This document shows, one piece after another, positions 1 through 58,850 of a stretch of 58,850 nt of DNA. The stretch is taken from the NCBI GenBank assembly GCA_012841305.1, contig DUVA01000181.1:1-58850 (forward strand), given 5' to 3'. The position numbers and the translations under genes were made by a program. The DNA is from Bacillota bacterium. GTDB taxonomy: Bacteria; Bacillota; SHA-98; UBA4971. Position 1 is the stretch's first letter. Every line of letters begins with the position of its first letter. The notes under the pieces were generated by a model, which had not been told where the DNA came from, did no database searches, and saw only the letters and a program-made list of their open reading frames with translations.

Positions 1-1
1 C

Positions 2-421
2 TACGACACCATGTGGGGCTCCACCAGGGAAATGGCTTTGGCTCTCCAGGATGGGCTTGAGGCGTGCGGTGTTCCTGTTACAGTGAAATCCTTACAGACG
101 AACCATATTTCGCAGATCGTCCCCTATCTCTTAACAGCAAAACTAGTGCTGGTAGGGTGTCCCACCATCAATAACGGGATGCTTCCGACAATGGCTGCTT
201 TTCTTACCTACATTAAAGGGCTACGACCCAAAAAGCGGGTAGGTTTTGCATTTGGCTCCTATGGATGGGGAGGCCAGGGAGCTCGGGAAGTTGCTTCTGT
301 TCTCAAGGATATGGGGTGGGACATGCCTGAGGAGACAGTGAACTTACAGTATGTACCCGGCGATGAAGACCTGGCCAACCTAAAAGAGATTGGAAGCAGG
401 CTAGCTAAGGTTCTTGAATAG
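2..421 (+). CDS. fprA: Flavodiiron protein (FprA type), C-terminal flavodoxin-like domain. The 5' end lies outside the window.
   Basis: The ORF is open to the window edge. Motifs [13 protein letters not shown] and FGSYGWGG are typical of the FMN module of A-type flavoproteins. An Hrb-like gene follows 13 nt downstream. Confidence 0.7.
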
Positions 422-434
422 GAGGGATGGAAAC

Positions 435-1118
435 ATGGATCTAAAGGCACTGCACAGCATCAGCTATGGGCTGTATGTGATTACATCCAAAGATGGCGAC
501 AAGATCAATGGACAGGTTGCCAACACAGTTTTTCAGATATCCAATGATCCACCTACAATTGCTGTCAGTATCAATAAGAAGAATCTGACGAACGAATTCA
601 TTAAGAAAAGCGGGTCATTTGCCGTTTCTGTCCTGAGTCACGAAACCCCCCTTTCCCTGATCGGACAGTTTGGTTTTAAGTCAGGTAGAGATGTGGACAA
701 GTTCCGAGGTGTGAATTACCGAACAACCCCGAAAGGGTTGCCTTATCTCGTAGATAATGTATTGGCATCTATTGAAGCAAGAGTGGTTCAAACTGTAGAT
801 GCAGGGACACACAACATTTTTGTCGGAGAGATCACTTATGCAGAGGTCTTGAAACAGGGCAACCCAATGACTTATGCTTATTATCACCAGGTTAAGAGGG
901 GGAGCACTCCTCCGTCTGCTCCCACTTATGTCAAAGAGGAGGAAAGGAGGAACAGCATGGATATCTATGAATGCACAATTTGTGGCTATAAATACGACCC
1001 CGGAGAGGGAGATCCGGAAAACGACATCGAGCCGGGAACACCTTTCGAAGAACTGCCTGATGACTGGGTTTGTCCTGTCTGTGGTGCAGGCAAGGATGTG
1101 TTTGAGAAGGTCAGCTAA
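435..1118 (+). CDS. hrb: High-molecular-weight rubredoxin: flavin-reductase-like domain fused to a C-terminal rubredoxin
   Basis: GGAGGG RBS at 421-426 precedes the ATG at 435. The N-terminal part looks like a flavin reductase domain (LYVITS...NGQVANTV). The C-terminus has the rubredoxin knuckles CTICGY and CPVCGAGK. Confidence 0.8.
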
Positions 1119-1167
1119 GACACTATAAGCCACGGGAAGAGTAGCATAGTAAAGCTTGGATATGACG

Positions 1168-1200
1168 AAGGCGCCCTCATGAAGAGCGCCTTTTCTTATT
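1168..1200 (+). terminator. Candidate intrinsic terminator of the fprA-hrb unit, between convergent genes
   Basis: AAGGCGC-11 nt loop-GCGCCTT hairpin followed by TTTCTTATTT. Confidence 0.5.
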
Positions 1201-1204
1201 TCAT

Positions 1205-1753
1205 TCAGTCGTCTTCTTCCTGTCCATTCCACATGATTACGGATTGAATGAACTCGAAGGATATTTTGTGATACATCTCATCCTTCTGAATACATAGAAT
1301 CAGCTCACGAGCTCGTGGGTTCGGCGCCATCATAGCCAGCTCTGCATATTCGCCTATAGCGTGAACTTCGCCTTCAATTGCCATGGCAACCCCTCTGGCG
1401 AAGTTCTCAGACGGAGTAAAAGGCGGCTGCGGGCAAGGCGGCTGCGGTTCACCGGGACATCCAGGCGGCATAGGGGGTTGTGGTAGCCATGCACTCTCCA
1501 GTAAATCGTCATTCTCCATGGTCTTGCTTGGCCAGTCCCAACCGTCAGGATCCATTCCGTCCTCCGGTTCCATTTCCGGGCATAGACAACTCAACTGCCT
1601 CGCATGCCTTCGCTCTTCAGCGGCAAAGCACATGATTCTGGCACGAATAGCTACGTGGGGCGCACTCTGTGCAAGATTCGTATACATACGAGCAGCTTCG
1701 AGTTCGTCGGCGATGGCAGCTCTGACTGCCTCGCAGAATTCGTTCGTCGACAT
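1205..1753 (-). CDS. Ferritin-like/rubrerythrin-like di-iron four-helix-bundle protein with a Pro/Cys-rich internal linker
   Basis: AGGAGG RBS upstream of the ATG at 1753 (MSTNEF). There are two E...ExxH half-sites (ADELEAA...AAEERRH and IEGEVHA...KDEMYH). They are separated by a low-complexity PQPPMPPGCPGEPQPPCPQPP segment. Confidence 0.6.
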   Translation of the reverse strand: MSTNEFCEAVRAAIADELEAARMYTNLAQSAPHVAIRARIMCFAAEERRHARQLSCLCPEMEPEDGMDPDGWDWPSKTMENDDLLESAWLPQPPMPPGCPGEPQPPCPQPPFTPSENFARGVAMAIEGEVHAIGEYAELAMMAPNPRARELILCIQKDEMYHKISFEFIQSVIMWNGQEEDD

Positions 1754-1839
1754 AACACGATGCCTCCTTTCGGAGGCATAATATGCGGATAAGACATGCG
1801 TTGCCACGCCCTTGTTTGCAGTTTTTCGGGTGGTCGCGA

Positions 1840-1948
1840 GTTACTGAGAACTTCTCGATGGTTTTCGCTGGTTTTCCGAGGAATTGGGTGGCCCCGCACG
1901 GTACGTACACTTTCTGGAACCGGCGATGACCTATGGTGATCTACCTGG
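1840..1948 (+). repeat. Copy A (degenerate) of the ~106-bp palindromic intergenic repeat family
   Basis: Aligns with copies at 21302, 43587 and 56217: GTTTTCGCTGGTTTTCC-CCGAGGAATTGG-GTGGCCC-CGCACGGTACGTACACTTTCTGGAACCGGCGATGACCTATGGTGATCTACCTGG. The 5' arm has diverged. Confidence 0.8.
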
Positions 1949-1958
1949 ATTATGCGAT

Positions 1959-2624
1959 TCAGGCCACCATTTCTCCGACATCATCAGGGACTATTAGGCA
2001 CGCGCTTGTTTTGGCCAAGACCTCATCCACAGTCACGCCTGGTGCCACCTCTCTCAAAACAAGGCCTTCGGTGGTTGGCCTAATGACTGCCATGTCAGTG
2101 ACGATAAGATCTACCATGCGCTTGGCTGTGATAGGCAATGAGCACCTCGGCACGATTTTCGGTTCTCCGTCTCTTCTTATGTGTTCCATAGCAACTATGA
2201 CCCGCTTTGTGCCGACTACCAGATCCATTCCTCCACCTATGCCCGGCCCTCCCCGCCCCGGTATCCAGTAATTTGCCAGATAACCTCGTTCATCTACTTC
2301 AAGGGCACCCAGGACAGTGACGTCTATATGGCCGCCACGAATTATGATAAATGACATGGCAGTATCAAAGAAAGCTGCCCCCGGTACCAAAGTTACCCAT
2401 TGGCCTCCTGCATTTGTCAGGTCCGGGATTTCCTCGCCCGGTTTAGCCAATGCACCCATGCCTACAAAGCCGTTTTCTGACTGGAACGTAATGTTCATTT
2501 CAGGGCTAATGTAGTTGCTTACGAGAGTAGGGGTTCCTATTCCCAGGTTAACTATTTCCCCGTAGTTCAACTCCTTGGCTACGCGCCACGCTATGAGGTC
2601 CTTCGGTGAGCTTGGCAAAGTCAT
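1959..2624 (-). CDS. atoA: 3-oxoacid (butyryl-CoA:acetoacetate) CoA-transferase subunit B
   Basis: Full-length match by eye to the ScoB/AtoA family (ENGFVGMG, SFIIIRGGHIDVTVLGALEVD, GGMDLV). It is the last gene of the lysine-fermentation operon. Confidence 0.85.
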   Translation of the reverse strand: MTLPSSPKDLIAWRVAKELNYGEIVNLGIGTPTLVSNYISPEMNITFQSENGFVGMGALAKPGEEIPDLTNAGGQWVTLVPGAAFFDTAMSFIIIRGGHIDVTVLGALEVDERGYLANYWIPGRGGPGIGGGMDLVVGTKRVIVAMEHIRRDGEPKIVPRCSLPITAKRMVDLIVTDMAVIRPTTEGLVLREVAPGVTVDEVLAKTSACLIVPDDVGEMVA

Positions 2625-2627
2625 GAG

Positions 2628-3308
2628 TTATACCCCCTTTACAACAATATCCACGAAGATTCCAGGGGTCACGACGTGCTCGGGTTCAACCTCCCCGATG
2701 TCAACCAGATTCTCAACTTCTGCAATGACAAGGTCAGCTGCTGTAGCCATAATAGGGTTGAAGTTGCGAGCGGTCCTTCTATATACGAGATTGCCTGCAG
2801 TATCTCCTTTGAACGCATACAGGAGGGCTATGTCTGCACGAAGCGGAAGCTCCAAAAGATATGTATTGCCGTCAAGTTCCATGACTGTCTTACCTTCTTC
2901 GACGCTTGTCCCTACCCCTGTGGGTGTCAGAATTCCTCCGAGCCCGGCGCCGGCTGCTCTGATTCTCTCCACGAGAGTGCCCTGGGGAAGCAATTCCATT
3001 TCAATCTTTCCGTCAGCTACAGCCTTGACTAGCTCAGGGTTTGTCCCTGTGTGCGTAGATATCATTTTGCGCACCAGGCCACATCGAACAAGTTTCCCTA
3101 TGCCTACTCCTGGAAAGGCCCCGTCATTGTAGATAACTGTAAGGTCTCCTACTCTCCTCTCACAAATGGCGTCAATGAGGGCTTTGGGAGTCCCAACACC
3201 GAGAAATCCAGGCAGCATCACAGTCATTCCGTCCTGAATAAACTCCATCGCTTCCTGGACGGTCTTCACCTTGCTCAATCTACACACCTCCTCGGTGATT
3301 AATAGCAT
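2628..3308 (-). CDS. atoD: 3-oxoacid CoA-transferase subunit A
   Basis: AtoD/ScoA-like (DGMTVMLPGF, ELLPQGTLVERIRAAGAGLGG, ADIALLYAFKGD). It lies 3 nt upstream of atoA. The exact start is uncertain. Confidence 0.85.
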   Translation of the reverse strand: MLLITEEVCRLSKVKTVQEAMEFIQDGMTVMLPGFLGVGTPKALIDAICERRVGDLTVIYNDGAFPGVGIGKLVRCGLVRKMISTHTGTNPELVKAVADGKIEMELLPQGTLVERIRAAGAGLGGILTPTGVGTSVEEGKTVMELDGNTYLLELPLRADIALLYAFKGDTAGNLVYRRTARNFNPIMATAADLVIAEVENLVDIGEVEPEHVVTPGIFVDIVVKGV

Positions 3309-3463
3309 TCTATCTAGTGTTAAGTCTCTGAATAAATAGTAGTATACAACAAGATTCCGACAACTCCAGGCGCAGTTGCCCCTGGATATCAGGGCTTACT
3401 GCGTCTCATCCATAGTGCGCACTCCTGAGGCAATATGGCTTGCGCCTCGAGAAGTTCATGGGA

Positions 3464-4282
3464 TCACGATTTCTTGATCCCTAAAATCTCTCTTGCCTCA
3501 TCGGGAGTCGCCACTTCCCTCCCCACTTCCTTGGCAATACGTGCAATCCTAGCTACCAACTGCGCATTGCTTTCCGCCGGCACACCCTTGGAATAGTAGA
3601 TGTTGTCTTCGAAACCAACCCTTACATGTCCTCCGGACGCAATCGCGATTGTGCCGAGTTGAAGTTCATAGCGGCCGATACCCGCCACTTGCCAGATGGC
3701 ATCAGGAGGTATCTCGCGCGTCATGTGGATGAGATTATGGATTGACCCGGACATTCCTCCCGGGATCCCCATGACAAAGTCGAAATACAACGGAGGCGCT
3801 ACCAGTCCCTTTTTCACCAGGCGCATTGCATTTGCTACATGCCCAAGATCGAATATTTCAAGCTCAGGCTTGATGCCCAGCTCCATCATTCTTGCTGCGA
3901 GTTTTTCCATGAGCGGTTGAGGGTTTAGAAAGACGTCGTCTCCGAAGTTGACTGTCCCACATGTGAGCGTCGCCATTTCAGGCTTCAGATCAAGAGGAAG
4001 CAATCGCTCTTCAGGCGCTGTCCCTACTGCTCCCCCAGTGGAAATCTGCACTATTACATCGCTCATCTCACGGATCAAGTCACAAGTGTTTCGAAAGATG
4101 TCCATGTCCTGTGTGGGGTTTCCTTCTTTGTCTCTAACGTGAACATGAACTACCGATGCGCCGCTGTTTCTCGCTTCAAGGGCTGCCCGGGCTATCTCCT
4201 CCGGAGTTATGGGAAGGTTCGGATTATGTTCCCTCGTGGTCTCTGCGCCGGTCAGCGCTGCGGTAATTATGAGTTTGTCCAC
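3464..4282 (-). CDS. kce: 3-keto-5-aminohexanoate cleavage enzyme (BKACE/DUF849 family)
   Basis: KLIITAALTGAETTREHNPNLPITPEEIA...GASVVHVHVRDKEGNPTQD is characteristic of Kce. It sits in the lysine-fermentation context. Confidence 0.85.
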   Translation of the reverse strand: MDKLIITAALTGAETTREHNPNLPITPEEIARAALEARNSGASVVHVHVRDKEGNPTQDMDIFRNTCDLIREMSDVIVQISTGGAVGTAPEERLLPLDLKPEMATLTCGTVNFGDDVFLNPQPLMEKLAARMMELGIKPELEIFDLGHVANAMRLVKKGLVAPPLYFDFVMGIPGGMSGSIHNLIHMTREIPPDAIWQVAGIGRYELQLGTIAIASGGHVRVGFEDNIYYSKGVPAESNAQLVARIARIAKEVGREVATPDEAREILGIKKS

Positions 4283-4284
4283 AA

Positions 4285-4677
4285 TTATCCTCCTTTCTTG
4301 CCAGACTGCCTATCTTTGGGCACCACGCAGGTGCCACTGGCTCTCAGCACAAGTTGGGGCTCTGCCAGCACCTCTGCGCTGGCAGAGCCGGATGATGTGG
4401 ATGTTATCACCTTATGAACTGCAAATTCCATTTTCCTTGAGGTGCTCCCCACCTTCGTGATGGTTCCTTTGGCTTCCAAGAAATCACCTGCGTAAACCGG
4501 AGCCAGGAACTCCACGTTATCATATGCTCTGAACAGGCCTTCATCCCCGTCATGCCTTATGAGGAGCTCAGTGGCTACATCACCCAGAAGCTCAAGGATC
4601 TTCGCTCCGTCCACGATTCCTCCTCCGTAATGTGCGTCTTTCTCGCTCATTCTGACTCTTATCAGGGATTCGTTCAC
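4285..4677 (-). CDS. kal: 3-aminobutyryl-CoA ammonia-lyase (hot-dog fold)
   Basis: 130 aa with [27 protein letters not shown]...[12 protein letters not shown]...TSRKMEF. It overlaps the kamE stop by 4 nt. Confidence 0.8.
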
Positions 4678-5450
4678 GGATACACCCCCTTTGTGTGCTC
4701 TTTCGAATTCCTTATTGTGCGCGCCAAGGCTTGTGCAATGAAGGAGCCTACATGAGAAGGCAGAGTGCCCGGGCCGAACCCGGCATCATAGCCGAGTTCA
4801 ATCGCCAGTTCATGAGATATTCTCGGACCGCCCATAATCAGCAATACCTTGTCGCGAATACCTTCTGCTTCCACCAATTCAGCCAGGTGAGTCAAATTGT
4901 CGATATGGATGTTTCTCTGGGTTACTACTTGAGACACCAAAAGCGCGTCTGCATTGACTTGGATAGCCTTTGCCAAAAGGTCTTCATTAGGCACTTGACT
5001 TCCCAGGTTATATGTGGTGAACCAGGGATAACGCTCAAGACCGTACTCTCCTCGATATCCCTTCATGTTAATTATCGCGTCAATTCCGACTGTATGGGCA
5101 TCAGTGCCGGTGCAAGCAGCTACCACCACGATTTTTCTGCCTATATGTTTTTCGATGAATCCGTTGATTTCCTGGTAGGACATGAAGTCTGCATCAACTT
5201 TGGGGATGTCAATCGCCGTCATGTCCACAGAATGGGTACATCTGCCGTATACCACAAAGAATGAGAAGTTATCAGCTATGTTATCAGAGTATACTACCTT
5301 GACATCTTCCAGTCCCATTTTCTCCCCGAGGAGCTCAGCTGCTTTTCTTGCTTCAGCATTACACTGAACCGGAAGTGTAAATGAAAGCTGCATGTATCCG
5401 TCATCAAGTGTATCTCCGTATGGCCTTACTCTTGTCATGTTCACTTCCAT
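4674..5450 (-). CDS. kamE: D-lysine/beta-lysine 5,6-aminomutase beta subunit (B12-binding)
   Basis: [20 protein letters not shown]-terminus and a Rossmann-like B12 domain ([15 protein letters not shown]). Its start overlaps the stop of kamD. Confidence 0.85.
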
Positions 5451-7063
5451 TACTCGGCCCCCCTTCCCTGCCCCTTGGCTGGATTACCCCAAAGCACAGG
5501 TGAAAAATCAGAGGAAGTAAGTTCCTGCATGAATATTCCAGGGAATGGGTTGTAATATCTCTCGCTTTTCCTTATCACGCCGTCCAGTCCCCTGCCGCCT
5601 GTGCGCTCTCTCTTGACAGACGCAAACATCCCGTCTTCGATAGCTGACATCAGGCTGATCTCAGCTACTTGCTCCAGCATAGAAGTGGCTTCTTTTAGCA
5701 CTTCATTTGCCCTCTTCTCCATGATCCCGCCTTTCTTGTATGTGATTTCCTCTCTCAGATGTCTTGCGTTGTCCATTATGTACTTGGCATTTTCTATTGC
5801 AAGGTACCTGTCCTGCAAATGCGGAGTGTGTACATGCTCAGTTAAGATTCCCAGAAGTTGTATGGTCTGGCCGGAGATGACTCCTGCAAGGTTAAACATT
5901 GCATCCATAAGGTGTCCCTTGAATATGTTGCCTGTCATATGCTTAGTCGGCGGCATGTACTTAAGCGGCGCCTCCGGAAAAATAATCCTTGCCATTTCAG
6001 CTTGAGCAAGCTCATAGAGGAACCCATCGGTCATGTCAGGGTCCATTTCATACGCATGTCCCAAGCCGATTTGCCAAGGAGTGAGTCCTGAGCGCCGTGC
6101 CAAGGCCTCATTTATGAATTGAGAAGCCAGTACAGTGTGGGCTTCCTCGTATGCGTCAGCGGTAGTTAAGTAATTATCTTCACCTGTGTTGATTATAACG
6201 CCTGCATAAGCATTGATCATCCTGGAGAAATGCTGGTCTACGAAGGTTCTTTGCATGTTTATGTTTCGGAACAGGATACCGTACATTGCATCGTTAAGCA
6301 TCATGTCAAGGCGCTCCAGTGCACCCATGGCTGCGATCTCAGGCATGCACAGTCCTGAGCAGTAGTTGACAAGACGTATGTAGCGTCCGCATTCCCTACC
6401 TACCGCATCCAAGGCCTCTCTCATTATTCTGAAGTTAGCTTGGGTTGCGTAGGTTCCGCCGAATCCTTCAGTTGTAGGGCCGTACGGCACATAATCCAGA
6501 AGGCTTTGACCTGTGCTGCGTATGACTGCAATTATATCAGCCCCACATTTCGCTGCAGCTTTCGCTTGAATCACATCTTCGTATATGTTTCCGGTGGCCA
6601 CAATTACGTAGAGGTAAGGAGGGGTGCCGGAATTGCTCCTTGCGATTAAACGCTCTCGCTGGAGCCTACGGCCTTTAATGTAAGAGCACACACGAGTTGC
6701 TTCATGTTCGATTACCCGTCTTACGGTATCATGGTCGGATCGGGGTATTCGGTCAAAACTAACCTCCTCACGGGCGAGGGCATTTGCAATCTCAGATAGC
6801 GACAAGCCTTGGTGAAGCATGGCTGAACCTATCCAGTAGGCTATACCGTCCTCCAGTAAGCCGGCAGCTTGAGCCTGATCAACAATGATGTTGGGCAATG
6901 GCACATCATTCTCATCTACGCCATTTATCCCCAGTAACCTGAGGACGGTTCTTTCAATGGATGTCGTCGTGTATGCTTCTATCGTCGGCTGAATGCCATC
7001 GGCAATCCTCCCTGCAGCAGATCTTGCTCTGTCCACGAAGGCCATGTCTATATCAAGTCTCAT
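5450..7063 (-). CDS. kamD: D-lysine/beta-lysine 5,6-aminomutase alpha subunit
   Basis: Long colinear similarity to KamD (LYVIVATGNIYEDVIQAKAAAKCGADIIAVIRSTGQSLLDYVPYG, NTGEDNYLTTADAYEEAHTVLASQFINE). Confidence 0.9.
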   Translation of the reverse strand: MRLDIDMAFVDRARSAAGRIADGIQPTIEAYTTTSIERTVLRLLGINGVDENDVPLPNIIVDQAQAAGLLEDGIAYWIGSAMLHQGLSLSEIANALAREEVSFDRIPRSDHDTVRRVIEHEATRVCSYIKGRRLQRERLIARSNSGTPPYLYVIVATGNIYEDVIQAKAAAKCGADIIAVIRSTGQSLLDYVPYGPTTEGFGGTYATQANFRIMREALDAVGRECGRYIRLVNYCSGLCMPEIAAMGALERLDMMLNDAMYGILFRNINMQRTFVDQHFSRMINAYAGVIINTGEDNYLTTADAYEEAHTVLASQFINEALARRSGLTPWQIGLGHAYEMDPDMTDGFLYELAQAEMARIIFPEAPLKYMPPTKHMTGNIFKGHLMDAMFNLAGVISGQTIQLLGILTEHVHTPHLQDRYLAIENAKYIMDNARHLREEITYKKGGIMEKRANEVLKEATSMLEQVAEISLMSAIEDGMFASVKRERTGGRGLDGVIRKSERYYNPFPGIFMQELTSSDFSPVLWGNPAKGQGRGAE

Positions 7064-8223
7064 TATGCAACACCGCCCCCTCCTGTCTCGTCTCCTGTTG
7101 TTTCGTGATAACCGGGTAGATTACGAGTCTTGCCGGCAACTACATCAACGACGGGAATATGCTTGATTGCCTTGGCTACTGCATCAAGCAGTGTTTCAGC
7201 ATCAAACATCCTGCCGTCAGGTGCAACCGGGCAAGTCGTTATGGCTTGAAGATGTATCTTGTGGAACACTCGAATTCTTCCGCCTCTCGACTTAAAGAGA
7301 GAAAGATCTCGATGGGTGGCAAGAATCCGCGTAGCGTCGCCTACAACTACTGTGGAACCGCGTGCCTTCCTGTTGGCTGCCAAATCCCTCATAAGATTCC
7401 CCGGAAGGGCCCCGCCCAGAATAATTGTGCTGCCCGGTCCGGGCAATTGCCTGATGATTTCAGCTGCGGATACAAGCACGCTTTTGACTTTCAGTTCCTC
7501 AACATGGTTGCCCATGGCGCCTGATGAGATTAGTACTACATCTTGGTTTGTTAAAGATTCCGGGTCGAATCTTTGTCTATGTGGATCTGACCATTGGGGA
7601 CAGGTGAGTATCTCAACTACTTGAGCTGTTCTGGATACTACTCCCTCTAATGTCGGTGCGACAACTGCCCCTGTGGATAGAATAGTAGTGTCAGCCAGGG
7701 ACGGAGCGGACGAGAATCTTCTCCCTGCAGCACCATCAATGACAATTAGCTCTGCTCCAAGGTGGCGCATGAGCTCTGTGACGCTCTTAACTACTGAGGC
7801 CTTGTTGCCGCTGGCAATTTCTATTGCGCCGGGAGAGTTGACTCTATAGATAATGAGCCTTCCCAAGACTGTTACATGTTTGGTCTTTATGAGAGGCTCC
7901 AAAGAAGCAGATGCGCTCATAGCGAGTTTTTCCGCTGTGGCGACAAGTGCCCCTCTTTGCACCTCAATTCTTGGCTTTGGAAGGCGCGTCACAGCATCCA
8001 GCTTCTCTCCGTCACGGCCGGAAGATGCGACTCCTATCCGCATTCCGACAGCGTGAGCCTGTTTGATTATGGCGTTTAGCGCAACGGTTTTCCCTGAATT
8101 CTTCGCAAGGCCTACAACTGCAATGTTATTTGCCCCGGAGAAAACCACCATGTCTATGGGGTTCTTTGTGTCATCGCGGCTTGGCGTGGCCGCGATCTTT
8201 GCGCTGGAGACACTTTGGTTCAA
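7063..8223 (-). CDS. P-loop NTPase embedded in the lysine cluster; possible aminomutase reactivase/chaperone
   Basis: Walker-A-like [12 protein letters not shown] start at 8223 is preceded by GGGGAGG with a 9-nt spacer. It overlaps the kamA 3' end by 53 nt and shares a base with the kamD start. The functional call rests on context only. Confidence 0.45.
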
Positions 8224-9433
8224 TGCTTACAGCCTCCCCACGGAGAAGAGATGACACACCTATGGATGTCTTCTCTTTGCAATCGCAAATTGAGCAATTG
8301 CTGCACCATTCACTCTTGTAGTCGTCAGGCTCAGTGTAGACGCTAATCACGCCTTCATAATTCCTCAACGCGACTTTATTGTGGCTTTGAGAAATCAGAT
8401 ACGTGGGACTGACCGGGATCTTTCCTCCCCCTCCCGGTGCATCCACTACAAAGGTAGGTACTGCCAGGCCTGAAGTGTGCCCTCGCAAATGCTCAATGAT
8501 CTCTATTCCTTTTGACACCGGAGTTCTAAAAGACGCAAGCCCTACAGACAAGTCACACTGATAGATGTAATAAGGCCTTACTCGAGTCTTCAGTAAGCCT
8601 TGGACAAGCTTTTTCATGATATGCGGGCAATCATTGATTCCTCTTAGCAATACTGACTGGTTTCCCAGGGGAATTCCTGCGTCTGCAAGGAGTCCACATG
8701 CATGCCTTGATTCACTCGTAATCTCGTCAGGATGGTTGAAATGAGTGTTTATCCATAGAGGATGGTACTTTTTCAACATAGAGCAGAGGTCAGGTGTTAT
8801 CCTCTGAGGAAGCACCACCGGCGTCCTTGTCCCAATACGGATGATCTCCACATGTTCAATGGACCTAAGCGTGCTTAGAATGTATTCAAGGACATTATCT
8901 TCAAGGATGAGGGGATCTCCGCCTGATACAAGCACATCTCTGACTGTCCTGGTTTGCCGGATATAATCAATTGCCCTGTCTATGTCGTCTCGTGTCACAG
9001 GTTCGTCCTCATGCCCTGCCAGCCTTCGTCTGGTGCAGTGACGGCAGTACATGGAGCAGAAGTTGGTGACCAAAAAGAGGACTCTGTCGGGATATCTATG
9101 CGTGATGTACCGAACAGGCGAATCTTCATCTTCAGCCAGGGGATCCACCATATCATGGGCGGTTGTTATCAGCTCTTTGGCTGTAGGGACCCCTTGTCTC
9201 CTGATAGGGCATTTCGGATCATCAGGAGACATCAAGCTTAAGTAGTATGGTGTGATCGCCATACGAAATCGGGTAAGGCATTGCTCTATACCCTCTTCTT
9301 CATCAGCAGTCAAGTGAAGAGCGTCCTTAAGGGTGCGGACATCTCTTACTCTGTTTTGCACTTGCCAGTGCCAATCGTTCCATTGGCGCTCATCGACTTC
9401 TTTCCAGAGCGGGATCTCTCGGAAGTGCCTCAT
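8171..9433 (-). CDS. kamA: L-lysine 2,3-aminomutase (radical SAM)
   Basis: [12 protein letters not shown] radical-SAM cluster motif, and overall KamA-like sequence ([20 protein letters not shown]). Confidence 0.9.
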
Positions 9434-9457
9434 GTCAATGCCATCTCCTTCTTGTAG

Positions 9458-10495
9458 TTACGACACTGCCCACCTCTCGAGGAACATCTTCATGAGTACA
9501 GGGCTTTCTCTTAGCACCGAGAGAGCGATTTCTGCATGGCCTTTGGTGTAACCATTGCCGATAATCATGTTCACATCTTTTCCAATGCCTTCTGCGCCGA
9601 GGGCGCAAGATGTGAAGCTTGTAGCCATACTGAAGAAGTAGACAGTTCCTCCGTCCCTTGTAGCCATTATTGAAGCCATTTCAGTTCCGGGGATATTCAC
9701 ACAGTTGATGGTCACATCAGCTAAACGTCCTGAAGTCAGCTGACTCACTTTGTCATAGACTTCAAGGGGCTTTGTAGCATCCAGGGAGAAGGCATTATCT
9801 GCAAGGCCTGATTGAACTATGCGATCATGGCTTACCTGACTGTGCCCCATCCCCAGGACTTTGCCTGTGACTCCCGCTCTTTTCTTAGCTTCATAAAGAC
9901 ACAGAAGCCCTGACTTCCCACCTGCCCCGATAATCAGCACAGTGTCACCGGGTTTTACAAGTCTTGCGGTTTGCGCAGGCGCTCCTGCTACATCAAGCAC
10001 CGCAAGGGCAAGAGCAGGAGGCATGTCAGAGGGCAGCTTAGCGTAAATCCCGCTTTCAAACAGGATCGCTTGCCCTTTGATTCTTACTTGATCTTGGTCC
10101 TGGCGGATTTCAAGGATCTCCTGAATTACCAGGGGAGTGAGGGTGAGCGATACCAAGCTCGCTATTCTGTCACCTGGTTTTATGCTGATATCAGAAATAT
10201 CAGGCCCGATTGCTTTGACTGTGCCTATGAACATCCCTCCGGAGCCTGTTACAGGGTTATGATGTTTACCTCGCGAACCTACGATGTCTTTCATGATCCT
10301 TGCGATTTCTTCGTTATCGCCGTTGGCTTGTTTCTTGATTTGGGTGAAACTTGCAGCATCAATATTCAGAGTGTCGACATCTACAAGGATCTCATTGTCA
10401 TAAAGGTCCATTGTGTTATCAATGCGCCATGCAGCCTGAGGTAACGCACCTCTTGGCTCCAAAACCCTATGAGTTCCGTACTTGCATCCTTTCAT
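9458..10495 (-). CDS. kdd: L-erythro-3,5-diaminohexanoate dehydrogenase
   Basis: MKGCKYGTHRV...LNIDAASF...HNPVTGSGGMFIG is Kdd-like. GGGAGGG RBS lies 7 nt before the ATG at 10495. It is the first gene of the operon. Confidence 0.85.
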   Translation of the reverse strand: MKGCKYGTHRVLEPRGALPQAAWRIDNTMDLYDNEILVDVDTLNIDAASFTQIKKQANGDNEEIARIMKDIVGSRGKHHNPVTGSGGMFIGTVKAIGPDISDISIKPGDRIASLVSLTLTPLVIQEILEIRQDQDQVRIKGQAILFESGIYAKLPSDMPPALALAVLDVAGAPAQTARLVKPGDTVLIIGAGGKSGLLCLYEAKKRAGVTGKVLGMGHSQVSHDRIVQSGLADNAFSLDATKPLEVYDKVSQLTSGRLADVTINCVNIPGTEMASIMATRDGGTVYFFSMATSFTSCALGAEGIGKDVNMIIGNGYTKGHAEIALSVLRESPVLMKMFLERWAVS

Positions 10496-10537
10496 ACTAA
10501 ACCCTCCCACCCGTTAAGAGCCTTACTCATAATCTAA

Positions 10538-10553
10538 TGCAAGTTCTATGCCA
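10538..10553 (-). promoter_or_regulatory. Sigma-54 (-24/-12) promoter of the lysine-fermentation operon
   Basis: The minus strand reads TGGCATAGAACTTGCA, which fits TGGCAC-N5-TTGCW with correct GG/GC spacing. The -12 element lies about 45 nt upstream of the kdd ATG. Confidence 0.65.
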
Positions 10554-10699
10554 TCATAATATCAGTCTGTGTCAAGCCGAGGCTGTGGTAACACCTGCCC
10601 TCACGCTAGTGTAATGCGGTAATACGTGGAATTTGGAAGCCGCCGAAAGGCTGGGAAACGATGCCGAAAGTTAGGCTGCTGCTTAAGGTTGGGCACCTT

Positions 10700-12097
10700 C
10701 TAATCAGTTGCCGGGAAGCCCCATGAATAATGCTTATCTTTGACTTCCCCGAGGTAAACAGGGGTTACCGCCTGGCGGAGTTCGCTTCTGCAGAACTCCG
10801 CGCGATTCAGTCCTACTTGAATGTGTTCATTGCAGGTTACGTATTTCCAGACAAGGCCTGTACGGTAGTTTTCTATCATGAGCAGGATTAGTCCTGCCGA
10901 GATTCCATGATAAGTCTCAGACCACCACTTCCCGTCTGCTGTGAAGCCTGAAGTAAAGCCGTATTTCCCCCATATACGGCTACCGTGTCTTTTGAGCATC
11001 TCTCTTGTAGCTTGCATAGAATCGTAAGGAGAAAACGGAATACACCCTATGGGCGCATGAGGGGCAAATACTCCGTGGTAGCAGTCGGCTGACGCCCCGT
11101 AGACTTGATATCCCTTAGGGCCTTCGCATAGGCTAAGTCCCCAAAGATCCCTGGTATGGGTCTTAAACTCACAAGATCTGAGCATAGAGTAGATACGGTT
11201 ATATCTTGTGGCTGACACCGTGTTATTCCAGTAGTTGGCGTAATAATCTTCTTTCGCTTTCACGTCTAGCCATAAATGGGGCAAGATGTAGGATGTGAGG
11301 CTTTCTTGAGGCACAAATATGTAGTTTCCCCGCACAGGCCTTCGAATTCTATGCCATGTTGATGCAGGCACGGGGTACGTAGGAGAACCCATTGCAAGGA
11401 TATACATTAGCATACTCTCATCGAAGGAGTCCCAACGCGCATCTTCAAAACCTGACTCAGGAGTCCAATTCCTGGCCAGTGTTTCACCGTGGTTCATCAT
11501 CCATTGCCAATTCACAGCTGAGTAAATCTCATATGCAAGGTCTTGGACCGCGGTTTGTGAGAAGAATTCTCCTGCGAACAATGCGCCTGCTATCAGAATA
11601 CATGTGTCCATTGAGGATACCTTGCTCTCTTGAAATCTGATACCTTCATTTATGTCAAGGAGCTGATAGAAGAACCCATTCGTTCGCTGAATTCTGTCTG
11701 AACTGAGCGTGCTCAAGGTGGTAGCGATTCTGTCATACCCTTCTTCCCTGCCTATCCATCCTCGCCTAATCCCTACAGGTATGGCAGACAGTCCTAGGCC
11801 TACCGCTGCTATGCTGCAAGGTGAATCCTCCGCGCTAGAGTGCGGGATGAGGCCGTTATGCGGGTTTGCTTCGTGCCAGAAATAATCAAAGGATTTCTTG
11901 GAGATTATAGAAAGCAGCTCCTCGTCATCCATGAGCAGAAGTCGGGACGCAAGGTTGTCTCTGCTGAGGGTGGTGTCTTCAAGGCCTGCCACGACTGAAG
12001 TAGTAACGGAAGTTAGGATAATAACTATGGAGGCAAGTATTACAGACCTATGAAGAAGCCAGGAAAAATAGCGTACACTTGCCGGATGCATTTCCAT
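10700..12097 (-). CDS. Membrane-anchored six-hairpin glycosidase-like protein (putative glucoamylase/GH144, PF10091-like)
   Basis: N-terminal TM segment, then FDYFWHEANPHNGLIP...MDTCILIAGALFAGEFF...GKYGFTSGF, reminiscent of endo-beta-1,2-glucanase-type (alpha/alpha)6 proteins. Assigned from memory of the family. Confidence 0.55.
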   Translation of the reverse strand: MEMHPASVRYFSWLLHRSVILASIVIILTSVTTSVVAGLEDTTLSRDNLASRLLLMDDEELLSIISKKSFDYFWHEANPHNGLIPHSSAEDSPCSIAAVGLGLSAIPVGIRRGWIGREEGYDRIATTLSTLSSDRIQRTNGFFYQLLDINEGIRFQESKVSSMDTCILIAGALFAGEFFSQTAVQDLAYEIYSAVNWQWMMNHGETLARNWTPESGFEDARWDSFDESMLMYILAMGSPTYPVPASTWHRIRRPVRGNYIFVPQESLTSYILPHLWLDVKAKEDYYANYWNNTVSATRYNRIYSMLRSCEFKTHTRDLWGLSLCEGPKGYQVYGASADCYHGVFAPHAPIGCIPFSPYDSMQATREMLKRHGSRIWGKYGFTSGFTADGKWWSETYHGISAGLILLMIENYRTGLVWKYVTCNEHIQVGLNRAEFCRSELRQAVTPVYLGEVKDKHYSWGFPATD

Positions 12098-12127
12098 ACC
12101 CTCCTAGGCAGGCTATCACAGCGGGAT

Positions 12128-13048
12128 TCAAACAAGTCTTGCAAGCAGGCAGTCTCTGTCCCCTTGTAGAAAATCAATTAGAGGCAGCTCAGGTAGGGTA
12201 TATGCTCCCGGGGATTGCTTAAGGCCGGCTCGTATGGCACCTACCATAATCTGCCCTGTAAGCGCAGGATTGTTTATGCTCATTTCAAACCTGAACCGCT
12301 GGTTCGAGGATATCCCTGAAACTCCCTTTCTTTCAATCATAACGCCGTGTCCAAGGTCTTTCAGGCTACTTACGCTGTCAGTACACGTAACCACAGTCTC
12401 GTCATTTGAGAAGTAAGGGTCGGTTATGATGGCTTCTCTCACTGAATCAAAATCAGCGCCTTCGTCGAGCTCCACGTACACCATGCGCCTGTGCACTCCT
12501 TGGCCTTTGGGATAAGTCATGGATATTGCATCTTTTACGCCTGGAACGGCTCTTACCGCAGTTGTGTGTCCCATACTCAGCCCAGGCCCGAAGTTTGTGC
12601 AGGTGATTCCCGAAGGCGCCATGATCTCCAGCATTACCCGGATCAGTGAATCAGTTCCGGGATCCCATCCTGAGGCGATTACTGCAACGCTTCCTGCTTC
12701 CCGCGCCACACGATCAAGAGTCTTCTTGACATGGATGAGTTCCCGATGAATATCGTAACTGTCCACTGTGTTAATGCCCAAACTGAGGATTTCCTCAGCG
12801 TACTTAGGAACTTGGCGGGTAGGGACTGCAAGGCATGCGACTTCCACCTGATCCAGGCTTTCGATGGACGCGACGACAGGAGTATCTCGGAGCTCAGGCG
12901 GGATACTCAGGCAGAGGCTCTCAGGCCTTCTTACGATACCCGCAAGCTCCAGATCCCCGGATGCCAAAATAGCTTGAGCAGCGAATGTTCCGACATTTCC
13001 GCACCCTACTACCGCAACTCGATGTTTTTTCTCATTTGACATATCCAT
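12128..13048 (-). CDS. ddh: meso-diaminopimelate D-dehydrogenase
   Basis: VAVVGCGNVG Rossmann motif, GWDPGTDSLIRV and GPGLSMGHTTAVRAVPGVKDA match the Ddh signature regions. The end LLARLV is Ddh-like. Confidence 0.8.
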   Translation of the reverse strand: MDMSNEKKHRVAVVGCGNVGTFAAQAILASGDLELAGIVRRPESLCLSIPPELRDTPVVASIESLDQVEVACLAVPTRQVPKYAEEILSLGINTVDSYDIHRELIHVKKTLDRVAREAGSVAVIASGWDPGTDSLIRVMLEIMAPSGITCTNFGPGLSMGHTTAVRAVPGVKDAISMTYPKGQGVHRRMVYVELDEGADFDSVREAIITDPYFSNDETVVTCTDSVSSLKDLGHGVMIERKGVSGISSNQRFRFEMSINNPALTGQIMVGAIRAGLKQSPGAYTLPELPLIDFLQGDRDCLLARLV

Positions 13049-14705
13049 TGCCTTCCTTCAAAAGAATAGAGGTTGAGTCCTGGCGGGGCTTACCGCGCCT
13101 TAGGAGGCAGCCGGGCCGCTCTCCCGTCAAATCCCCTTCGCAAAAAGCGAGTCTGCCGTTGACAATAACGTGTGAGAATCCCCTGGATAACTCATTGGGG
13201 TTATCAAATGTTGCCATATCCTCCACTTCGTCAGGGGAAAAGATTACTACGTCCCCCGCCATTCCCGGTCTTAGGATTCCTCGATCGAGGAGTCCCAAAC
13301 GCCAGGCAGACGCAGAGCTCATCTTCCTTACCGCTTCTTCAAGGGTAAGGACCTTCTCATCGCGCACCATGTGCCTTAATACCTTGCTGAAGGTTCCGTA
13401 CTGTCTTGGGTGGGACTTGCCACTTGAAGTCCATATCCCATCCGACCCAACCATGTGCAATGGTGAGGTAAACGTCGCAAGTACGTCTTCCCGATGGAAC
13501 GCTGACATGAGCCCCAGAGTCTTGCAGCTATCAGCTATGAGAAGGGTTGAGAGGATATCGAAGGGATCTTGTCCGAGTTCGTCTGACAACTGTTGGAGGC
13601 TCTTGCCCTCGTATGCCTTGTACTTGGTAGATGATACTGAAGATACTATGATGTTCTGCCAACCTACCAGAGCAACCTTACATTCCCACATCTTATCAGA
13701 GGTGCCATGAAGAGTTTCATGCCTTATCCTCTTATGCATCTCGTTATCTTGAAGCAAGACACTGAGGTTTTCAATCCCGCCCTCAAGCACCCAGGGAGGA
13801 AGAACCGAGCCGAGTGTGGTGCTTGCTACCGTGTAAGGATACATGTCACAGGTGATATCAATCCCCATCCTCCGTGCTTCTTCCATCACGTCCAGGGCTT
13901 GACTGACTTTCCCCCAGTTTGCTTCCCCTACAGCTTCCAAGTGTGACACATGTCCCGGTACCTTCGCTTCTCTTAGAATCCCCAACAGTTCCTGGATGGA
14001 CTCAAGAAGACATGTTCCGTATGTACGTATGTGGGCTGCAAGGAATCCCCCATATTCACCTGCTGTCCTTGCGAGTTCTCGAAGTTCTGCTGAGTCTGCA
14101 AAAGAGCCCGGCGCATAAATCAGGCCAATGGACAAGCCAAAAGCGCCGCCTTCCATGGCGTTTCTGAGAAAGCATTTCATCTTGGACATCTGCTCCCGGG
14201 AAGGGGGCCCCGGGTTATATCCCATGGCTGCTATTCGAATCGCCCCGTGACCTACCAGACTTGCCACATTAGTAGTAAGTCCTTTGGCATCCAGTAGAGC
14301 CAAGTAGTGGCTAATCGATGGTGCGACATCGTCTTCTGTGACATGCTTGGACAAAGAGGCCAAGTATGCGGTGAAAAGAGACTTGGTTTCCGGAACCATG
14401 GGGTACATGGAAAATCCGCAATTGCCGGCTACAACCGTGGTGACACCTTGCGAGAGCTTGGCGAGATTATCAGGATTTTCAGGGAAGCTAAGGTCGTCAT
14501 GGGAATGAATATCAATGAAACCCGGGCTCGCCACGCGTCCGTCAGCGTCAATCGTCAAATGGGCGGATTCGTCCACGTGCCTGTCCATGGCAACTATGTA
14601 TCCCCGGGATATCCCGATATCTCCCCTGAACCACGGGTTTCCCGTCCCGTCAACAATGCGTGCATTCTTGATCAATATGTCCAGCACTCTACCTAATGCC
14701 TCCAC
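13032..14705 (-). CDS. D-aminoacylase (N-acyl-D-amino-acid deacylase), amidohydrolase superfamily
   Basis: NARIVDGTGNPWFRGDIGI...PGFIDIHSHDD metal-binding motif and overall length (557 aa). It overlaps the rluD stop and the ddh start. Confidence 0.75.
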   Translation of the reverse strand: MEALGRVLDILIKNARIVDGTGNPWFRGDIGISRGYIVAMDRHVDESAHLTIDADGRVASPGFIDIHSHDDLSFPENPDNLAKLSQGVTTVVAGNCGFSMYPMVPETKSLFTAYLASLSKHVTEDDVAPSISHYLALLDAKGLTTNVASLVGHGAIRIAAMGYNPGPPSREQMSKMKCFLRNAMEGGAFGLSIGLIYAPGSFADSAELRELARTAGEYGGFLAAHIRTYGTCLLESIQELLGILREAKVPGHVSHLEAVGEANWGKVSQALDVMEEARRMGIDITCDMYPYTVASTTLGSVLPPWVLEGGIENLSVLLQDNEMHKRIRHETLHGTSDKMWECKVALVGWQNIIVSSVSSTKYKAYEGKSLQQLSDELGQDPFDILSTLLIADSCKTLGLMSAFHREDVLATFTSPLHMVGSDGIWTSSGKSHPRQYGTFSKVLRHMVRDEKVLTLEEAVRKMSSASAWRLGLLDRGILRPGMAGDVVIFSPDEVEDMATFDNPNELSRGFSHVIVNGRLAFCEGDLTGERPGCLLRRGKPRQDSTSILLKEGNGYVK

Positions 14706-15639
14706 TATCCAGTTTCATCAACACAGAACACATGTCTTCCGGTATTGGCGCCTCGATGTACATATGTTCACCGGTTGTTGGGTGGGTGAATGCCAGTGAG
14801 AAAGCATGTAGGGCTTGTCCTGTCATGCCGAAAGATTTTCCGCCTCGGGGTCCGTATACGTTATCCCCGATAATCGGATGGCCGATGTGCTTCAAGTGAA
14901 CTCGTATCTGGTGAGTTCTTCCGGTGATAGGTTGGACTCTGAGCAACGCGTATCCTCGGAACTCCCTTAGTGTCTCGTAATATGTTAGCGCAGCACGGGT
15001 TTTTCCCTCTTTAAGCACAGCCATCTTCTTTCTATGAATCGGGTGGCGTCCAACTGCTGCATCGATGTGCCCTTCTCTTTCATCGGGAACACCTGCGACT
15101 ATTGCAAGATAGATTTTTTCAACCATACGCCGCCTGAGGTCTCTTGCAAGAGTCATATGTGCTATGTCAGTCTTGGCAACTAAGATCACGCCTGACGTGT
15201 TCTTATCAAGCCTGTGGACAATTCCGGGGCGCTCCTTTCCGCCGATAGTCGACAATTTGTCGCTATGGTCAAGAAGGGCATTTACCAATGTCCCTGACCG
15301 GTTGCCACAAGCAGGATGAACTACCAGGCCACGGGGTTTGTTCACTGCGATTATGTCATCATCTTCATAGAGAATGTCCAAAGGGATATCTTCAGGCAAT
15401 ACCAAGTCTCTTTCAGGGGCGGGAACAGTGACAGACAGAATATCACCTTCCTTCACCTTCCTGCTTACTCGTGCATGCTCCCTGTTTATCAAGACAAGGT
15501 TACCTGTAATGAGCTTCTGCACGCGTGACCTGGAAAGGGCAAGCTGCCATGAAAGATAAACATCAAGGCGCTTGCCCTCATCACATTGCTCAACTTTGAT
15601 TATTCTAGTTTGCGATGTGTCAACTCCCGGCGACTCCAT
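14689..15639 (-). CDS. rluD: 23S rRNA pseudouridine synthase, RluD/RluA family
   Basis: S4 domain (RLDVYLS), catalytic HRLDKNTSGVILVAK, GRTHQIRVHL. Confidence 0.9.
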   Translation of the reverse strand: MESPGVDTSQTRIIKVEQCDEGKRLDVYLSWQLALSRSRVQKLITGNLVLINREHARVSRKVKEGDILSVTVPAPERDLVLPEDIPLDILYEDDDIIAVNKPRGLVVHPACGNRSGTLVNALLDHSDKLSTIGGKERPGIVHRLDKNTSGVILVAKTDIAHMTLARDLRRRMVEKIYLAIVAGVPDEREGHIDAAVGRHPIHRKKMAVLKEGKTRAALTYYETLREFRGYALLRVQPITGRTHQIRVHLKHIGHPIIGDNVYGPRGGKSFGMTGQALHAFSLAFTHPTTGEHMYIEAPIPEDMCSVLMKLDSGGIR

Positions 15640-15644
15640 GCCGA

Positions 15645-16409
15645 TTACCGCTGGCTTGCCGGACTTTGTTCCTCAATCGGTTCAGAAGATAGAATACGTA
15701 TGCAGGCAAATGCGCCAATTACAAGAAGTACGCTTGCTAGTTGAGTTATGGAGAATGGACCGATAAGTCTCGGCACATCCCTGAAAATCTCTACGATAAA
15801 CCTGCTAATAGAGTAGAGCCCTACGTAGAGAAACATTAGGTACCCCGGGAATTTCGTGTGATCCTTCTTAGCATATAAGGTTATAAAGATTACAAGACTC
15901 AAAAGGGCTGCGTAAATTTGAGTCGGATGTCTTAACGTGGCGTCGCCTGCACGACATGCCAGAGCCCATGGGACATTAGCAGGCAAACCAAAGCAGCAAC
16001 CATTCAGGAGACACCCGATTCTTACGATGGCATAGCCCAGCGCTATCAGAGGGGCGATAATATCAGCCATTATCCACCCGTTGAGCCCTGAGCGGCGCGT
16101 AAACGCTATGCCCACAAGAAGCGCAGCGATGAATCCTCCGTGGTAGGCCAGTCCTCCGTCGCGGAGATTAATGATTTGGATCGGGTCTCTGAAGTATGTC
16201 GGTATATCCAGCAGCACGAATAGCAGTCTTGCCCCAATTATCGCTGAGATACATACATACAGGGCCAGATCAAGGAACTTGTCAGGATCGATATCTCTTC
16301 GTCTTGCTTCGCGTATTCCCAGTATCGTACATACGACAAATGCGATAGCTAGAGAAAAGCCATATGAGAGGATAGGCACCCTCCCAAGTTGAAACAGAAT
16401 AGGCCTCAT
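15645..16409 (-). CDS. lgt: Prolipoprotein diacylglyceryl transferase
   Basis: Polytopic protein with YGFSLAIAF, GARLLFVL, GGLAYHGG, RIGCLLNGCCFG and HPTQIY motifs. Confidence 0.9.
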   Translation of the reverse strand: MRPILFQLGRVPILSYGFSLAIAFVVCTILGIREARRRDIDPDKFLDLALYVCISAIIGARLLFVLLDIPTYFRDPIQIINLRDGGLAYHGGFIAALLVGIAFTRRSGLNGWIMADIIAPLIALGYAIVRIGCLLNGCCFGLPANVPWALACRAGDATLRHPTQIYAALLSLVIFITLYAKKDHTKFPGYLMFLYVGLYSISRFIVEIFRDVPRLIGPFSITQLASVLLVIGAFACIRILSSEPIEEQSPASQR

Positions 16410-16900
16410 TTACTATTCCTCCCCCCAGGGTTTCCTATGACCAAGCTGTAAATCAAGACAGCCGCCCCTACACAGACAGCAATGTCTGCTACATTAAACA
16501 CAGGCCAGATGTGTACGTCTATGAAGTCTATTACGTGGCCCAGCCGGATTCTGTCAATCAGGTTTCCTGCTGCTCCGCCCACCACCATTCCGGCACCCAG
16601 CCGGAGTTTTTCACCAAGATGCTTATGGATGCCTTGTGCGACAACTATGATCCAAGCCGCCACGACCAGGCATGATACGATAATTGGGACTCTTGCAGTG
16701 GATAGGACGCCTAACGCAGAGCCTGGATTGTAGATTCGGGATATCTCGACAAGTCCTCCCAAGACAGAGATACCGGCACCGGTCGGGACGGTCTTCTCCA
16801 CCAGAAGTTTTGTGACCTGATCAAGGACGACAATGGCTGCAGGCAAGAAAAGTGACTGCACTATGACAGGATCTCTCCTCGCTACGTCATCTGTTACCAT
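16406..16900 (-). CDS. lspA: Lipoprotein signal peptidase II
   Basis: LDQVTK, NPGSA, GGAAGNLIDR and VFNVADI motifs. I chose the ATG at 16900 (GAGGG RBS) rather than the longer ORF to 16978. Confidence 0.85.
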   Translation of the reverse strand: MVTDDVARRDPVIVQSLFLPAAIVVLDQVTKLLVEKTVPTGAGISVLGGLVEISRIYNPGSALGVLSTARVPIIVSCLVVAAWIIVVAQGIHKHLGEKLRLGAGMVVGGAAGNLIDRIRLGHVIDFIDVHIWPVFNVADIAVCVGAAVLIYSLVIGNPGGRNSK

Positions 16901-17019
16901 GAGACGAGCCCTCAACGTGGGTATTGTACCATACATTGAAAGCGAGTTCAAGAACGCCCGGCACGCGTCGCGCTTCACGCATTCAGCGGTTCACACCCTT
17001 CAACATGCTGTTTGCACTA

Positions 17020-17694
17020 TCAGCGCGTACGCTTTATCCGGCTGCGTTGCCCTCCCGGAATCACCTTATAGTCTTTGGTAGCGATCATCTCTACATCTTC
17101 AACTGCTCCTCTCGTCTGATTCCCACCTTCTTCGAAGACTTCCCGACTGTCGAGGACGCCTACCAGATCTTGAGGCCCGCTTGCTGACCCATACCTCTCC
17201 AGATCTTGCCACACGTCTTCTCCGTCTGTGCCCGGAGTCTTCCTGTCGCGTATACCATTTCCAAATGGGATTCCAAGCACCTCTTCTTCTATGGGCCTGT
17301 CCCTTTTTGGAGGAGCAGTTGTATGAACATCACCTTGACACCGGCTACAGAGGCGTGTGTAGGGAATCAGATCCAGTCTGTCTTCTTCAATATCATTGCC
17401 GCAGTGTTCACATGTGCCGTAATTACCGCTATTTAAGAGGTCTATGGCTTCATCTACTCTCTTTAGGATGATCTTTGCGTCCTCACACAACTTTATGTCT
17501 TTTCCACGCTCAAAGAGCTCAGACGAGACGTCAGCCGGGTGGTTGTCATAGAGTGAAAGCTCACCTATGGAGTCTTTCATAGCTTGCTTTATACCCCCTT
17601 CTCCCTTTCCTTCCAGCGCCTCGATACGTTGTATGAGCCTTGCTCTTTCAGACAGTAATCGTTCCAGGTAATTCTGTATAGTCTCTTTATTCAC
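17020..17694 (-). CDS. ylyA: TraR/DksA-family zinc-finger protein (YlyA/YteA-like)
   Basis: C4 finger CEHCGNDI...CSRCQ after a coiled-coil region. Synteny ylyA-lspA-...-rluD as in Bacillus. Confidence 0.7.
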   Translation of the reverse strand: MNKETIQNYLERLLSERARLIQRIEALEGKGEGGIKQAMKDSIGELSLYDNHPADVSSELFERGKDIKLCEDAKIILKRVDEAIDLLNSGNYGTCEHCGNDIEEDRLDLIPYTRLCSRCQGDVHTTAPPKRDRPIEEEVLGIPFGNGIRDRKTPGTDGEDVWQDLERYGSASGPQDLVGVLDSREVFEEGGNQTRGAVEDVEMIATKDYKVIPGGQRSRIKRTR

Positions 17695-17707
17695 AGCCTT
17701 TAGCCTC

Positions 17708-18034
17708 CTATCTTAATCTCATGTGGCTGTTCACTGTTTTTACGATTTCCGCGATGAATTCACCGATTATGGGGATATTCAGCTGGACAATTCTGGACAG
17801 GATTATAATGAAGAGAGCTGCGAGTATTGTGGCGCCGATACCTATACCAAAGCCACGGGCAAGTCCCCCTAAGAAATTTACGAAGATTATCCTTCTGGGA
17901 TTCCTGAGGAACTCAACATACTCAGCAATGTTCATCTTATCCATAGCAAGGGATAATTCAGCTATACGGCGGATAAGAGTGTTTGCGGTTTCTCTGTCAA
18001 TATTCGCCTCTATTGGCTGATATCTCTTTGTCAT
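17708..18034 (-). CDS. Small membrane protein, DUF5665-like
   Basis: GGGAGG RBS before the ATG at 18034. NPRRIIFVNFLGGLARGFGIGIGATI hydrophobic core. Confidence 0.55.
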   Translation of the reverse strand: MTKRYQPIEANIDRETANTLIRRIAELSLAMDKMNIAEYVEFLRNPRRIIFVNFLGGLARGFGIGIGATILAALFIIILSRIVQLNIPIIGEFIAEIVKTVNSHMRLR

Positions 18035-18133
18035 GATTACATGTCCTCCCATTAGTTTGTCCAGGATACTATCTGTTTAACTGTTTGATAATGGTACGCA
18101 TCAGGACTCTTGAAAATGCTCATCAAAGCACTG

Positions 18134-18186
18134 CAAATTAAAAAGCGAGGCTTGACTGTGTACTTTAAGTACCCATAGCCTCGCTT
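18134..18186 (-). terminator. Rho-independent terminator
   Basis: On the minus strand, AGCGAGGCT-24 nt loop-AGCCTCGCT is followed by TTTTTAATTT, downstream of the gene ending at 18223. Confidence 0.75.
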
Positions 18187-18222
18187 TCTTATCCGTACCT
18201 GCTAAGATGCTTGTTCTTGCTT

Positions 18223-18474
18223 CTATGTGGTTATTGCTGATTTCACCTTAACGCCTTTTACATTGCCTAGTTTACCTGTAAGACTACCAATTTCATCTGT
18301 GGTCCCATTGATGATCAGAGCTATGACCCCTGCTTCTTTCTCTATGTGTGGAACACCTAGACGTCCGACGATAATGTCTGCGTGAAGACTTAGAATTTCG
18401 TTGACTTTCTTTGCAGCATTTAACCTATCCTCTACAACTATACCTACAACCGCAATTCTTGATTCTGAATCCAT
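18223..18474 (-). CDS. TM1266-family small ACT/NikR-C-like regulator (annotated in databases as iron-only hydrogenase system regulator)
   Basis: RIAVVGIVVEDR...VNEILSLHADIIVGRLGVP...GVIALIINGTTDEIGSLTGKLGNVKGVKVKS matches my recollection of the family. Confidence 0.6.
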   Translation of the reverse strand: MDSESRIAVVGIVVEDRLNAAKKVNEILSLHADIIVGRLGVPHIEKEAGVIALIINGTTDEIGSLTGKLGNVKGVKVKSAITT

Positions 18475-18494
18475 GTATCTCAAAGCCTCCTTAT

Positions 18495-18953
18495 CTAGCG
18501 TTTATCAAAAAAGGAAGGTAAAGGCCTGTCTTTCTTCTCCTCTCCCTCAGGCAAATCCAAGCCTATCTCAAAATTGCTTGGGGTGAATAAGAACACACCT
18601 TCACTTACCTTTTGCATACTGCCATTAAGTGCATACGTGGCGCCTCCGGCAAAATCCAATACGCGCCTGGCCAGTTCACGGTCTATGTCTGATATCCGCA
18701 CAATGACAGGACGCCTCTTCTTCAAACGCTCAAGGATGCCGGGGATATCGTCAAAGGATCCTGGTTCAGTGACTACCAACCTTGCTCTGGGTGATTGAGG
18801 AAGGGCAACCAGTCCCTTTCCTCGCTGACCTGCTCCGGCCCACGGACCTCCGTCACCTCGAAGTATGGAGTCTTCCGTAAACTCACATGTGTCATCAGCT
18901 ACTTCGCCGAACCCCATGAAGTCAAGGAGCCTGTCAATCAAACCTCTTCTCAC
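18495..18953 (-). CDS. sepF: Cell division protein SepF
   Basis: N-terminal LIDRLLDFMGF and C-terminal domain PVIVRISDIDRELARRVLDFAGGATYALNGSMQKVSEGVFLFTP. It lies downstream of ylmE as in Bacillus. Confidence 0.85.
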   Translation of the reverse strand: MRRGLIDRLLDFMGFGEVADDTCEFTEDSILRGDGGPWAGAGQRGKGLVALPQSPRARLVVTEPGSFDDIPGILERLKKRRPVIVRISDIDRELARRVLDFAGGATYALNGSMQKVSEGVFLFTPSNFEIGLDLPEGEEKKDRPLPSFFDKR

Positions 18954-18955
18954 GT

Positions 18956-19675
18956 TTACAGCACCGCCTTCCTGAAACGCGGACCGAATATCCCAGTGCC
19001 AATGCGGATCATCGTTGCCCCTTCCTCAACCGCGGTCTCAAAATCATGAGTCATGCCCATGGAAAGGTGAACCTTGCCGGGGCAGAATAGGCCGGCATCG
19101 CTGATTTTTTCACATATCTCTCTTGTCGTTCGAAAATACGGCCTTGCCTGCGAAGGGTCTTCTACAACAGGGGCAATGGACATTACCCCCCTAAGCCTGA
19201 CCCTACTGAGTGCCGAGATATCACCGGCTAAAGCTAAGGCATTCTCAGGTTCTATCCCGATTCTTGCGGGCTTACCCGTAACGTTGATTTCCAGGAGACA
19301 CTCTGCTGTTACATCCAGTCTCTCGGCGACTTTTTCCATTTCCTGCGCCAGCTTCCACGAGTCAAGTGAGTGAATTAACTCGAATATCGGAAGAGCGTGG
19401 CGCACCTTGTTGCGCTGCAAGTGGCCGACAAGATGCCAGCTTACCTTATTTCCGTCTATTTCATTCCCAAGCCTCTCGAATTTCGCCCTGGCTTCTTGAA
19501 CTCTGTTTTCACCCAGTATCGAGACGCCTTCGCCAACTGCTTCCATGATGTCCATGTCGTCCACGTTCTTCGTCACTGCAACAATGGTAATATCCTCGGG
19601 CTCACGTCCGGCTCTTTCCGCTGCTTCATAGACTCGGTTACGAACCAGTCTGAGCCTCTTAGCAATTTCAGTCAA
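18956..19675 (-). CDS. ylmE: YggS/YlmE-family PLP homeostasis protein
   Basis: VAVTKNV..., GENRVQEA, WHLVGHLQRNK, MGMTHDFETAVEEGATMIRIGTGIFG. Confidence 0.9.
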   Translation of the reverse strand: MTEIAKRLRLVRNRVYEAAERAGREPEDITIVAVTKNVDDMDIMEAVGEGVSILGENRVQEARAKFERLGNEIDGNKVSWHLVGHLQRNKVRHALPIFELIHSLDSWKLAQEMEKVAERLDVTAECLLEINVTGKPARIGIEPENALALAGDISALSRVRLRGVMSIAPVVEDPSQARPYFRTTREICEKISDAGLFCPGKVHLSMGMTHDFETAVEEGATMIRIGTGIFGPRFRKAVL

Positions 19676-19694
19676 AGATACGCTTCCCTCCTAT

Positions 19695-20672
19695 TTACCT
19701 CCATACGGTTATGCCTGCCTCATGTACCACATATGGATTCACTACAACCCGTTGCCCTTCTCGCAATCCTTCACACATTACTTGACTTTCGTCACCTGCA
19801 ATGACTGTTACGGGCTTAGAGTCTACTCCCAGGTTGGCTGGTATGTAGACCAGATACCCATCTTTCCCTTTAACAAGGGCTTGCTTAGGGATGATGATTC
19901 CTCTTTGAGTTCCGGTAATGATCTTAGCGTGAACGTGGCGGAGATAATACAGCTCATGAGGATAGTCAGTAAGTTCTAATAACAGAGCGCTCGGTTTCGG
20001 ATCATCCCGAGTCGAATCTACCCGGGAGACAATCTTAGCAGAGCAAAGGCGACCGGGTACCGAATCAAACCGTAAGGTGCACTTGCGCCCTTCAGTCAAA
20101 ACCCGACTGACTGAAGGCGTAATGCCGGGCTCAGGAAATACCAGGACATAGACACGGTAGTTATCAATTACCCGAAAAAGAGTTCGGCCTGTTTCAACTT
20201 GCATACCTGACTTCACACTCACCGGATTGGAGACAAGCTCGGACACCTTCTTAGCGTCAAAGTCCACCCACGAAGAGGGAGTGAGGATTCTTTCCAGTCC
20301 GTCTACGGTGAAACTGACAACGCCTGGTTTTTCAGGCACCAAACGGACTCCTGTATTGTCCTCTGTCCTTCTCTGGGTTTCGCCTGGCACGACTTGAGCT
20401 ATTGTCGTATCCGTCCGTGCTCTGCTCTTTTCCGGTGCAACCAGCCTCAGTGTGCCACCTGTAGGACTCAGGTAGACCATCTCGTCTCTTATAATAACGC
20501 CTTCTGAGCCCACTCCCTGTTCTATCTCGCCTCGTTTTGCAGGCACACAAACAAGCCTGCTTTCTGACTCTGATATCTGGGAGTTTTGGTTAAGCGACCA
20601 AGACACGAGTGCAATAACTGCAAGTGAGAAGACTATGAGCCAGAGTCTGGATTTAACCCCGCGATACTCCAT
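19695..20672 (-). CDS. N-terminally anchored HlyD/membrane-fusion-like barrel-sandwich protein
   Basis: Single N-terminal TM segment, then beta-rich domains with a C-terminus typical of periplasmic-adaptor-like proteins (IIPKQALVKGKDGYLVYI...GLREGQRVVVNP). Confidence 0.45.
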   Translation of the reverse strand: MEYRGVKSRLWLIVFSLAVIALVSWSLNQNSQISESESRLVCVPAKRGEIEQGVGSEGVIIRDEMVYLSPTGGTLRLVAPEKSRARTDTTIAQVVPGETQRRTEDNTGVRLVPEKPGVVSFTVDGLERILTPSSWVDFDAKKVSELVSNPVSVKSGMQVETGRTLFRVIDNYRVYVLVFPEPGITPSVSRVLTEGRKCTLRFDSVPGRLCSAKIVSRVDSTRDDPKPSALLLELTDYPHELYYLRHVHAKIITGTQRGIIIPKQALVKGKDGYLVYIPANLGVDSKPVTVIAGDESQVMCEGLREGQRVVVNPYVVHEAGITVWR

Positions 20673-20739
20673 GGCTTAGTTTTTCTATAACTTCTGCCAA
20701 ACTCCTGCCGCAGGGGAGAAGTGTCAGGTTGTTTTAGGC

Positions 20740-20772
20740 CTAAGTAGATCACCAAGGGAGTCACGGTCTCCT
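20740..20772 (-). repeat. Truncated, inverted remnant of the repeat family (H-arm plus core end) overlapping the nrdG stop codon
   Basis: The minus strand reads GAGACCGTGACTCCC-TTGGTGATCTACTTAG. Compare GAGACCGTTGATTTCTCCC and ATGGAGATCTACTTAG in copy B. Confidence 0.7.
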
Positions 20773-21282
20773 GCAGGCGTCGTAGGTGTCGCTGACGACT
20801 ACCGGTGCATTTTTCTCGAGAGACTTTGCGACGTCAATTACCCTCTGGTTCCGGGAACCTCTGAAAGCAAGGCCTAGATCCCTCTCGTCTTCATAAAAAG
20901 GCCCGTCTACCAGAAGGGTCGTTAATGATAATAGGTCATGCCATGTATCCCTGGATGAGCTCACCAAATCTTCCCACACATAACCTGTATACGTAACAAT
21001 ATCCAGTGACGATGATTTCAGCATATGGCCCAACTCAGCGAAGGCTTCCGCCTGGGAAAACGGCTCTCCCCCGCTGAATGTAACCCCTTGAGCCATAGGT
21101 ACTGAACGTATCATTTGGACGACTTGACCAACATCAAATAGCTTTCCCCCGTTCGGGTCATGGGTGTCCGGGTTTTGACAGCCGGGACAACCATGGGGGC
21201 ACCCTTGCGCGTATATCACTACACGAATGCCAGGCCCGTCCACAACGCTTTCTCTTGTTATCCCGGCCAGTCTCAGTCTCAT
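20761..21282 (-). CDS. nrdG: Anaerobic ribonucleoside-triphosphate reductase activating protein (radical SAM)
   Basis: MRLRLAGITRESVVDGPGIRVVIYAQGCPHGCPGCQNP. The longer ORF to 21450 runs through the repeat element and was trimmed to the ATG at 21282. Confidence 0.85.
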   Translation of the reverse strand: MRLRLAGITRESVVDGPGIRVVIYAQGCPHGCPGCQNPDTHDPNGGKLFDVGQVVQMIRSVPMAQGVTFSGGEPFSQAEAFAELGHMLKSSSLDIVTYTGYVWEDLVSSSRDTWHDLLSLTTLLVDGPFYEDERDLGLAFRGSRNQRVIDVAKSLEKNAPVVVSDTYDACRRP

Positions 21283-21301
21283 TATGAAATCCCAGTCCCT
21301 T

Positions 21302-21614
21302 CTAAGTATGAGTTCATTAGTTTTCGCTCGTTTTCCGATTGTCTCGGGTGGCCGGTGATTGGAACGAGGGGTGTCAAAATTCGGCCACTTGCCTACGGGC
21401 CGGATTTTGTCAAGGCGACCCGCTTGGGGAGCCGTCCCCGAGTGCAACACCGGCCACCCTGCATGGCACGTACACTTTCTGGAACCGGCGATTACTCATG
21501 CTGGAGACCGTTGATTTCTCCCAATAGCTGCCAGGTATTACCCTGTTTGTCAATGTACAGTCCATATTTACATTTAACTGGGAGAAATCAACGGTCTCAT
21601 GGAGATCTACTTAG
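21302..21614 (+). repeat. Copy B of the repeat family: core plus M2 module (about 21346-21459) plus H hairpin element (21504-21598)
   Basis: Termini are CTAAGTATGAG...ATGGAGATCTACTTAG. The M2 closing stem is GGGTGGCCGGTG/CACCGGCCACCC. The H arms are GAGACCGTTGATTTCTCCC/GGGAGAAATCAACGGTCTC. Confidence 0.85.
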
Positions 21615-23704
21615 TTTACCGGAAACGTTGTCCGGTGAGGCGTTCTTGCCGCAAGTTCAGCCCGCTTTGCGTCATTGAACCTATCAACTGTTGACAGATA
21701 CCCGGTAATGCGGCGTATTCGCCTTATACTCGATGACCCGCATTTCGGACATGAAGACTCTATTACTCCCGAATAGGAGCACTCCCTGCATTCGTCTATG
21801 GGGAAGTTAATACCGCCATAGCCCACATCGCAAGATCTCATATGTCTGACTATTGCTTCCACGGCTTCTATGTTGTGAGTCGGAGGAGAATCAAGTTCTA
21901 TGTAGGAAATGTGTCCTGCATTAGTGTACTTATGGTAGACACCTTCGATCATGATTTTCTCGTACATTCCAATTTCACAGTCAACAGGTACGTGGAAACT
22001 GTTCGTATAGAATTCCTTGTCTGTAACCCCTTCTATAACACCGAACTTCTTTCTGTCTTTTGCAATGAATCGTCCTGAAAGACCTTCTGCAGGGGTTGCA
22101 AGAAGAGTATAGTTCAGGTCATGGATTTCTGATGCTTCATCAACTAATTGTCTCATGAATGCCACAATTTCTACGCCGAGTCTTCGGGCTTCTTCATTTT
22201 CACCGTGATTATGCCCGGTGAGGGCTTTGAGGGCTTCCGCAAGCCCAAGGAATCCAACACTTAAGGTGCCGTGGACGATAGCGGATTCTATGGTATCGTC
22301 CGGCCCGAGATTTTCTGAATCAAGGTACAAGTGTTGCCCCATTAGGAATGGCATGTCCTTCACTTTTAGCCTGCACTGTATTCTGTATCTGTGAAACAGC
22401 TGTCTGATTGCAAGGCGCACAACTTCCCGGAGTCCGGTAAAGAACTTGTCAAGGTCACCTTGGGCCTTAATGGCTATCCTGGGCAAGTTCACTGATGTGA
22501 AAGAAAGATTTCCCCTGCCTGTTGTTACTTGAGGCCCTCGCCTGTTCGCTATGACTCTTGTCCTACATCCCATGTAAGCTACTTCATCGCCATAGGGTTC
22601 ATTGTATGAGGCGTCCATAAACGAAAAGGTCGGGTTCATTCTGCGACTTGCAACTCGCATAGCGAGACGAAACAGGTCGTAATTAGGATCGCCCGGGTTG
22701 AAGTTGACGCCTTCCTTGACCCTGAAAATTATGTTGGGGAATATCGGGTTTTCGCCTTTTCCAAGCCCTTTTTCAAAGGCCAAAAGCAGGCACCGGGTGA
22801 CCATCCTTCCTGCCTCACTCAAATCGCATCCCAAATTCACTGAGGAAAACGGAACTTGTGAGCCGGCTCTGCTATGCATTGAGTTGAGATTGTATACGAA
22901 AGCCTCCATAGCCTGATAAACGTCATCTTCCGGATACCCTTCCACAAACGACGCCATATCCCGGTCAAAGAATCCATAGGACTGGCCGCCATGCATATCA
23001 TTTTGAGAGCTCTGAAGTATTATTGCGGCAAGTGCAGTTGCGGAACTAGGTCTTTTGGGAGGCCTGATAAAGCCGTGGCCTGTGCTGAACCCGCGAGAAA
23101 GTAGATCATAGAGCGGAATTTGAATGCAGGTTAATGTCTTGCCGTAGAACTCCAGATCGTGAATATGAATGTCACCGTCAATGTGAGCATATGCAACGTC
23201 TTCCGGAATTAATCTATGAAGGTAGTAGTGGCGACTGGCTGCTGACGCTATTTGCAGCATCTTGGCTGAGGGTGAGTTGCCCACATTGGCGTTCTCACGG
23301 CTTGTTTCAACGAGGATATCTGCTACGATATCCATTAACTCAGCTTTGGCGTCGCGGATTCTCGTGCGCTTGTCACGGTAAAGTATGTATGATTTCGCTA
23401 CTTTTGCATGTCCGGCCTCGATAAGGACTCGCTCGACTATGTCTTGTATCCCTTCAACGGTGGGTATAGCCCCTACAAGCTCTTCCTCAAGATAGTCCAG
23501 TACTTTCTCAGTGAGCGTTTCCGCCCTATTCATGTTGTCTTGCCCTACCGCCAACTGGGCTTTGTAAATGGCGTAGGTTATTTTTGCCTTGTCAAACCTG
23601 ACTATCCTCCCGTCCCTCTTCCGAATACTTGAGAATGCTCTGGGTAAGGCTTTTTCTTGCGCCCAAAGCTCATTAGGGGCAGCCTGTCTTAGGGCTTCTT
23701 TCAT
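21611..23704 (-). CDS. nrdD: Anaerobic ribonucleoside-triphosphate reductase
   Basis: N-terminal ATP-cone, C-terminal Zn-ribbon cysteines (CRECSYSG...CPKCG) and glycyl-radical motif RRITGYL. Confidence 0.9.
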   Translation of the reverse strand: MKEALRQAAPNELWAQEKALPRAFSSIRKRDGRIVRFDKAKITYAIYKAQLAVGQDNMNRAETLTEKVLDYLEEELVGAIPTVEGIQDIVERVLIEAGHAKVAKSYILYRDKRTRIRDAKAELMDIVADILVETSRENANVGNSPSAKMLQIASAASRHYYLHRLIPEDVAYAHIDGDIHIHDLEFYGKTLTCIQIPLYDLLSRGFSTGHGFIRPPKRPSSATALAAIILQSSQNDMHGGQSYGFFDRDMASFVEGYPEDDVYQAMEAFVYNLNSMHSRAGSQVPFSSVNLGCDLSEAGRMVTRCLLLAFEKGLGKGENPIFPNIIFRVKEGVNFNPGDPNYDLFRLAMRVASRRMNPTFSFMDASYNEPYGDEVAYMGCRTRVIANRRGPQVTTGRGNLSFTSVNLPRIAIKAQGDLDKFFTGLREVVRLAIRQLFHRYRIQCRLKVKDMPFLMGQHLYLDSENLGPDDTIESAIVHGTLSVGFLGLAEALKALTGHNHGENEEARRLGVEIVAFMRQLVDEASEIHDLNYTLLATPAEGLSGRFIAKDRKKFGVIEGVTDKEFYTNSFHVPVDCEIGMYEKIMIEGVYHKYTNAGHISYIELDSPPTHNIEAVEAIVRHMRSCDVGYGGINFPIDECRECSYSGVIESSCPKCGSSSIRRIRRITGYLSTVDRFNDAKRAELAARTPHRTTFPVN

Positions 23705-23721
23705 TCATTACTCCTCCCTGC

Positions 23722-24177
23722 TTATCGGTTATGCAGTTCTTCGATTTCTCTGATAAAAGTCTCGATATCTTGGAATTCTTTGTACACCGACGCAAACCTG
23801 ACGTATGCAACCTTATCGATATTTTTCAACTGACGGAGCACGGCTTCTCCTATTGCGCTGCTTTCTACCTCTTGGTCAAGCTCGCCGCGGAGTTCTCTTT
23901 CTACGTTACTTGCGATGTCTTCAAGCGCGCTTACAGATATCGGACGCTTCTGACAGGCTTTCATGAGACCTGCCAATAGTTTGTTTCTGTCGAAAGGTTC
24001 TCTGCGCCCATCCTTCTTAATGACCATCATGGGAGCTTTCTCTACTGTCTCATACGTAGTGAAACGCTTTTGACATTTGAGGCACTCCCGTCTTCGCCTG
24101 ATTGCAGAGGCGGAGGCAGTAGAACGGGAATCTACCACCTTGCTGTCTGGGTACCCGCAAAACGGACACTTCATCAT
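23722..24177 (-). CDS. nrdR: Transcriptional repressor NrdR
   Basis: MKCPFCGYPDSKVVDSR zinc ribbon plus ATP-cone. Confidence 0.9.
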   Translation of the reverse strand: MMKCPFCGYPDSKVVDSRSTASASAIRRRRECLKCQKRFTTYETVEKAPMMVIKKDGRREPFDRNKLLAGLMKACQKRPISVSALEDIASNVERELRGELDQEVESSAIGEAVLRQLKNIDKVAYVRFASVYKEFQDIETFIREIEELHNR

Positions 24178-24213
24178 TGTCCCTCCGAGTTTATGATTAG
24201 CGTTAGCTATTTC

Positions 24214-24260
24214 CTACATATTGTGTATATGGGTATTTTATCATTCAACATATTGAGTAT
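24214..24260 (-). promoter_or_regulatory. Two candidate NrdR boxes upstream of nrdR-nrdD-nrdG
   Basis: Minus-strand TATACACAATATGTAG (24214-24229) and ATACTCAATATGTTGA (24245-24260) resemble acaCwAtATaTwGtgt. Centres are 31 bp apart. Confidence 0.5.
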
Positions 24261-24331
24261 CAATACATAGTCAGACAATCTTCGGAGGTTCTCATGCCTC
24301 TTTTGCTTCCTTACAGGCTAAGGCGCATTCG

Positions 24332-24360
24332 GAATAAAACTTCAGTTAGAAGGCAATAAT
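24332..24360 (+). promoter_or_regulatory. Weak forespore-type (sigma-F/G-like) promoter candidate for sigG
   Basis: GAATA-17 nt-CAATAAT compared with GHATR-N17/18-CATXHTA. The -10 element has several mismatches. Confidence 0.25.
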
Positions 24361-24403
24361 TCTTATTAAGGCTGAGATATTTTGGAAACGTGAGGGACCG
24401 CTC

Positions 24404-25177
24404 ATGATGATAAACAAGGTGGAAATCTGCGGGGTGAACACATCAAAACTGCCGGTTCTCTCGAACCAGAAAATGCGGGAGTTCCTGCAGCGTGTAAGAC
24501 AAGGCGACAAAGAGGCCCGCGATAAGCTGATACATGGGAATCTCCGTCTGGTGTTAAGCGTGATACAACGCTTCAATAACCGTGGCGAGTGTGTAGACGA
24601 TCTTTTTCAGGTAGGGTGTATCGGTCTCATGAAAGCTATTGACAACTTTGACCTATCACAGAACGTGAAGTTTTCCACTTACGCGGTTCCTATGATAATC
24701 GGGGAAATAAGAAGGTATTTGCGTGATAACAATCCTATTCGCGTGTCCCGTTCATTGAGGGATGTAGCATATAAAGCCCTACAAGTACGAGATACTCTTG
24801 TCAACAAGAACTCGCGGGAACCCTCAATAAGCGAGATCGCAGACGAGTTGAAACTGCCTCGTGAAGAGATTATATATGCTCTCGATGCTATTCAGGAGCC
24901 GGTATCGTTGTTTGAACCTATTTACCATGACAACGGGGATCCCATCTTCATTATGGACCAGGTTAGTGATGAGAAGAACCAAGATTCTACTTGGCTTGAA
25001 GGAATCTCCATCAGAGAGGCAATGGGAAAGTTAAGCGAAAGGGAAAGACTAATCCTAAGACTGAGATTCTTTGAAGGCAGGACCCAAATGGAGGTAGCTG
25101 ACGAAATCGGAATATCTCAGGCTCAAGTATCGCGACTGGAAAAGGCTGCACTAAAACATATGCGCCGTTTCGTCTGA
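24404..25177 (+). CDS. sigG: Sporulation sigma factor SigG
   Basis: Near-colinear with B. subtilis SigG: NKVEICGVNTSKLPVL, GNLRLVLSVIQRFNNRGE, DDLFQVGCIGLMKAIDNFDLS, ISQAQVSRLEKAA. Confidence 0.9.
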   Translation: MMINKVEICGVNTSKLPVLSNQKMREFLQRVRQGDKEARDKLIHGNLRLVLSVIQRFNNRGECVDDLFQVGCIGLMKAIDNFDLSQNVKFSTYAVPMIIGEIRRYLRDNNPIRVSRSLRDVAYKALQVRDTLVNKNSREPSISEIADELKLPREEIIYALDAIQEPVSLFEPIYHDNGDPIFIMDQVSDEKNQDSTWLEGISIREAMGKLSERERLILRLRFFEGRTQMEVADEIGISQAQVSRLEKAALKHMRRFV

Positions 25178-25205
25178 CGTCATACTAGGATTCCAAGTTT
25201 CGGAG

Positions 25206-25907
25206 GTGTCATTGTTGCGAGTTAAGACTGCAAAACCTCATCTCATAACACTAATCATGCTATGTGCGATGGTAATGTCAGAAATGTTTTGTGGGGCATG
25301 CCTGGCGGCTCTGTTAGGAGATGAGCAGACAGCCTTTAACACGACGAACCTCATAAGGCTGCACATTATGGCAAACAGCGACAGTCCGGAGGACCAAGCT
25401 TTGAAATTGGCAATCCGCGATACTGTCTTAATGGAAGTCAAAGGACTTCTCGTCGAAGCCACCACAAAGTATGAGGTATGGCAGATACTGTCTGAAAGTC
25501 TCAAAAAGATTGAAGACGCAGCCCGAAATGAAATCGGCGCAAGGGGCAAGTGTTATGAAGTTACAGTTGAACTTGGAACATTTGCTTTTCCGCCATGCAG
25601 TTATGGAGATCTCCAAGTGCCCGCAGGAGATTATGATGCTATTCGAGTTATGCTTGGGAGTGGAACAGGCCGGAATTGGTGGTGTGTGCTCTTCCCTCCC
25701 CTGTGCTTCATTGAAGTTGCAGATGACGGCAAAATACAAGGATTGGACACGAGTACTTCTCCCGGTGAAGCCCTTCTCAGGCTCGATCTCAGCCTCAAGA
25801 CATCCTATAGTGCCCCGTGGGACTTGCGCTTTCGCTCAACAATTCCTGTTCTTGAGAGGTTTGCATTCTCAAGGAGGCTTTCTCTTTCCCTAAGAGACCT
25901 GCTATAA
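25206..25907 (+). CDS. spoIIR: Stage II sporulation protein R
   Basis: IRLHIMANSDSPEDQALKLAIRD and GRNWWCVLFPPLCF signature. The true start is probably the TTG at 25212/25215, just after GGAGG at 25202-25206. Confidence 0.85.
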   Translation: MSLLRVKTAKPHLITLIMLCAMVMSEMFCGACLAALLGDEQTAFNTTNLIRLHIMANSDSPEDQALKLAIRDTVLMEVKGLLVEATTKYEVWQILSESLKKIEDAARNEIGARGKCYEVTVELGTFAFPPCSYGDLQVPAGDYDAIRVMLGSGTGRNWWCVLFPPLCFIEVADDGKIQGLDTSTSPGEALLRLDLSLKTSYSAPWDLRFRSTIPVLERFAFSRRLSLSLRDLL

Positions 25908-25976
25908 GTTATCTCTCTGCACACAATCTTTGAGTCTTGAATATAATAAATTTGTGGAAACGCGGGGGGTGATTGT

Positions 25977-26234
25977 ATGCTGGTCCGTGTTTCAGACCTA
26001 AGGGCCCGTGAAGTCGTAAATGTTGTAGACGGACGGAGGTTGGGGCCTATCTGTGACATGGAGATAGATCTTACTACAGGTCAGGTGACATCGATTATGG
26101 TGCCAGGCCCCTCCAAGTTCATGGGGATTCTCGGCCGCTACAATGATTACGTGATTCCTTGGTCAAGGATCAAGAGAATCGGAATGGACGTTATTCTCGT
26201 TGAGGCGAATGAGTACGCTGAGCCTGCCCAGTGA
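25977..26234 (+). CDS. ylmC: YlmC/YmxH-family sporulation protein (PRC barrel)
   Basis: VSDLRAREVVNVVDGRRLG...DMEIDLTTGQV..IMVPG...IPWSRIKRIGMDVILV. Confidence 0.85.
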   Translation: MLVRVSDLRAREVVNVVDGRRLGPICDMEIDLTTGQVTSIMVPGPSKFMGILGRYNDYVIPWSRIKRIGMDVILVEANEYAEPAQ

Positions 26235-27600
26235 CATATTCTCGTTCCCAAGCCGTCTCTGCCAACTCGCCATAGTCATTCGCGTATTTGTCAAGGTCAT
26301 CGGCAAGAACGGTAATGACTGATTCAGCGTTTTCATGGGTAGGTCTTGCTCCATGCCTGCACACGACATCTCTCAGTATATGAGGGTTATCCACTATCAT
26401 GCACGGCCTTAGGTGGTTGTCGTTAAGAGGCATCTTCGCTTTGATATCCATGAAGTACGGGGATGTCAAAGCCTGCTTAAGCGTTGTGTTTTTTATGTTA
26501 TCCACTGCAAAGTGAACAAATACGCACGGTTCAATATCTCCGTGGGCGTTAATATGCAGGTAACTTCTGCCTCCTGCCATGCAACCTGATACCATTGGAC
26601 CGTCATTCCAGAAATCAATGACAAAAATGGGCTTTGTTTTCCTGAGATTGATTACGTGTCTTCTCATGGTATCTCGCTGGGCAGGAGTGCACATGAGGTT
26701 TATGTCATCATCTTTTCCTACCGGGATTAACATGAAGAACCAACCGTACATAGCGCCCTTGTCAATCAGCATGTCAATGAAGGCTTCATCAGTAAGGGCT
26801 TCTGTATTAGCTCTTGTGTACGTTGCTGAAAATCCGAACACTGCACCTGCTGCCCTTAAGTTGTCCATTGCTTTCATGACTGTTTTGAAGGTTCCGGGCC
26901 CGCGTCTTGCGTCAGTTTCCGCTTCCATTCCTTCCAAGCTGATTGCAGGCGAGATGTTTCCCAGTTCCGCGAGGCGCCGGGCCAAGTGTTCATCTATGAG
27001 AGTACCGTTGGTATATACCATGAAGACTGCGTCATCATGTTTCTCTGCAATACTGAGTAGGTCCTCCCTAAGAAACGGCTCACCTCCTGAAATCACAAAG
27101 AAGTAAATGCCAAGCTCTTTCCCTTCAGAAATGATTCTGTCCAGGGTGGCTTCGTCAATTTCCCCTTCCTTCGAATAACGCCCTGCGTAGCATCCTGTGC
27201 AGTCTAGGTTGCACCGCATTGTCGGGCTTATCACGATCAATGACGGCACCGGTGTTCCCAGTTCCTCAGCACGCAGCTTTCGCTCCTGTTGACCCATGTA
27301 TGCTTCATTGATGAAGAGATTGACCAGCCCTCGTGTTCGATAACTTTCGTGAAGCTGAGAGAATCCTCGTTCTGCCAGTTTAGTCCATATATGATTTGGA
27401 TCTTCAAATGCTTTTCTTGCCATTTGAATCTGCTGTTTCTCGTTTGGCCCACCTGCAAACAACTCCAGAATTCTGGTTAAGGTCACCAAATTTCGTTGGG
27501 GATCTTTGGCCAGAAGAGACAGAGCATAGTCTATGGCTTGTGAAGCTACATACTTTTTCATAAGGTCGTACGTATTCAACTTAGGTCCCCCCTCTCTCAA
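26191..27600 (-). CDS. Radical SAM protein with C-terminal SPASM/auxiliary-cluster-like region, function unknown
   Basis: RCNLDCTGCYAG CxxxCxxC motif, GGEPFL, and later cysteines (GCMAGG...PCVFVHF). About 110-aa N-terminal helical extension. The start is uncertain (TTG at 27579 is plausible). Confidence 0.7.
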   Translation of the reverse strand: MREGGPKLNTYDLMKKYVASQAIDYALSLLAKDPQRNLVTLTRILELFAGGPNEKQQIQMARKAFEDPNHIWTKLAERGFSQLHESYRTRGLVNLFINEAYMGQQERKLRAEELGTPVPSLIVISPTMRCNLDCTGCYAGRYSKEGEIDEATLDRIISEGKELGIYFFVISGGEPFLREDLLSIAEKHDDAVFMVYTNGTLIDEHLARRLAELGNISPAISLEGMEAETDARRGPGTFKTVMKAMDNLRAAGAVFGFSATYTRANTEALTDEAFIDMLIDKGAMYGWFFMLIPVGKDDDINLMCTPAQRDTMRRHVINLRKTKPIFVIDFWNDGPMVSGCMAGGRSYLHINAHGDIEPCVFVHFAVDNIKNTTLKQALTSPYFMDIKAKMPLNDNHLRPCMIVDNPHILRDVVCRHGARPTHENAESVITVLADDLDKYANDYGELAETAWEREYVTGQAQRTHSPQRE

Positions 27601-27611
27601 GTTGTTATAGT

Positions 27612-28355
27612 CTACTCCACTTTTCTAATTTCGCGCCTGAGTTTTCTTATAATTCTCTTTTCCAGCCTGGATATATAAGACTGAGATATGCCCAGCAAAT
27701 CTGCAACCTCTTTCTGCGTCTTCTCTTTTCCGTCACCAAGTCCGAATCTAAGCTCCACTATTCTCTTTTCTCTCGAAGACAGCCTCTGCATAGCGTCATC
27801 CAGTAACGACTTATCTACTTGTTCTTCTATGCATCTATATACAATATCGCTGTCAGTTCCCATGACGTCAGATAGGAGGAGTTCATTGCCGTCCCAATCT
27901 ACATTGAGGGGTTCATCGAAAGACACTTCAGCTCTGACTTTGTTGCTTCTCCGAAGATACATAAGGATTTCGTTTTCAATGCATCGTGACGCATATGTGG
28001 CCAGCTTAATTTTTTTGGACGGATCGAATGTGTTGACAGCCTTAATTAGGCCAATCGTGCCGATGGATATCAGGTCTTCCACCCCTATTCCAGTGTTTTC
28101 AAATTTCCTTGCTATATACACTACGAGCCTTAGATTTCTCTCAATCAGCTCGCCTTTTACCCCTGTATCTCCCATTTCCAGGCGTGTCAAGAGCTCACTT
28201 TCTTCACTGGTTGAAAGGGGCGGCGGCAATACCTCTCCCCCATTCCCTACATAAAGAATCGGGCGGGTACGGATAAGGCCGTAGTTTATCGCCCATAGCA
28301 CGCTCTTCAGCCTCAGGTAGAGGAGTCGATTCATGAACGGGAGACCCATTTCCAT
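27612..28355 (-). CDS. sigE: Sporulation sigma factor SigE (pro-sigma-E)
   Basis: Colinear with B. subtilis SigE: [58 protein letters not shown]. Confidence 0.9.
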
Positions 28356-28404
28356 CCTAGTCTCCTCCTAGGCAATATTTATGGACTAATGCACTTATTC
28401 TTGC

Positions 28405-29283
28405 TCAAGAAGCCTCCGCCAAAACGTCGGGATGGAGTAGCGCAGAAAACGCGCCTCCTTTGGAGAACTTGGTTACGTGTATTCCAATGACTACGTTCTT
28501 CGTTTGAAAGTTTCGAGTTCCGTCTGATATGAGGATTTTATCAGCTCTAAACCCTGGGAGGAGGCCTTTCCCTTCGCCTATGGAGGTAAAGGGTATCACC
28601 CGAAACCTAGCAAGCCATGCTGAATTTGCCAAGAGCTCAGAGATAAGCCCTAGATCTCCTGCATCGAAGGCCATGAATGCTCGCCTGACTTCTTCCGGGA
28701 GAAACTTCGCGGCTGCACTATATTCCAGAAGAATTACAGGAGAGCCTGTAAGGGGATCTTTGAGTCTATTACCTGTGTCAATCAGGGCGTTTACCTGGAA
28801 TTGAATATCTCCAAAATGGATTTCTATTGGCACATACAGGAACCATTCTCGGAACCTCCGGCGGACATAGCCCCATCCGATTTCCGTAGTTGCCATGACA
28901 GTTCCCAATAGGCCCAAAAGCGTCGGTATGAGCCGGCTTCCTGTGAGGTAAGCGCAGGCTGAAGCGCCTCCGAATGCCAGGGCACTAATCCCTAGCACAT
29001 GGCAGGAGACGATAGCAAACTTGGACCATGGTAAAGGCCCGAAGGATATTCTGACTGCAGGGAGTATCGAAAGGATTGCCAGGGGGACTGCAGCATAAGC
29101 ACGAAGATACCCAGAGTGCAGTGAGACTATGATGACTGCGTCTATGAGTCCGGCTGTGATTGACGCTGCAAGTATCTTCGTATGCTTTGTTCTACAGCCG
29201 AGAACCTCTCCGGTTGCCCACAGGGTGAGCCAGTGCATGGCAAAAGTCATTACAGCGGCACTCATGACAGTTTTGTGAGGCAT
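28405..29283 (-). CDS. spoIIGA: Sigma-E processing peptidase SpoIIGA
   Basis: Five N-terminal TM segments plus the aspartic protease motif IDTGNRLKDPLTGSPV. The ATG at 29283 follows GGGGGTG. Confidence 0.85.
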   Translation of the reverse strand: MPHKTVMSAAVMTFAMHWLTLWATGEVLGCRTKHTKILAASITAGLIDAVIIVSLHSGYLRAYAAVPLAILSILPAVRISFGPLPWSKFAIVSCHVLGISALAFGGASACAYLTGSRLIPTLLGLLGTVMATTEIGWGYVRRRFREWFLYVPIEIHFGDIQFQVNALIDTGNRLKDPLTGSPVILLEYSAAAKFLPEEVRRAFMAFDAGDLGLISELLANSAWLARFRVIPFTSIGEGKGLLPGFRADKILISDGTRNFQTKNVVIGIHVTKFSKGGAFSALLHPDVLAEAS

Positions 29284-29325
29284 GAGATTCACCCCCGAAC
29301 GCTGCCCGGTTTCATCTCCTTATTA

Positions 29326-29358
29326 AGTATACAATCTTCATACTCAGAATTATGTCAG
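29326..29358 (-). promoter_or_regulatory. spoIIG-type promoter candidate with over-long spacer
   Basis: Minus strand reads CTGACA-21 nt-TATACT. The B. subtilis spoIIG promoter is known for a 22-bp spacer and Spo0A dependence. I found no convincing 0A box. Confidence 0.3.
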
Positions 29359-29392
29359 AATTGAGGACAAAATGACGATGACATAATTCAAG

Positions 29393-30454
29393 TTATCGTT
29401 TTTGACCTCGTCCTCTTCTAAGGAAGGCGGGTATATCCAGATCTTCACTGCCTGCGAAATCGCTGATTTCCACAGCTTCCAGTCCAACCCTCTCTCTGGC
29501 CTTTGATTCAAAACCTGTGGCAATAACGGTGATCTTGATCTCATCCGTTAGGTTTTCGTCAATCATTGCCCCGAATATGATATTGGCGTCAGTGTCAGCG
29601 GCTTTTGCAACCAGTTCAGCAGCTGCGTTTACCTCAAATAGGCCCAAATTGCTGCTTCCTGTTATGTTCATGAGCACGCCTTTGGCGCCGTCAATGGTTG
29701 TTTCAAGGAGAGGGCTTTCTATGGCAGCTTTCGCAGCCTTCTCAGCACGGCCTTCACCTGAAGCCGTCCCTATACCCATTAGAGCTGAACCTGCATTACA
29801 CATGATGGTTCTTACGTCTGCAAAATCGACGTTTATCAGGCCGGGCACGGTAATCAGGTCTGAGATGCCTTGTACTCCGTGGCGCAGCACATCATCTGCC
29901 AGTTGGAAGGCATCAAGAATCGAGGTGGCAGGCTCGCTAACCTGGAGGAGCCTATCATTGGGTATCACAATAAGGGCATCTACCTTGCTTTTCAGGTTAT
30001 CGACCCCTACCACTGCTTGAGCCATGCGTTTCCTACCTTCAAAGGTAAAAGGCTTCGTCACTACGCCTACGGTAAGAGAGCCCAGTTCTTTTGCAATGGA
30101 GGCTACGACAGGGGCTCCACCTGTACCTGTTCCACCACCCATGCCTGCAGTGATAAATATCATATCAGCTCCTTCTAAGGCGCGGCGAATCACGTCATAG
30201 CTTTCTTGAGCTGCCTGCTCTCCAACTTCAGGGTTTGAACCTGCACCAAGGCCTTTTGTGAGCTTTTCTCCAACCTGGATTTTTATACTGGCGTCAGATA
30301 TGGCCAGTGCCTGTGCATCAGTATTAACTGCTACAAACTCCACACCTGATAATCCCGCCGTTATCATCCGGTTTATCGCGTTGGAACCTCCTCCTCCGAC
30401 CCCTATCACCTTAATGTTTGTGAACTGCTCCATCTCAAGTTCCAGGTTGAACAC
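29393..30454 (-). CDS. ftsZ: Cell division GTPase FtsZ
   Basis: [13 protein letters not shown] and [14 protein letters not shown] start lies 7 nt after GGAGGG. Confidence 0.95.
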
Positions 30455-30488
30455 GTATTATCCCTCCTGCGTAACCGCCAAATTCAAA

Positions 30489-31679
30489 CTAGAAAAAGTC
30501 CTTTATGAACTCATCGAACCAACCTCTGACACTAAGCAGTGCCCTCCGAAATGCGGAGGGCTGTGATTCCCTGGCGAGTAAGAATCGGGAATCCCCTGCT
30601 ACATGCCGGGCAATTCCCAAGGCCACTTGCGAAAGTCTATGAGGCTCAATTCCTTTTGGCAGACTAACCGCATGAGACTTGCCAATTTGGGCCGGTAAAT
30701 CAAGGATCTCAGATGCCAGCTCTGAGGTGCCGGGGGCAAATGAGCCTGCGCCCGCAAAGAACACGCCACACGGCACGAGCCCATTACCTCGGACTTCACG
30801 GGTCTCTGATTCGATAAGCTCAATGATTTCTCGCAACCTCGCATCTATTATGTCTTGGATGAATTCATCTTTGTCCTTATCATTCTCTTCGTGGAAAGCA
30901 CTTCTCTGCTTTATTCTTTCAGCTTCCTCAAACGGAATCTTCATGCCAATAGCTATATCATTCGTGATGTGTACTCCGCCTACAGGCACACAGAGGAATT
31001 GGATTGGGGTACCTTCATAGAATGCTACCACCTGGGTTATCTGGCCACCGATATCAACCAACATTGCACCCCTGTGAGTCTGCTCATCTGTAAGAATTGC
31101 CTGTGCAACAGCTACAGGCTCTAAGATGCGTCCCTCAATAGATAAGCCTGCTCGCTCCACGCTTTCCGCCATGTTCTCGAGGATTGCAACTTGTCCCGTA
31201 ATAACCCTGGCGTTGACCTCTAATCTGATACCGGTCATCCCTTCAGGGTCTTGAATACCACCAAGTCCGTCTACGATATATTCCTGAGGTAGGACTGATA
31301 TGATCTCCCGGTCAGGCGGGACAGCAAGAACACTTGCCGCATCGAGGGCTTGCTTCACATCGAGGGCAGTTACTCGCCAATCATCTCCTGAGGTAGCCGT
31401 CATGCCGTGACTGGTGGCGCATGATACACGAATTACAGGGACTCCCACAAATACGTTGCGCGTATTAACGCCTGCCATGCGTGTTGCGCGCTTGTTTGCA
31501 GTTGCTATCGCAGATGCGACTTCATCAATATCAACAATCACTCCGCGACGAAGACCCTGGCACGGTTCTTCTCCGACGCCTATGACATCAATTTCGCCCT
31601 CGTCATTCACTCGAGCTATGACTTGGGATACTCGTGTAGTGCCGATATCTAAGCCGGCAATAATACTGTTATGAGACAT
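30489..31679 (-). CDS. ftsA: Cell division protein FtsA
   Basis: Actin-like ATPase: AGLDIGTT, VDIGGQ, GAGS; located upstream of ftsZ. Confidence 0.9.
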   Translation of the reverse strand: MSHNSIIAGLDIGTTRVSQVIARVNDEGEIDVIGVGEEPCQGLRRGVIVDIDEVASAIATANKRATRMAGVNTRNVFVGVPVIRVSCATSHGMTATSGDDWRVTALDVKQALDAASVLAVPPDREIISVLPQEYIVDGLGGIQDPEGMTGIRLEVNARVITGQVAILENMAESVERAGLSIEGRILEPVAVAQAILTDEQTHRGAMLVDIGGQITQVVAFYEGTPIQFLCVPVGGVHITNDIAIGMKIPFEEAERIKQRSAFHEENDKDKDEFIQDIIDARLREIIELIESETREVRGNGLVPCGVFFAGAGSFAPGTSELASEILDLPAQIGKSHAVSLPKGIEPHRLSQVALGIARHVAGDSRFLLARESQPSAFRRALLSVRGWFDEFIKDFF

Positions 31680-31711
31680 AGATTACCTCCTGTATCTACT
31701 ACACAAAGAAT

Positions 31712-32089
31712 TCAACGTCTTTCATATGACTCCTCTTCTCGGAGGAGCCTTCTTTTAAACCACTTATCAAGCATGTATCTTCGGATAATGCCTACATTAT
31801 TAAAGATTCTAATGCTAAAAGCCACAGTTGCCCCTAAAACGAGGTCAACGCCGAGTTTATCCCCTACCATGGTTAGCGCTGCGGCCAGTGCTGTATTTAC
31901 CACAAAGCCGGAAATGAAGACAGTCTTGTCAAAGGTCCCTTGTAACCCTGCGCGAATTCCGCCGAACACACAGTCCAGTGCTGCGAGAATACCTATAGCA
32001 ATATACTGTGAGTATTTTATTGGAAAGCGTAAAGGTGTAAGCAGGGCAATTATGATACCTACAATGAGACCGATCGCAGGCAGCATCAT
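31712..32089 (-). CDS. sbp: Small basic protein Sbp (DUF1290)
   Basis: Colinear with B. subtilis Sbp (ALDCVFGGIRAGLQGTFDKTVFISGF...IRRYML). Confidence 0.8.
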   Translation of the reverse strand: MMLPAIGLIVGIIIALLTPLRFPIKYSQYIAIGILAALDCVFGGIRAGLQGTFDKTVFISGFVVNTALAAALTMVGDKLGVDLVLGATVAFSIRIFNNVGIIRRYMLDKWFKRRLLREEESYERR

Positions 32090-32808
32090 TTCTGCGCTCC
32101 CTCCAATACCTGCTTAGCATATTGAAAATATAAACCGCCTTTATAACCTGGAATTTGGACTGAAGCCGCTTTTTGAACTTTCGCCTCGATGCCCCATGCT
32201 CTAAGAGTATCCAGTATTCCGTCTCTCATGTGCAACGCGCTGTCCAGCGCGTCAGGGTTACCAATTGCATGTATCTCATACGGCGGCCCAATCCGGACGT
32301 TATTGACGGAGATTACAGGGCCGGAACACCTGACTTCAGAAGTAGCGACCATCCTTTGGCCGTTTACCGATACGGCTTCAGCCCCTGCAGCTGACAGTTC
32401 ATTGACTACTTGAAGGATATCGTTATCATGGACAAGGAACAGTTCAGGGCTTTCCCCTGGCAGGGCTTGGCGCTTGCTGTCATTTAGTGTAACGATTACA
32501 CCGGAGCCTTCAACAGGTGTCAGTCCTGCAGCCATCCTTGCCTTTGCAAGTTCAGCTCTAATGGTTTCAGCAGTTTTTTCTCCCTCTACGACCTTGGATA
32601 CCTGCTCTCGAAGGACTTCTACTTCCTTTTCCAGGATCATTCTTTCTGCGTCAGATCTTCGTAGCATATCGCTGAGGTCTTCCAGTCGCCTTGACGGTAT
32701 CTGGCTTTTCCCTATGTACTCCTGTGTTCTAACCTGTCCCACCAGCAGTATGCCAAGGATAACGCACACTCCGGCGACATACAATTCAAATGCCCGAGCT
32801 CTTTTCAC
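32086..32808 (-). CDS. DUF881 division-associated protein (YlxW/YlxX-like)
   Basis: N-terminal TM segment, coiled coil, then GSGVIVTLND...LFLVHDNDILQVVNELSAAGAEAVSVNGQR. Confidence 0.8.
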   Translation of the reverse strand: MKRARAFELYVAGVCVILGILLVGQVRTQEYIGKSQIPSRRLEDLSDMLRRSDAERMILEKEVEVLREQVSKVVEGEKTAETIRAELAKARMAAGLTPVEGSGVIVTLNDSKRQALPGESPELFLVHDNDILQVVNELSAAGAEAVSVNGQRMVATSEVRCSGPVISVNNVRIGPPYEIHAIGNPDALDSALHMRDGILDTLRAWGIEAKVQKAASVQIPGYKGGLYFQYAKQVLEGAQK

Positions 32809-32872
32809 CTCTTACCCCCCAGCAGAAACCTGATCTCCCCCGTAGATTATACTATAGCTTGGGCATTTGTCA

Positions 32873-33625
32873 CTAGTTGGTATGTTTTATCACAGGTCTT
32901 TTGGGAAACCGTACGTCAATGTAGGATGCATGACGGTTTTCTTCATTCAACCTAAGCAATAGAGAATGTAAGACGTCAAGGCGTGTAAGATACTCGTTTC
33001 GAGTTCCTAACCCCAGCGTCACCCAGGTGCCGGATTGCAGGTAAATTGAGATGCCGGTGGCAATTGAATAGCTGATCTCCGAGACTTCTTTCGAGAGGTT
33101 CGGAGGGAGGATAGTTGCAACGAGGAGCACTGAATCAAGTCCTTGAGACTCAATCCGTTTTCCGACCAATACTTGTTGCGGTCTGATTCCGGTAATCAGC
33201 GGCGGGTCTTTTGCACCATAGGACTCAGCAATTGCGATAGCAAAGCCGTCGGCATCTACAAGGACGTAGTACCCTGAATAAGGCATGACTGCAACCTGCG
33301 CCCGCTCTGTCACGTTTAGTACCAGCGTAGAAGGAAGCTTGCGTGCTACCAGAACCTTGTCCACTCTTGGATGGGCCTCAATCCTCTCGGCCAACATAAT
33401 CAAGTCTACATCAAAGATGTTGGTGTCCTTGACGTAATCGCTAAGAACGGCAATCTCACCGGATGAAATGGTTGTAAGTCCCAAGATGTCTATATGCTCT
33501 ACGAGAAAGAATGAGGATTTGAGAAATCCAAAACTTGTACCTGCCAAGAACAAAAGAATCAGGGCAAAAGGTATCAGCCTCGAAGGCGCTCTTTTCTCTT
33601 CTCCGGAAACATCTAGTTCGTCCAC
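32873..33625 (-). CDS. ftsQ: Cell division protein FtsQ/DivIB
   Basis: TM segment plus POTRA (VEHIDILGLTTISSGEI) plus FtsQ beta domain; dcw position. Confidence 0.8.
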   Translation of the reverse strand: MDELDVSGEEKRAPSRLIPFALILLFLAGTSFGFLKSSFFLVEHIDILGLTTISSGEIAVLSDYVKDTNIFDVDLIMLAERIEAHPRVDKVLVARKLPSTLVLNVTERAQVAVMPYSGYYVLVDADGFAIAIAESYGAKDPPLITGIRPQQVLVGKRIESQGLDSVLLVATILPPNLSKEVSEISYSIATGISIYLQSGTWVTLGLGTRNEYLTRLDVLHSLLLRLNEENRHASYIDVRFPKRPVIKHTN

Positions 33626-33638
33626 AACGCAACTCCTA

Positions 33639-34919
33639 TTATCCTACCTGGCGCTTCTTCGTCATGTCTATCCTTTCAATTGAAGCGCCCAATAGTCTTA
33701 GTTTTCCCGGAAGATCCTCATATCCTCGATCAATGTGGTCAATTCCAGTGAGCTCGGTGACACCTTCAGCAGCCAGAGCTGCAAGGATTAGCGCAGCTCC
33801 TCCTCGAAGATCCGGTGCTTCCAGCGTAGTGCCATGCAAAGCGGGTACTCCGGTTATCATGGCCTGTTTCCCATCTACTGTTACCTTAGCGCCCATTTTT
33901 GTCAGTTCTTCAGTGTACTTGAATCTCAATGGGAAAACGCCTTCAATGATTTCAGATGTGCCTTCCGCTAAGCTCATCGCAGCAACAAACTGAGGCTGCA
34001 CGTCTGTGGGGAATCCCGGATAAGGCAGGGTTCGAATATTGGCTGAATGCAACCGTTTGTGCCATGGCTTTCTGGCGATTACATAGTTGTCCCCTTCTAT
34101 GATTTCCACTCCTGTTTCTCGAAGCTTGGCAATTAGAGCTTGCTGGTGTTCAGGGGTAGTGTTTTCAATGCGGGCTTCGCCTCCTGCTACCGCTATTGCA
34201 GTCAAGAATGTCGCCGCTTCTACACGGTCAGGGATTACTGTATAGTCAGTTGCGCGAAGTTCCTTCACGCCTTCAATCTTAATTGTATCAGTACCTGCTC
34301 CCTTTATATTCGCGCCTAAACGATTGAGGAAATTCTGTTCATCGACTATTTCAGGTTCTCGTGCTGCGTTCCGAAGGATAGTTGTTCCCTCAGCAAGACA
34401 GGCTGCAGTCATTATGTTTTCAGTCGCGCCGACGCTCGGTATGTCCAGGAGAATTTCCGCGCCTCTCAATGTAGACGCCTTGGCTGACACAAACCCGTAT
34501 TCCTCCCTGATTTCGGCGCCCAGGGCGGAAAATCCCTTTAGATGTAGGTCGATCGGACGAGGTCCGATATTGCATCCTCCGGGTTGTCTTGTCTTCACAT
34601 ATCCGAACCGCGCCAGAAGGGGTCCCATAACCTGAATTGATGCACGCATCCTTATTACCAGTTCCTCAGAGGGTTCCAGCTTGTTTACGCCTGACGGATC
34701 AATGACAATACTGCCATCTTGGTGGAAATCGACTGTTGCTCCCAGTCCTCTCAAAACGCCTGCCATGGTATTCACATCCACGATCTGTGGAATACCCGTG
34801 AGCCTGCACGGTCCTCCGGCTAATAGTGACGCAGCCATTATTTTTAAGGCTGCGTTCTTTGCGCCGCCTACCGTGACCTGTCCGCTGAGAGGCCTCGGGC
34901 CGGTAATCTTCAGTTTCAC
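33639..34919 (-). CDS. murA: UDP-N-acetylglucosamine 1-carboxyvinyltransferase
   Basis: GAKNAALKIMAASLL, catalytic-loop region RQPGGCNIGPRPIDLH, LRGGAALILAALAAEG. Confidence 0.9.
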   Translation of the reverse strand: MKLKITGPRPLSGQVTVGGAKNAALKIMAASLLAGGPCRLTGIPQIVDVNTMAGVLRGLGATVDFHQDGSIVIDPSGVNKLEPSEELVIRMRASIQVMGPLLARFGYVKTRQPGGCNIGPRPIDLHLKGFSALGAEIREEYGFVSAKASTLRGAEILLDIPSVGATENIMTAACLAEGTTILRNAAREPEIVDEQNFLNRLGANIKGAGTDTIKIEGVKELRATDYTVIPDRVEAATFLTAIAVAGGEARIENTTPEHQQALIAKLRETGVEIIEGDNYVIARKPWHKRLHSANIRTLPYPGFPTDVQPQFVAAMSLAEGTSEIIEGVFPLRFKYTEELTKMGAKVTVDGKQAMITGVPALHGTTLEAPDLRGGAALILAALAAEGVTELTGIDHIDRGYEDLPGKLRLLGASIERIDMTKKRQVG

Positions 34920-34940
34920 AGCGGAGTCACCCCCACATAC

Positions 34941-35852
34941 TTACCCCCCAAGGATTCTTACCTCGGGTTCTAGCATCACTTGGAACTTGGAATAGACGAC
35001 TTCTTGCACGTGTCTCATAAGAGAAATCACATCGTCTGCAGTGGCGCCTCCGTTATTCACGATGAAATTAGCATGAAGACAAGAAACTTCGGCACCGCCT
35101 ATGCTGACCCCTTTGAGTCCGGCTGCATCTATGAACCTACCGGCTCCTTGGCCGGTTGGGTTCTTAAACGCACACCCGGCGCTGGGTAGACTCAAAGGTT
35201 GACGACATGCGCGTTCTCGGAGGTATTCCTGCATGCGCTTTTGAACTCTCTCAGGCAAATCTCGCTTCAAGGCAAAGTCTACCTCAACAAGGATTAAGGG
35301 CTCCGCAAGGACGCGCGTGGTTTTTGTTCCCGGTTCAAGATTCTCTCGGTTCAATCGCATTTGGTGTCCGTCGTAGGTAATCACCTCCGCCGTATCAACA
35401 AGCTCAGCCATGAAACCACCAAAAGCAGCTGCGTTCATTGTTACAGCTCCGCCTACCGTCCCTGGGATCCCACCGGCGAATTCCAGGCCGGAGAGACCTT
35501 GGAGTGCAGCTTCTCTACATACCTGCGGCAAGAGCGCGCCTGCCCCGCATCGCAATATGCCGTCCCCCAGACGATTGACATGTGAAATGGTATTTGCGAT
35601 TTTTATTACGACTCCCCGTATTCCTTCATCTCTTACCAAGAGATTAGTGCCTGCGCCTATAATATGGAAAGGGGCTTGCAGGTCAGATAGGGCTTTGATG
35701 AGAACCAAAAGGTCCGGGATGTCCTGGGGCACAACTAAAACATCAGCAGGGCCTCCGATACGAAAAGAGGTATGGCGGGACATAGGTTCATTAGCGTATA
35801 CCGGTCCGCGCACCTTGTCTTTTAGCTGCAATGCCAGGGTTATTCCTTCCAC
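34941..35852 (-). CDS. murB: UDP-N-acetylenolpyruvoylglucosamine reductase
   Basis: FAD-binding domain (FRIGGPAD, IGAGTNLL) and C-terminal SAGCAFKNP. Confidence 0.9.
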   Translation of the reverse strand: MEGITLALQLKDKVRGPVYANEPMSRHTSFRIGGPADVLVVPQDIPDLLVLIKALSDLQAPFHIIGAGTNLLVRDEGIRGVVIKIANTISHVNRLGDGILRCGAGALLPQVCREAALQGLSGLEFAGGIPGTVGGAVTMNAAAFGGFMAELVDTAEVITYDGHQMRLNRENLEPGTKTTRVLAEPLILVEVDFALKRDLPERVQKRMQEYLRERACRQPLSLPSAGCAFKNPTGQGAGRFIDAAGLKGVSIGGAEVSCLHANFIVNNGGATADDVISLMRHVQEVVYSKFQVMLEPEVRILGG

Positions 35853-37291
35853 CCATCTCTCATCCTTTGCACAAATTCTCTGGCCACAGAGTCTATGTTG
35901 CCTGCACCCATCGTTACGACTATGTCATCGGATTTCACAAGGCCTGTCAACGTCCGCGCAATTTCATCAGTATTCTTGACGAAAATTGTCCTAGGGTTGC
36001 TATTCTTCTTTATTGCTTCTGCAAGTCCTTCACCGGTTACGCCCGGTAAGGGTTCCTCACCTGTACCTCTGTGATAAATGTCAGTTATTACTACAATATC
36101 AGCGCCTGCAAATGCTTTTACGAATCTGTCAAAAAGCAACTGGGTCCTGGTGAACCTTTGAGGCTGAAACACTACTACAAGGCGTCTCTTATGGGTCTCC
36201 TTAAGAGCTGATATCGTTGCCTCAATCTCCAAGGGGTGGTGAGCATAGTCATCCAGTACCAAGATGTTTTGAACTTCCCCTATAAGCTCCAGGCGCCGTC
36301 TTGCTCCTCGAAACTTACCCAGGCTAGCCTTGATTTTTTGGAATGGAATGCCGAGTTCAAGCCCGACTGCAATAGATGCCAAGGCATTGCATATATTATG
36401 CCTCCCTGGTACAACAAGTTCCACATTCCCCAGTGGAGTTTTGTCCAGAATTACTTGAAATTCATAACCTCGGCTTCTTACCACAAGGTTATGGGCTAAT
36501 AAGTCACCGTTTTCAAACCCAAACAGAAGCTTCCTGCACCTGAGGCCCTTTTCCATTTGCATGACCCGGGGATCATCAGCAAACAGAATAGCTAAATCAC
36601 GGTCGTCAATACCCTGGAGAAACGTGGCAAATGCCTTGTTGATGGAATCCGAATTCTTGTAATAGTCAAGGTGATCATCATCAATATTCGTTACCACTGC
36701 AATCCTGGGCTTGATCTTTAGAAAGGATCCATAGGCTTCGTCTGCTTCCACCACTATGACTTCACTCTGTCCGTATCTACCACCCATAGGCACGTGTTCG
36801 GCTTCTTCCCCCAGGATGATCGTGGGATCCAGGCCTGCCTCAATCATCATTACCCCTATCATCGATGACGTAGTGGTTTTGCCGTGAGTGCCTGTGACTG
36901 CAATTCCAAACTTGGACGCTACGAGCTTCCCTAAGATCTCAGCTCTGGTTACCACAGGTATTCCGTTTTGGATAGCTGTAGTAATCTCTACGTTGTCCGG
37001 AGGGATCGCGGCACTGACTACTGCAATACTTGCGCCTGCCACATTTGACGGGTCATGACCGACGTAAACGGAAGCTCCGAGACTGTGAAGGTATTCAAGC
37101 CGCAAAGACGGTGAAATGTCGCTGCCACTTACGGAGCAGCCCATCTCAAGGAGGACTTTAGCTATGGAACTCATTCCGTGCCCTCCGATGCCTATGAAGT
37201 GTATTCTACCCTTTGACTCTGTGAAGTTAAGTTCTCCCAAACCACACCCTACTTTCCGAGGATCTAGACAATTCAGCGTAGATCCGCGCAT
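35840..37291 (-). CDS. murC: UDP-N-acetylmuramate--L-alanine ligase
   Basis: IHFIGIGGHGMS, GTHGKTTTSSM, DDYAHHP. The start may lie downstream of 37291. Confidence 0.9.
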   Translation of the reverse strand: MRGSTLNCLDPRKVGCGLGELNFTESKGRIHFIGIGGHGMSSIAKVLLEMGCSVSGSDISPSLRLEYLHSLGASVYVGHDPSNVAGASIAVVSAAIPPDNVEITTAIQNGIPVVTRAEILGKLVASKFGIAVTGTHGKTTTSSMIGVMMIEAGLDPTIILGEEAEHVPMGGRYGQSEVIVVEADEAYGSFLKIKPRIAVVTNIDDDHLDYYKNSDSINKAFATFLQGIDDRDLAILFADDPRVMQMEKGLRCRKLLFGFENGDLLAHNLVVRSRGYEFQVILDKTPLGNVELVVPGRHNICNALASIAVGLELGIPFQKIKASLGKFRGARRRLELIGEVQNILVLDDYAHHPLEIEATISALKETHKRRLVVVFQPQRFTRTQLLFDRFVKAFAGADIVVITDIYHRGTGEEPLPGVTGEGLAEAIKKNSNPRTIFVKNTDEIARTLTGLVKSDDIVVTMGAGNIDSVAREFVQRMRDGWKE

Positions 37292-37344
37292 ATTGATCCT
37301 ATGCTGTTCTAGGTTCCTGTGCTACTCATAGGGAATTCAGGCCT

Positions 37345-38472
37345 TTAGGCCTGTCCCCTTGACAAGGAAACCACAATATCTACTAATTCATCAGCAGCCC
37401 CGGGCCGGCCCAGCTTACGGGATTGCGTTGCCATTTCTCCGCGCAGCTTCTCATCATCGATGATTTTGTTAATGGCTCGGAGTAAAGAATTCGGGCTTAA
37501 GTCCTTTTCGTGAATCACGAAGGCAGCACCGGCAGCTTCGAGCGCATTTGCGTTTTTCTCCTGATGTCCTTCAGCTGAGCTTGGCAAAGGAATGAGAATC
37601 GACGGCAAGCCTCGCCCGGTAATTTCCGCGATTGATATGGCGCCTGCCCTGCCTACTACAAGGTCAGAGCAAGCCATAGCATGATCCATGCGATAAATGT
37701 AGTCTTGTACCACAAGACGCGATGTTCTCAAAGCCTGGGCACAATTGGCCTCCAATTCCTTTATGACATGGTCGTAGTCAAGCTTACCAGTCTGATATAT
37801 CACCTGAGTATCTTTGGATCTCATCATTTCCGGCAGAATCTTGACCATCACTTTATTAATGGCTCTCGCTCCTTGACTACCACCGAAGATCAAGACTGTG
37901 AGATGCCGGGGGTTGAGTCCGAAAGCAGCCAGCCCTTGATTTCTCTTTGTTTCCAATATTGAACGTCTTATCGGGTTTCCGGTAAGACGTACTTTTGCGT
38001 TCCTAGGGAAATACTTAGCTGACTCAGGATACGTTACTGCTACCATATTGGCTATACGCGAGAGAATCCGCGTGGTGTACCCGGGCAAAGCATTCTGTTC
38101 ATGAATCAGGGTAGGTATACCCAGTAGCCATGCTGCCAGCACAACAGGGCCTGACACATAGCCTCCTGTTCCCACCGCAACATCAGGTTGGAACCTTTTT
38201 AGTATTGCCCTCGCCTGAAAGACGCCTTTGAAGGCACGATAAAAAGTTGTGAGCGTATCCAGCGACACCTTGCGCTGAAACCCTGCAACATCTATGAAGA
38301 GCAACTCGAAGCCTTCTTTGGGTACCACATCGACTTCCAGTCCCCTTTTCGTCCCGACAAACACAACCTCGGCATCGGGTATCCTCCCGAGGAGGGTTCT
38401 TGCTATCGTTATCCCAGGGTATATGTGTCCTCCGGTACCCCCGCCGGCAATTATCACTTTCACTGTCCTCAC
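37345..38472 (-). CDS. murG: Undecaprenyl-PP-MurNAc-pentapeptide GlcNAc transferase
   Basis: AGGGTGGHIYPG, EQNALPG, RAGAISIAEI. Confidence 0.9.
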   Translation of the reverse strand: MRTVKVIIAGGGTGGHIYPGITIARTLLGRIPDAEVVFVGTKRGLEVDVVPKEGFELLFIDVAGFQRKVSLDTLTTFYRAFKGVFQARAILKRFQPDVAVGTGGYVSGPVVLAAWLLGIPTLIHEQNALPGYTTRILSRIANMVAVTYPESAKYFPRNAKVRLTGNPIRRSILETKRNQGLAAFGLNPRHLTVLIFGGSQGARAINKVMVKILPEMMRSKDTQVIYQTGKLDYDHVIKELEANCAQALRTSRLVVQDYIYRMDHAMACSDLVVGRAGAISIAEITGRGLPSILIPLPSSAEGHQEKNANALEAAGAAFVIHEKDLSPNSLLRAINKIIDDEKLRGEMATQSRKLGRPGAADELVDIVVSLSRGQA

Positions 38473-39587
38473 CTCAAAGTCGAGTGCTTAGAGATATTAA
38501 GAAGCACTCCTATGGCGGCAAGTGTCGTTACCAGGGAAGACCCGCCTGAACTGATAAGGGGTAACGTTATACCTGTTATGGGCAGCGCTCCGGAAACGAC
38601 TCCAACGTTGACTATTGCTTGAAACACTATCATGGTAGTTATCCCTACTGCAAACAGCTTCCCAAAGACGTCTTGCGTAGCGATGGCGATACGCAGGCCC
38701 CGCCATGCAAACAGGAAATACAATACGAGCACTGAGGCAGCCCCTACAAAACCAAGTTCCTCTCCGATAATAGCAAAGATGAAGTCTGTGTGCTGCATGG
38801 GGAGATAAAGAAATTTCTGCCTGCTCCTTCCCAGTCCCACACCGAACAGTCCACCGGAACCCAACGCAAGAAGCGACTGGATAATGTGAAAACCGGAGCC
38901 TAGTGGATCTTCCCACGGGTGAAGAAACGCTAAAAAGCGTCTGGCTCGATAGGGAGCTGCAATAGCCATGGCTGCGAGCCCAGGAAGTCCTAAGGCAGCC
39001 AAAGACGCAAGATGAAAGATGCTTGCCCCTGCAGCAAACATCATAACAAGAGACACCGCCAGGATAGTCCCGGCAGTGCCGAAGTCCGGCTCGAGCACTA
39101 TCAAGCCGAATACTATCCCTACGATAATCAAAGGCGCCAGCAATCCCCTGGAGAATTGATGTATTCTTCCGATTCGGTTTGACAGGAGATTTGCCATGAA
39201 GAGGACCATGGCGAGTTTTGCTACTTCTGAAGGCTGGAATGGAATAGGGCCTATATCAATCCATCTCCTTGAACCCCGGATTGCCATACCAAGCCCGGGA
39301 AGAAGGACAGCAACGAGTAAGAGGAGGGCTACGATGAGCGCAGGCCAGGCTAGTTTCTTCCAGCCATTATAGTCAATCTGCATTGTGATGGTCATTGCCA
39401 CAATACCCAGTCCTGCCCATGCCAACTGACGTTTGAGGAAGTAGTAGGCGTCGCCATAGGTTGCCCGTGCAGTTACAGAGCTGGCACTGAAGACCATGAC
39501 CACTCCTATACTCAATAGGGCAAGCGTAAGCAAGAAGATCACTATGTCAGGCGAATAATTTGCACTGGATTTTCGCTCACGGTTCAT
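38469..39587 (-). CDS. ftsW: SEDS-family lipid II polymerase FtsW/SpoVE
   Basis: Ten-TM SEDS pattern (QPSEVAKL, HTDFIFAIIGEELGF, PLISSGGSS). Confidence 0.9.
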   Translation of the reverse strand: MNRERKSSANYSPDIVIFLLTLALLSIGVVMVFSASSVTARATYGDAYYFLKRQLAWAGLGIVAMTITMQIDYNGWKKLAWPALIVALLLLVAVLLPGLGMAIRGSRRWIDIGPIPFQPSEVAKLAMVLFMANLLSNRIGRIHQFSRGLLAPLIIVGIVFGLIVLEPDFGTAGTILAVSLVMMFAAGASIFHLASLAALGLPGLAAMAIAAPYRARRFLAFLHPWEDPLGSGFHIIQSLLALGSGGLFGVGLGRSRQKFLYLPMQHTDFIFAIIGEELGFVGAASVLVLYFLFAWRGLRIAIATQDVFGKLFAVGITTMIVFQAIVNVGVVSGALPITGITLPLISSGGSSLVTTLAAIGVLLNISKHSTLR

Positions 39588-39658
39588 AACATCTACCCTC
39601 CCTCGCTGCTTTCGCCTGGTGTTGTCGCTGTCGTGTCTGCTCGGTACGATTGCATTAT

Positions 39659-40624
39659 CTAATATTTAAGAAAAGCCAAGAACCCAAGCATTGAGAAGAT
39701 CATCCCCAGGATCCAGAATCGAGTTACCACTTTAGGCTCTTTCCATCCTGACAACTCAAAATGATGGTGAATAGGACTCATTCTAAAAACCCTCTTGCCA
39801 CCGCTGAGTCTGAAGTAGGTAACCTGGATTACCACAGATAATGCCTCAAGGACAAAAACCCCTCCTATGACAACCAGAAGGAATTCTGTCTTTGTAAGAA
39901 TTGCTAAGCTGCCAAGGGCTGCTCCAAGAGCCAAAGAACCGGTATCTCCCATGATTACCTCTGCAGGATGGCAGTTAAACCATGCGAAGCCTATACAAGC
40001 ACCTGCAAGAGCGGAAGCGAAAACACCAAGGTCCCGCCTGCCTAATATTGCTGCAACTACACTGTACGTAACGCAGGCCAGCGCTGATGTGCCTGCTGCC
40101 AGTCCGTCCAGGCCGTCAGTAAGGTTTACCGCATTAGATATGGATATCATGACAAAAATCACAAACAATGAATAACCGACTATCCCAAGATCCGGTCGAA
40201 AAGAAGTGAAGGGAATGGCAACAATAGATCCGAGTTCAGGTGAGGTTGCTACATATAGTCCTAGAAGCCCTGACAACAAGGCCTGGAAGGCAAGCTTGTA
40301 CCGTGCCCGTAACCCTAGGGGCCTCTGAAGCGCAACTATGATGAAATCATCTGCCAGGCCTATTGCTCCGAATCCCAGAGTGAGAAAGAGCGCCCATGCC
40401 ACGTCGAGTGTCCTGGGCGCCAAGAGGAGCGTGGACAATGAGACGCCGAGGAGAATCATGATTCCACCCATCGTTGGCGTGCCTGCCTTCCTAAGATGGG
40501 TCGAAGGGCCGTCCTGACGTATGGACTGTCCGACCTTCAGGGCCTTGAAAAGCCTGATAGCTGTAGGGCCGATTACGAGTACTATTGCGAAAGCGAGTAG
40601 CGCTGAGTACGCTTCATTTGACAT
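39659..40624 (-). CDS. mraY: Phospho-N-acetylmuramoyl-pentapeptide transferase
   Basis: GTPTMGG, NAVNLTDGLDGLA, MGDTGSLALG, HHHFE. Confidence 0.95.
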   Translation of the reverse strand: MSNEAYSALLAFAIVLVIGPTAIRLFKALKVGQSIRQDGPSTHLRKAGTPTMGGIMILLGVSLSTLLLAPRTLDVAWALFLTLGFGAIGLADDFIIVALQRPLGLRARYKLAFQALLSGLLGLYVATSPELGSIVAIPFTSFRPDLGIVGYSLFVIFVMISISNAVNLTDGLDGLAAGTSALACVTYSVVAAILGRRDLGVFASALAGACIGFAWFNCHPAEVIMGDTGSLALGAALGSLAILTKTEFLLVVIGGVFVLEALSVVIQVTYFRLSGGKRVFRMSPIHHHFELSGWKEPKVVTRFWILGMIFSMLGFLAFLKY

Positions 40625-42029
40625 GCTGTCTGCCTCCAGTGCTTTCCAAGAGCGCCTTGGAAATCTCCTCCATCTCCATTGATCTGGAGCCTTTGACCAG
40701 GATTACATCACCTGGACGCACAAGCTTCCTTAGCGTATCAATAGCCAGGTCCTTCTTGCGAAACATGAAGACCGTATCTTCACTCTTACCCAGCCGAATA
40801 GCCTCTTGCCCTGCAAGACCGGCTAAATCACCTACGGTAATGAGAACGTCAACGGAGCGCTCCATTACTTGTTTGCCCAGGTTTAGATGGGCTGTATCAG
40901 CAATATCGCCGAGTTCCAGCATGTTTCCTAGGACGGCAATTGTCCTTCCCTCTGTACCTCCTATATCCTTAAGCACATTCAGGGCTGCATTCATGGATGA
41001 AGGGCTTGCGTTGTAAGTGTCATCAATCACAGTGAATCCTGAAGCAGTTTCTATAATGTCCATGCGCTGGACAGTCAATTCGGCCTTGGCAAGCCCTTCG
41101 ATAACAGAACGTGTATCAAGGCCTGACACAAGGGCACAAGCTGCTGCTGCCAGAGCATTGTAAACATTGTGCGTGCCTGGGACAAGGACTTGAGCTTCAA
41201 AAGACCGGCTTCCGTACTCTATGGTTAATTGAGTCCCGTCTTTCCCAAGGCTGCGAAGGTTATGCCCCCTGATTTCGTTTCCGTCTTCCAGTCCGAAGAG
41301 AACGGAACGGCCTTGGACCCTGTCTTTCATTTTGGCAGTATAGGGACAGTCACCGTTTAGCACTGCAACACCGGTATCTCCCAGGACTTCAATAAGTTCA
41401 GACTTGGCTCTTGCGATGTTTTCACGGGAACCCAATAGTTCTATGTGGCTTTCTCCGACATTTGTGATGACCCCTACATTGGGCCGGATAATCTCGGAGA
41501 GTTCGCGGATTTCTCCCGGGGCTCTCATAGCAAGTTCAACGACACATGCTTCGTGATGCTCATCAAGTCCAAGCAAAGTCAGGGCAACCCCGATTTCATT
41601 GTTGAGGTTCCGATAAGTCTTGGCAGTCTCCATTCGTTGGGAAAAAATAGCGTGAATCATGTCCTTTGTCGAGGTCTTACCTGTACTCCCTGTTACTGCA
41701 ATAACAAAAGTCCCTAAACGCTGCCTATTGTAATGCGCCAGCCTCTGTAAGGCCCAAAGGGTGTCCTCTGTGTGAATTACCCATACTCCGCAAGGGAGAT
41801 CCCCGGTTTCGATTGTGCGGGACACTACTATACCACGCGCTCCTTTTGTGGCTGCCTCAAGAGCAAAATCATGTCCGTCAAAGTTCGGGCCTGTCAAGGC
41901 GAAGAACAGCTCCCCGCCTTTGATATTCCGCGAATCAGTGGCAATTCCCAGGAATGCTTCGTGTTTTCCGGGGATTTCGGCATGCGCCGAAATTGTGCTA
42001 AGAACTTCATCCAATGTGAATTTAGGCAT
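40614..42029 (-). CDS. murF: UDP-MurNAc-tripeptide--D-alanyl-D-alanine ligase
   Basis: VTGSTGKTSTKDM, DDTYNASP, MLELG. Confidence 0.9.
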   Translation of the reverse strand: MPKFTLDEVLSTISAHAEIPGKHEAFLGIATDSRNIKGGELFFALTGPNFDGHDFALEAATKGARGIVVSRTIETGDLPCGVWVIHTEDTLWALQRLAHYNRQRLGTFVIAVTGSTGKTSTKDMIHAIFSQRMETAKTYRNLNNEIGVALTLLGLDEHHEACVVELAMRAPGEIRELSEIIRPNVGVITNVGESHIELLGSRENIARAKSELIEVLGDTGVAVLNGDCPYTAKMKDRVQGRSVLFGLEDGNEIRGHNLRSLGKDGTQLTIEYGSRSFEAQVLVPGTHNVYNALAAAACALVSGLDTRSVIEGLAKAELTVQRMDIIETASGFTVIDDTYNASPSSMNAALNVLKDIGGTEGRTIAVLGNMLELGDIADTAHLNLGKQVMERSVDVLITVGDLAGLAGQEAIRLGKSEDTVFMFRKKDLAIDTLRKLVRPGDVILVKGSRSMEMEEISKALLESTGGRQHVK

Positions 42030-43539
42030 TCTTCATGCGCTCCTTCAGCAGGCTGGCTGCAACTTCTCTGTCGTCAAAATGGATGGTGGCGTCGTGAAAT
42101 ATCTGGTATGTTTCATGTCCTTTGCCTGCGATGACCAAAACATCACCTTCTTCAGCCGACAAGATTGCCCTTTCTATGGCAGATGCCCTATCAACGATGA
42201 TCTCATATCCTAAACGCGGTTGTCCCTCATTAAGCACGCCTTCTTCGATTTCTTTAGAGATATCACCGGCATCTTCAGTCCTGGGATTATCAGAAGTGAT
42301 AATCACGCGATCCGCTAAGGCTGCAGCGATCTTTCCCATCACCGGCCTCTTGGATCTGTCCCGGTCGCCTCCGCAGCCAAACACAACAGTTAGAGTGCCG
42401 GGTCCTAAGTGTCGTGCCTCTCTTAAGATGTTTTCAAGGCTGTCAGGGGTATGAGCGTAGTCAACCAAAACAGCAAAAGGTTGGCCTTCATCTACCGATT
42501 CGAACCTGCCAGGTACCCCTTTAAGGGATTGAAGGCCTGAGCTTATTGTATCAGGATCAAGTCCTCGCGCAAGCCCGCACGCTATCGCTGCGAGGGCATT
42601 GTAGACATTGAAGATTCCCTTGAGATTAAGGGATACGGGGAAATTACCTTGCGGCGTGTGGGCTGTAAAAGACGTATCCTTCCCGTACAACCTGAGCTCT
42701 TTGGCGGTTATCTGTGCTGAACCGTTAGAAATTCCGTAAGTTATGATTCCCGTAGGGACCTTCGACAGGATGAAATCAGAGTTGGGGTCGTCTACATTTA
42801 TGATGGATATCTTGGTTTTGTTGCTCTTTCCATGACTTACGGACTCAGCTGCAAGATTCTCAAAGAAAGATGCCTTTGTGGCAAGATAGTTGCTGAATGA
42901 ACCATGAAAATCCAGGTGATCATGGCCAATGTTAGTGAAGACTCCAAGATCGAAGTCGATTCCCCGTATTCTTTGAAGAGCAATGGCATGGGATGAAACC
43001 TCCATTGCTACCGCCTTTTCTTCAGATGCTCGCATTGTCGCAAGGAATTCTTGAATGTCTGAGGACTCAGGTGTAGTGTGTTTGGCCGGGATTGTCAGAT
43101 TCCGTGAAACGCAGCCGAGAGTCCCTATGATTCCACAGGACATTCCTGCCTTGTCCAGCACGCTCTTGATCAGGTAGGTTGTAGTGGTTTTGCCTTTGGT
43201 CCCTGTTACTCCTATACAGAACACTGATGCTGAAGGGTTATGGTAGAAAGCAGCTGCGATATCCCCTAGAGCCTTCCGGGAATCGGTGACTTTCACAACG
43301 CCCAGAGTACCGGGAACCTTGGTTTCTTTATCTATGACAACAGCTACCGCACCTTTCGCGGCTGCTTCAGGGATGTACGCATGGCCATCATGGTGCTCAC
43401 CGCGTATACATACAAACAGATATCCAGGGCGGATCCTGCGAGAATCGTAAGTGATTCCCAGAATCTCTACGTCAGCATTGCCGGTGCAACTATATGGAGT
43501 CACTCTGGAATGTGCCATAAGTTCGTTAAGTTTCATCAC
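42022..43539 (-). CDS. murE: UDP-MurNAc-L-Ala-D-Glu--2,6-diaminopimelate ligase
   Basis: GVTGTKGKTTTTYL, DYAHTPDSL and a DNPR motif (SDNPRTED) indicating meso-DAP specificity. Confidence 0.9.
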   Translation of the reverse strand: MMKLNELMAHSRVTPYSCTGNADVEILGITYDSRRIRPGYLFVCIRGEHHDGHAYIPEAAAKGAVAVVIDKETKVPGTLGVVKVTDSRKALGDIAAAFYHNPSASVFCIGVTGTKGKTTTTYLIKSVLDKAGMSCGIIGTLGCVSRNLTIPAKHTTPESSDIQEFLATMRASEEKAVAMEVSSHAIALQRIRGIDFDLGVFTNIGHDHLDFHGSFSNYLATKASFFENLAAESVSHGKSNKTKISIINVDDPNSDFILSKVPTGIITYGISNGSAQITAKELRLYGKDTSFTAHTPQGNFPVSLNLKGIFNVYNALAAIACGLARGLDPDTISSGLQSLKGVPGRFESVDEGQPFAVLVDYAHTPDSLENILREARHLGPGTLTVVFGCGGDRDRSKRPVMGKIAAALADRVIITSDNPRTEDAGDISKEIEEGVLNEGQPRLGYEIIVDRASAIERAILSAEEGDVLVIAGKGHETYQIFHDATIHFDDREVAASLLKERMKNA

Positions 43540-43586
43540 TCACGTGCCCCACCTATCCTGTGATTGTTATCGCCATTTGTGTCACA

Positions 43587-43692
43587 CTAAGTATGAGTTC
43601 ATTAGCTTTCGCTCGTTTTCCAAGGTCTTGGGTGGCCCTCAACGGTACGTACGCTTTCTGAAATCGGCGATTACTTATGGTGATCTGCTTAG
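43587..43692 (+). repeat. Copy C: minimal 106-bp unit of the palindromic repeat family
   Basis: CTAAGTATGAGTTCATTAGCTTTCGCTCGTTTTCCAAGGTCTTGGGTGGCCCTCAACGGTACGTACGCTTTCTGAAATCGGCGATTACTTATGGTGATCTGCTTAG, lying between pbp and murE. Confidence 0.85.
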
Positions 43693-43794
43693 AATAGCGC
43701 GGTTACTACCATTATTTCGCCAATGATTGTCCAGTATGACAAATACCGGGAAATTTATCTGTCTTGATTCTCCGGTGCAGCCCATGCCCACATA

Positions 43795-45909
43795 CTATTG
43801 ATTGACAGGGAGTGGCTCAAACCTTACTTGGACGACTGTACCGCGCTTAACAGACGTTCCATGCTGCGGTTTCGAGCTCTTGGCTACCCCGGTGCCTTCC
43901 GCTTCCATACGAAGGCCCAAGTCTGACAGGATAACTGCGACATCTTTCATAGTCCTGCCTATGACATTGGGGACTACCACTTCACCCTCTACATTATAGG
44001 ATTCGGGTTTATCCAAGTAAAGAATGACAGTGGTGCCTCTTTGGACTTTAGCCGATGCGGCCGGTATCTGGTGAACAACTTCCACGCCTGTGCCTTTCGT
44101 TGAGACGTCAAGGCCGAATTCTGCTACAAGAAGTCTTGCTGCTTCATCAGGATTACAGCCAATGAGGTTCGGCACAATCACTTGTCGGCTTTCCGGGTCG
44201 CGTTCTTCCGTCTCCGGGGGCATGCTTGGCGAGATCTCCATATACCTTAGGACATCCTTCAATATGCCTTGAAATGCAGGAGCTGCAAGGACTCCGCCAT
44301 AGCTTATGCCGACATCCGGTTCATCCCAGATTACCAGGATCGCTATTTTCGGATCTTCAACAGGTGCGAATCCTAAGAAAGACGCAACTCGTTTGTCAGA
44401 GTATCTACCTGCTTCAGGCTTTTCTGCAGTTCCTGTCTTGCCTGCCACGCGATAGCCGGGAACCTTGGCCCTGAACCCGGATCCGTTGACTACTACTGAT
44501 TCCAGTATCAGAGAAAGCTCTTTTGATGTCTCTGCACTGATAACCTGTCTTATGGGATCTTTCTGAAATTCCTTTATAATGAACCCGTCAGGGTCCACAA
44601 TTTTCGAAACAAGGTGAGGGCGCACGAGTGTACCGCCGTTTGCGATTGCCGAAAGCGCAGACAACAACTGAATGGGGGTTACGGAAATTCCTTGGCCGAA
44701 GGAAATATTGGCGAGTTCCACAGGCCCGACATTCTTCGGGCGTTGGAGAAGGCCTGTAGCCTCACCCGGATAGTCAATTCCCAACGAGCTTCCAAGCCCA
44801 AATGCTTGAATATACTTATAAAAGCGCTCCTGCCCCAGCTTGGTGCCTAGTGTGGCGAACACGACGTTACACGAGTTTTCAGTGGCTTCAGTAAACGTTT
44901 GACTCCCGTGGCCTCCTGCAAGCCAACATCTTACGTACCTGTCACCAACCTTTATGAATCCTGGGTCGAAGAAGGTGTCATCAGGCCTGACAACACGTTC
45001 TTCAAGGGCGGCAGCGGCAGTGATTATCTTGAAAGTGGAACCCGGTTCATACGTGTCTGACACAATAGGGTTTCTGCGAAAGGAGTCAGGTTGTTCAAAA
45101 TAGCGGTTAGGATTGTACGCAGGCCGTGAAGCCATAGCCAGCACTGCCCCGGTCATCGGATCCATGGCCAGAATCATTCCCCGCTTTGCTTTGACCTCTG
45201 CCATCCCCTTATCAAGCTCGCGCTCGACGATATACTGAATTACTTCATCTATGGTGAGATACAGGTCATTGCCATCTACCGGTGGTATGAACTGTGTAAT
45301 TCCACCGGGGATTTCTTTCCCTGTGGCATCTCGTTCCGACCTCACCTGCCCTCTTGTTCCTTGGAGGAAGGAGTCATACTGGACTTCGATACCTTCGAGT
45401 CCCTGATTGTCTATTCCCACTATGCCCAGGACATGGGCTGCCAGACTGTCTTTTGGATAAAACCTTTGGCCCCGTTCTGCAAATCCGATTCCTTTGAGGT
45501 TGAGTTTTCTGAGAGTCGCCGCTTTCTCCGGATCCACTCTGCGGTCTATCCAAACTGTAGCCACAGGTTCCGAGAGCTTCTTCCTCACAGTCTCCACATC
45601 AAGCCCAAGTATTTTTGAGACCTGTTTTGCAGTGTCCAACGGGTCATCAATGTCGGCTGGGACTGCATACACTGCATCAGCGCTGACACTCACCGCAAGT
45701 TCTCTGCCTTTGACGTCTCGGATAGTCCCCCTGCGAGCGTCTACAGGCACGGGATAGAGCCGTTGATCCAGAGCCAGCTTCCGGTAATGCTCATTTTGGG
45801 CAACTTGTACCCAGAAAAGTCTCCCGATGAGGAAAAGGGTGACTGCTGCCCACATAAGAAAAAGCGAGCCTACCCTCTTTTTCATGGTAATGCTCGAGTG
45901 ATTAGACAC
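43795..45909 (-). CDS. Class B penicillin-binding protein (FtsI/SpoVD type) with two C-terminal PASTA domains
   Basis: N-terminal anchor, dimerisation domain, transpeptidase motifs STFK, SCN and KTGT, then two PASTA repeats (VPNLIG..., VPNVIG...). Confidence 0.9.
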   Translation of the reverse strand: MSNHSSITMKKRVGSLFLMWAAVTLFLIGRLFWVQVAQNEHYRKLALDQRLYPVPVDARRGTIRDVKGRELAVSVSADAVYAVPADIDDPLDTAKQVSKILGLDVETVRKKLSEPVATVWIDRRVDPEKAATLRKLNLKGIGFAERGQRFYPKDSLAAHVLGIVGIDNQGLEGIEVQYDSFLQGTRGQVRSERDATGKEIPGGITQFIPPVDGNDLYLTIDEVIQYIVERELDKGMAEVKAKRGMILAMDPMTGAVLAMASRPAYNPNRYFEQPDSFRRNPIVSDTYEPGSTFKIITAAAALEERVVRPDDTFFDPGFIKVGDRYVRCWLAGGHGSQTFTEATENSCNVVFATLGTKLGQERFYKYIQAFGLGSSLGIDYPGEATGLLQRPKNVGPVELANISFGQGISVTPIQLLSALSAIANGGTLVRPHLVSKIVDPDGFIIKEFQKDPIRQVISAETSKELSLILESVVVNGSGFRAKVPGYRVAGKTGTAEKPEAGRYSDKRVASFLGFAPVEDPKIAILVIWDEPDVGISYGGVLAAPAFQGILKDVLRYMEISPSMPPETEERDPESRQVIVPNLIGCNPDEAARLLVAEFGLDVSTKGTGVEVVHQIPAASAKVQRGTTVILYLDKPESYNVEGEVVVPNVIGRTMKDVAVILSDLGLRMEAEGTGVAKSSKPQHGTSVKRGTVVQVRFEPLPVNQ

Positions 45910-45932
45910 AGACTGTTCCCTGCCTTATGAGT

Positions 45933-46475
45933 CTATTTAGGTCTGACTCTCGGATGATCACAACTGGGAATATCGTAGAACCATCTTGCTACAAAGGGTG
46001 AAACAAGGCCTATGAGGATGTCTTCAGTTCGAGCTGAGACCTCAGCTACCAGCCCTGAAAGCTTCTCTGATGTTTTCCTCGGAGAAGCGTCAGCCACATC
46101 CAGGCGATTGGTTACAGATGCTACCATAATGAATTCGGTTTTCAGAGGTTTTGTCATACCCAGAGATATCATAGCTTCTCTTTCAATCCTGGCAAGCGAA
46201 CTCAGCTGTGCCATGGATAGACTAAGGCGATCGTATTCTGTCTGAGTAGCCGCAAGCGTTCGCTCAAGCACATGTAATCGATAACCGGTATCGATTACGT
46301 GAGCTCTCAGTGCCAGGCTGCCAATGAGGAGTCCGGTGATAAGCAGAGCCCCAAACATTCGTTTTCCGAGGCCGGCGCGTTTCCTTGATTTTCCGGCGGC
46401 CTCTCTTGGTTTTGCCGGAGCCTGTTTAATTCTTCCTTTTGATCTAGGTAACGACCTCGCTGCCGCTGGTACCAT
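45933..46475 (-). CDS. ftsL: Cell division protein FtsL
   Basis: Basic N-terminus, single TM segment, coiled coil, and IEREAMISLGM motif. GGGGAGGG RBS lies 8 nt before the ATG at 46475. The longer ORF overlapping rsmH was rejected. Confidence 0.75.
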   Translation of the reverse strand: MVPAAARSLPRSKGRIKQAPAKPREAAGKSRKRAGLGKRMFGALLITGLLIGSLALRAHVIDTGYRLHVLERTLAATQTEYDRLSLSMAQLSSLARIEREAMISLGMTKPLKTEFIMVASVTNRLDVADASPRKTSEKLSGLVAEVSARTEDILIGLVSPFVARWFYDIPSCDHPRVRPK

Positions 46476-46497
46476 CTGTATTCCCTCCCCGATTCCC

Positions 46498-47421
46498 TTA
46501 GAACTTCTCTGCTGCTCTAAGCTTTGCACTCCGGGACCTGGGATTTGAGATAACCTCTTCCTCACAGGGAACAATAGGCTTCTTAGTCAGAATTCGAAGA
46601 CAGCCTTGGTTCCTCGACCCGGACATCTCAAGAAACATCGTTTTCACAATTCTATCTTCCAGGGAGTGATAAGAGATAACTACCAATCTTCCCCCTGGGC
46701 AAAGGATTCTTATGGCCTGATCTAAACCTTCGTGCAATTCATCCAATTCATGGTTTACTGCAATCCTGAGAGCTTGAAACGTGCGACGTGCAGGATGAGG
46801 GCCCGACCTCCTGGCTCTTGCCGGGATGGCTGCTTTGACGATATCCACAAGCTCACCTGTGGTAACTATCGGTGCCTTCTCCCGTCGCCTCACTATGAAT
46901 TCAGCTATGCGCGCCGCCCAGCGTTCTTCGCCATAGAGCTTGAGTATTTCGGCAAGTTCTTCAGCCGGCAGGTTGTTTACGAGGTCTCGGGCAGACTCCC
47001 CTGTTCCCTGCCTCATTCGCATATCAAGTGGACCGTCTTCCATGTACGAGAAGCCTCTTTCAGGTTCGTCCAATTGATAACTGGAGACTCCGAGATCGAA
47101 TAGGATTCCGTCAACCTGCAAAACGTTAAGGCGCATCACGATATCCTGTAAGTCGCTGAAGTTTCCATGAACGAAAGTTACGGTATCGCTGAAGTGTTTC
47201 AGTTCTTGCTTTGCAGCTGAGATTGCGTCTCGGTCCCTGTCTATCCCTATGATTTGAGCCCCTGCACCGGCGAATTCCAGAAGACCGAGGGTGTGCCCTC
47301 CGCTTCCCAGCGTGCAGTCGATGTAGACCCCGCCTGGCTTAGGATTCATTAACCAGACTACTTCGTCTGGCATGACCGGGGTATGGTATTCTCTCTTGAT
47401 GTTTTCTGTCATTTGGTTCAT
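46498..47421 (-). CDS. rsmH: 16S rRNA (cytosine1402-N4)-methyltransferase
   Basis: HTPVM, DCTLGSGGH, FDLGVSS, SYHSLEDR. Confidence 0.95.
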   Translation of the reverse strand: MNQMTENIKREYHTPVMPDEVVWLMNPKPGGVYIDCTLGSGGHTLGLLEFAGAGAQIIGIDRDRDAISAAKQELKHFSDTVTFVHGNFSDLQDIVMRLNVLQVDGILFDLGVSSYQLDEPERGFSYMEDGPLDMRMRQGTGESARDLVNNLPAEELAEILKLYGEERWAARIAEFIVRRREKAPIVTTGELVDIVKAAIPARARRSGPHPARRTFQALRIAVNHELDELHEGLDQAIRILCPGGRLVVISYHSLEDRIVKTMFLEMSGSRNQGCLRILTKKPIVPCEEEVISNPRSRSAKLRAAEKF

Positions 47422-47876
47422 CAGCCTGTTCTTGTGACTTCTCGGTCTATACCACCGTGAGCCAGTTTCTCGGCTATCTCCTCATAGGATTCCTCTGCCA
47501 GGCCTCTGTAACCCGTCCAAACCTCCAGGCTCCATATCTCTATTCTGTTCATGACACCGATGACTATCGCATCTTTGGAGAGGCCTGCATATTCTCTGAG
47601 ATAAGCGGGAATGTTGATTCGCCCTTGCCTGTCCAGTTCGCATTCGCATGCCCCTGAGAAGAACAGTCTGCTATACGCTCGCGCGTCTCGCATTGTAAGG
47701 GGGAGTTTTGAGAACTCAGCAAGTTGTCTCTCCCATTCATCCCTCGGAAAGATGAACAGGCACTTGTCCAGCCCTCTGGTAGCAAAAAAGTGGTCGCCTA
47801 GGTCGTCCCTGAATTTGGCGGGGATAGCCAGTCTACCTTTATCATCAATATTATGTTCATAGGTCCCGATGAACAT
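47421..47876 (-). CDS. mraZ: Transcriptional regulator MraZ
   Basis: MFIGTYEHNIDDKGRLAIPAKFR and a second DxxGR repeat (DRQGRINIP). Confidence 0.9.
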   Translation of the reverse strand: MFIGTYEHNIDDKGRLAIPAKFRDDLGDHFFATRGLDKCLFIFPRDEWERQLAEFSKLPLTMRDARAYSRLFFSGACECELDRQGRINIPAYLREYAGLSKDAIVIGVMNRIEIWSLEVWTGYRGLAEESYEEIAEKLAHGGIDREVTRTG

Positions 47877-47891
47877 TGGTGCCTGCAAATT

Positions 47892-47917
47892 CACCACTTC
47901 TCCCCACTTTGCCCCAC
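47892..47917 (-). promoter_or_regulatory. Candidate MraZ operator: three direct GTGGG/GTGGT repeats with 10-bp periodicity
   Basis: Minus strand reads aatGTGGGGcaaaGTGGGGagaaGTGGTGaat, located 16-41 nt upstream of the mraZ ATG. Confidence 0.55.
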
Positions 47918-48049
47918 ATTGGTAACAATTCTCTTCTATACTTATCCGTAAACTCCTTCTTGTACATGGAAACTTTTTCGAAGTAATTGAGAGTTGAGGT
48001 ATAGGAGGGGATTACTGCTATTGATGCGGAAAAAGATCGGGCTGTATAG

Positions 48050-48088
48050 ATCCAAAAAGGGACGGGCCAGAAGCAAGACTCGTCCCTT
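48050..48088 (-). terminator. Rho-independent terminator ending the three-gene envelope operon
   Basis: Minus strand reads GGGACG-16 nt loop-CGTCCC followed by TTTTTGG, 26 nt after the stop at 48114. Confidence 0.7.
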
Positions 48089-48113
48089 GTGGAATAGATT
48101 CTCTTTAGTGCAA

Positions 48114-49973
48114 TCAGCCGACTACTTCGTCGTCTACCCGGAACAGCCAGATTTCGCTATGACCGTTCATGTGTGATATGACAGCTATTTGACCCCTGAT
48201 CGACCAGGTGAATTCAGCTATCCCAGGTGCGCTTATTATCTGTTTTAATCTACCGCCACCCGAAGGGCATACTGCAAGACCTGCGGGGTTTGTCATTAGC
48301 CATTGGCCGCAAGGCGAGATTTCCAGCAAATCTCCGGCTTTCTCAGCCAGAATTCGGTGCAAGCCGTTTGATCTGTCAAAGCAATAGACAGTCTTGTTCA
48401 TTATGTAGTAGATGGACATTCCATCAGGTGATGCCTGTATTGCGCTGATGGCGCCCGGTAGTTGGAACAGTTCATTTGTGGTGCTGCCCTCTGACAATAC
48501 CAGGACACTGGAGGTTTTGTTGCCCGCGGATTGCGTTTCCAGTAATGCAAAGAATTCATAAGATCTGGAAGGACATCTGAGAGCAAGCAGAGTTCCACTC
48601 TTGACGGAGTAGAGTGTCTCATGTGAACCTGACCTTGGATCAAAGACGCCTATTTTGTATCCTCCGCTACCTCGAGCGACGTACCTAAGCACAGCGTTGT
48701 CAGGGCGCCATTCAATCTCAGAAACGGTCCATCCAGAGCCTGCGCTTTCAGCCTTCTCTTTCTTGTCGTCGGCTCTGAATAAGATTTTCCCTTTACTGAG
48801 GTATGCGAAGCTGCTCGCGTTTTTCCCCGGTTCCGGACGTTCATCCGATGGAACGTCTGTAACCTCACTGATATCGCCTGTCATTGCATCAAGCACCTTA
48901 AGCCCTTTTCCTGCCGAGACAAAGAATACTTCGCTTCCGTCAGCTGCCCATGCCGGATTCTTCGAGCCTTTGGCGCCTGCATTGAATCTTGCTATTTCTG
49001 TAAGTGGAACACCGTTATCCACAGGGGCCAACGGAGGCCTTACAGGACAAGCGATAGCCGGTAGGTAGCATGTGGGTTGGTCTCCACATGTTCTGCTGCA
49101 GGTTGCCGCGGAACCGCATGTAGGCACGCAGGTGTAATAACCTTTACAGGTGGCGCTACATGTTGACATGCCCTGGCTGCATGTGGCTGCGCACGTAGGC
49201 GTAGGACTGCATGTTGTTCCGGTTGTAGCGTGTTCAATGTCGCACCCTGATTCACACGTGGGTTGACTCCCGCATGTCTCAGCGCAAGTTGCGCCACACG
49301 TCGCGCCACAAGTTGCACTACACGTTTCCGCGCAAGTGGGGCCGGTTCCACATGTCGCGCTACATGTCGCTGTACAAGTAGGGTTAGTTCCGCACGTCGC
49401 TGCACAAGTAGGATTGGTTCCACAGGTGGCTGCGCATGTGGGGTTAGTTCCGCAAGTCGCACCGCATGTGACTACGCACGTAGGCTTTATCCCGCAGGTT
49501 ACAGCGCATGTAGACCCGCACGTCAGCCCGCAAGTGGGTTTAGTTCCGCAAGTCGCTGAGCATGTGTCTGCGCAAGTAACTTTAGTTCCGCATGTTGCAG
49601 CGCATGTAACGAGACATGTAGATGAGCATGTAGACCCGCACGTCAGCCCGCAAGTAGGTTTAGTGCCGCATGTCACGAGACAGGTGGGCGCAGTAGTAGG
49701 AGCAGGGCATATCCCGGATGTAGCCATAGGTTCTACCTGGTCGTTTTTCTCCCCTGACGAGTCGCTCTCCGGAGTCTCATATTCACTTGATTCGATACGC
49801 CAATACGGATTCTGAAGACGCTTATCCGCGAGTTCCGCCGAGTAAGCGAAAAGAGGTGAATCCATGACTTCCTCGGTAGCCTTCACCTTTGCGGCGGAAG
49901 TCCAAAACCCTACTACAAGCATGCATGAAAGCACTAGTACTACAGTCAAGAACCTTACTCTTTGTCTATTCAT
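48114..49973 (-). CDS. Secreted/anchored protein: signal-anchor, acidic linker, ~220-aa Thr-Cys ladder (about 45 Cys), Pro-rich hinge, TolB-like beta-propeller
   Basis: The ATG at 49973 lies 8 nt after AAGGAGGG, inside the end of the upstream gene (TGAAATG junction). N-terminus is MNRQRVRFLTVVLVLSCMLVVGF. The repeats are TCGTKPTCGLTCGSTC... The C-terminal part has propeller-like blades (ADGSEVFFVS, SPDGMSIYYI, SPCGQWLM). Confidence 0.8.
   Translation of the reverse strand: MNRQRVRFLTVVLVLSCMLVVGFWTSAAKVKATEEVMDSPLFAYSAELADKRLQNPYWRIESSEYETPESDSSGEKNDQVEPMATSGICPAPTTAPTCLVTCGTKPTCGLTCGSTCSSTCLVTCAATCGTKVTCADTCSATCGTKPTCGLTCGSTCAVTCGIKPTCVVTCGATCGTNPTCAATCGTNPTCAATCGTNPTCTATCSATCGTGPTCAETCSATCGATCGATCAETCGSQPTCESGCDIEHATTGTTCSPTPTCAATCSQGMSTCSATCKGYYTCVPTCGSAATCSRTCGDQPTCYLPAIACPVRPPLAPVDNGVPLTEIARFNAGAKGSKNPAWAADGSEVFFVSAGKGLKVLDAMTGDISEVTDVPSDERPEPGKNASSFAYLSKGKILFRADDKKEKAESAGSGWTVSEIEWRPDNAVLRYVARGSGGYKIGVFDPRSGSHETLYSVKSGTLLALRCPSRSYEFFALLETQSAGNKTSSVLVLSEGSTTNELFQLPGAISAIQASPDGMSIYYIMNKTVYCFDRSNGLHRILAEKAGDLLEISPCGQWLMTNPAGLAVCPSGGGRLKQIISAPGIAEFTWSIRGQIAVISHMNGHSEIWLFRVDDEVVG
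49047..49709 (-). repeat. In-frame tandem repeats encoding the Thr-Cys ladder (12-, 30- and 120-nt periodicities)
   Basis: For example, CGTNPTCAAT occurs three times (about 49380-49470), and a near-identical ~47-nt block occurs at about 49507-49553 and 49627-49675. Confidence 0.8.
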
Positions 49974-49974
49974 T

Positions 49975-52545
49975 TCATTTTCCCTCCTTTCCTTTTTCAA
50001 TCAGCCGAAACTCTAAGTCGTAGATGGACTTAAGGGTCGAGTCAGGTATCGTGGAAGTCGTTCCCATGAGTTCATCAGAGAAAAGTCTTGACGCTGCAAA
50101 TACAAAGACCTTACCTCGTCCGATTTGTTTTTCTGCAGCCACCGTCCTTTCCAGGCTATCACCCACTTGCAGATTACCGCCGGCTACTTGGTAAGTGAGG
50201 ACATGTCGCTGGATTGGTTCTCCGTCAAGGCTGATGACAGATGCGATTTTGGGTTCTTTGACGGAAAGTCCGAAATTCCGCAAGAATTCATTGGCCAATC
50301 TGTCCGAGGATCCGTTTCCATGCATAACTAACAGGTATCCACCGGATTCCACGTATTGCCTTATCATATGATATTCACGATTTGAGAAACGTTTAGCAAT
50401 ATTCATAAGCACGACGACGTCGCATTCCAGCGCCTCACGAAGAGATGCAACCCTGGGGCGGCCTTCTACCCGCTGAATCCAGGTATAGAATGTATGGTAG
50501 GCTTTGGATGAATCAAGGAATATTGTCTCCTCCGGCAGCAACATCAAGGTATGATCTCGTTCAAAAGCTACTTCCAGAGTATCGCTGCGAATCTTGGGGG
50601 GATGCCGATAAGCGGCAGAGGTGAGGCTCTGACAGGACCATATGGCCAGATAGATACCTATGAGCGCTGCAAAGGCCATAGAAGGAGCAAGTGGTGCGAA
50701 AGCACGGCCTCTTCTGCGTATAAGCAGGAAGAGCCCGCATAGCAGGACAGCCGCAGCACCTAGAAGAACTGCCGGTAACCAGGTCAGGTATGCATTGCGA
50801 TTGAGCCAACTGATCATGCCTATGAGGAGTTCCCATTTGCCCGGGATAAACATGAAGAAGTTGGACCACACTGTGCTGTCAGTGAATGCTACTACCCTTC
50901 CCTTTCCTGATGAAGCTGCAGCAGCCTGAATCAAGAGTCCATATTCCTTATCCAGATCCGGCCTGTCAGTGGCGAAGAAGTTCTCATGACTATAGTCAAG
51001 ATATAGACTCTTCACTCCATAACCTGTGATTACGCCGGAGGCAAAGGGTGATATCCCCATTGAGCAGGAAGTCGCAAATAGAAATCTCGGAAGAAGTATT
51101 GCCGCAGGGTGACGGAATATGCTACGGTCTTCGTATATTGAGAGGCCTCCGGTTCTGAGATCGTATGTGCCGTCATACTTAAAGCGTAATCCAAATCTCT
51201 CTGCAACAGGATTTAAGTACGTACTGGTTCCAAAGACATTTGTATGATCACCTACTAGGAAAAGCCCTCCGCCTTTCTTGACAAATTCGCAAATAGCGTC
51301 GATTTCTTCTTCGTTATATGCCTCAGTGGGTGTTTTCAACATCAAGATGTCACAAGTCCCGAGGAGTTCACGGGAGATCGGTGAGTCAAGGTTTTTTGCG
51401 ACGTCATAGTAATCTCGAAGATATGCTGCAAGGGAATAGTAATTGTATCCGGAATCTTCTCCGTACCATAGAGTATCGTATGGCCTGGTAGTCTTCTCCC
51501 AGATAGTGTGCTTTTCATCTATGAGGATTCTGCCCCGTTTCTTGATTCCCGGATCTCGAAATCCAAAGGCAAACACCAAAAGAAATGTGATTACACAGGC
51601 AAGAGCTTGAGGAGCCCACTGTTGGGATTGATGTTTGCCTATTTTGGCAGCTCCTTCATGCCGTTTCTTCTTTGGCGAATCTTGTGTGGTTCTTATTGGA
51701 TCTGCGGTATCTTGCGTATTATAGGTATGTGCAAATCCTTTCCAGGCCGGCATTAGGGCGAGAGGCAAGAAGCTTCCTAATACCCATGCAGGCAACCAGA
51801 ATATGTCATAGTCCCGGTATGAGACGGTAACAAGCAGAAGAAACACGTATCGTGCCAGGAAGAATGCAGCCAGAATGCTGAGGACTTCCCCGGTTTCCCG
51901 CATTATATTGATTAGGTTTCTGTTATGTTTCTTTCTTAGGATGACCTTCATGGTGATCCATCCGGCAAATACCATAATCATGAGGAGCAGGTTCAGTTTC
52001 TCCGACGTGGTGGCTAAAGTGAACTCATATCCCGGTGTGCGAATGAAAACACCATTTGCGCAAGGAGCCGCAGTTACTGAAAATATTCGAAGAAGCCAAC
52101 AGATGACCGGGTCTAAGACTTCTATGTGGTGATGACGGGACTCAAAGGCGACGAAAGACGGAAGCACGAGGGCTTGCACAGTCATGACAATTCCTGCAGT
52201 GGCAAAGCCTGCGGCAATCCTACGTAGACGATTTGCAAGAAGAGTCAAGACCAGGCCGCATGCAATGAGACAAAGGCCCAGATTTTCAGGGAACGGAATG
52301 TGCGTCGAGATAAGCACCAGCGGGACAGCGCATAGGACGTACTGCTTGAGTATGGTCCCCGAGGTATCCGCGCCTCTCGAAGAAGGGGATGAGACGCAAA
52401 ACAATACCAGCCCCATGAGCAAGGTTAACGTTCCAAGGCCACGTGAGGGGCTGTAATATGGTAGAAGCAATACCCAACTGAGTGAAAGGCTGACTATGCC
52501 TACCCATAAACCTATGGCGCTCCGTTTCCCTATCTCAATATCCAT
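49975..52545 (-). CDS. 856-aa polytopic membrane protein with two GldG/DUF4350-like extracytoplasmic alpha/beta domains (paralogue 2)
   Basis: About 10 TM segments, then domain (KKGGGLFLVGDHTNVFG...GKGRVVAFTDSTVWSN), 2 TM, then a second domain (ESGGYLLVMHGNG...GRGKVFVFAASRLFSD). Confidence 0.75.
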   Translation of the reverse strand: MDIEIGKRSAIGLWVGIVSLSLSWVLLLPYYSPSRGLGTLTLLMGLVLFCVSSPSSRGADTSGTILKQYVLCAVPLVLISTHIPFPENLGLCLIACGLVLTLLANRLRRIAAGFATAGIVMTVQALVLPSFVAFESRHHHIEVLDPVICWLLRIFSVTAAPCANGVFIRTPGYEFTLATTSEKLNLLLMIMVFAGWITMKVILRKKHNRNLINIMRETGEVLSILAAFFLARYVFLLLVTVSYRDYDIFWLPAWVLGSFLPLALMPAWKGFAHTYNTQDTADPIRTTQDSPKKKRHEGAAKIGKHQSQQWAPQALACVITFLLVFAFGFRDPGIKKRGRILIDEKHTIWEKTTRPYDTLWYGEDSGYNYYSLAAYLRDYYDVAKNLDSPISRELLGTCDILMLKTPTEAYNEEEIDAICEFVKKGGGLFLVGDHTNVFGTSTYLNPVAERFGLRFKYDGTYDLRTGGLSIYEDRSIFRHPAAILLPRFLFATSCSMGISPFASGVITGYGVKSLYLDYSHENFFATDRPDLDKEYGLLIQAAAASSGKGRVVAFTDSTVWSNFFMFIPGKWELLIGMISWLNRNAYLTWLPAVLLGAAAVLLCGLFLLIRRRGRAFAPLAPSMAFAALIGIYLAIWSCQSLTSAAYRHPPKIRSDTLEVAFERDHTLMLLPEETIFLDSSKAYHTFYTWIQRVEGRPRVASLREALECDVVVLMNIAKRFSNREYHMIRQYVESGGYLLVMHGNGSSDRLANEFLRNFGLSVKEPKIASVISLDGEPIQRHVLTYQVAGGNLQVGDSLERTVAAEKQIGRGKVFVFAASRLFSDELMGTTSTIPDSTLKSIYDLEFRLIEKGKEGK

Positions 52546-52572
52546 TGTCCCTCTTCCTCTGTGGATTCTCCG

Positions 52573-54948
52573 TTAAAATGCTATGCTTCTTAAGAACTCG
52601 ATGTTAGCGAGGTTGACTTCTGACAGAGTCTCAAGATTCATGTTTTCCAGGAACATAGAGTCGCCTACCACCGTGACCCTGCCCTGCCCTACTTGCCTGC
52701 AGACCGCGACAGGCCTTCCCCACGCTGAGACTAATGTAATTGCATTCTGACGGGAAGTTGATACAGGCCAGCCTTCACGAAATTTTAAGACACCCCAGGT
52801 TGTCTCTGCGTGAAATCCCCCAAGAGGCACAGGTTCCACCCTAAATCCAAATCTCTCTGCAAGGTTCCTTGTTCCTCGGCTCTCCTCCCAGCCTGTGGCG
52901 ATTACAAGTCTGCCTCCGTCTTCTGCATACTTCTCAAGAAAGTCTATTTCCTTGCTGCTGTATGATTGTTGAGCCCCGATAATGAACACGGTCTCAGCCC
53001 GATACAACACTTCTTCATCAAACTGTTCCATTTGAACAGGAAGAAGCTGGTTTCTTAAGATATTTTGATATAATCCGCCTATGCCTCGCACCCCCCATAG
53101 TTCAGAAGAGAAGGACGGCGAGTGTGACCGGTCTACTACAGCAGTTGCGCCTTGAAATCTCACCTTCTTTGGGGCACAGAACGAGACAGGTATTTCAAGC
53201 AGGATGAATCCGGCTATCGCCGCTGCTATGAGGCTACATAAGATGGTTATTCCCAGCGCAGTCCGGCGAGGCGCCGCCTTGCTTGTGGCTCGCCAGGCCA
53301 GAATGGCAGAGGCTGTAATACAGGCCACAAAGGCGAAGTGAGGCAGCCATCCGGAAGGTGATGCTCTCCTCTGCGAAAGCCAGGAAAATACATTATCAAG
53401 AAAATCGTGGGATAAGGCTAGCGCTCCATTTTGAAAAGGAGATGTATCACCGAAGACCAGGACTTTTCCGCGCCCGAATGACCCTTCAGCTACAACAACT
53501 AGATCCCCCAGACGCTCACCGGGACTGTATTTCAGATCTCCTAAGTATCCTGAATTGCAGTTCATGAGATCTGCTGCGTCAGCAAATCCACAAGTTGCGA
53601 CAACTACAGGCTTACCCGGTAACTTTACCCTGAGCGATGCACCGGTTCCGATTTGAGTCTGGCTTTCATCTATAATGTTCGTGGTGATTGGGTGTCTGCT
53701 GAACATTAGATTGCCTCTACCCCACCCCTCCTCCAAAATACTCCGGGCAGAGTCGAAGCTCACGCCGATGCCTGCAGGCACCATAACACAGTCAAACGGG
53801 TGAGATTCGTCGGGATAGAACGTATGATCCGCGAGGACAAGCAGAGACCCTCCGTGATAGACAAAGTCTTCCAAGGTTTTCTGTTGATCTTCGTTCAAGT
53901 TATCTCTGACATTAATTCCGACAACTATCTGCACACCGGATAAGTCCTGGGATGAGATCTCGCCCCAGGATACATCATACCCTGTTCCCTCAAGATATAC
54001 AGGAAGCCATCCAAATGAAGGCCTGAACTTGTCATTGAAATCATGAGGCGAGGTAGGCTCAAAGTCTACGTCCGGAGCAGCTAGGAACATTACTGACTTA
54101 TGAATCTGTCCCACTGCCATGGGAAGTGCGCCTACGACACACAGCAGTAGAGCGATAACTACGCCTGCAAGTCCTTTCACTCGGAACGCCGGGTTCCAAA
54201 CCAGGTAATAGCTGTTAGAGGAAGCATAGAAGCCTACCAAGACGGAGAAGCAAACAGCCAGGCATAGTACAAAGGGAACATAGCCCAGTCCGTCCAAGCC
54301 CAGGGTCTTGGCGAATATGAGTAAACAGGTAAGGTAAGAAGCCGTGCCTATAAGGAAATAAGTGACTAACATGCCTGGATTGCGCTGATGGCTTAGGGTA
54401 AAAATCACTAGACATACGAGGGTATAGAGCAACATCAGATCAAGGCTAAGATAGGTAGGCCCGTACACCCCAGGCCTTCCCGATAACACCGTAACTATCC
54501 TTGAGATAAATCTGTTGAGTCCCAGTATTTCAGCGTACTGAATGGAAAGGGCGTCCAGAGAGAGGGCCATAGCAGATCCAGTTACGGCTATGGCAAACCA
54601 CAAGACAGGGTACGCCTTTTCATCCCTTGCTGCTATGGACAGGACGAGAGGAATTGTCATGACGAACATAGTCACGTATAGTTTCCCGGTGTAGCTGAGT
54701 CTCTTGGCAGAAAGAAGGAGGAGCGCTGCTAAGATGCAAGTAAGGAAAGGGATTTTGGTTTTGTTGAAGGGAGTCTTCCTCACTAATATGTACATGCACA
54801 GCAAGAACCAGAGGGCTTCCAAGGCATGAGAAAACATGGTTATTCTACATGCAATTACCGACGTGGCAAGGAAGGTACAAAGAGAGCCCCATTCGATGCG
54901 GAATTGCCGCATCACAGGGCTTTCACTTTTTTGAGGAAGCAACGCCAT
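52573..54948 (-). CDS. 791-aa polytopic membrane protein with two GldG/DUF4350-like extracytoplasmic alpha/beta domains (paralogue 1)
   Basis: About 9 TM segments, then domain (YHGGSLLVLADHTFYP...GRGKVLVFGDTSPFQN), 2 TM, then a second domain (EDGGRLVIATGWEE...GQGRVTVVGDSMFLEN). Confidence 0.75.
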   Translation of the reverse strand: MALLPQKSESPVMRQFRIEWGSLCTFLATSVIACRITMFSHALEALWFLLCMYILVRKTPFNKTKIPFLTCILAALLLLSAKRLSYTGKLYVTMFVMTIPLVLSIAARDEKAYPVLWFAIAVTGSAMALSLDALSIQYAEILGLNRFISRIVTVLSGRPGVYGPTYLSLDLMLLYTLVCLVIFTLSHQRNPGMLVTYFLIGTASYLTCLLIFAKTLGLDGLGYVPFVLCLAVCFSVLVGFYASSNSYYLVWNPAFRVKGLAGVVIALLLCVVGALPMAVGQIHKSVMFLAAPDVDFEPTSPHDFNDKFRPSFGWLPVYLEGTGYDVSWGEISSQDLSGVQIVVGINVRDNLNEDQQKTLEDFVYHGGSLLVLADHTFYPDESHPFDCVMVPAGIGVSFDSARSILEEGWGRGNLMFSRHPITTNIIDESQTQIGTGASLRVKLPGKPVVVATCGFADAADLMNCNSGYLGDLKYSPGERLGDLVVVAEGSFGRGKVLVFGDTSPFQNGALALSHDFLDNVFSWLSQRRASPSGWLPHFAFVACITASAILAWRATSKAAPRRTALGITILCSLIAAAIAGFILLEIPVSFCAPKKVRFQGATAVVDRSHSPSFSSELWGVRGIGGLYQNILRNQLLPVQMEQFDEEVLYRAETVFIIGAQQSYSSKEIDFLEKYAEDGGRLVIATGWEESRGTRNLAERFGFRVEPVPLGGFHAETTWGVLKFREGWPVSTSRQNAITLVSAWGRPVAVCRQVGQGRVTVVGDSMFLENMNLETLSEVNLANIEFLRSIAF

Positions 54949-55043
54949 AGACCGAAGCTTTCCTTCTTTCTGGCTTAGGTCGATTAGTCAAGAATATAAG
55001 ACAATGGTGATAGAGGGCGGAAAGAACGGTATTCGGTACTGCA

Positions 55044-55072
55044 ATCATACTACCCGTGAATTGTCCTGTAAA
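55044..55072 (-). promoter_or_regulatory. Sigma-A-type promoter of the three-gene envelope operon
   Basis: Minus strand reads TTTACA-17 nt-TATGAT, about 95 nt upstream of the ATG at 54948. Confidence 0.6.
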
Positions 55073-55108
55073 TAGCATAAATAGAGAATTAACTGATAAG
55101 TCACAAGC

Positions 55109-55138
55109 ATGGCCCCGGCATCAATTTGCCGGGGCCAT
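55109..55138 (-). terminator. Strong hairpin downstream of the GNAT gene (terminator-like, poor U-tract)
   Basis: ATGGCCCCGGC-8 nt-GCCGGGGCCAT, an 11-bp perfect stem. Confidence 0.45.
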
Positions 55139-55165
55139 GTCGATGTGCTCTTCTTCTGTTATGTA

Positions 55166-55708
55166 TTATGAAGCCTTGTTTGAACCTGTTTCTCTCTCAT
55201 TGATATTTCTTTCAATTGCCATGAGAAAGAGTTTCTTAGGATTCCTCTCTTTGGCAATTTGCCTGGTCATTACCCAATTCTTGCGGAATCCGCACCTCTC
55301 GAAGCACCTTACCGCCCGTAGGTTGTCTGCCAGTACCCGAAGGTAAATCCGGTCCAGTCTTGTGGTGGAAAACACATAGTCCAGTAAGGACGAAATCGCG
55401 TCATGCCCGTAACCTTTACCGAGGTACTTCGGGTGTCCTATACGAACCACGAGCTCAGCTTCACTTCTGCGCCAGTTGATTTCTACAAGGCCAATGTCTC
55501 CAATTAGCGTGCCATCTTCTGCCTCTATTGCAAACATTCTTGTGGTGCGAGCATTTATCCGAGACATGTATTCCTCGCTTACTGTGAGGCGCCTGCTAGA
55601 ATGTTCAAATGCCGCAGTCGCGATGTGCTGCGCTGCTTCCCACTGACATATGACTTCCAAATCGGCGCCGTTTAGCGGACGAAGTAAAATCTTTTCGCCT
55701 TTAATCAC
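55166..55708 (-). CDS. GNAT-family N-acetyltransferase (RimJ/RimL-like)
   Basis: ILLRPL..., IGDIGLVEINW, GKGYGHDAISSLLDYVF, NLRAVRCFERCGF. GTG start at 55708 lies 8 nt after AGAGGTG. The longer ORF into spoVS was rejected. Confidence 0.75.
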   Translation of the reverse strand: MIKGEKILLRPLNGADLEVICQWEAAQHIATAAFEHSSRRLTVSEEYMSRINARTTRMFAIEAEDGTLIGDIGLVEINWRRSEAELVVRIGHPKYLGKGYGHDAISSLLDYVFSTTRLDRIYLRVLADNLRAVRCFERCGFRKNWVMTRQIAKERNPKKLFLMAIERNINERETGSNKAS

Positions 55709-55839
55709 CTGCGTGACACCTCTTCTTCCAGTCCACCACCCCACTTGTCGCAAAAAGACTTCGCCCCTGACCCCTCTGATACCTTTAAGTATTTTTATCC
55801 GCTTTCGGCATCCATGACCATGTATTATTTCCTGTGAGC

Positions 55840-56100
55840 TCACCTTGGCTGTACAATCAACTTGATCGCGGTCCTTTCTTCCCCGTCAATCTGCACATCA
55901 GTAAATGCAGGAATCATCACCAGATCTATGCCACTTGGCGCCACAAAGCCCCTGGCAATAGCAACAGCCTTAACAGCCTGATTCAGGGCGGCCGCGCCGA
56001 CTGCCTGAACTTCAGCACCTCCTCGTTCTCTCACAACTCCTGCCAACGCACCTGCCACGGAATTGGGATTTGACTTAGCAGACACTTTGAGGACTTCCAT
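55840..56100 (-). CDS. spoVS: Stage V sporulation protein S
   Basis: MEVLKVSAKSNPNSVAGALAGV...AVGAAALNQAVKAVAIARGF, 86 aa. Confidence 0.95.
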   Translation of the reverse strand: MEVLKVSAKSNPNSVAGALAGVVRERGGAEVQAVGAAALNQAVKAVAIARGFVAPSGIDLVMIPAFTDVQIDGEERTAIKLIVQPR

Positions 56101-56460
56101 ACTAAATTCCTCCTTGTATGGCCTGGAATGCCGGTTATGGATGAACTATTATATACCAAGGTATTACATTCCTGCTATATTTTCATATACAGTTAAAAAA
56201 ACGTGGAAGGGAAATACTTAAGTATGAGTTCATGAGACCGTTGGACTTCGCCAGTAACCACCAGTTTCGCCGAAGACGTCGACCAGTCTCTGCGATTCGA
56301 GAGGGCTGTGTTAACATAATGTGGGAAAGAGCAACGGTCTCGTTCATTAGTTTTTGCTCGTTTTCTCAGGACTTGGGTTGGCGGTGATTGCAACGAGGGG
56401 TGTCAAAATTCGGCCACTAGCCTACGGGCCGGATTTTGTCAAGGCAACCCGCTTGGGGAG

Positions 56461-57263
56461 CAGGAATTCCGCAAGCGCCGTTTTTCCTGGATATATATTC
56501 GAACCAGCACTCTGGTTATGGCCGTCAGATTAAATGGGAGTCTTACCCATCTATGAGAGAGCATATAGGGCCCCCTTTCCCCTACCCGGGCGGAAGCCTT
56601 ATTGACAATCCCAAAGCTCTTTTAGGGGGGCTCAGTCGAATGGCTTGCCCGGAGAGCCATTCCGGTTTTGCTTCATGATTCTCCGCGTCTTTTGCGGGGC
56701 GATAGTTCGCGTGGTCGAAAAACAACCACCGTGAGGCTCTTTGGTGGTTGATTCTCAACCATCTTTTTCAGCGCATTCGCTTGGATGGTTGAGAATCGAC
56801 CATCTTAGGGCTTGTTAATGGTTGATTATCGACCACGATCATGCCTCCAGGGGGCAGAATATAGAACACCTCATCACAGAGAATCCCTTCACATGAAGAT
56901 TGTGGATACAAAATCGACCACATTTTTAGAAAAGGTGAACGAAAATCTACCAGCTTTTCCAATACCGTGGTAGAAAACCTTCCACCTGAGCCTCAAAGAG
57001 CTATCAAAATCCCTCTTCAGCCCAAAAATGTGGTCGAAAATCAACCACTATTGCCGTTTGGGGTGGTCGAAAACCGACCATTTTCCGGCTTTTTGCTGCA
57101 GAAATCCCAAAAGGTGGTTGAAAGTGAACCGGCGTTTTGAAAAGAGTGGTTGAAAATCGACCATGTTCATGTTAACCGTAAGCGCCAAACAGCGCCCACT
57201 GCTCCCTTGCAGTGTTCATGCTGGTTCACCACATGATACACTCTATGGCTTGCGGAATTCCTG
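56461..57263. mobile_element. 803-bp non-coding TIR-bounded insertion (MITE-like) with target-site duplication
   Basis: Perfect 16-bp inverted termini CAGGAATTCCGCAAGC/GCTTGCGGAATTCCTG. Flanking direct repeat is GCTTGGGG(AG)/GCTTGGGG(G). The empty site is seen in copy B (CGCTTGGGGAGCCGTCCCC). No ORF with an RBS lies inside. Confidence 0.8.
56711..57164. repeat. Array of 11 imperfect 19-20-bp palindromes, GTGGTYGA-N3-TCRACCAC
   Basis: Copies at 56711, 56744, 56785, 56818, 56902, 56935, 56967, 57030, 57063, 57114 and 57146. Six neighbour spacings are 32-33 bp. Confidence 0.85.
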
Positions 57264-57385
57264 GCTTGGGGGCCGTCCCCGAGTGCAACACCGGCAACCC
57301 TCAACGGTACGTATACTTTCTGGAACTGGCGATTGCTTACGGTGTTCTGCTTGGATGCACTTTTGAGGCGGCAAATAGACTGGTG

Positions 57386-58171
57386 TCAATCGATGGCTGC
57401 TTCTCTAATCCTCTGAATCGCTTTAGTCTTGCCGGTACCGTAATCAACAGTGACCACCGCACCACACAGCTCAGTCGGCCCTGACGCAATCTGAAACTGC
57501 CTTGGCAGTCCTGTTAGGAAACGGTCTATTATGATATCAGTTCTTACTCCCAGAACTGAGTTTACCGGGCCTGTCATACCCAAATCAGATATATAACCTG
57601 TACCTTCCGGGAGAATTCTCTCATCTGCAGTCTGGACGTGGGTATGTGTCCCGACAATGCACGCAACCCGGCCATCGAGGAACCAACCCATAGCGATTTT
57701 CTCAGAGGTGGCTTCAGCATGGAAGTCCACGACAATTAAGTCACACTTCTCTGATAGCTCAGTCACAATAGCGTCAGCGACTCGAAAAGGACAGTCCAGG
57801 GGGGACATGAACACACGGCCGATCAAATTCACGACACCAAGTCTGATTCCGTTTGAAAGGTTTATGACAGTAGCTCCCTTGCCTGGAGCACCAGGGGGGT
57901 AGTTGGCAGGACGCAGAATGCGCGTGTTATCTTCAAGGAACCTGTAGAGTTCTTTCTTTTGCCAGACATGGTTCCCGGTTGTCAGAACCGAAATTCCAAG
58001 GCCAAACAACTCTTCAGCAGTATCCTGAGTAAGCCCAAGGCCTCCTGCTGCATTCTCACCATTGGCTATTATGGCGTCAGGCTTATAAGTATTGACAAGT
58101 TCAGGTAAAGCGGTCTTCACTGCACGCCGCCCGGGTCTGCCTACGATATCACCTATAAAAAGAAGATTCAA
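57386..58171 (-). CDS. ymdB: YmdB-family metallophosphoesterase (2',3'-cyclic-nucleotide phosphodiesterase, TIGR00282-like)
   Basis: LNLLFIGDIVGRPGR, GENAAGG, GNHVW, DFHAEATSEK, GTHTHVQTADE. TTG start at 58171 lies 7 nt after AGGAGG. Confidence 0.9.
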   Translation of the reverse strand: MNLLFIGDIVGRPGRRAVKTALPELVNTYKPDAIIANGENAAGGLGLTQDTAEELFGLGISVLTTGNHVWQKKELYRFLEDNTRILRPANYPPGAPGKGATVINLSNGIRLGVVNLIGRVFMSPLDCPFRVADAIVTELSEKCDLIVVDFHAEATSEKIAMGWFLDGRVACIVGTHTHVQTADERILPEGTGYISDLGMTGPVNSVLGVRTDIIIDRFLTGLPRQFQIASGPTELCGAVVTVDYGTGKTKAIQRIREAAID

Positions 58172-58190
58172 CCGGTGTCCTCCTAGAGCC

Positions 58191-58835
58191 TTAAGATTTC
58201 GTGCGCTCAGTCTGCTTATTGAAAACAAGAACGCGTCCTTCTTCGCGAAATCCTATTAGCTTTCTTTGCTGCACAGACTCTCTCAAATCGTCCAGCATAG
58301 TCTCGATCATTTCATCTTGATATACCAATTCTTCTTCGAATTCGCCTTCTTCGCTGTTCCCCTCACTTATCAGTTCAGAACCCAGCGCGTATCTGGCAAG
58401 TTCAATTATGAGAGATATTTCCTCTTGGGTCAGGGTGGCAACATCCCGAGATATCTCCACAATAGATACACTGTCAAACTCCAGTCGCTCTGCTTTGACC
58501 CTTGGAGCTCCCCTATGCACCAGAGAGGCGTACACTTCCACACTCTCAAAGAGTTTGTGGCAGAAGGCATCCCACAATCGGTCGGAAATAGAAGATGATG
58601 TCATGAACGTAAACTTAAGAATCTTGCCTTCCGGAACGAAGTTTACCGTCGCTATTTCCGGATAGCGAACCAGTATGGAAATGAGAAGGCTTACACTGTT
58701 TGCCGTGCTGTCAGAAATAGCTTCCAATTGGGTATCAGCGTCATCCACTGTGACCACCCCTCCTTGCGTCCTGTTCTCGCAGCTCAACTGAGAGTTCGCC
58801 ATAGGGGCAAAAACTCCTGCTAAGACAGTTCTCAT
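58191..58835 (-). CDS. Hypothetical acidic protein (no family recognised); start uncertain and close to the window edge
   Basis: Long ORF ending 19 nt upstream of the ymdB start. No motif recognised. It occupies the position where rny lies in Bacillus but is not RNase Y-like. Confidence 0.45.
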   Translation of the reverse strand: MRTVLAGVFAPMANSQLSCENRTQGGVVTVDDADTQLEAISDSTANSVSLLISILVRYPEIATVNFVPEGKILKFTFMTSSSISDRLWDAFCHKLFESVEVYASLVHRGAPRVKAERLEFDSVSIVEISRDVATLTQEEISLIIELARYALGSELISEGNSEEGEFEEELVYQDEMIETMLDDLRESVQQRKLIGFREEGRVLVFNKQTERTKS

Positions 58836-58850
58836 GAATCTTGGCGGGGC

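Follow-up and report, generated by a model that had tools for sequence, protein, structure and literature searches.

A probable pile-up of nested non-autonomous transposable elements in the spoVS-ymdB spacer of an uncultured Bacillota bacterium

The spoVS-ymdB spacer and its variation between strains

The DNA analyzed is a 58,850-nt contig of an uncultured Bacillota bacterium (hereafter, the window), in which spoVS and ymdB are separated by a spacer of 1285 bp (56101-57385; Table 1). Four units make up this spacer: a palindromic repeat termed the core, an element termed H, a module termed M2, and an 803-bp element (E803). The 117 bp between the spoVS start codon and the core are free of insertions. 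The core starts at 56218 with TTAAGTATGAG, which reads CTAAG in strains L002 and L010. When the window was compared with itself, parts of the spacer were found to recur at three other places (copies B, C and 1 in Table 1), all in the same orientation, and the window thus holds four core copies.

The original prediction had described a 1.28-kb spacer carrying a core copy with inserts, and all of its features were recovered in place; a self-alignment of the copies, read side by side, reproduced the described anatomy exactly. H lies between two copies of GTTCAT (56228-56233 and 56342-56347), the junction of M2 with the core is that seen in copy B, and the 803-bp element, with perfect inverted repeats (16/16), sits inside the M2 hairpin. 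The nesting had been counted as four levels deep. There are indeed four units, but the depth is three, with the 803-bp element in M2 and M2 in the core, while H lies beside M2 in the core.

A Pfam search of the spacer's open reading frames returned no match, and the spacer is thus without coding capacity. A scan of the spacer for tRNA and tmRNA genes found none, TRF reported no strict tandem repeat in it, and plasmid and phage collections held no DNA match either to core plus M2 or to the whole composite.

Table 1. Features of the spacer, its flanking genes and the related copies elsewhere in the window
Feature	Position	Strand	Description
spoVS	55840-56100	-	86 aa, downstream flanking gene; ORF list and Pfam PF04232 on identical products
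Core, first 16 nt of 5' arm	56218-56233	+	TTAAGTATGAGTTCAT; last 6 nt are GTTCAT, copy 1 of the H target duplication
H element	56234-56341	+	108-bp MITE in the core 5' arm; termini GAGACCGTTG/CAACGGTCTC
Core 5' arm, remainder	56342-56382	+	first 6 nt are GTTCAT, copy 2 of the H target duplication
M2, 5' part	56383-56460	+	last 10 nt GCTTGGGGAG (56451-56460), copy 1 of the target duplication of the 803-bp element
803-bp element	56461-57263	+	non-autonomous, IS4-like (predicted); inverted repeats 56461-56476 and 57248-57263
17-mer array in 803-bp element	56712-57163	none	7 strict and ~4 degenerate near-palindromes in two clusters
Target duplication of 803-bp element, copy 2	57264-57272	+	GCTTGGGGG; one base fewer than GCTTGGGGAG; judged against the intact M2 of copy B
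M2, 3' part	57273-57295	+	CCGTCCCCGAGTGCAACACCGGC
Core centre and 3' arm	57296-57354	+	from comparison with family copies
ymdB	57386-58228	-	PF13277, upstream flanking gene; called as 244-261 aa in metagenome contigs
Copy B	21302-21614	+	core, M2 (21353-21455) and 95-bp variant H (21504-21598) in the 3' arm; between nrdD and nrdG
Copy C	43587-43692	+	plain 106-nt core
Copy 1	1863-1948	+	core with diverged or truncated 5' arm

Variation within the species was sampled from ten metagenome contigs that cover the locus and are ~99.5% identical. Nine of these strains carry the same 1285-bp spacer with two to nine single-base differences. The tenth (L003) has a spacer of only 209 bp, in which a left core arm occupies the same position and, judged by eye, is ~78% like that of the window; 18 nt and then the normal flank follow. 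Given this divergence of the arm and the layout of the short allele, a simple deletion does not connect the two alleles, and the short one likely arose through replacement by recombination or through conversion from another core copy. No size polymorphism was found at copy B, where the spacing is the same in all ten contigs.

The core repeat and its M2 module

The core is a palindromic repeat of ~106 nt, most commonly encountered as the 106-nt unit CTAAGTATGAG...GATCTACTTAG. It also exists in a short form of ~70 nt, as half copies, and in longer forms that include M2 (212 and 247 nt). In order to survey the family, a conserved core motif was scanned over one genome per species. This yielded 29 true copies in three species of uncultured Bacillota MAGs, of which the closest is 88-90% identical to the window, along with two chance matches and one further copy whose contig had been binned elsewhere. 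A supposed 976-nt unit bounded by cores in L026 was rejected, as it proved to be a stray 18-nt left-end remnant beside a ferredoxin-like gene.

Orthologous sites with and without the core were available for comparison. At one of them the window is empty (TCTAT-CTAG-TGTT) and L022 is filled (CTA[AGTATG...CTACT]TAG), and at a second the window is again empty (CCTC-CTAG-GCAGG) and L041 is filled. From these clean pairs it follows that the core inserts into CTAG and duplicates the central TA; two of the four empty/filled comparisons, made at 80-88% sequence identity, did not present a clean CTAG (CTGA and CTTAG). The terminal inverted repeats are imperfect, matching at ~10 of 16 positions after the TA. 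The core is thus a mobile, high-copy MITE. A CTAG target with TA duplication is characteristic both of IS630/Tc1-type transposition and of MITEs like RUP, and the target duplications suggest that the core is moved by an IS630/Tc1-like transposase, which is a statement on mode of action and not on family membership. In the ~1.1 Mb of sampled DNA no transposase gene with core-like ends (AGTATGAGTTCAT...) was found, nor was any IS630-like partner present in the sampled loci. We also considered the core as a REP/BIME element. These are GC-rich palindromes of 20-40 nt that lack a target duplication and are associated with the RAYT (Y1) transposase; the core was set apart from them by its length of ~106 nt and the TA duplication at its flanks.

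Two properties of the family lie outside this description. Where the flanking genes are co-directional, 17 cores are antisense to them and 4 are sense, a bias that random insertion does not predict and for which effects of the replication strand or of transcription could be responsible. In addition, G-U pairs are fixed in the core, owing to which the plus strand folds better; a plain selfish-DNA model does not account for them.

M2 forms an apical module of ~100 nt in the core. Copies A (the spacer) and B of the window are 96-97% identical in M2 and 90% identical over the stretch of core arm plus M2, the arms being more diverged (roughly 80% by eye). Approximately 12 copies of M2 were seen, all of them inside cores and in one orientation throughout. 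Within one genome, 212-nt copies of core plus M2 are 95-98% identical over their full length, and the composite therefore amplifies as a unit. The 247-nt form (L014) consists of core positions 1-86, a new hairpin (X) of ~70 nt, and core positions 49-106. In this type, the first seven nucleotides of M2 (GGTGATT) align with GGCGATT of the core right arm, and the form looks like the product of an internal rearrangement followed by deletion between GGCC repeats. One position of the M2 stem covaries (GC/UA/CG), which a plain selfish-element model does not predict.

M2 had been proposed to be a separate insertion. Its confinement to cores in a single orientation instead suggests that a core subfamily probably carries M2 as an internal module, and that M2 is not a transposon in its own right. 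Were M2 an independent MITE that repeatedly targets the core apex, the fully nested picture would be right. M2 does have imperfect inverted termini of ~16 nt (GGTGATTGCAACGAGGGG / CCCCGAGTGCAACACC) with GGCC or GGC on both sides, it is more conserved between copies A and B than the arms that surround it, and it occurs in two junction contexts, those of the 212-nt type and of the 247-nt type of L014; its covarying stem position points the same way. However, the GGCC flanks are not diagnostic of a duplication, because the sequence is palindromic and extends the stem. The uniform orientation of M2 within cores contrasts with that of H, and the amplification of core plus M2 as a unit and the alignment of the M2 start with the core right arm, in a form that resembles an internal rearrangement, also argue for a module. 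An independent M2 is therefore unlikely, though it is the strongest of the competing explanations. No autonomous partner of M2 was found in the ~1.1 Mb sampled.

The H element and the 803-bp element

The terminus of H, GAGACCGTTG, has four matches where 0.11 would be expected by chance. Its inverted termini comprise 10 perfect bases, and those of the H in copy B comprise 20. Homologous 108-bp copies number nine including that of the window; the other eight come from related genomes and are 79-87% identical to it (eight of the nine are shown in the alignment). Seven of the nine share one insertion point in the core 3' arm, the spacer copy lies in the 5' arm, and one lies beside a 16-nt core remnant. 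This last copy (L036, 6375-6482) was at first taken for a solo H, a reading that was discarded since the last 16 nt of a core remain on one side, making it a truncated context.

The 3'-arm copies are flanked by the duplications ATGGCG/ATGGCG, ATGGTG/ATGGTG and ATAGTG/ATAGTG, with an imperfect pair, ATGGCG/ATGGTG, in L028, and these flanks vary among copies in parallel with the core sequence around them. Five copies of H point one way with respect to the core and four the other. The varying duplicated flanks and the two orientations therefore require several separate insertion events. In the foldback of the core, the 5'-arm site GTTCAT, which reads ATGAAC on the other strand, faces ATGGTG. Thus, the palindrome offers H two sites of one kind. 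Because core sequence accounts for less than 3% of the sampled DNA, it is very unlikely that all copies of H should lie in cores by chance.

The H of copy B occupies the opposite (3') arm, as had been predicted, between ATGCTG and ATGGAG, each one change away from the ATGGTG of the family. It had been described as conserved only at its 10-bp termini around an unrelated interior. Its central ~45 nt are indeed unrelated to those of the window's H, but the similarity reaches further than was thought, with ~31 nt on the left (26/31) and ~21 nt on the right (17/21) aligning. H is an independent, site-specific MITE that is found only in core sequence. The ~1.1 Mb of sampled DNA contained no autonomous partner of H, and the likely family of its transposase can be judged only from the target duplications.

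The 803-bp element carries perfect 16-bp inverted repeats (CAGGAATTCCGCAAGC) and splits the M2 hairpin GCTTGGGGAG|CCGTCCCC. Its flanks, GCTTGGGGAG and GCTTGGGGG, represent a 10-bp duplication of which one base has been lost. Relatives were sought in a metagenome scan with a pattern of the inverted repeat plus five subterminal bases that was made to exclude the window locus, and several true relatives were recovered amid chance matches. One of 471 bp (L085) has both ends and a 10-bp duplication (TGTGAAAAGT/TGTGAAGAGT) and adjoins a tRNA gene outside any core. A second, of 289 bp (L110), has a 9-bp duplication, so that the family duplicates 10, 10 and 9 bp at three different sites. A third, of 1313 bp (L098), contains a truncated open reading frame of 253 aa that matches PF01609 (DDE_Tnp_1) at 43 bits (cut-off 23). 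A protein search with this frame led to full-length transposases of 425 aa, and precomputed annotation places PF01609 on all full-length homologues. The complete insertion sequence was found in L136, where a 1699-bp element with the same 16-bp repeat at both ends, and without a target duplication, encodes a 425-aa PF01609 transposase.

The left 122 nt of the 803-bp element are 91.8% identical to the insertion sequence of L136, and its right 64 nt match L136 and L135 at 79.7-90.6% identity; in all, homology to family members covers ~205 nt on the left and ~64 nt on the right. On this evidence the 803-bp element is a non-autonomous derivative of the 1.7-kb insertion sequence. Against NCBIfam models the transposase scores 45.3 bits for IS4 (NF033592; cut-off 115), 42.2 for IS701_3 (cut-off 170) and 21.7 for ISAs1 (cut-off 70). 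The parent is accordingly placed only at the level of the IS4-like superfamily, on a branch that falls below the curated IS4 and IS701 cut-offs, and the duplications of 9-10 bp fit the 9-12 bp that ISfinder describes for the IS4 family. ISAs1 was tried as the parent, on the strength of a CAGG... end and an 8-10-bp duplication, and was rejected for a score that is below both its own cut-off and the IS4 and IS701 scores. In viral contigs the 16-bp inverted repeat had 36 matches, all of them single and none forming a pair of ends, as expected by chance.

Between its conserved ends the 803-bp element contains ~530 bp of non-coding DNA, in which an array of dyad-symmetric 17-mers (TGGTCGAAAATCGACCA; pattern TGGTYGA-N3/4-YRACCA) is commonly spaced at 32-41 bp. 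The 17-mer TGGTYGANNNNYRACCA has seven sites, all within the 803-bp element, against 0.5 expected matches. Relatives of the element carry 53-bp tandem repeats instead, with TGGCTCAC..GTGAGCCA hairpins and a ATCGACCAC motif. Another array, alike in design but different in sequence (GTGTTCGAAAAnCGGACAC), is present in L036, where it adjoins core plus M2 and lacks insertion sequence ends. The arrays may represent binding sites for a transposase or host protein, or mere repeats that grow in interior DNA which defective elements can do without. A reading of the 17-mers as Spo0A boxes was dropped, since GTCGAA occurs in only three sites and the L036 array has GTGTTCGA instead.

Origin of the composite and comparison with known systems

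We consider that the spacer is most probably a pile-up of non-autonomous transposable elements, to which we assign a probability of about 85%. Under the proposed scenario, a core foldback MITE of ~106 nt would have entered a CTAG located 117 bp upstream of spoVS, with duplication of the central TA and with an IS630/Tc1-like transposase supplied in trans. This copy would have belonged to, or turned into, the core subfamily with apical M2. H would then have entered the 5' arm with a 6-bp duplication, acting as a specialist for ATGRNN, a site that the palindromic core shows once per arm on opposite strands. Finally, a 1.7-kb IS4-like insertion sequence would have given rise by deletion to the 803-bp element, which would have entered the GC-rich M2 hairpin with a 10-bp duplication, having kept the ends of its parent and lost the transposase gene, and would have been moved by the 425-aa DDE transposase of full-length copies.

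The original idea of a stack of separate insertions thus stands for H and for the 803-bp element, which have their own target duplications and copies in other contexts, and the core itself is mobile. The proposal would have been refuted had H, M2 and the 803-bp unit never occurred independently of one another, but they do: H turns up where M2 and the 803-bp element are absent, M2 where neither H nor the 803-bp element is present, and 803-type elements where there is none of the other units. It had further been suggested that each element targets structured parts of the previous one. This is borne out only for H, with its mirror-image positions on both core arms. For the 803-bp element it finds no support: the relatives insert at unrelated sites, so that the insertion into the M2 hairpin counts as one isolated event and does not speak for structure targeting.

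A more elaborate possibility is that H lives obligately on another parasite, the core, which it reads in folded form (cruciform or hairpin), and that the 17-mer array of the 803-bp element consists of functional binding sites for the transposase or a host factor, built and spread by the IS family; together with the 17:4 orientation bias, this would turn the repeats from inert junk into a structured, partly domesticated layer of the genome. Recognition of the folded core by H, rather than of just a 6-bp word, would explain both the mirror-image sites and the two orientations. Nonetheless, we regard this possibility as improbable.

It is slightly less probable still that the composite, or the array borne by the 803-bp element, has been co-opted as a protein-binding cluster or as terminator or insulator hairpins that control read-through from ymdB or expression of spoVS. 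The array, with its seven strict and ~4 degenerate sites, and the non-identical array of the same design in L036 are consistent with such a role, as are the terminator-like hairpins (six were counted and 1.8 expected; one lies on the gene strand) and the presence of the composite in nine of ten strains. However, the remaining strain does without the whole composite between flanks that are 99% identical, the array is not conserved cargo, given the different internal repeats in relatives, and the likeness to Spo0A boxes is weak.

That the whole unit is a single structured non-coding RNA, or a single-stranded DNA element, in which H, M2 and the 803-bp element are lineage-specific stem expansions rather than insertions, is very unlikely. 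Core and core plus M2 do fold as long hairpins (M2 fold z = -3.4), better on the plus than on the minus strand through G-U pairs; the long hairpin is pairable in 94.6% of cells among 14 plain cores, and the covarying M2 pair and the orientation of the core relative to genes would suit an RNA. Yet Rfam, searched with the entire window, gave no match that reached the gathering threshold, and at E<=1 the spacer had only two chance matches to miRNA models (E 0.2-0.25). In the 14 plain cores, two-sided changes, pair types and the covariation score were no higher than in shuffles, and the modular RNA with expandable stems that had been offered as an alternative thus found no support. The presence of H in both orientations with matching target duplications, the transposase-encoding parent of the 803-bp element with copies at unrelated loci, and the existence of orthologous empty sites largely refute this explanation.

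Read as a pile-up of transposable elements, the locus is an ordinary, though unusually clear, nesting of bacterial transposable elements, and it reveals no new kind of RNA, system or mechanism. A somewhat unusual feature is a MITE seen only inside another MITE. The locus offers a clean and dated case of intergenic DNA growing by successive insertions in an uncultured anaerobic-digester Bacillota lineage, here from ~0.2 to 1.3 kb. It also defines four previously undescribed repeat families by their ends, their target duplications and, for one, a parent insertion sequence, so that they can be masked, or serve to mark strains, when metagenomes are assembled and binned. Since repeats of this sort break assemblies and can mislead searches for non-coding RNAs, their recognition prevents false leads.

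Several known systems are comparable. IS630 itself targets CTAG and duplicates the TA, and the MITEs that it mobilises include the Correia elements of Neisseria. The 107-bp RUP (Repeat Unit of Pneumococcus) has inverted repeats like those of IS630-Spn1 (PMC3049150). Both RUP and other IS630-mobilised MITEs resemble the core in being non-coding, high-copy foldback elements of ~106-107 nt that reside in intergenic DNA. The core differs from RUP in that the two are not similar in sequence, the DNA sampled here contained no IS630-type partner whose ends match, and the host is an uncultured anaerobic-digester Bacillota lineage. Unlike RUP, the core family also has long subfamilies, in which core plus M2 measures 212 or 247 nt, and short subfamilies of ~70 nt.

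The 803 family resembles the IS4 family in its DDE_Tnp_1 parent, short perfect inverted repeats and duplications of 9-10 bp. MIC231 cassettes, which are non-autonomous derivatives of IS231 (IS4 family), share these traits, and IS4-family derivatives, like the 803 type, keep only their ends and are presumably moved in trans. The 803 family is distinguished by a transposase that scores under the IS4 and IS701 cut-offs and by internal palindromic or 53-bp tandem arrays in place of passenger genes.

Nested MITEs also occur in plants. In Streptococcus pneumoniae, BOX, RUP and SPRITE repeats are inserted into one another (PMC3049150), and these clusters are like the present spacer in that small interspersed repeats are nested in intergenic DNA; BOX is modular as well. 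The insertion sequences IS1397 and ISKpn1 target REP/BIME palindromes (PMC1525189) and thus share with H a repeated extragenic palindrome as preferred target. They are, however, full insertion sequences directed at REPs of 20-40 nt, whereas H is a 108-bp non-autonomous element with a ~106-nt MITE as its target and a 6-bp duplication. In comparison with the pneumococcal clusters, H is one MITE that occurs only inside another family, at a defined site and in both orientations, which is a far stricter relationship than loose co-clustering.

Strain variation in and around the spacer

One strain of the window's species carries a short ymdB-spoVS spacer of 209 bp. The left arm of its core, the ~106-nt palindromic MITE, is strongly different from that of the window, with an identity judged by eye at roughly 78%, even though the flanks match at 99%. 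SNPs are concentrated beside the junctions. This pattern suggests allele replacement or conversion rather than a simple deletion.

Other strain differences lie nearby. Beyond window ~54.9 kb, downstream of the acetyltransferase, one strain (L005) carries a different gene set in place of the DUF4350/ABC_transp_aux genes, and this set resembles a defence or mobile island specific to that strain. Strain L009 is 83-92% identical to the window over 51-53 kb, against >99% in neighbouring DNA. The product of a further gene is 579, 619 or 667 aa long depending on the strain, and the version in strain L002 has an internal duplication.

Coordinates of the features described in this part
Feature	Location	Description
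Short spacer	L003:9792-10000	Orthologous to window 56101-57385
Replacement gene set	L005:11166-20261	OLD-type nuclease, type III restriction-modification pair, HTH protein, D5-type primase
Divergent region in L009	window 50500-53000	
Variable-length gene	window 48114-50000	
nrdD stop codon within the terminal CTTAG of core copy B	window 21611-21614	
Copy of the full-length IS with one inverted repeat	L135:2783-4720	
Adjoining element pair	L098:1-1735	
18-mer array	L036:1330-1790	Intergenic
tRNA-Trp(CCA) gene	L022:6023-6098	
H end matching tRNA	window 56328-56341	Last 14 nt of H copy
Terminal GGTCTC sites of H	window 56234-56239 and 56336-56341	Outward-pointing

Core orientation and target

Among core copies located between co-directional genes (window copies and L011-L042), 17 are antisense and 4 sense, a bias that may stem from replication strand, transcription or selection. 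Core copy B, between nrdD and nrdG, supplies the nrdD stop codon, TAA, through its terminal CTTAG. Because a CTAG target has TAG on both strands, the MITE is able to hit a stop codon and substitute its own.

Relatives of the 803-bp element

A copy of the full-length 1.7-kb parent IS, with its 425-aa transposase intact but just a single inverted repeat, adjoins what remains of a sigma-factor gene (58 aa, Sigma70_r4_2) on L135, a contig from the same sample as one contig of the window's species. The DNA downstream, once translated, looked putatively sigH-like, and the IS end and the 5' part of the gene may have been lost through an IS-associated deletion. On contig L098, two family members directly adjoin: a partial copy whose interior is built of a 53-bp unit repeated 4.7 times in tandem, and the 1313-bp copy with a truncated transposase.

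In the related genome L036, a core with its apical M2 module adjoins an array of ~12 near-palindromic 18-mers, GTGTTCGAAAAnCGGACAC, many spaced at 32-33 bp. The array shares its design with the one that the 803-bp element carries, except that both half-sites have changed in a compensating manner; it has no IS-like ends.

Termini of the H element

The last 14 nt of the window's copy of H (AGAGCAACGGTCTC), a 108-bp MITE in core arms, recur without mismatch in a tRNA-Trp(CCA) gene of a related genome, where they fall in the D-stem/anticodon-stem region; the match is borderline versus chance. H may have a tRNA-related origin or target.

All H copies also carry outward-pointing GGTCTC at both termini. 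Eco31I/BsaI-type IIS enzymes recognise this sequence and make a 1/5 cut. From the terminal sites of H, such a cut would land inside the 6-bp duplication, and the resemblance is probably a coincidence.

Follow-up and report, generated by a model that had tools for sequence, protein, structure and literature searches.

The locus lies between a ymdB-like metallophosphoesterase gene and spoVS, within the 58,850-bp stretch of DNA that was analysed as a whole (here called the window). It is chromosomal, as seen from the recA-rny-ymdB-spoVS synteny, and the first-pass annotation was right that no gene for a binding protein stands nearby, the neighbours being YmdB, SpoVS and a GNAT acetyltransferase. 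An 803-bp element carrying an array of palindromes sits in an intergenic repeat (repeat R) between ymdB and spoVS, where its insertion duplicated 10 bp of the target (Table 1). The insertion is proven by an uninterrupted copy of repeat R, the empty target, at window positions 21312–21500. We used this copy instead of the sister strain locus L003, from which the whole block between ymdB and spoVS is missing. We rejected L003 as a clean empty site: about 60 nt of repeat R remain there, and a deletion between short direct repeats may explain it. A second, 108-bp insertion is nested in the same region; where this smaller element sits in the array locus, the copy of repeat R at about 21300 has an unbroken GAGTTCATTAG.

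The earlier proposal that the array is carried by a mobile element is borne out by the 16-bp terminal inverted repeats (TIRs), the target duplication, the empty target and related elements elsewhere. The element at 56461–57263 is small and ORF-less, as miniature elements of the MITE type are; a search of the 803 bp found no transposase gene or conserved ORF, and no autonomous partner was found. A related carrier copy that contains the array occupies L130 402–1462, and one that does not contain it occupies L129 776–1199, flanked by a perfect 10-bp duplication, GGACAGGAAA. The array is a separable passenger of the MITE, because it occurs outside the MITE in L040 and L129 and because L129 holds the array-less MITE. 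Some MITEs carry protein-binding sites, for example Correia elements with IHF sites. The element described here differs from other MITEs in its cargo, an array of about 11 phased sites which is found outside the element as well.

Table 1. Features of the array locus, in window coordinates.
Feature	Positions	Strand	Sequence or remark
spoVS, downstream flanking gene	55840–56100	-	Pfam SpoVS, E = 6e-39
Second nested insertion, 108 bp	56234–56341		Inverted ends GAGACCGTTG.../...CAACGGTCTC; flanking direct GTTCAT
Host repeat R, left part	56342–56460		90% identical to window 21312–21432
Target-site duplication, left copy	56451–56460		GCTTGGGGAG; single in uninterrupted repeat at ~21422–21431
803-bp non-autonomous transposable element (MITE-like) with array	56461–57263		Perfect TIRs and target duplication
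Left terminal inverted repeat	56461–56476	+	CAGGAATTCCGCAAGC; 16/16 complementary to 57248–57263
Array module (palindromes and spacers), non-coding repeat unit	56665–57177	+	Homology to L040, L065, L129, L130
Palindrome site 1	56711–56729		GTGGTCGAAAAACAACCAC; 1 mismatch to consensus
Palindrome site 2	56744–56762		GTGGTTGATTCTCAACCAT; inverted relative to site 1; 33 bp after site 1
Palindrome site 3	56785–56803		ATGGTTGAGAATCGACCAT
Palindrome site 4	56818–56836		ATGGTTGATTATCGACCAC
Degenerate site 5	56902–56921		Intact right half-site TCGACCAC only; overlaps TGTGGATAC (56901–56909)
Weak site 6	56935–56953		GTGAACGAAAATCTACCAG; 4 mismatches; homologous position in other arrays
Weak site 7	56967–56985		GTGGTAGAAAACCTTCCAC; 4 mismatches; kept in L065 and L130
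Palindrome site 8	57030–57048		GTGGTCGAAAATCAACCAC; perfect consensus, 0 mismatches
Palindrome site 9	57063–57081		GTGGTCGAAAACCGACCAT
Weak site 10	57114–57132		GTGGTTGAAAGTGAACCGG; found with looser core
Palindrome site 11	57146–57164		GTGGTTGAAAATCGACCAT; right end of conserved module
Right terminal inverted repeat	57248–57263	-	GCTTGCGGAATTCCTG
Target-site duplication, right copy	57264–57272		GCTTGGGGG; one base lost
Host repeat R, right part	57273–57345		88% identical to window 21422–21496
ymdB-like metallophosphoesterase, upstream flanking gene	57386–58228	-	Pfam YmdB, E = 1.8e-109

The array spans 56711–57164 and repeats the palindrome GTGGTYGA-N3-TCRACCAC. The first-pass annotation had counted eleven copies; the array is real, and both the four copies listed as best and the six neighbour spacings of 32–33 bp were correct, but only seven copies are strong, three are weak and the one at 56902 is a half-site. 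When the 58,850-bp window was scanned for matches to GTGGTYGAAAATCRACCAC with at most three mismatches, the strong copies were recovered at 56711, 56744, 56785, 56818, 57030, 57063 and 57146 and none was found outside the array; the chance expectation for the window is 0.01. The looser core TGGTYGA-N3-TCRACCA adds the copy at 57114. The sites at 56935 and 56967 have four mismatches each, and the one at 56902 is a 20-nt variant with the right half-site only. Despite their weak match, these last three positions are kept in homologous arrays at other loci, that of site 5 (56902) in L040, L065, L129 and L130. The left half of the array consists of inverted repeats, with a 54-nt inverted repeat formed by sites 1–2 against sites 3–4, and the right half of direct repeats. 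Spacings along the array are 32–33, 41, 51, 63 and 84 bp.

All eleven sites are in phase with a period of 10.6 bp (resultant length R = 0.91; 0 of 1000 random spacings reached this value). The phasing is also found in five related arrays, with R = 0.82–0.94 over the six and at most 1 in 1000 random spacings reaching the observed value. One-face phasing, which had been claimed from neighbour pairs, is thus stronger than first described and covers every site. If each 19-bp palindrome, with its half-site TGGTnGA, is a site for a dimeric helix-turn-helix protein, spacing by whole helical turns would place ten or more dimers on one face of the DNA, an arrangement that would favour cooperative assembly, bending or wrapping.

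Uncultured Bacillota of anaerobic digesters carry conserved copies of the module elsewhere in their chromosomes. The module is 80–86% identical, spacers included, over about 470–490 bp to L040, L065, L129 and L130; the window copy is truncated on the left relative to L040 and L130, and homology to L065, L070 and L069 ends directly after site 11. The related arrays have 11–17 palindrome copies and adjoin unrelated housekeeping genes, with several chromosomal sites per genome. Arrays are present on at least four contigs in UBA4981, and beside the arrays there and in the metagenome loci a search for a partner gene found only housekeeping genes. Outside the 803-bp element, no TIR or target duplication of the module's own was found. 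The array is the core of this dispersed, non-coding repeat module in the lineage.

Dispersed, extragenic and modular palindromic units are also known from the BIME-2/REP repeats of enterobacteria and the BOX repeats of pneumococci, and the palindromes could accordingly be read as hairpins, in DNA or RNA, that a REP-associated transposase spreads and that act as transcript stabilisers, terminators or substrates of gyrase or RAYT. The copies do lie in clusters outside genes and are multiple; the array's left part resembles a BIME-2 in its alternating orientation, in the alternation of a 14-nt and a 22-nt linker and in its 74-bp two-palindrome units, which vary in number between copies (2 vs 3); and several palindromes that precede T runs score terminator-like. 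We nevertheless consider this reading unlikely. Arm covariation is absent among 75 sites: at pair 6–14, 32 Watson-Crick pairs were observed against 26 expected, and pair 1–19 varies independently. Within the 8-bp arm roughly half the copies are mismatched, and at several conserved sites self-complementarity is lacking altogether. The 19-bp units do not keep arm complementarity, the strict 10.6-bp phasing is foreign to hairpin repeats, and there is neither a GTAG-type REP head nor, in the fetched loci, a RAYT gene. The copy number also appears far lower than for BIME-2/REP or BOX, although copy-number estimates are weak because a metagenome scan with the right-end pattern of the module gave three loci only. 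The lack of compensatory arm covariation makes a dimeric protein site more likely than a hairpin and, with the one-face phasing and the lack of an Rfam match, upholds the first-pass choice of a protein platform. A structured non-coding RNA or small protein gene is very improbable. One gene caller (L004) did call a 57-aa ORF at 56967–57140, which is open in three of five copies, but we rejected it as a gene: its frame is broken in the other two, L040 and L129, and its VVENQP repeats are the translated palindrome. Rfam gave nothing at gathering thresholds over the whole window and, at E <= 1 over 56000–57500, only chance-level miRNA hits (E ~0.2); no sigma-70-like promoter was seen in the array and no tRNA or tmRNA attachment site was found. 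CRISPR arrays have identical 24–48 bp repeats and unique spacers of similar length, whereas here the repeats are 19 bp and degenerate and the spacers, of 13–65 bp, are conserved between copies; Tandem Repeats Finder reported no array at the locus.

The first-pass annotation had likened the array to iterons and to centromeres such as sopC/parS, and an iteron origin or a sopC/parC-like partition centromere of plasmid or phage type could have been captured in the chromosome. Many repeated short sites, their spacing by multiples of the helical turn and a direct right half beside an inverted left half, like iterons plus an operator, speak for such an origin, as does a 9-mer resembling a DnaA box. 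This analogy with F sopC, R1 parC and iteron oriV is unsupported as a statement of origin, because neither a rep or par gene in or near any array copy nor any relative among plasmids or phages came to light. The first-pass annotation had suggested looking for the motif on plasmids and phages of related taxa, and blastn of 56380–57360 against 72,556 PLSDB plasmids and 50,697 INPHARED phages showed no similarity. In four pattern scans of IMG/VR the matches were limited to four single sites, each isolated; the paired-site and module-end patterns had none. The DnaA-like box TGTGGATAC is present at 56901–56909 as described, but two of the four homologous copies compared do not keep it, with TGTGGGTAG in L130 and AGTGGCTAC in L129. 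The motif, as already noted, differs from parS, and the GC content is 45% in the module and 49% in the window, without a pronounced AT-rich block. The array is chromosomal and multi-copy, each chromosome having several copies among housekeeping genes, and close strains can have or lack the block with no other change. Across the window the GC skew runs monotonically, with no inflection; we rejected a replication origin or terminus, and found no evidence of replication function at the array. A captured origin or centromere is somewhat less probable still than a hairpin repeat. By analogy, the array probably acts like these plasmid elements in one respect, as a cooperative multi-protein platform.

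The palindrome also occurs in a second setting. In many phyla it serves as the promoter-operator sequence, from -39 to +2, of AAA_14-DUF4143 ATPase-nuclease genes of one clade, and stands directly upstream of 20 such genes. The ATPases match PADLOC PDC-S01 (E = 1e-163), a family reported to rank fourth in frequency among the candidate defence systems of prokaryotes (PMC12988326). At four of four independent loci that were picked by protein similarity alone, the palindrome lies at -39 to -21 and a second, degenerate copy overlaps the ATG. The operators have one to three copies 22 bp apart that overlap the -35/-10 pair and the start codon, with the gene directly adjacent. More distant plasmid homologues have co-varying variants of the palindrome, GCGGTTGATTTTCAACCGC in Thermus and GTGGTGTAATTTCCACCAC in P. 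mendocina, and homologues at 30–47% identity have none. Variants that co-vary and are then lost with distance are what one would expect were the neighbouring protein the ligand, and from the conserved linkage and the co-variation in sequence we infer that proteins of this clade bind the palindrome. The predicted fold combines an AAA+ domain, a winged helix and a nuclease-like domain. Its fold neighbours include RuvB and Orc1/Cdc6 on DNA, all weak matches (TM 0.2–0.4), and a PDB sequence search with the ATPase gave no match. The predicted AAA+ and winged-helix architecture resembles that of Orc1/Cdc6, from which the candidate ligand differs by an extra PD-(D/E)XK-like domain. Literature on DUF4143, COG1373 and PDC-S01 yielded no functional or cis-element data, and we found no published account of a palindromic operator upstream of AAA_14-DUF4143 genes.

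Arrays and operators share the 19-bp palindrome, present in multiple copies at whole-turn spacing, and have the common consensus GTGGTYGAWWWTCRACCAC, a comparison that is partly circular since one pattern picked both sets. That pattern, the degenerate 19-mer RTGGTYGAAAATCRACCAY, fits both, and in the genome scan repeated DNA-level copies fell into two classes only, the arrays and the DUF4143 (and kinase) promoters. We infer that the array is bound by protein, and the most likely ligand would be an AAA_14-DUF4143 (PDC-S01) winged-helix AAA+ ATPase-nuclease encoded elsewhere in the genome. With confidence and doubt about evenly balanced, we read the array as a mobile, one-faced multi-site platform for such an ATPase. 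It would be a high-avidity docking or titration platform, spread by transposition and with no essential role for the host. The datA-type locus titrates DnaA, and a cluster of sites could likewise titrate or nucleate an AAA+ protein; more tentatively, the array may serve a PDC-S01-type AAA+/winged-helix/PD-(D/E)XK protein as a mobile sponge or nucleation site.

The phased platform might instead serve another DNA-binding protein: a transcription factor of the host, for instance, a nucleoid-associated protein, or a factor belonging to the element by which the module is spread. In that case the match to the PDC-S01 operator would be convergent. Several observations give this weight. An HMM search found no DUF4143 gene in the window or in the fetched 20-kb loci of the array-bearing lineage. 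The array's 11–17 copies at 32–84-bp spacing, mobile and without an adjacent gene, differ from the closely spaced, gene-linked operators, and position 6 is preferentially C in arrays and T in operators. HutC/GntR-type operators also have TGGT...ACCA arms. The scan matches in streptococci were rejected as an unrelated hairpin between rplF and rplR, and the identical 19-mer there, in a ribosomal operon, illustrates that a 19-bp palindrome can recur by chance. Bacillota plasmid homologues of the ATPase are distant (30–33% identity) and without the palindrome; those from Subdoligranulum and Ruminococcus albus, together with a homologue from Agrobacterium, were set aside, being of no help in linking the clade to Bacillota because they lack it. 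Against convergence stand the single pattern that fits operators and arrays alike and the restriction of repeated copies to these two classes. We hold another ligand to be distinctly less probable than a PDC-S01-type ATPase, but a serious alternative.

MITEs and intergenic repeats are familiar in bacteria, but we are not aware of an earlier bacterial example of a mobile array in which 11–17 operator palindromes are strictly in helical phase. Such an array would indicate that transposable elements can carry whole high-avidity platforms, beyond single sites, round the bacterial chromosome. If a PDC-S01-type ATPase does bind the array, GTGGTYGA-N3-TCRACCAC would be the first defined recognition sequence for the PDC-S01 family, and the family would comprise autoregulated, sequence-specific DNA binders with a small regulon. 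The conserved palindromic promoter-operator of the AAA_14-DUF4143 clade across phyla is a side result that may matter more, and the defined 19-mer opens a cheap test of recognition by the clade in cultured hosts such as Thermus thermophilus. The palindrome also precedes Ser/Thr kinase genes in Acidobacteriota.

The sequence bears out the first-pass annotation's description of the array. Matches to GTGGTYGAAAATCRACCAC with at most three mismatches start at 56711, 56744, 56785, 56818, 57030, 57063 and 57146, and no further match at this threshold occurs in the 58,850-bp window, for which shuffles predict 0.01. The site at 57114 was additionally recovered with a looser palindrome core. Those at 56935 and 56967 are weak, with four mismatches each, and at 56902 the right half-site alone is preserved; all three positions are conserved in homologous arrays elsewhere. 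Palindrome orientation alternates in the left part of the array, where linkers are 14 and 22 nt, and is common to all sites in the right part (sites 5–11). Because its spacing is irregular, the array is absent from the output of Tandem Repeats Finder. The spacings, though irregular, approximate integer multiples of one helical turn: at a period of 10.6 bp the eleven positions have a resultant length of 0.91, reached by none of 1000 random spacing sets, and five related arrays give 0.82–0.94 at 10.55–10.6 bp. The earlier proposal that sites occupy one face of the helix therefore extends to the whole array. At 1–450 of L057, a contig of another Bacillota genome, a divergent array retains left half-sites only, GTGGTCGAAAAT, directly repeated at 32-bp intervals (resultant length 0.94 at 10.55 bp), an indication that some arrays may need no more than half-sites.

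Comparison of 75 palindromes from eight arrays bears on whether the motif acts as DNA or as RNA. The variable arm pair 6–14 is Watson–Crick in 32 of them, with 26 expected from independent columns; the copies are paralogous rather than independent, so the argument against a hairpin loses force without being overturned. The combinations C-A, C-T, A-A and A-G are common at this pair, and pair 1–19 likewise varies independently. Positions 2–5 and 7–8 and their mirror positions are 85–99% conserved, and several of the conserved sites have little self-complementarity. This pattern is characteristic of two half-sites (TGGTnGA) that a dimeric protein would recognize, rather than of a stem under selection. 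Together with the lack of any Rfam match to the array region, it favors the first-pass preference for protein-binding sites over RNA hairpins. The array contains no sigma-70-like promoter, and the module has no conserved ORF, a 57-aa frame being broken in two of its homologs (L040 and L129).

Nearly all long ORFs of the window lie on the minus strand, and GC skew is monotonic along it, so that it holds no origin or terminus. A gap of 1285 bp, which contains the array, separates spoVS from a ymdB-like phosphoesterase gene. Contigs with an identical SpoVS, from anaerobic-digester metagenomes, share the chromosomal synteny ftsH-cinA-recA-recX-rny-x-ymdB-(gap)-spoVS-GNAT. Nine of them are 99.4–99.8% identical to the window across the gap, and among these strains the array is invariant bar a few SNPs.

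Within this gap lies a copy of R, an ~190-bp intergenic repeat of which an uninterrupted copy occupies 21312–21500. Window 56342–56461 and 57264–57337 align at 88–90% identity to one continuous stretch (21312–21496), and in the ymdB–spoVS copy an 803-bp insert splits this stretch precisely at GCTTGGGGAG and is followed by a second target copy, GCTTGGGGG. Related elements are found in two fetched contigs: L130 (402–1462) has the same terminal inverted repeats (TIRs) and contains an array, and the element of L129 (776–1199), which contains none, has TIRs with two mismatches and sits between the copies of a perfect 10-bp duplication, GGACAGGAAA. The insert is a non-autonomous, MITE-like transposable element that duplicates 10 bp of its target. 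Its insertion is demonstrated by the intact copy of R and not by the more distant sister strain L003 (flanks 95–98% identical), in which the gap is only 210 bp and window ~56234–57350 is missing; because ~60 nt of R are retained there and the gap may reflect a deletion, this is not a clean empty site.

The ymdB–spoVS copy of R took two separate insertions; the smaller, 108-bp element has no other copy in the window or the fetched loci. Partial copies of R lie at 43589–43693 and 1861–1950 and a further copy at L129 5857–6012. R carries a terminator-like hairpin (AAAATTCGGCC...GGCCGGATTTT) and is located between co-directional minus-strand genes; its full copy has no Rfam match at E ≤ 1. In L130, a 14-bp tandem duplication (TTCACCTGTGGACA, twice, 372–401) directly adjoins the left MITE TIR and has no matching duplication on the right, and the upstream minus-strand ORF (1–260) resembles by eye an ArsR-type HTH regulator.

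Window 56666–57178 aligns over its full length, spacers included, to four other loci (see table). L040 and L065 belong, with L057 and L070, to the MAG 'Firmicutes bacterium UBA4981' (unclassified Bacillota), whose arrays have ordinary neighbors: genes for an FMN-binding protein, a D-Ala-D-Ala carboxypeptidase, a MATE transporter and a serine dehydratase. No MITE surrounds the L129 array, which is found downstream of comEA. L040, L065 and L130 contain three 74-bp two-palindrome units, whereas the window contains two, and its copy is shorter on the left by ~70 nt. Module and MITE occur together as well as each on its own, which makes the array a separable module. L040 also has an ~330-bp internal duplication (1288–1870) with Ns between the copies, which could reflect either genuine tandem expansion or an artefact of scaffolding, so that the count of 17 sites for this array is uncertain.

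Coordinates of the array's surroundings, of homologous modules and of kinase-associated sites
Feature	Sequence	Position	Remarks
ymdB-like phosphoesterase gene	window	57386–58228	
spoVS	window	55840–56100	followed by GNAT acetyltransferase gene
803-bp insert	window	56461–57263	ends are a perfect 16-bp inverted repeat, CAGGAATTCCGCAAGC
108-bp element, second small insertion	window	56234–56341	inverted ends GAGACCGTTG/CAACGGTCTC; flanking direct GTTCAT; in the same copy of R
Module homolog	L040	1746–2212	~80% identity to window module
Module homolog	L065	661–242	~81% identity to window module
Module homolog	L129	6740–6273	~82% identity to window module
Module homolog	L130	780–1266	~86% identity to window module
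Kinase-associated sites	L030	45–85	Acidobacteriota
Kinase-associated sites	L055	11–73	Acidobacteriota
Kinase-associated sites	L062	6325–6387	Acidobacteriota
Kinase-associated sites	L095	6177–6217	Acidobacteriota

Scanning 185,579 species genomes with the pattern RTGGTYGAAAATCRACCAY gave at least 114 loci, and the matches listed can be sorted into four classes: the arrays of UBA4981, together with the start of one contig from another Bacillota MAG (L069); one conserved hairpin that mitis-group streptococci have between rplF and rplR; scattered single hits at chance level; and more than 30 loci with one to three palindrome copies exactly 22 bp apart, in Planctomycetota, Acidobacteriota, Pseudomonadota, Actinomycetota, Deinococcota, Chlamydiota and others. 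We rejected the streptococcal matches as relatives, this being an unrelated hairpin inside a ribosomal protein operon. The identical 19-mer GTGGTTGATTTTCAACCAC occurs there at L019 5688–5706 and in at least about 30 other Streptococcus loci, a coincidence showing that exact matches alone are no evidence of relatedness. In at least 20 loci of the fourth class, the copies end 0–45 nt ahead of the start of a gene for an AAA_14-DUF4143 protein, which matches the PADLOC candidate defence protein PDC-S01 (E = 1e-163). Four Acidobacteriota loci among the matches listed have such tandem sites, 22 bp apart, ahead of a Ser/Thr kinase gene. L055 and L113, from the same MAG, overlap through three sites and are the halves of one divergent kinase–sites–ATPase locus; the assembly broke at the repeats.

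The association was also recovered independently of the pattern, in four independent loci fetched for ATPase homologs chosen by protein similarity alone. Each of them has the palindrome at −39 to −21 together with a second, degenerate copy at −17 to +2; elsewhere in these ~7-kb loci the only site is a match with three mismatches in L134. A TTGAAA hexamer is part of the first copy, and TAATAT frequently stands in the second, 17 bp downstream, with the ATG ~7 nt further on; this arrangement would be a promoter with an overlaid operator, giving a leaderless mRNA. Loci of the clade with this predicted operator include L033 (2461–3850), L024, L054, L078, L113, L132, L134, L135 and L139. In L033 a second site pair lies 59–99 nt past the stop codon, so that sites bracket the gene. 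More distant homologs have co-varying sites, GTGGCGGAATTTCAACCGC and GCGGTTGATTTTCAACCGA, 22 bp apart, on Thermus thermophilus pHC11 and GTGGTGTAATTTCCACCAC on a Pseudomonas mendocina plasmid; homologs of 30–47% identity (Agrobacterium, Subdoligranulum, Ruminococcus) have no palindrome. As the site accompanies one gene from phylum to phylum and changes in step with it, it is most simply read as the operator of that gene's own product. A PDB sequence search found no solved structure for the ATPase. It has a weak IclR-type HTH match at residues 215–253, below the Pfam cut-off, and in its AlphaFold model (pLDDT 86) the AAA+/winged-helix part has RuvB, Orc1/Cdc6-on-DNA and STAND ATPases as fold neighbors and the C-terminal part Card1/Cdn1-type nucleases, all with weak TM-scores. 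The predicted operator appears undescribed so far and is directly testable in cultured bacteria.

The best-supported account takes the array to be a non-coding, mobile platform with ten or more predicted dimer-binding sites in helical phase, and a lineage-specific dispersed repeat that travels here on a MITE inserted into another repeat. A winged-helix ATPase of the PDC-S01 type, encoded elsewhere, is its probable ligand, and the array would act as a docking, nucleation or titration site for it. We rate this account as a whole at even odds and its specific ligand as doubtful, because ~100 kb of sequence from the array-bearing lineage contains no DUF4143 gene, sites are three or more turns apart in arrays versus two in operators, and position 6 is preferentially C in arrays versus T in operators. 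The same observations favor the main rival, a phased platform for a different protein ligand.

Two other readings fail. REP/BIME-like hairpin repeats resemble the left half of the array in layout, but the covariation and phasing tests went against them. The iteron or centromere favored by the first-pass annotation would call for a linked rep or par gene, and none lies in or near any copy examined; the context is chromosomal and multi-copy, PLSDB, INPHARED and IMG/VR hold no relatives, and conservation of the DnaA box is lacking as well. Both MITEs and intergenic palindromic repeats are established kinds of element; a transposon-borne, strictly phased array of operator palindromes would be a new variation on them.

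Two further regions differ between strains. In the otherwise near-identical strain of L005 (JGI 3300053716 contig Ga0534105_00121), an island at 11166–20261 replaces two DUF4350 membrane-protein genes after the GNAT gene and encodes an OLD-family ATPase/TOPRIM protein, type III restriction Res and Mod, a small HTH protein and a D5-type primase-helicase. Window 48114–50000 holds a 628-aa ORF that matches no Pfam family. Tandem repeats of 12, 24, 30 and 96 bp (49282–49635) encode its long, repetitive Cys/Thr/Gly-rich region (TCGTKPTCGLTCGSTC...), and the length of the ORF varies by strain, from 579 to 667 aa in L001–L006.
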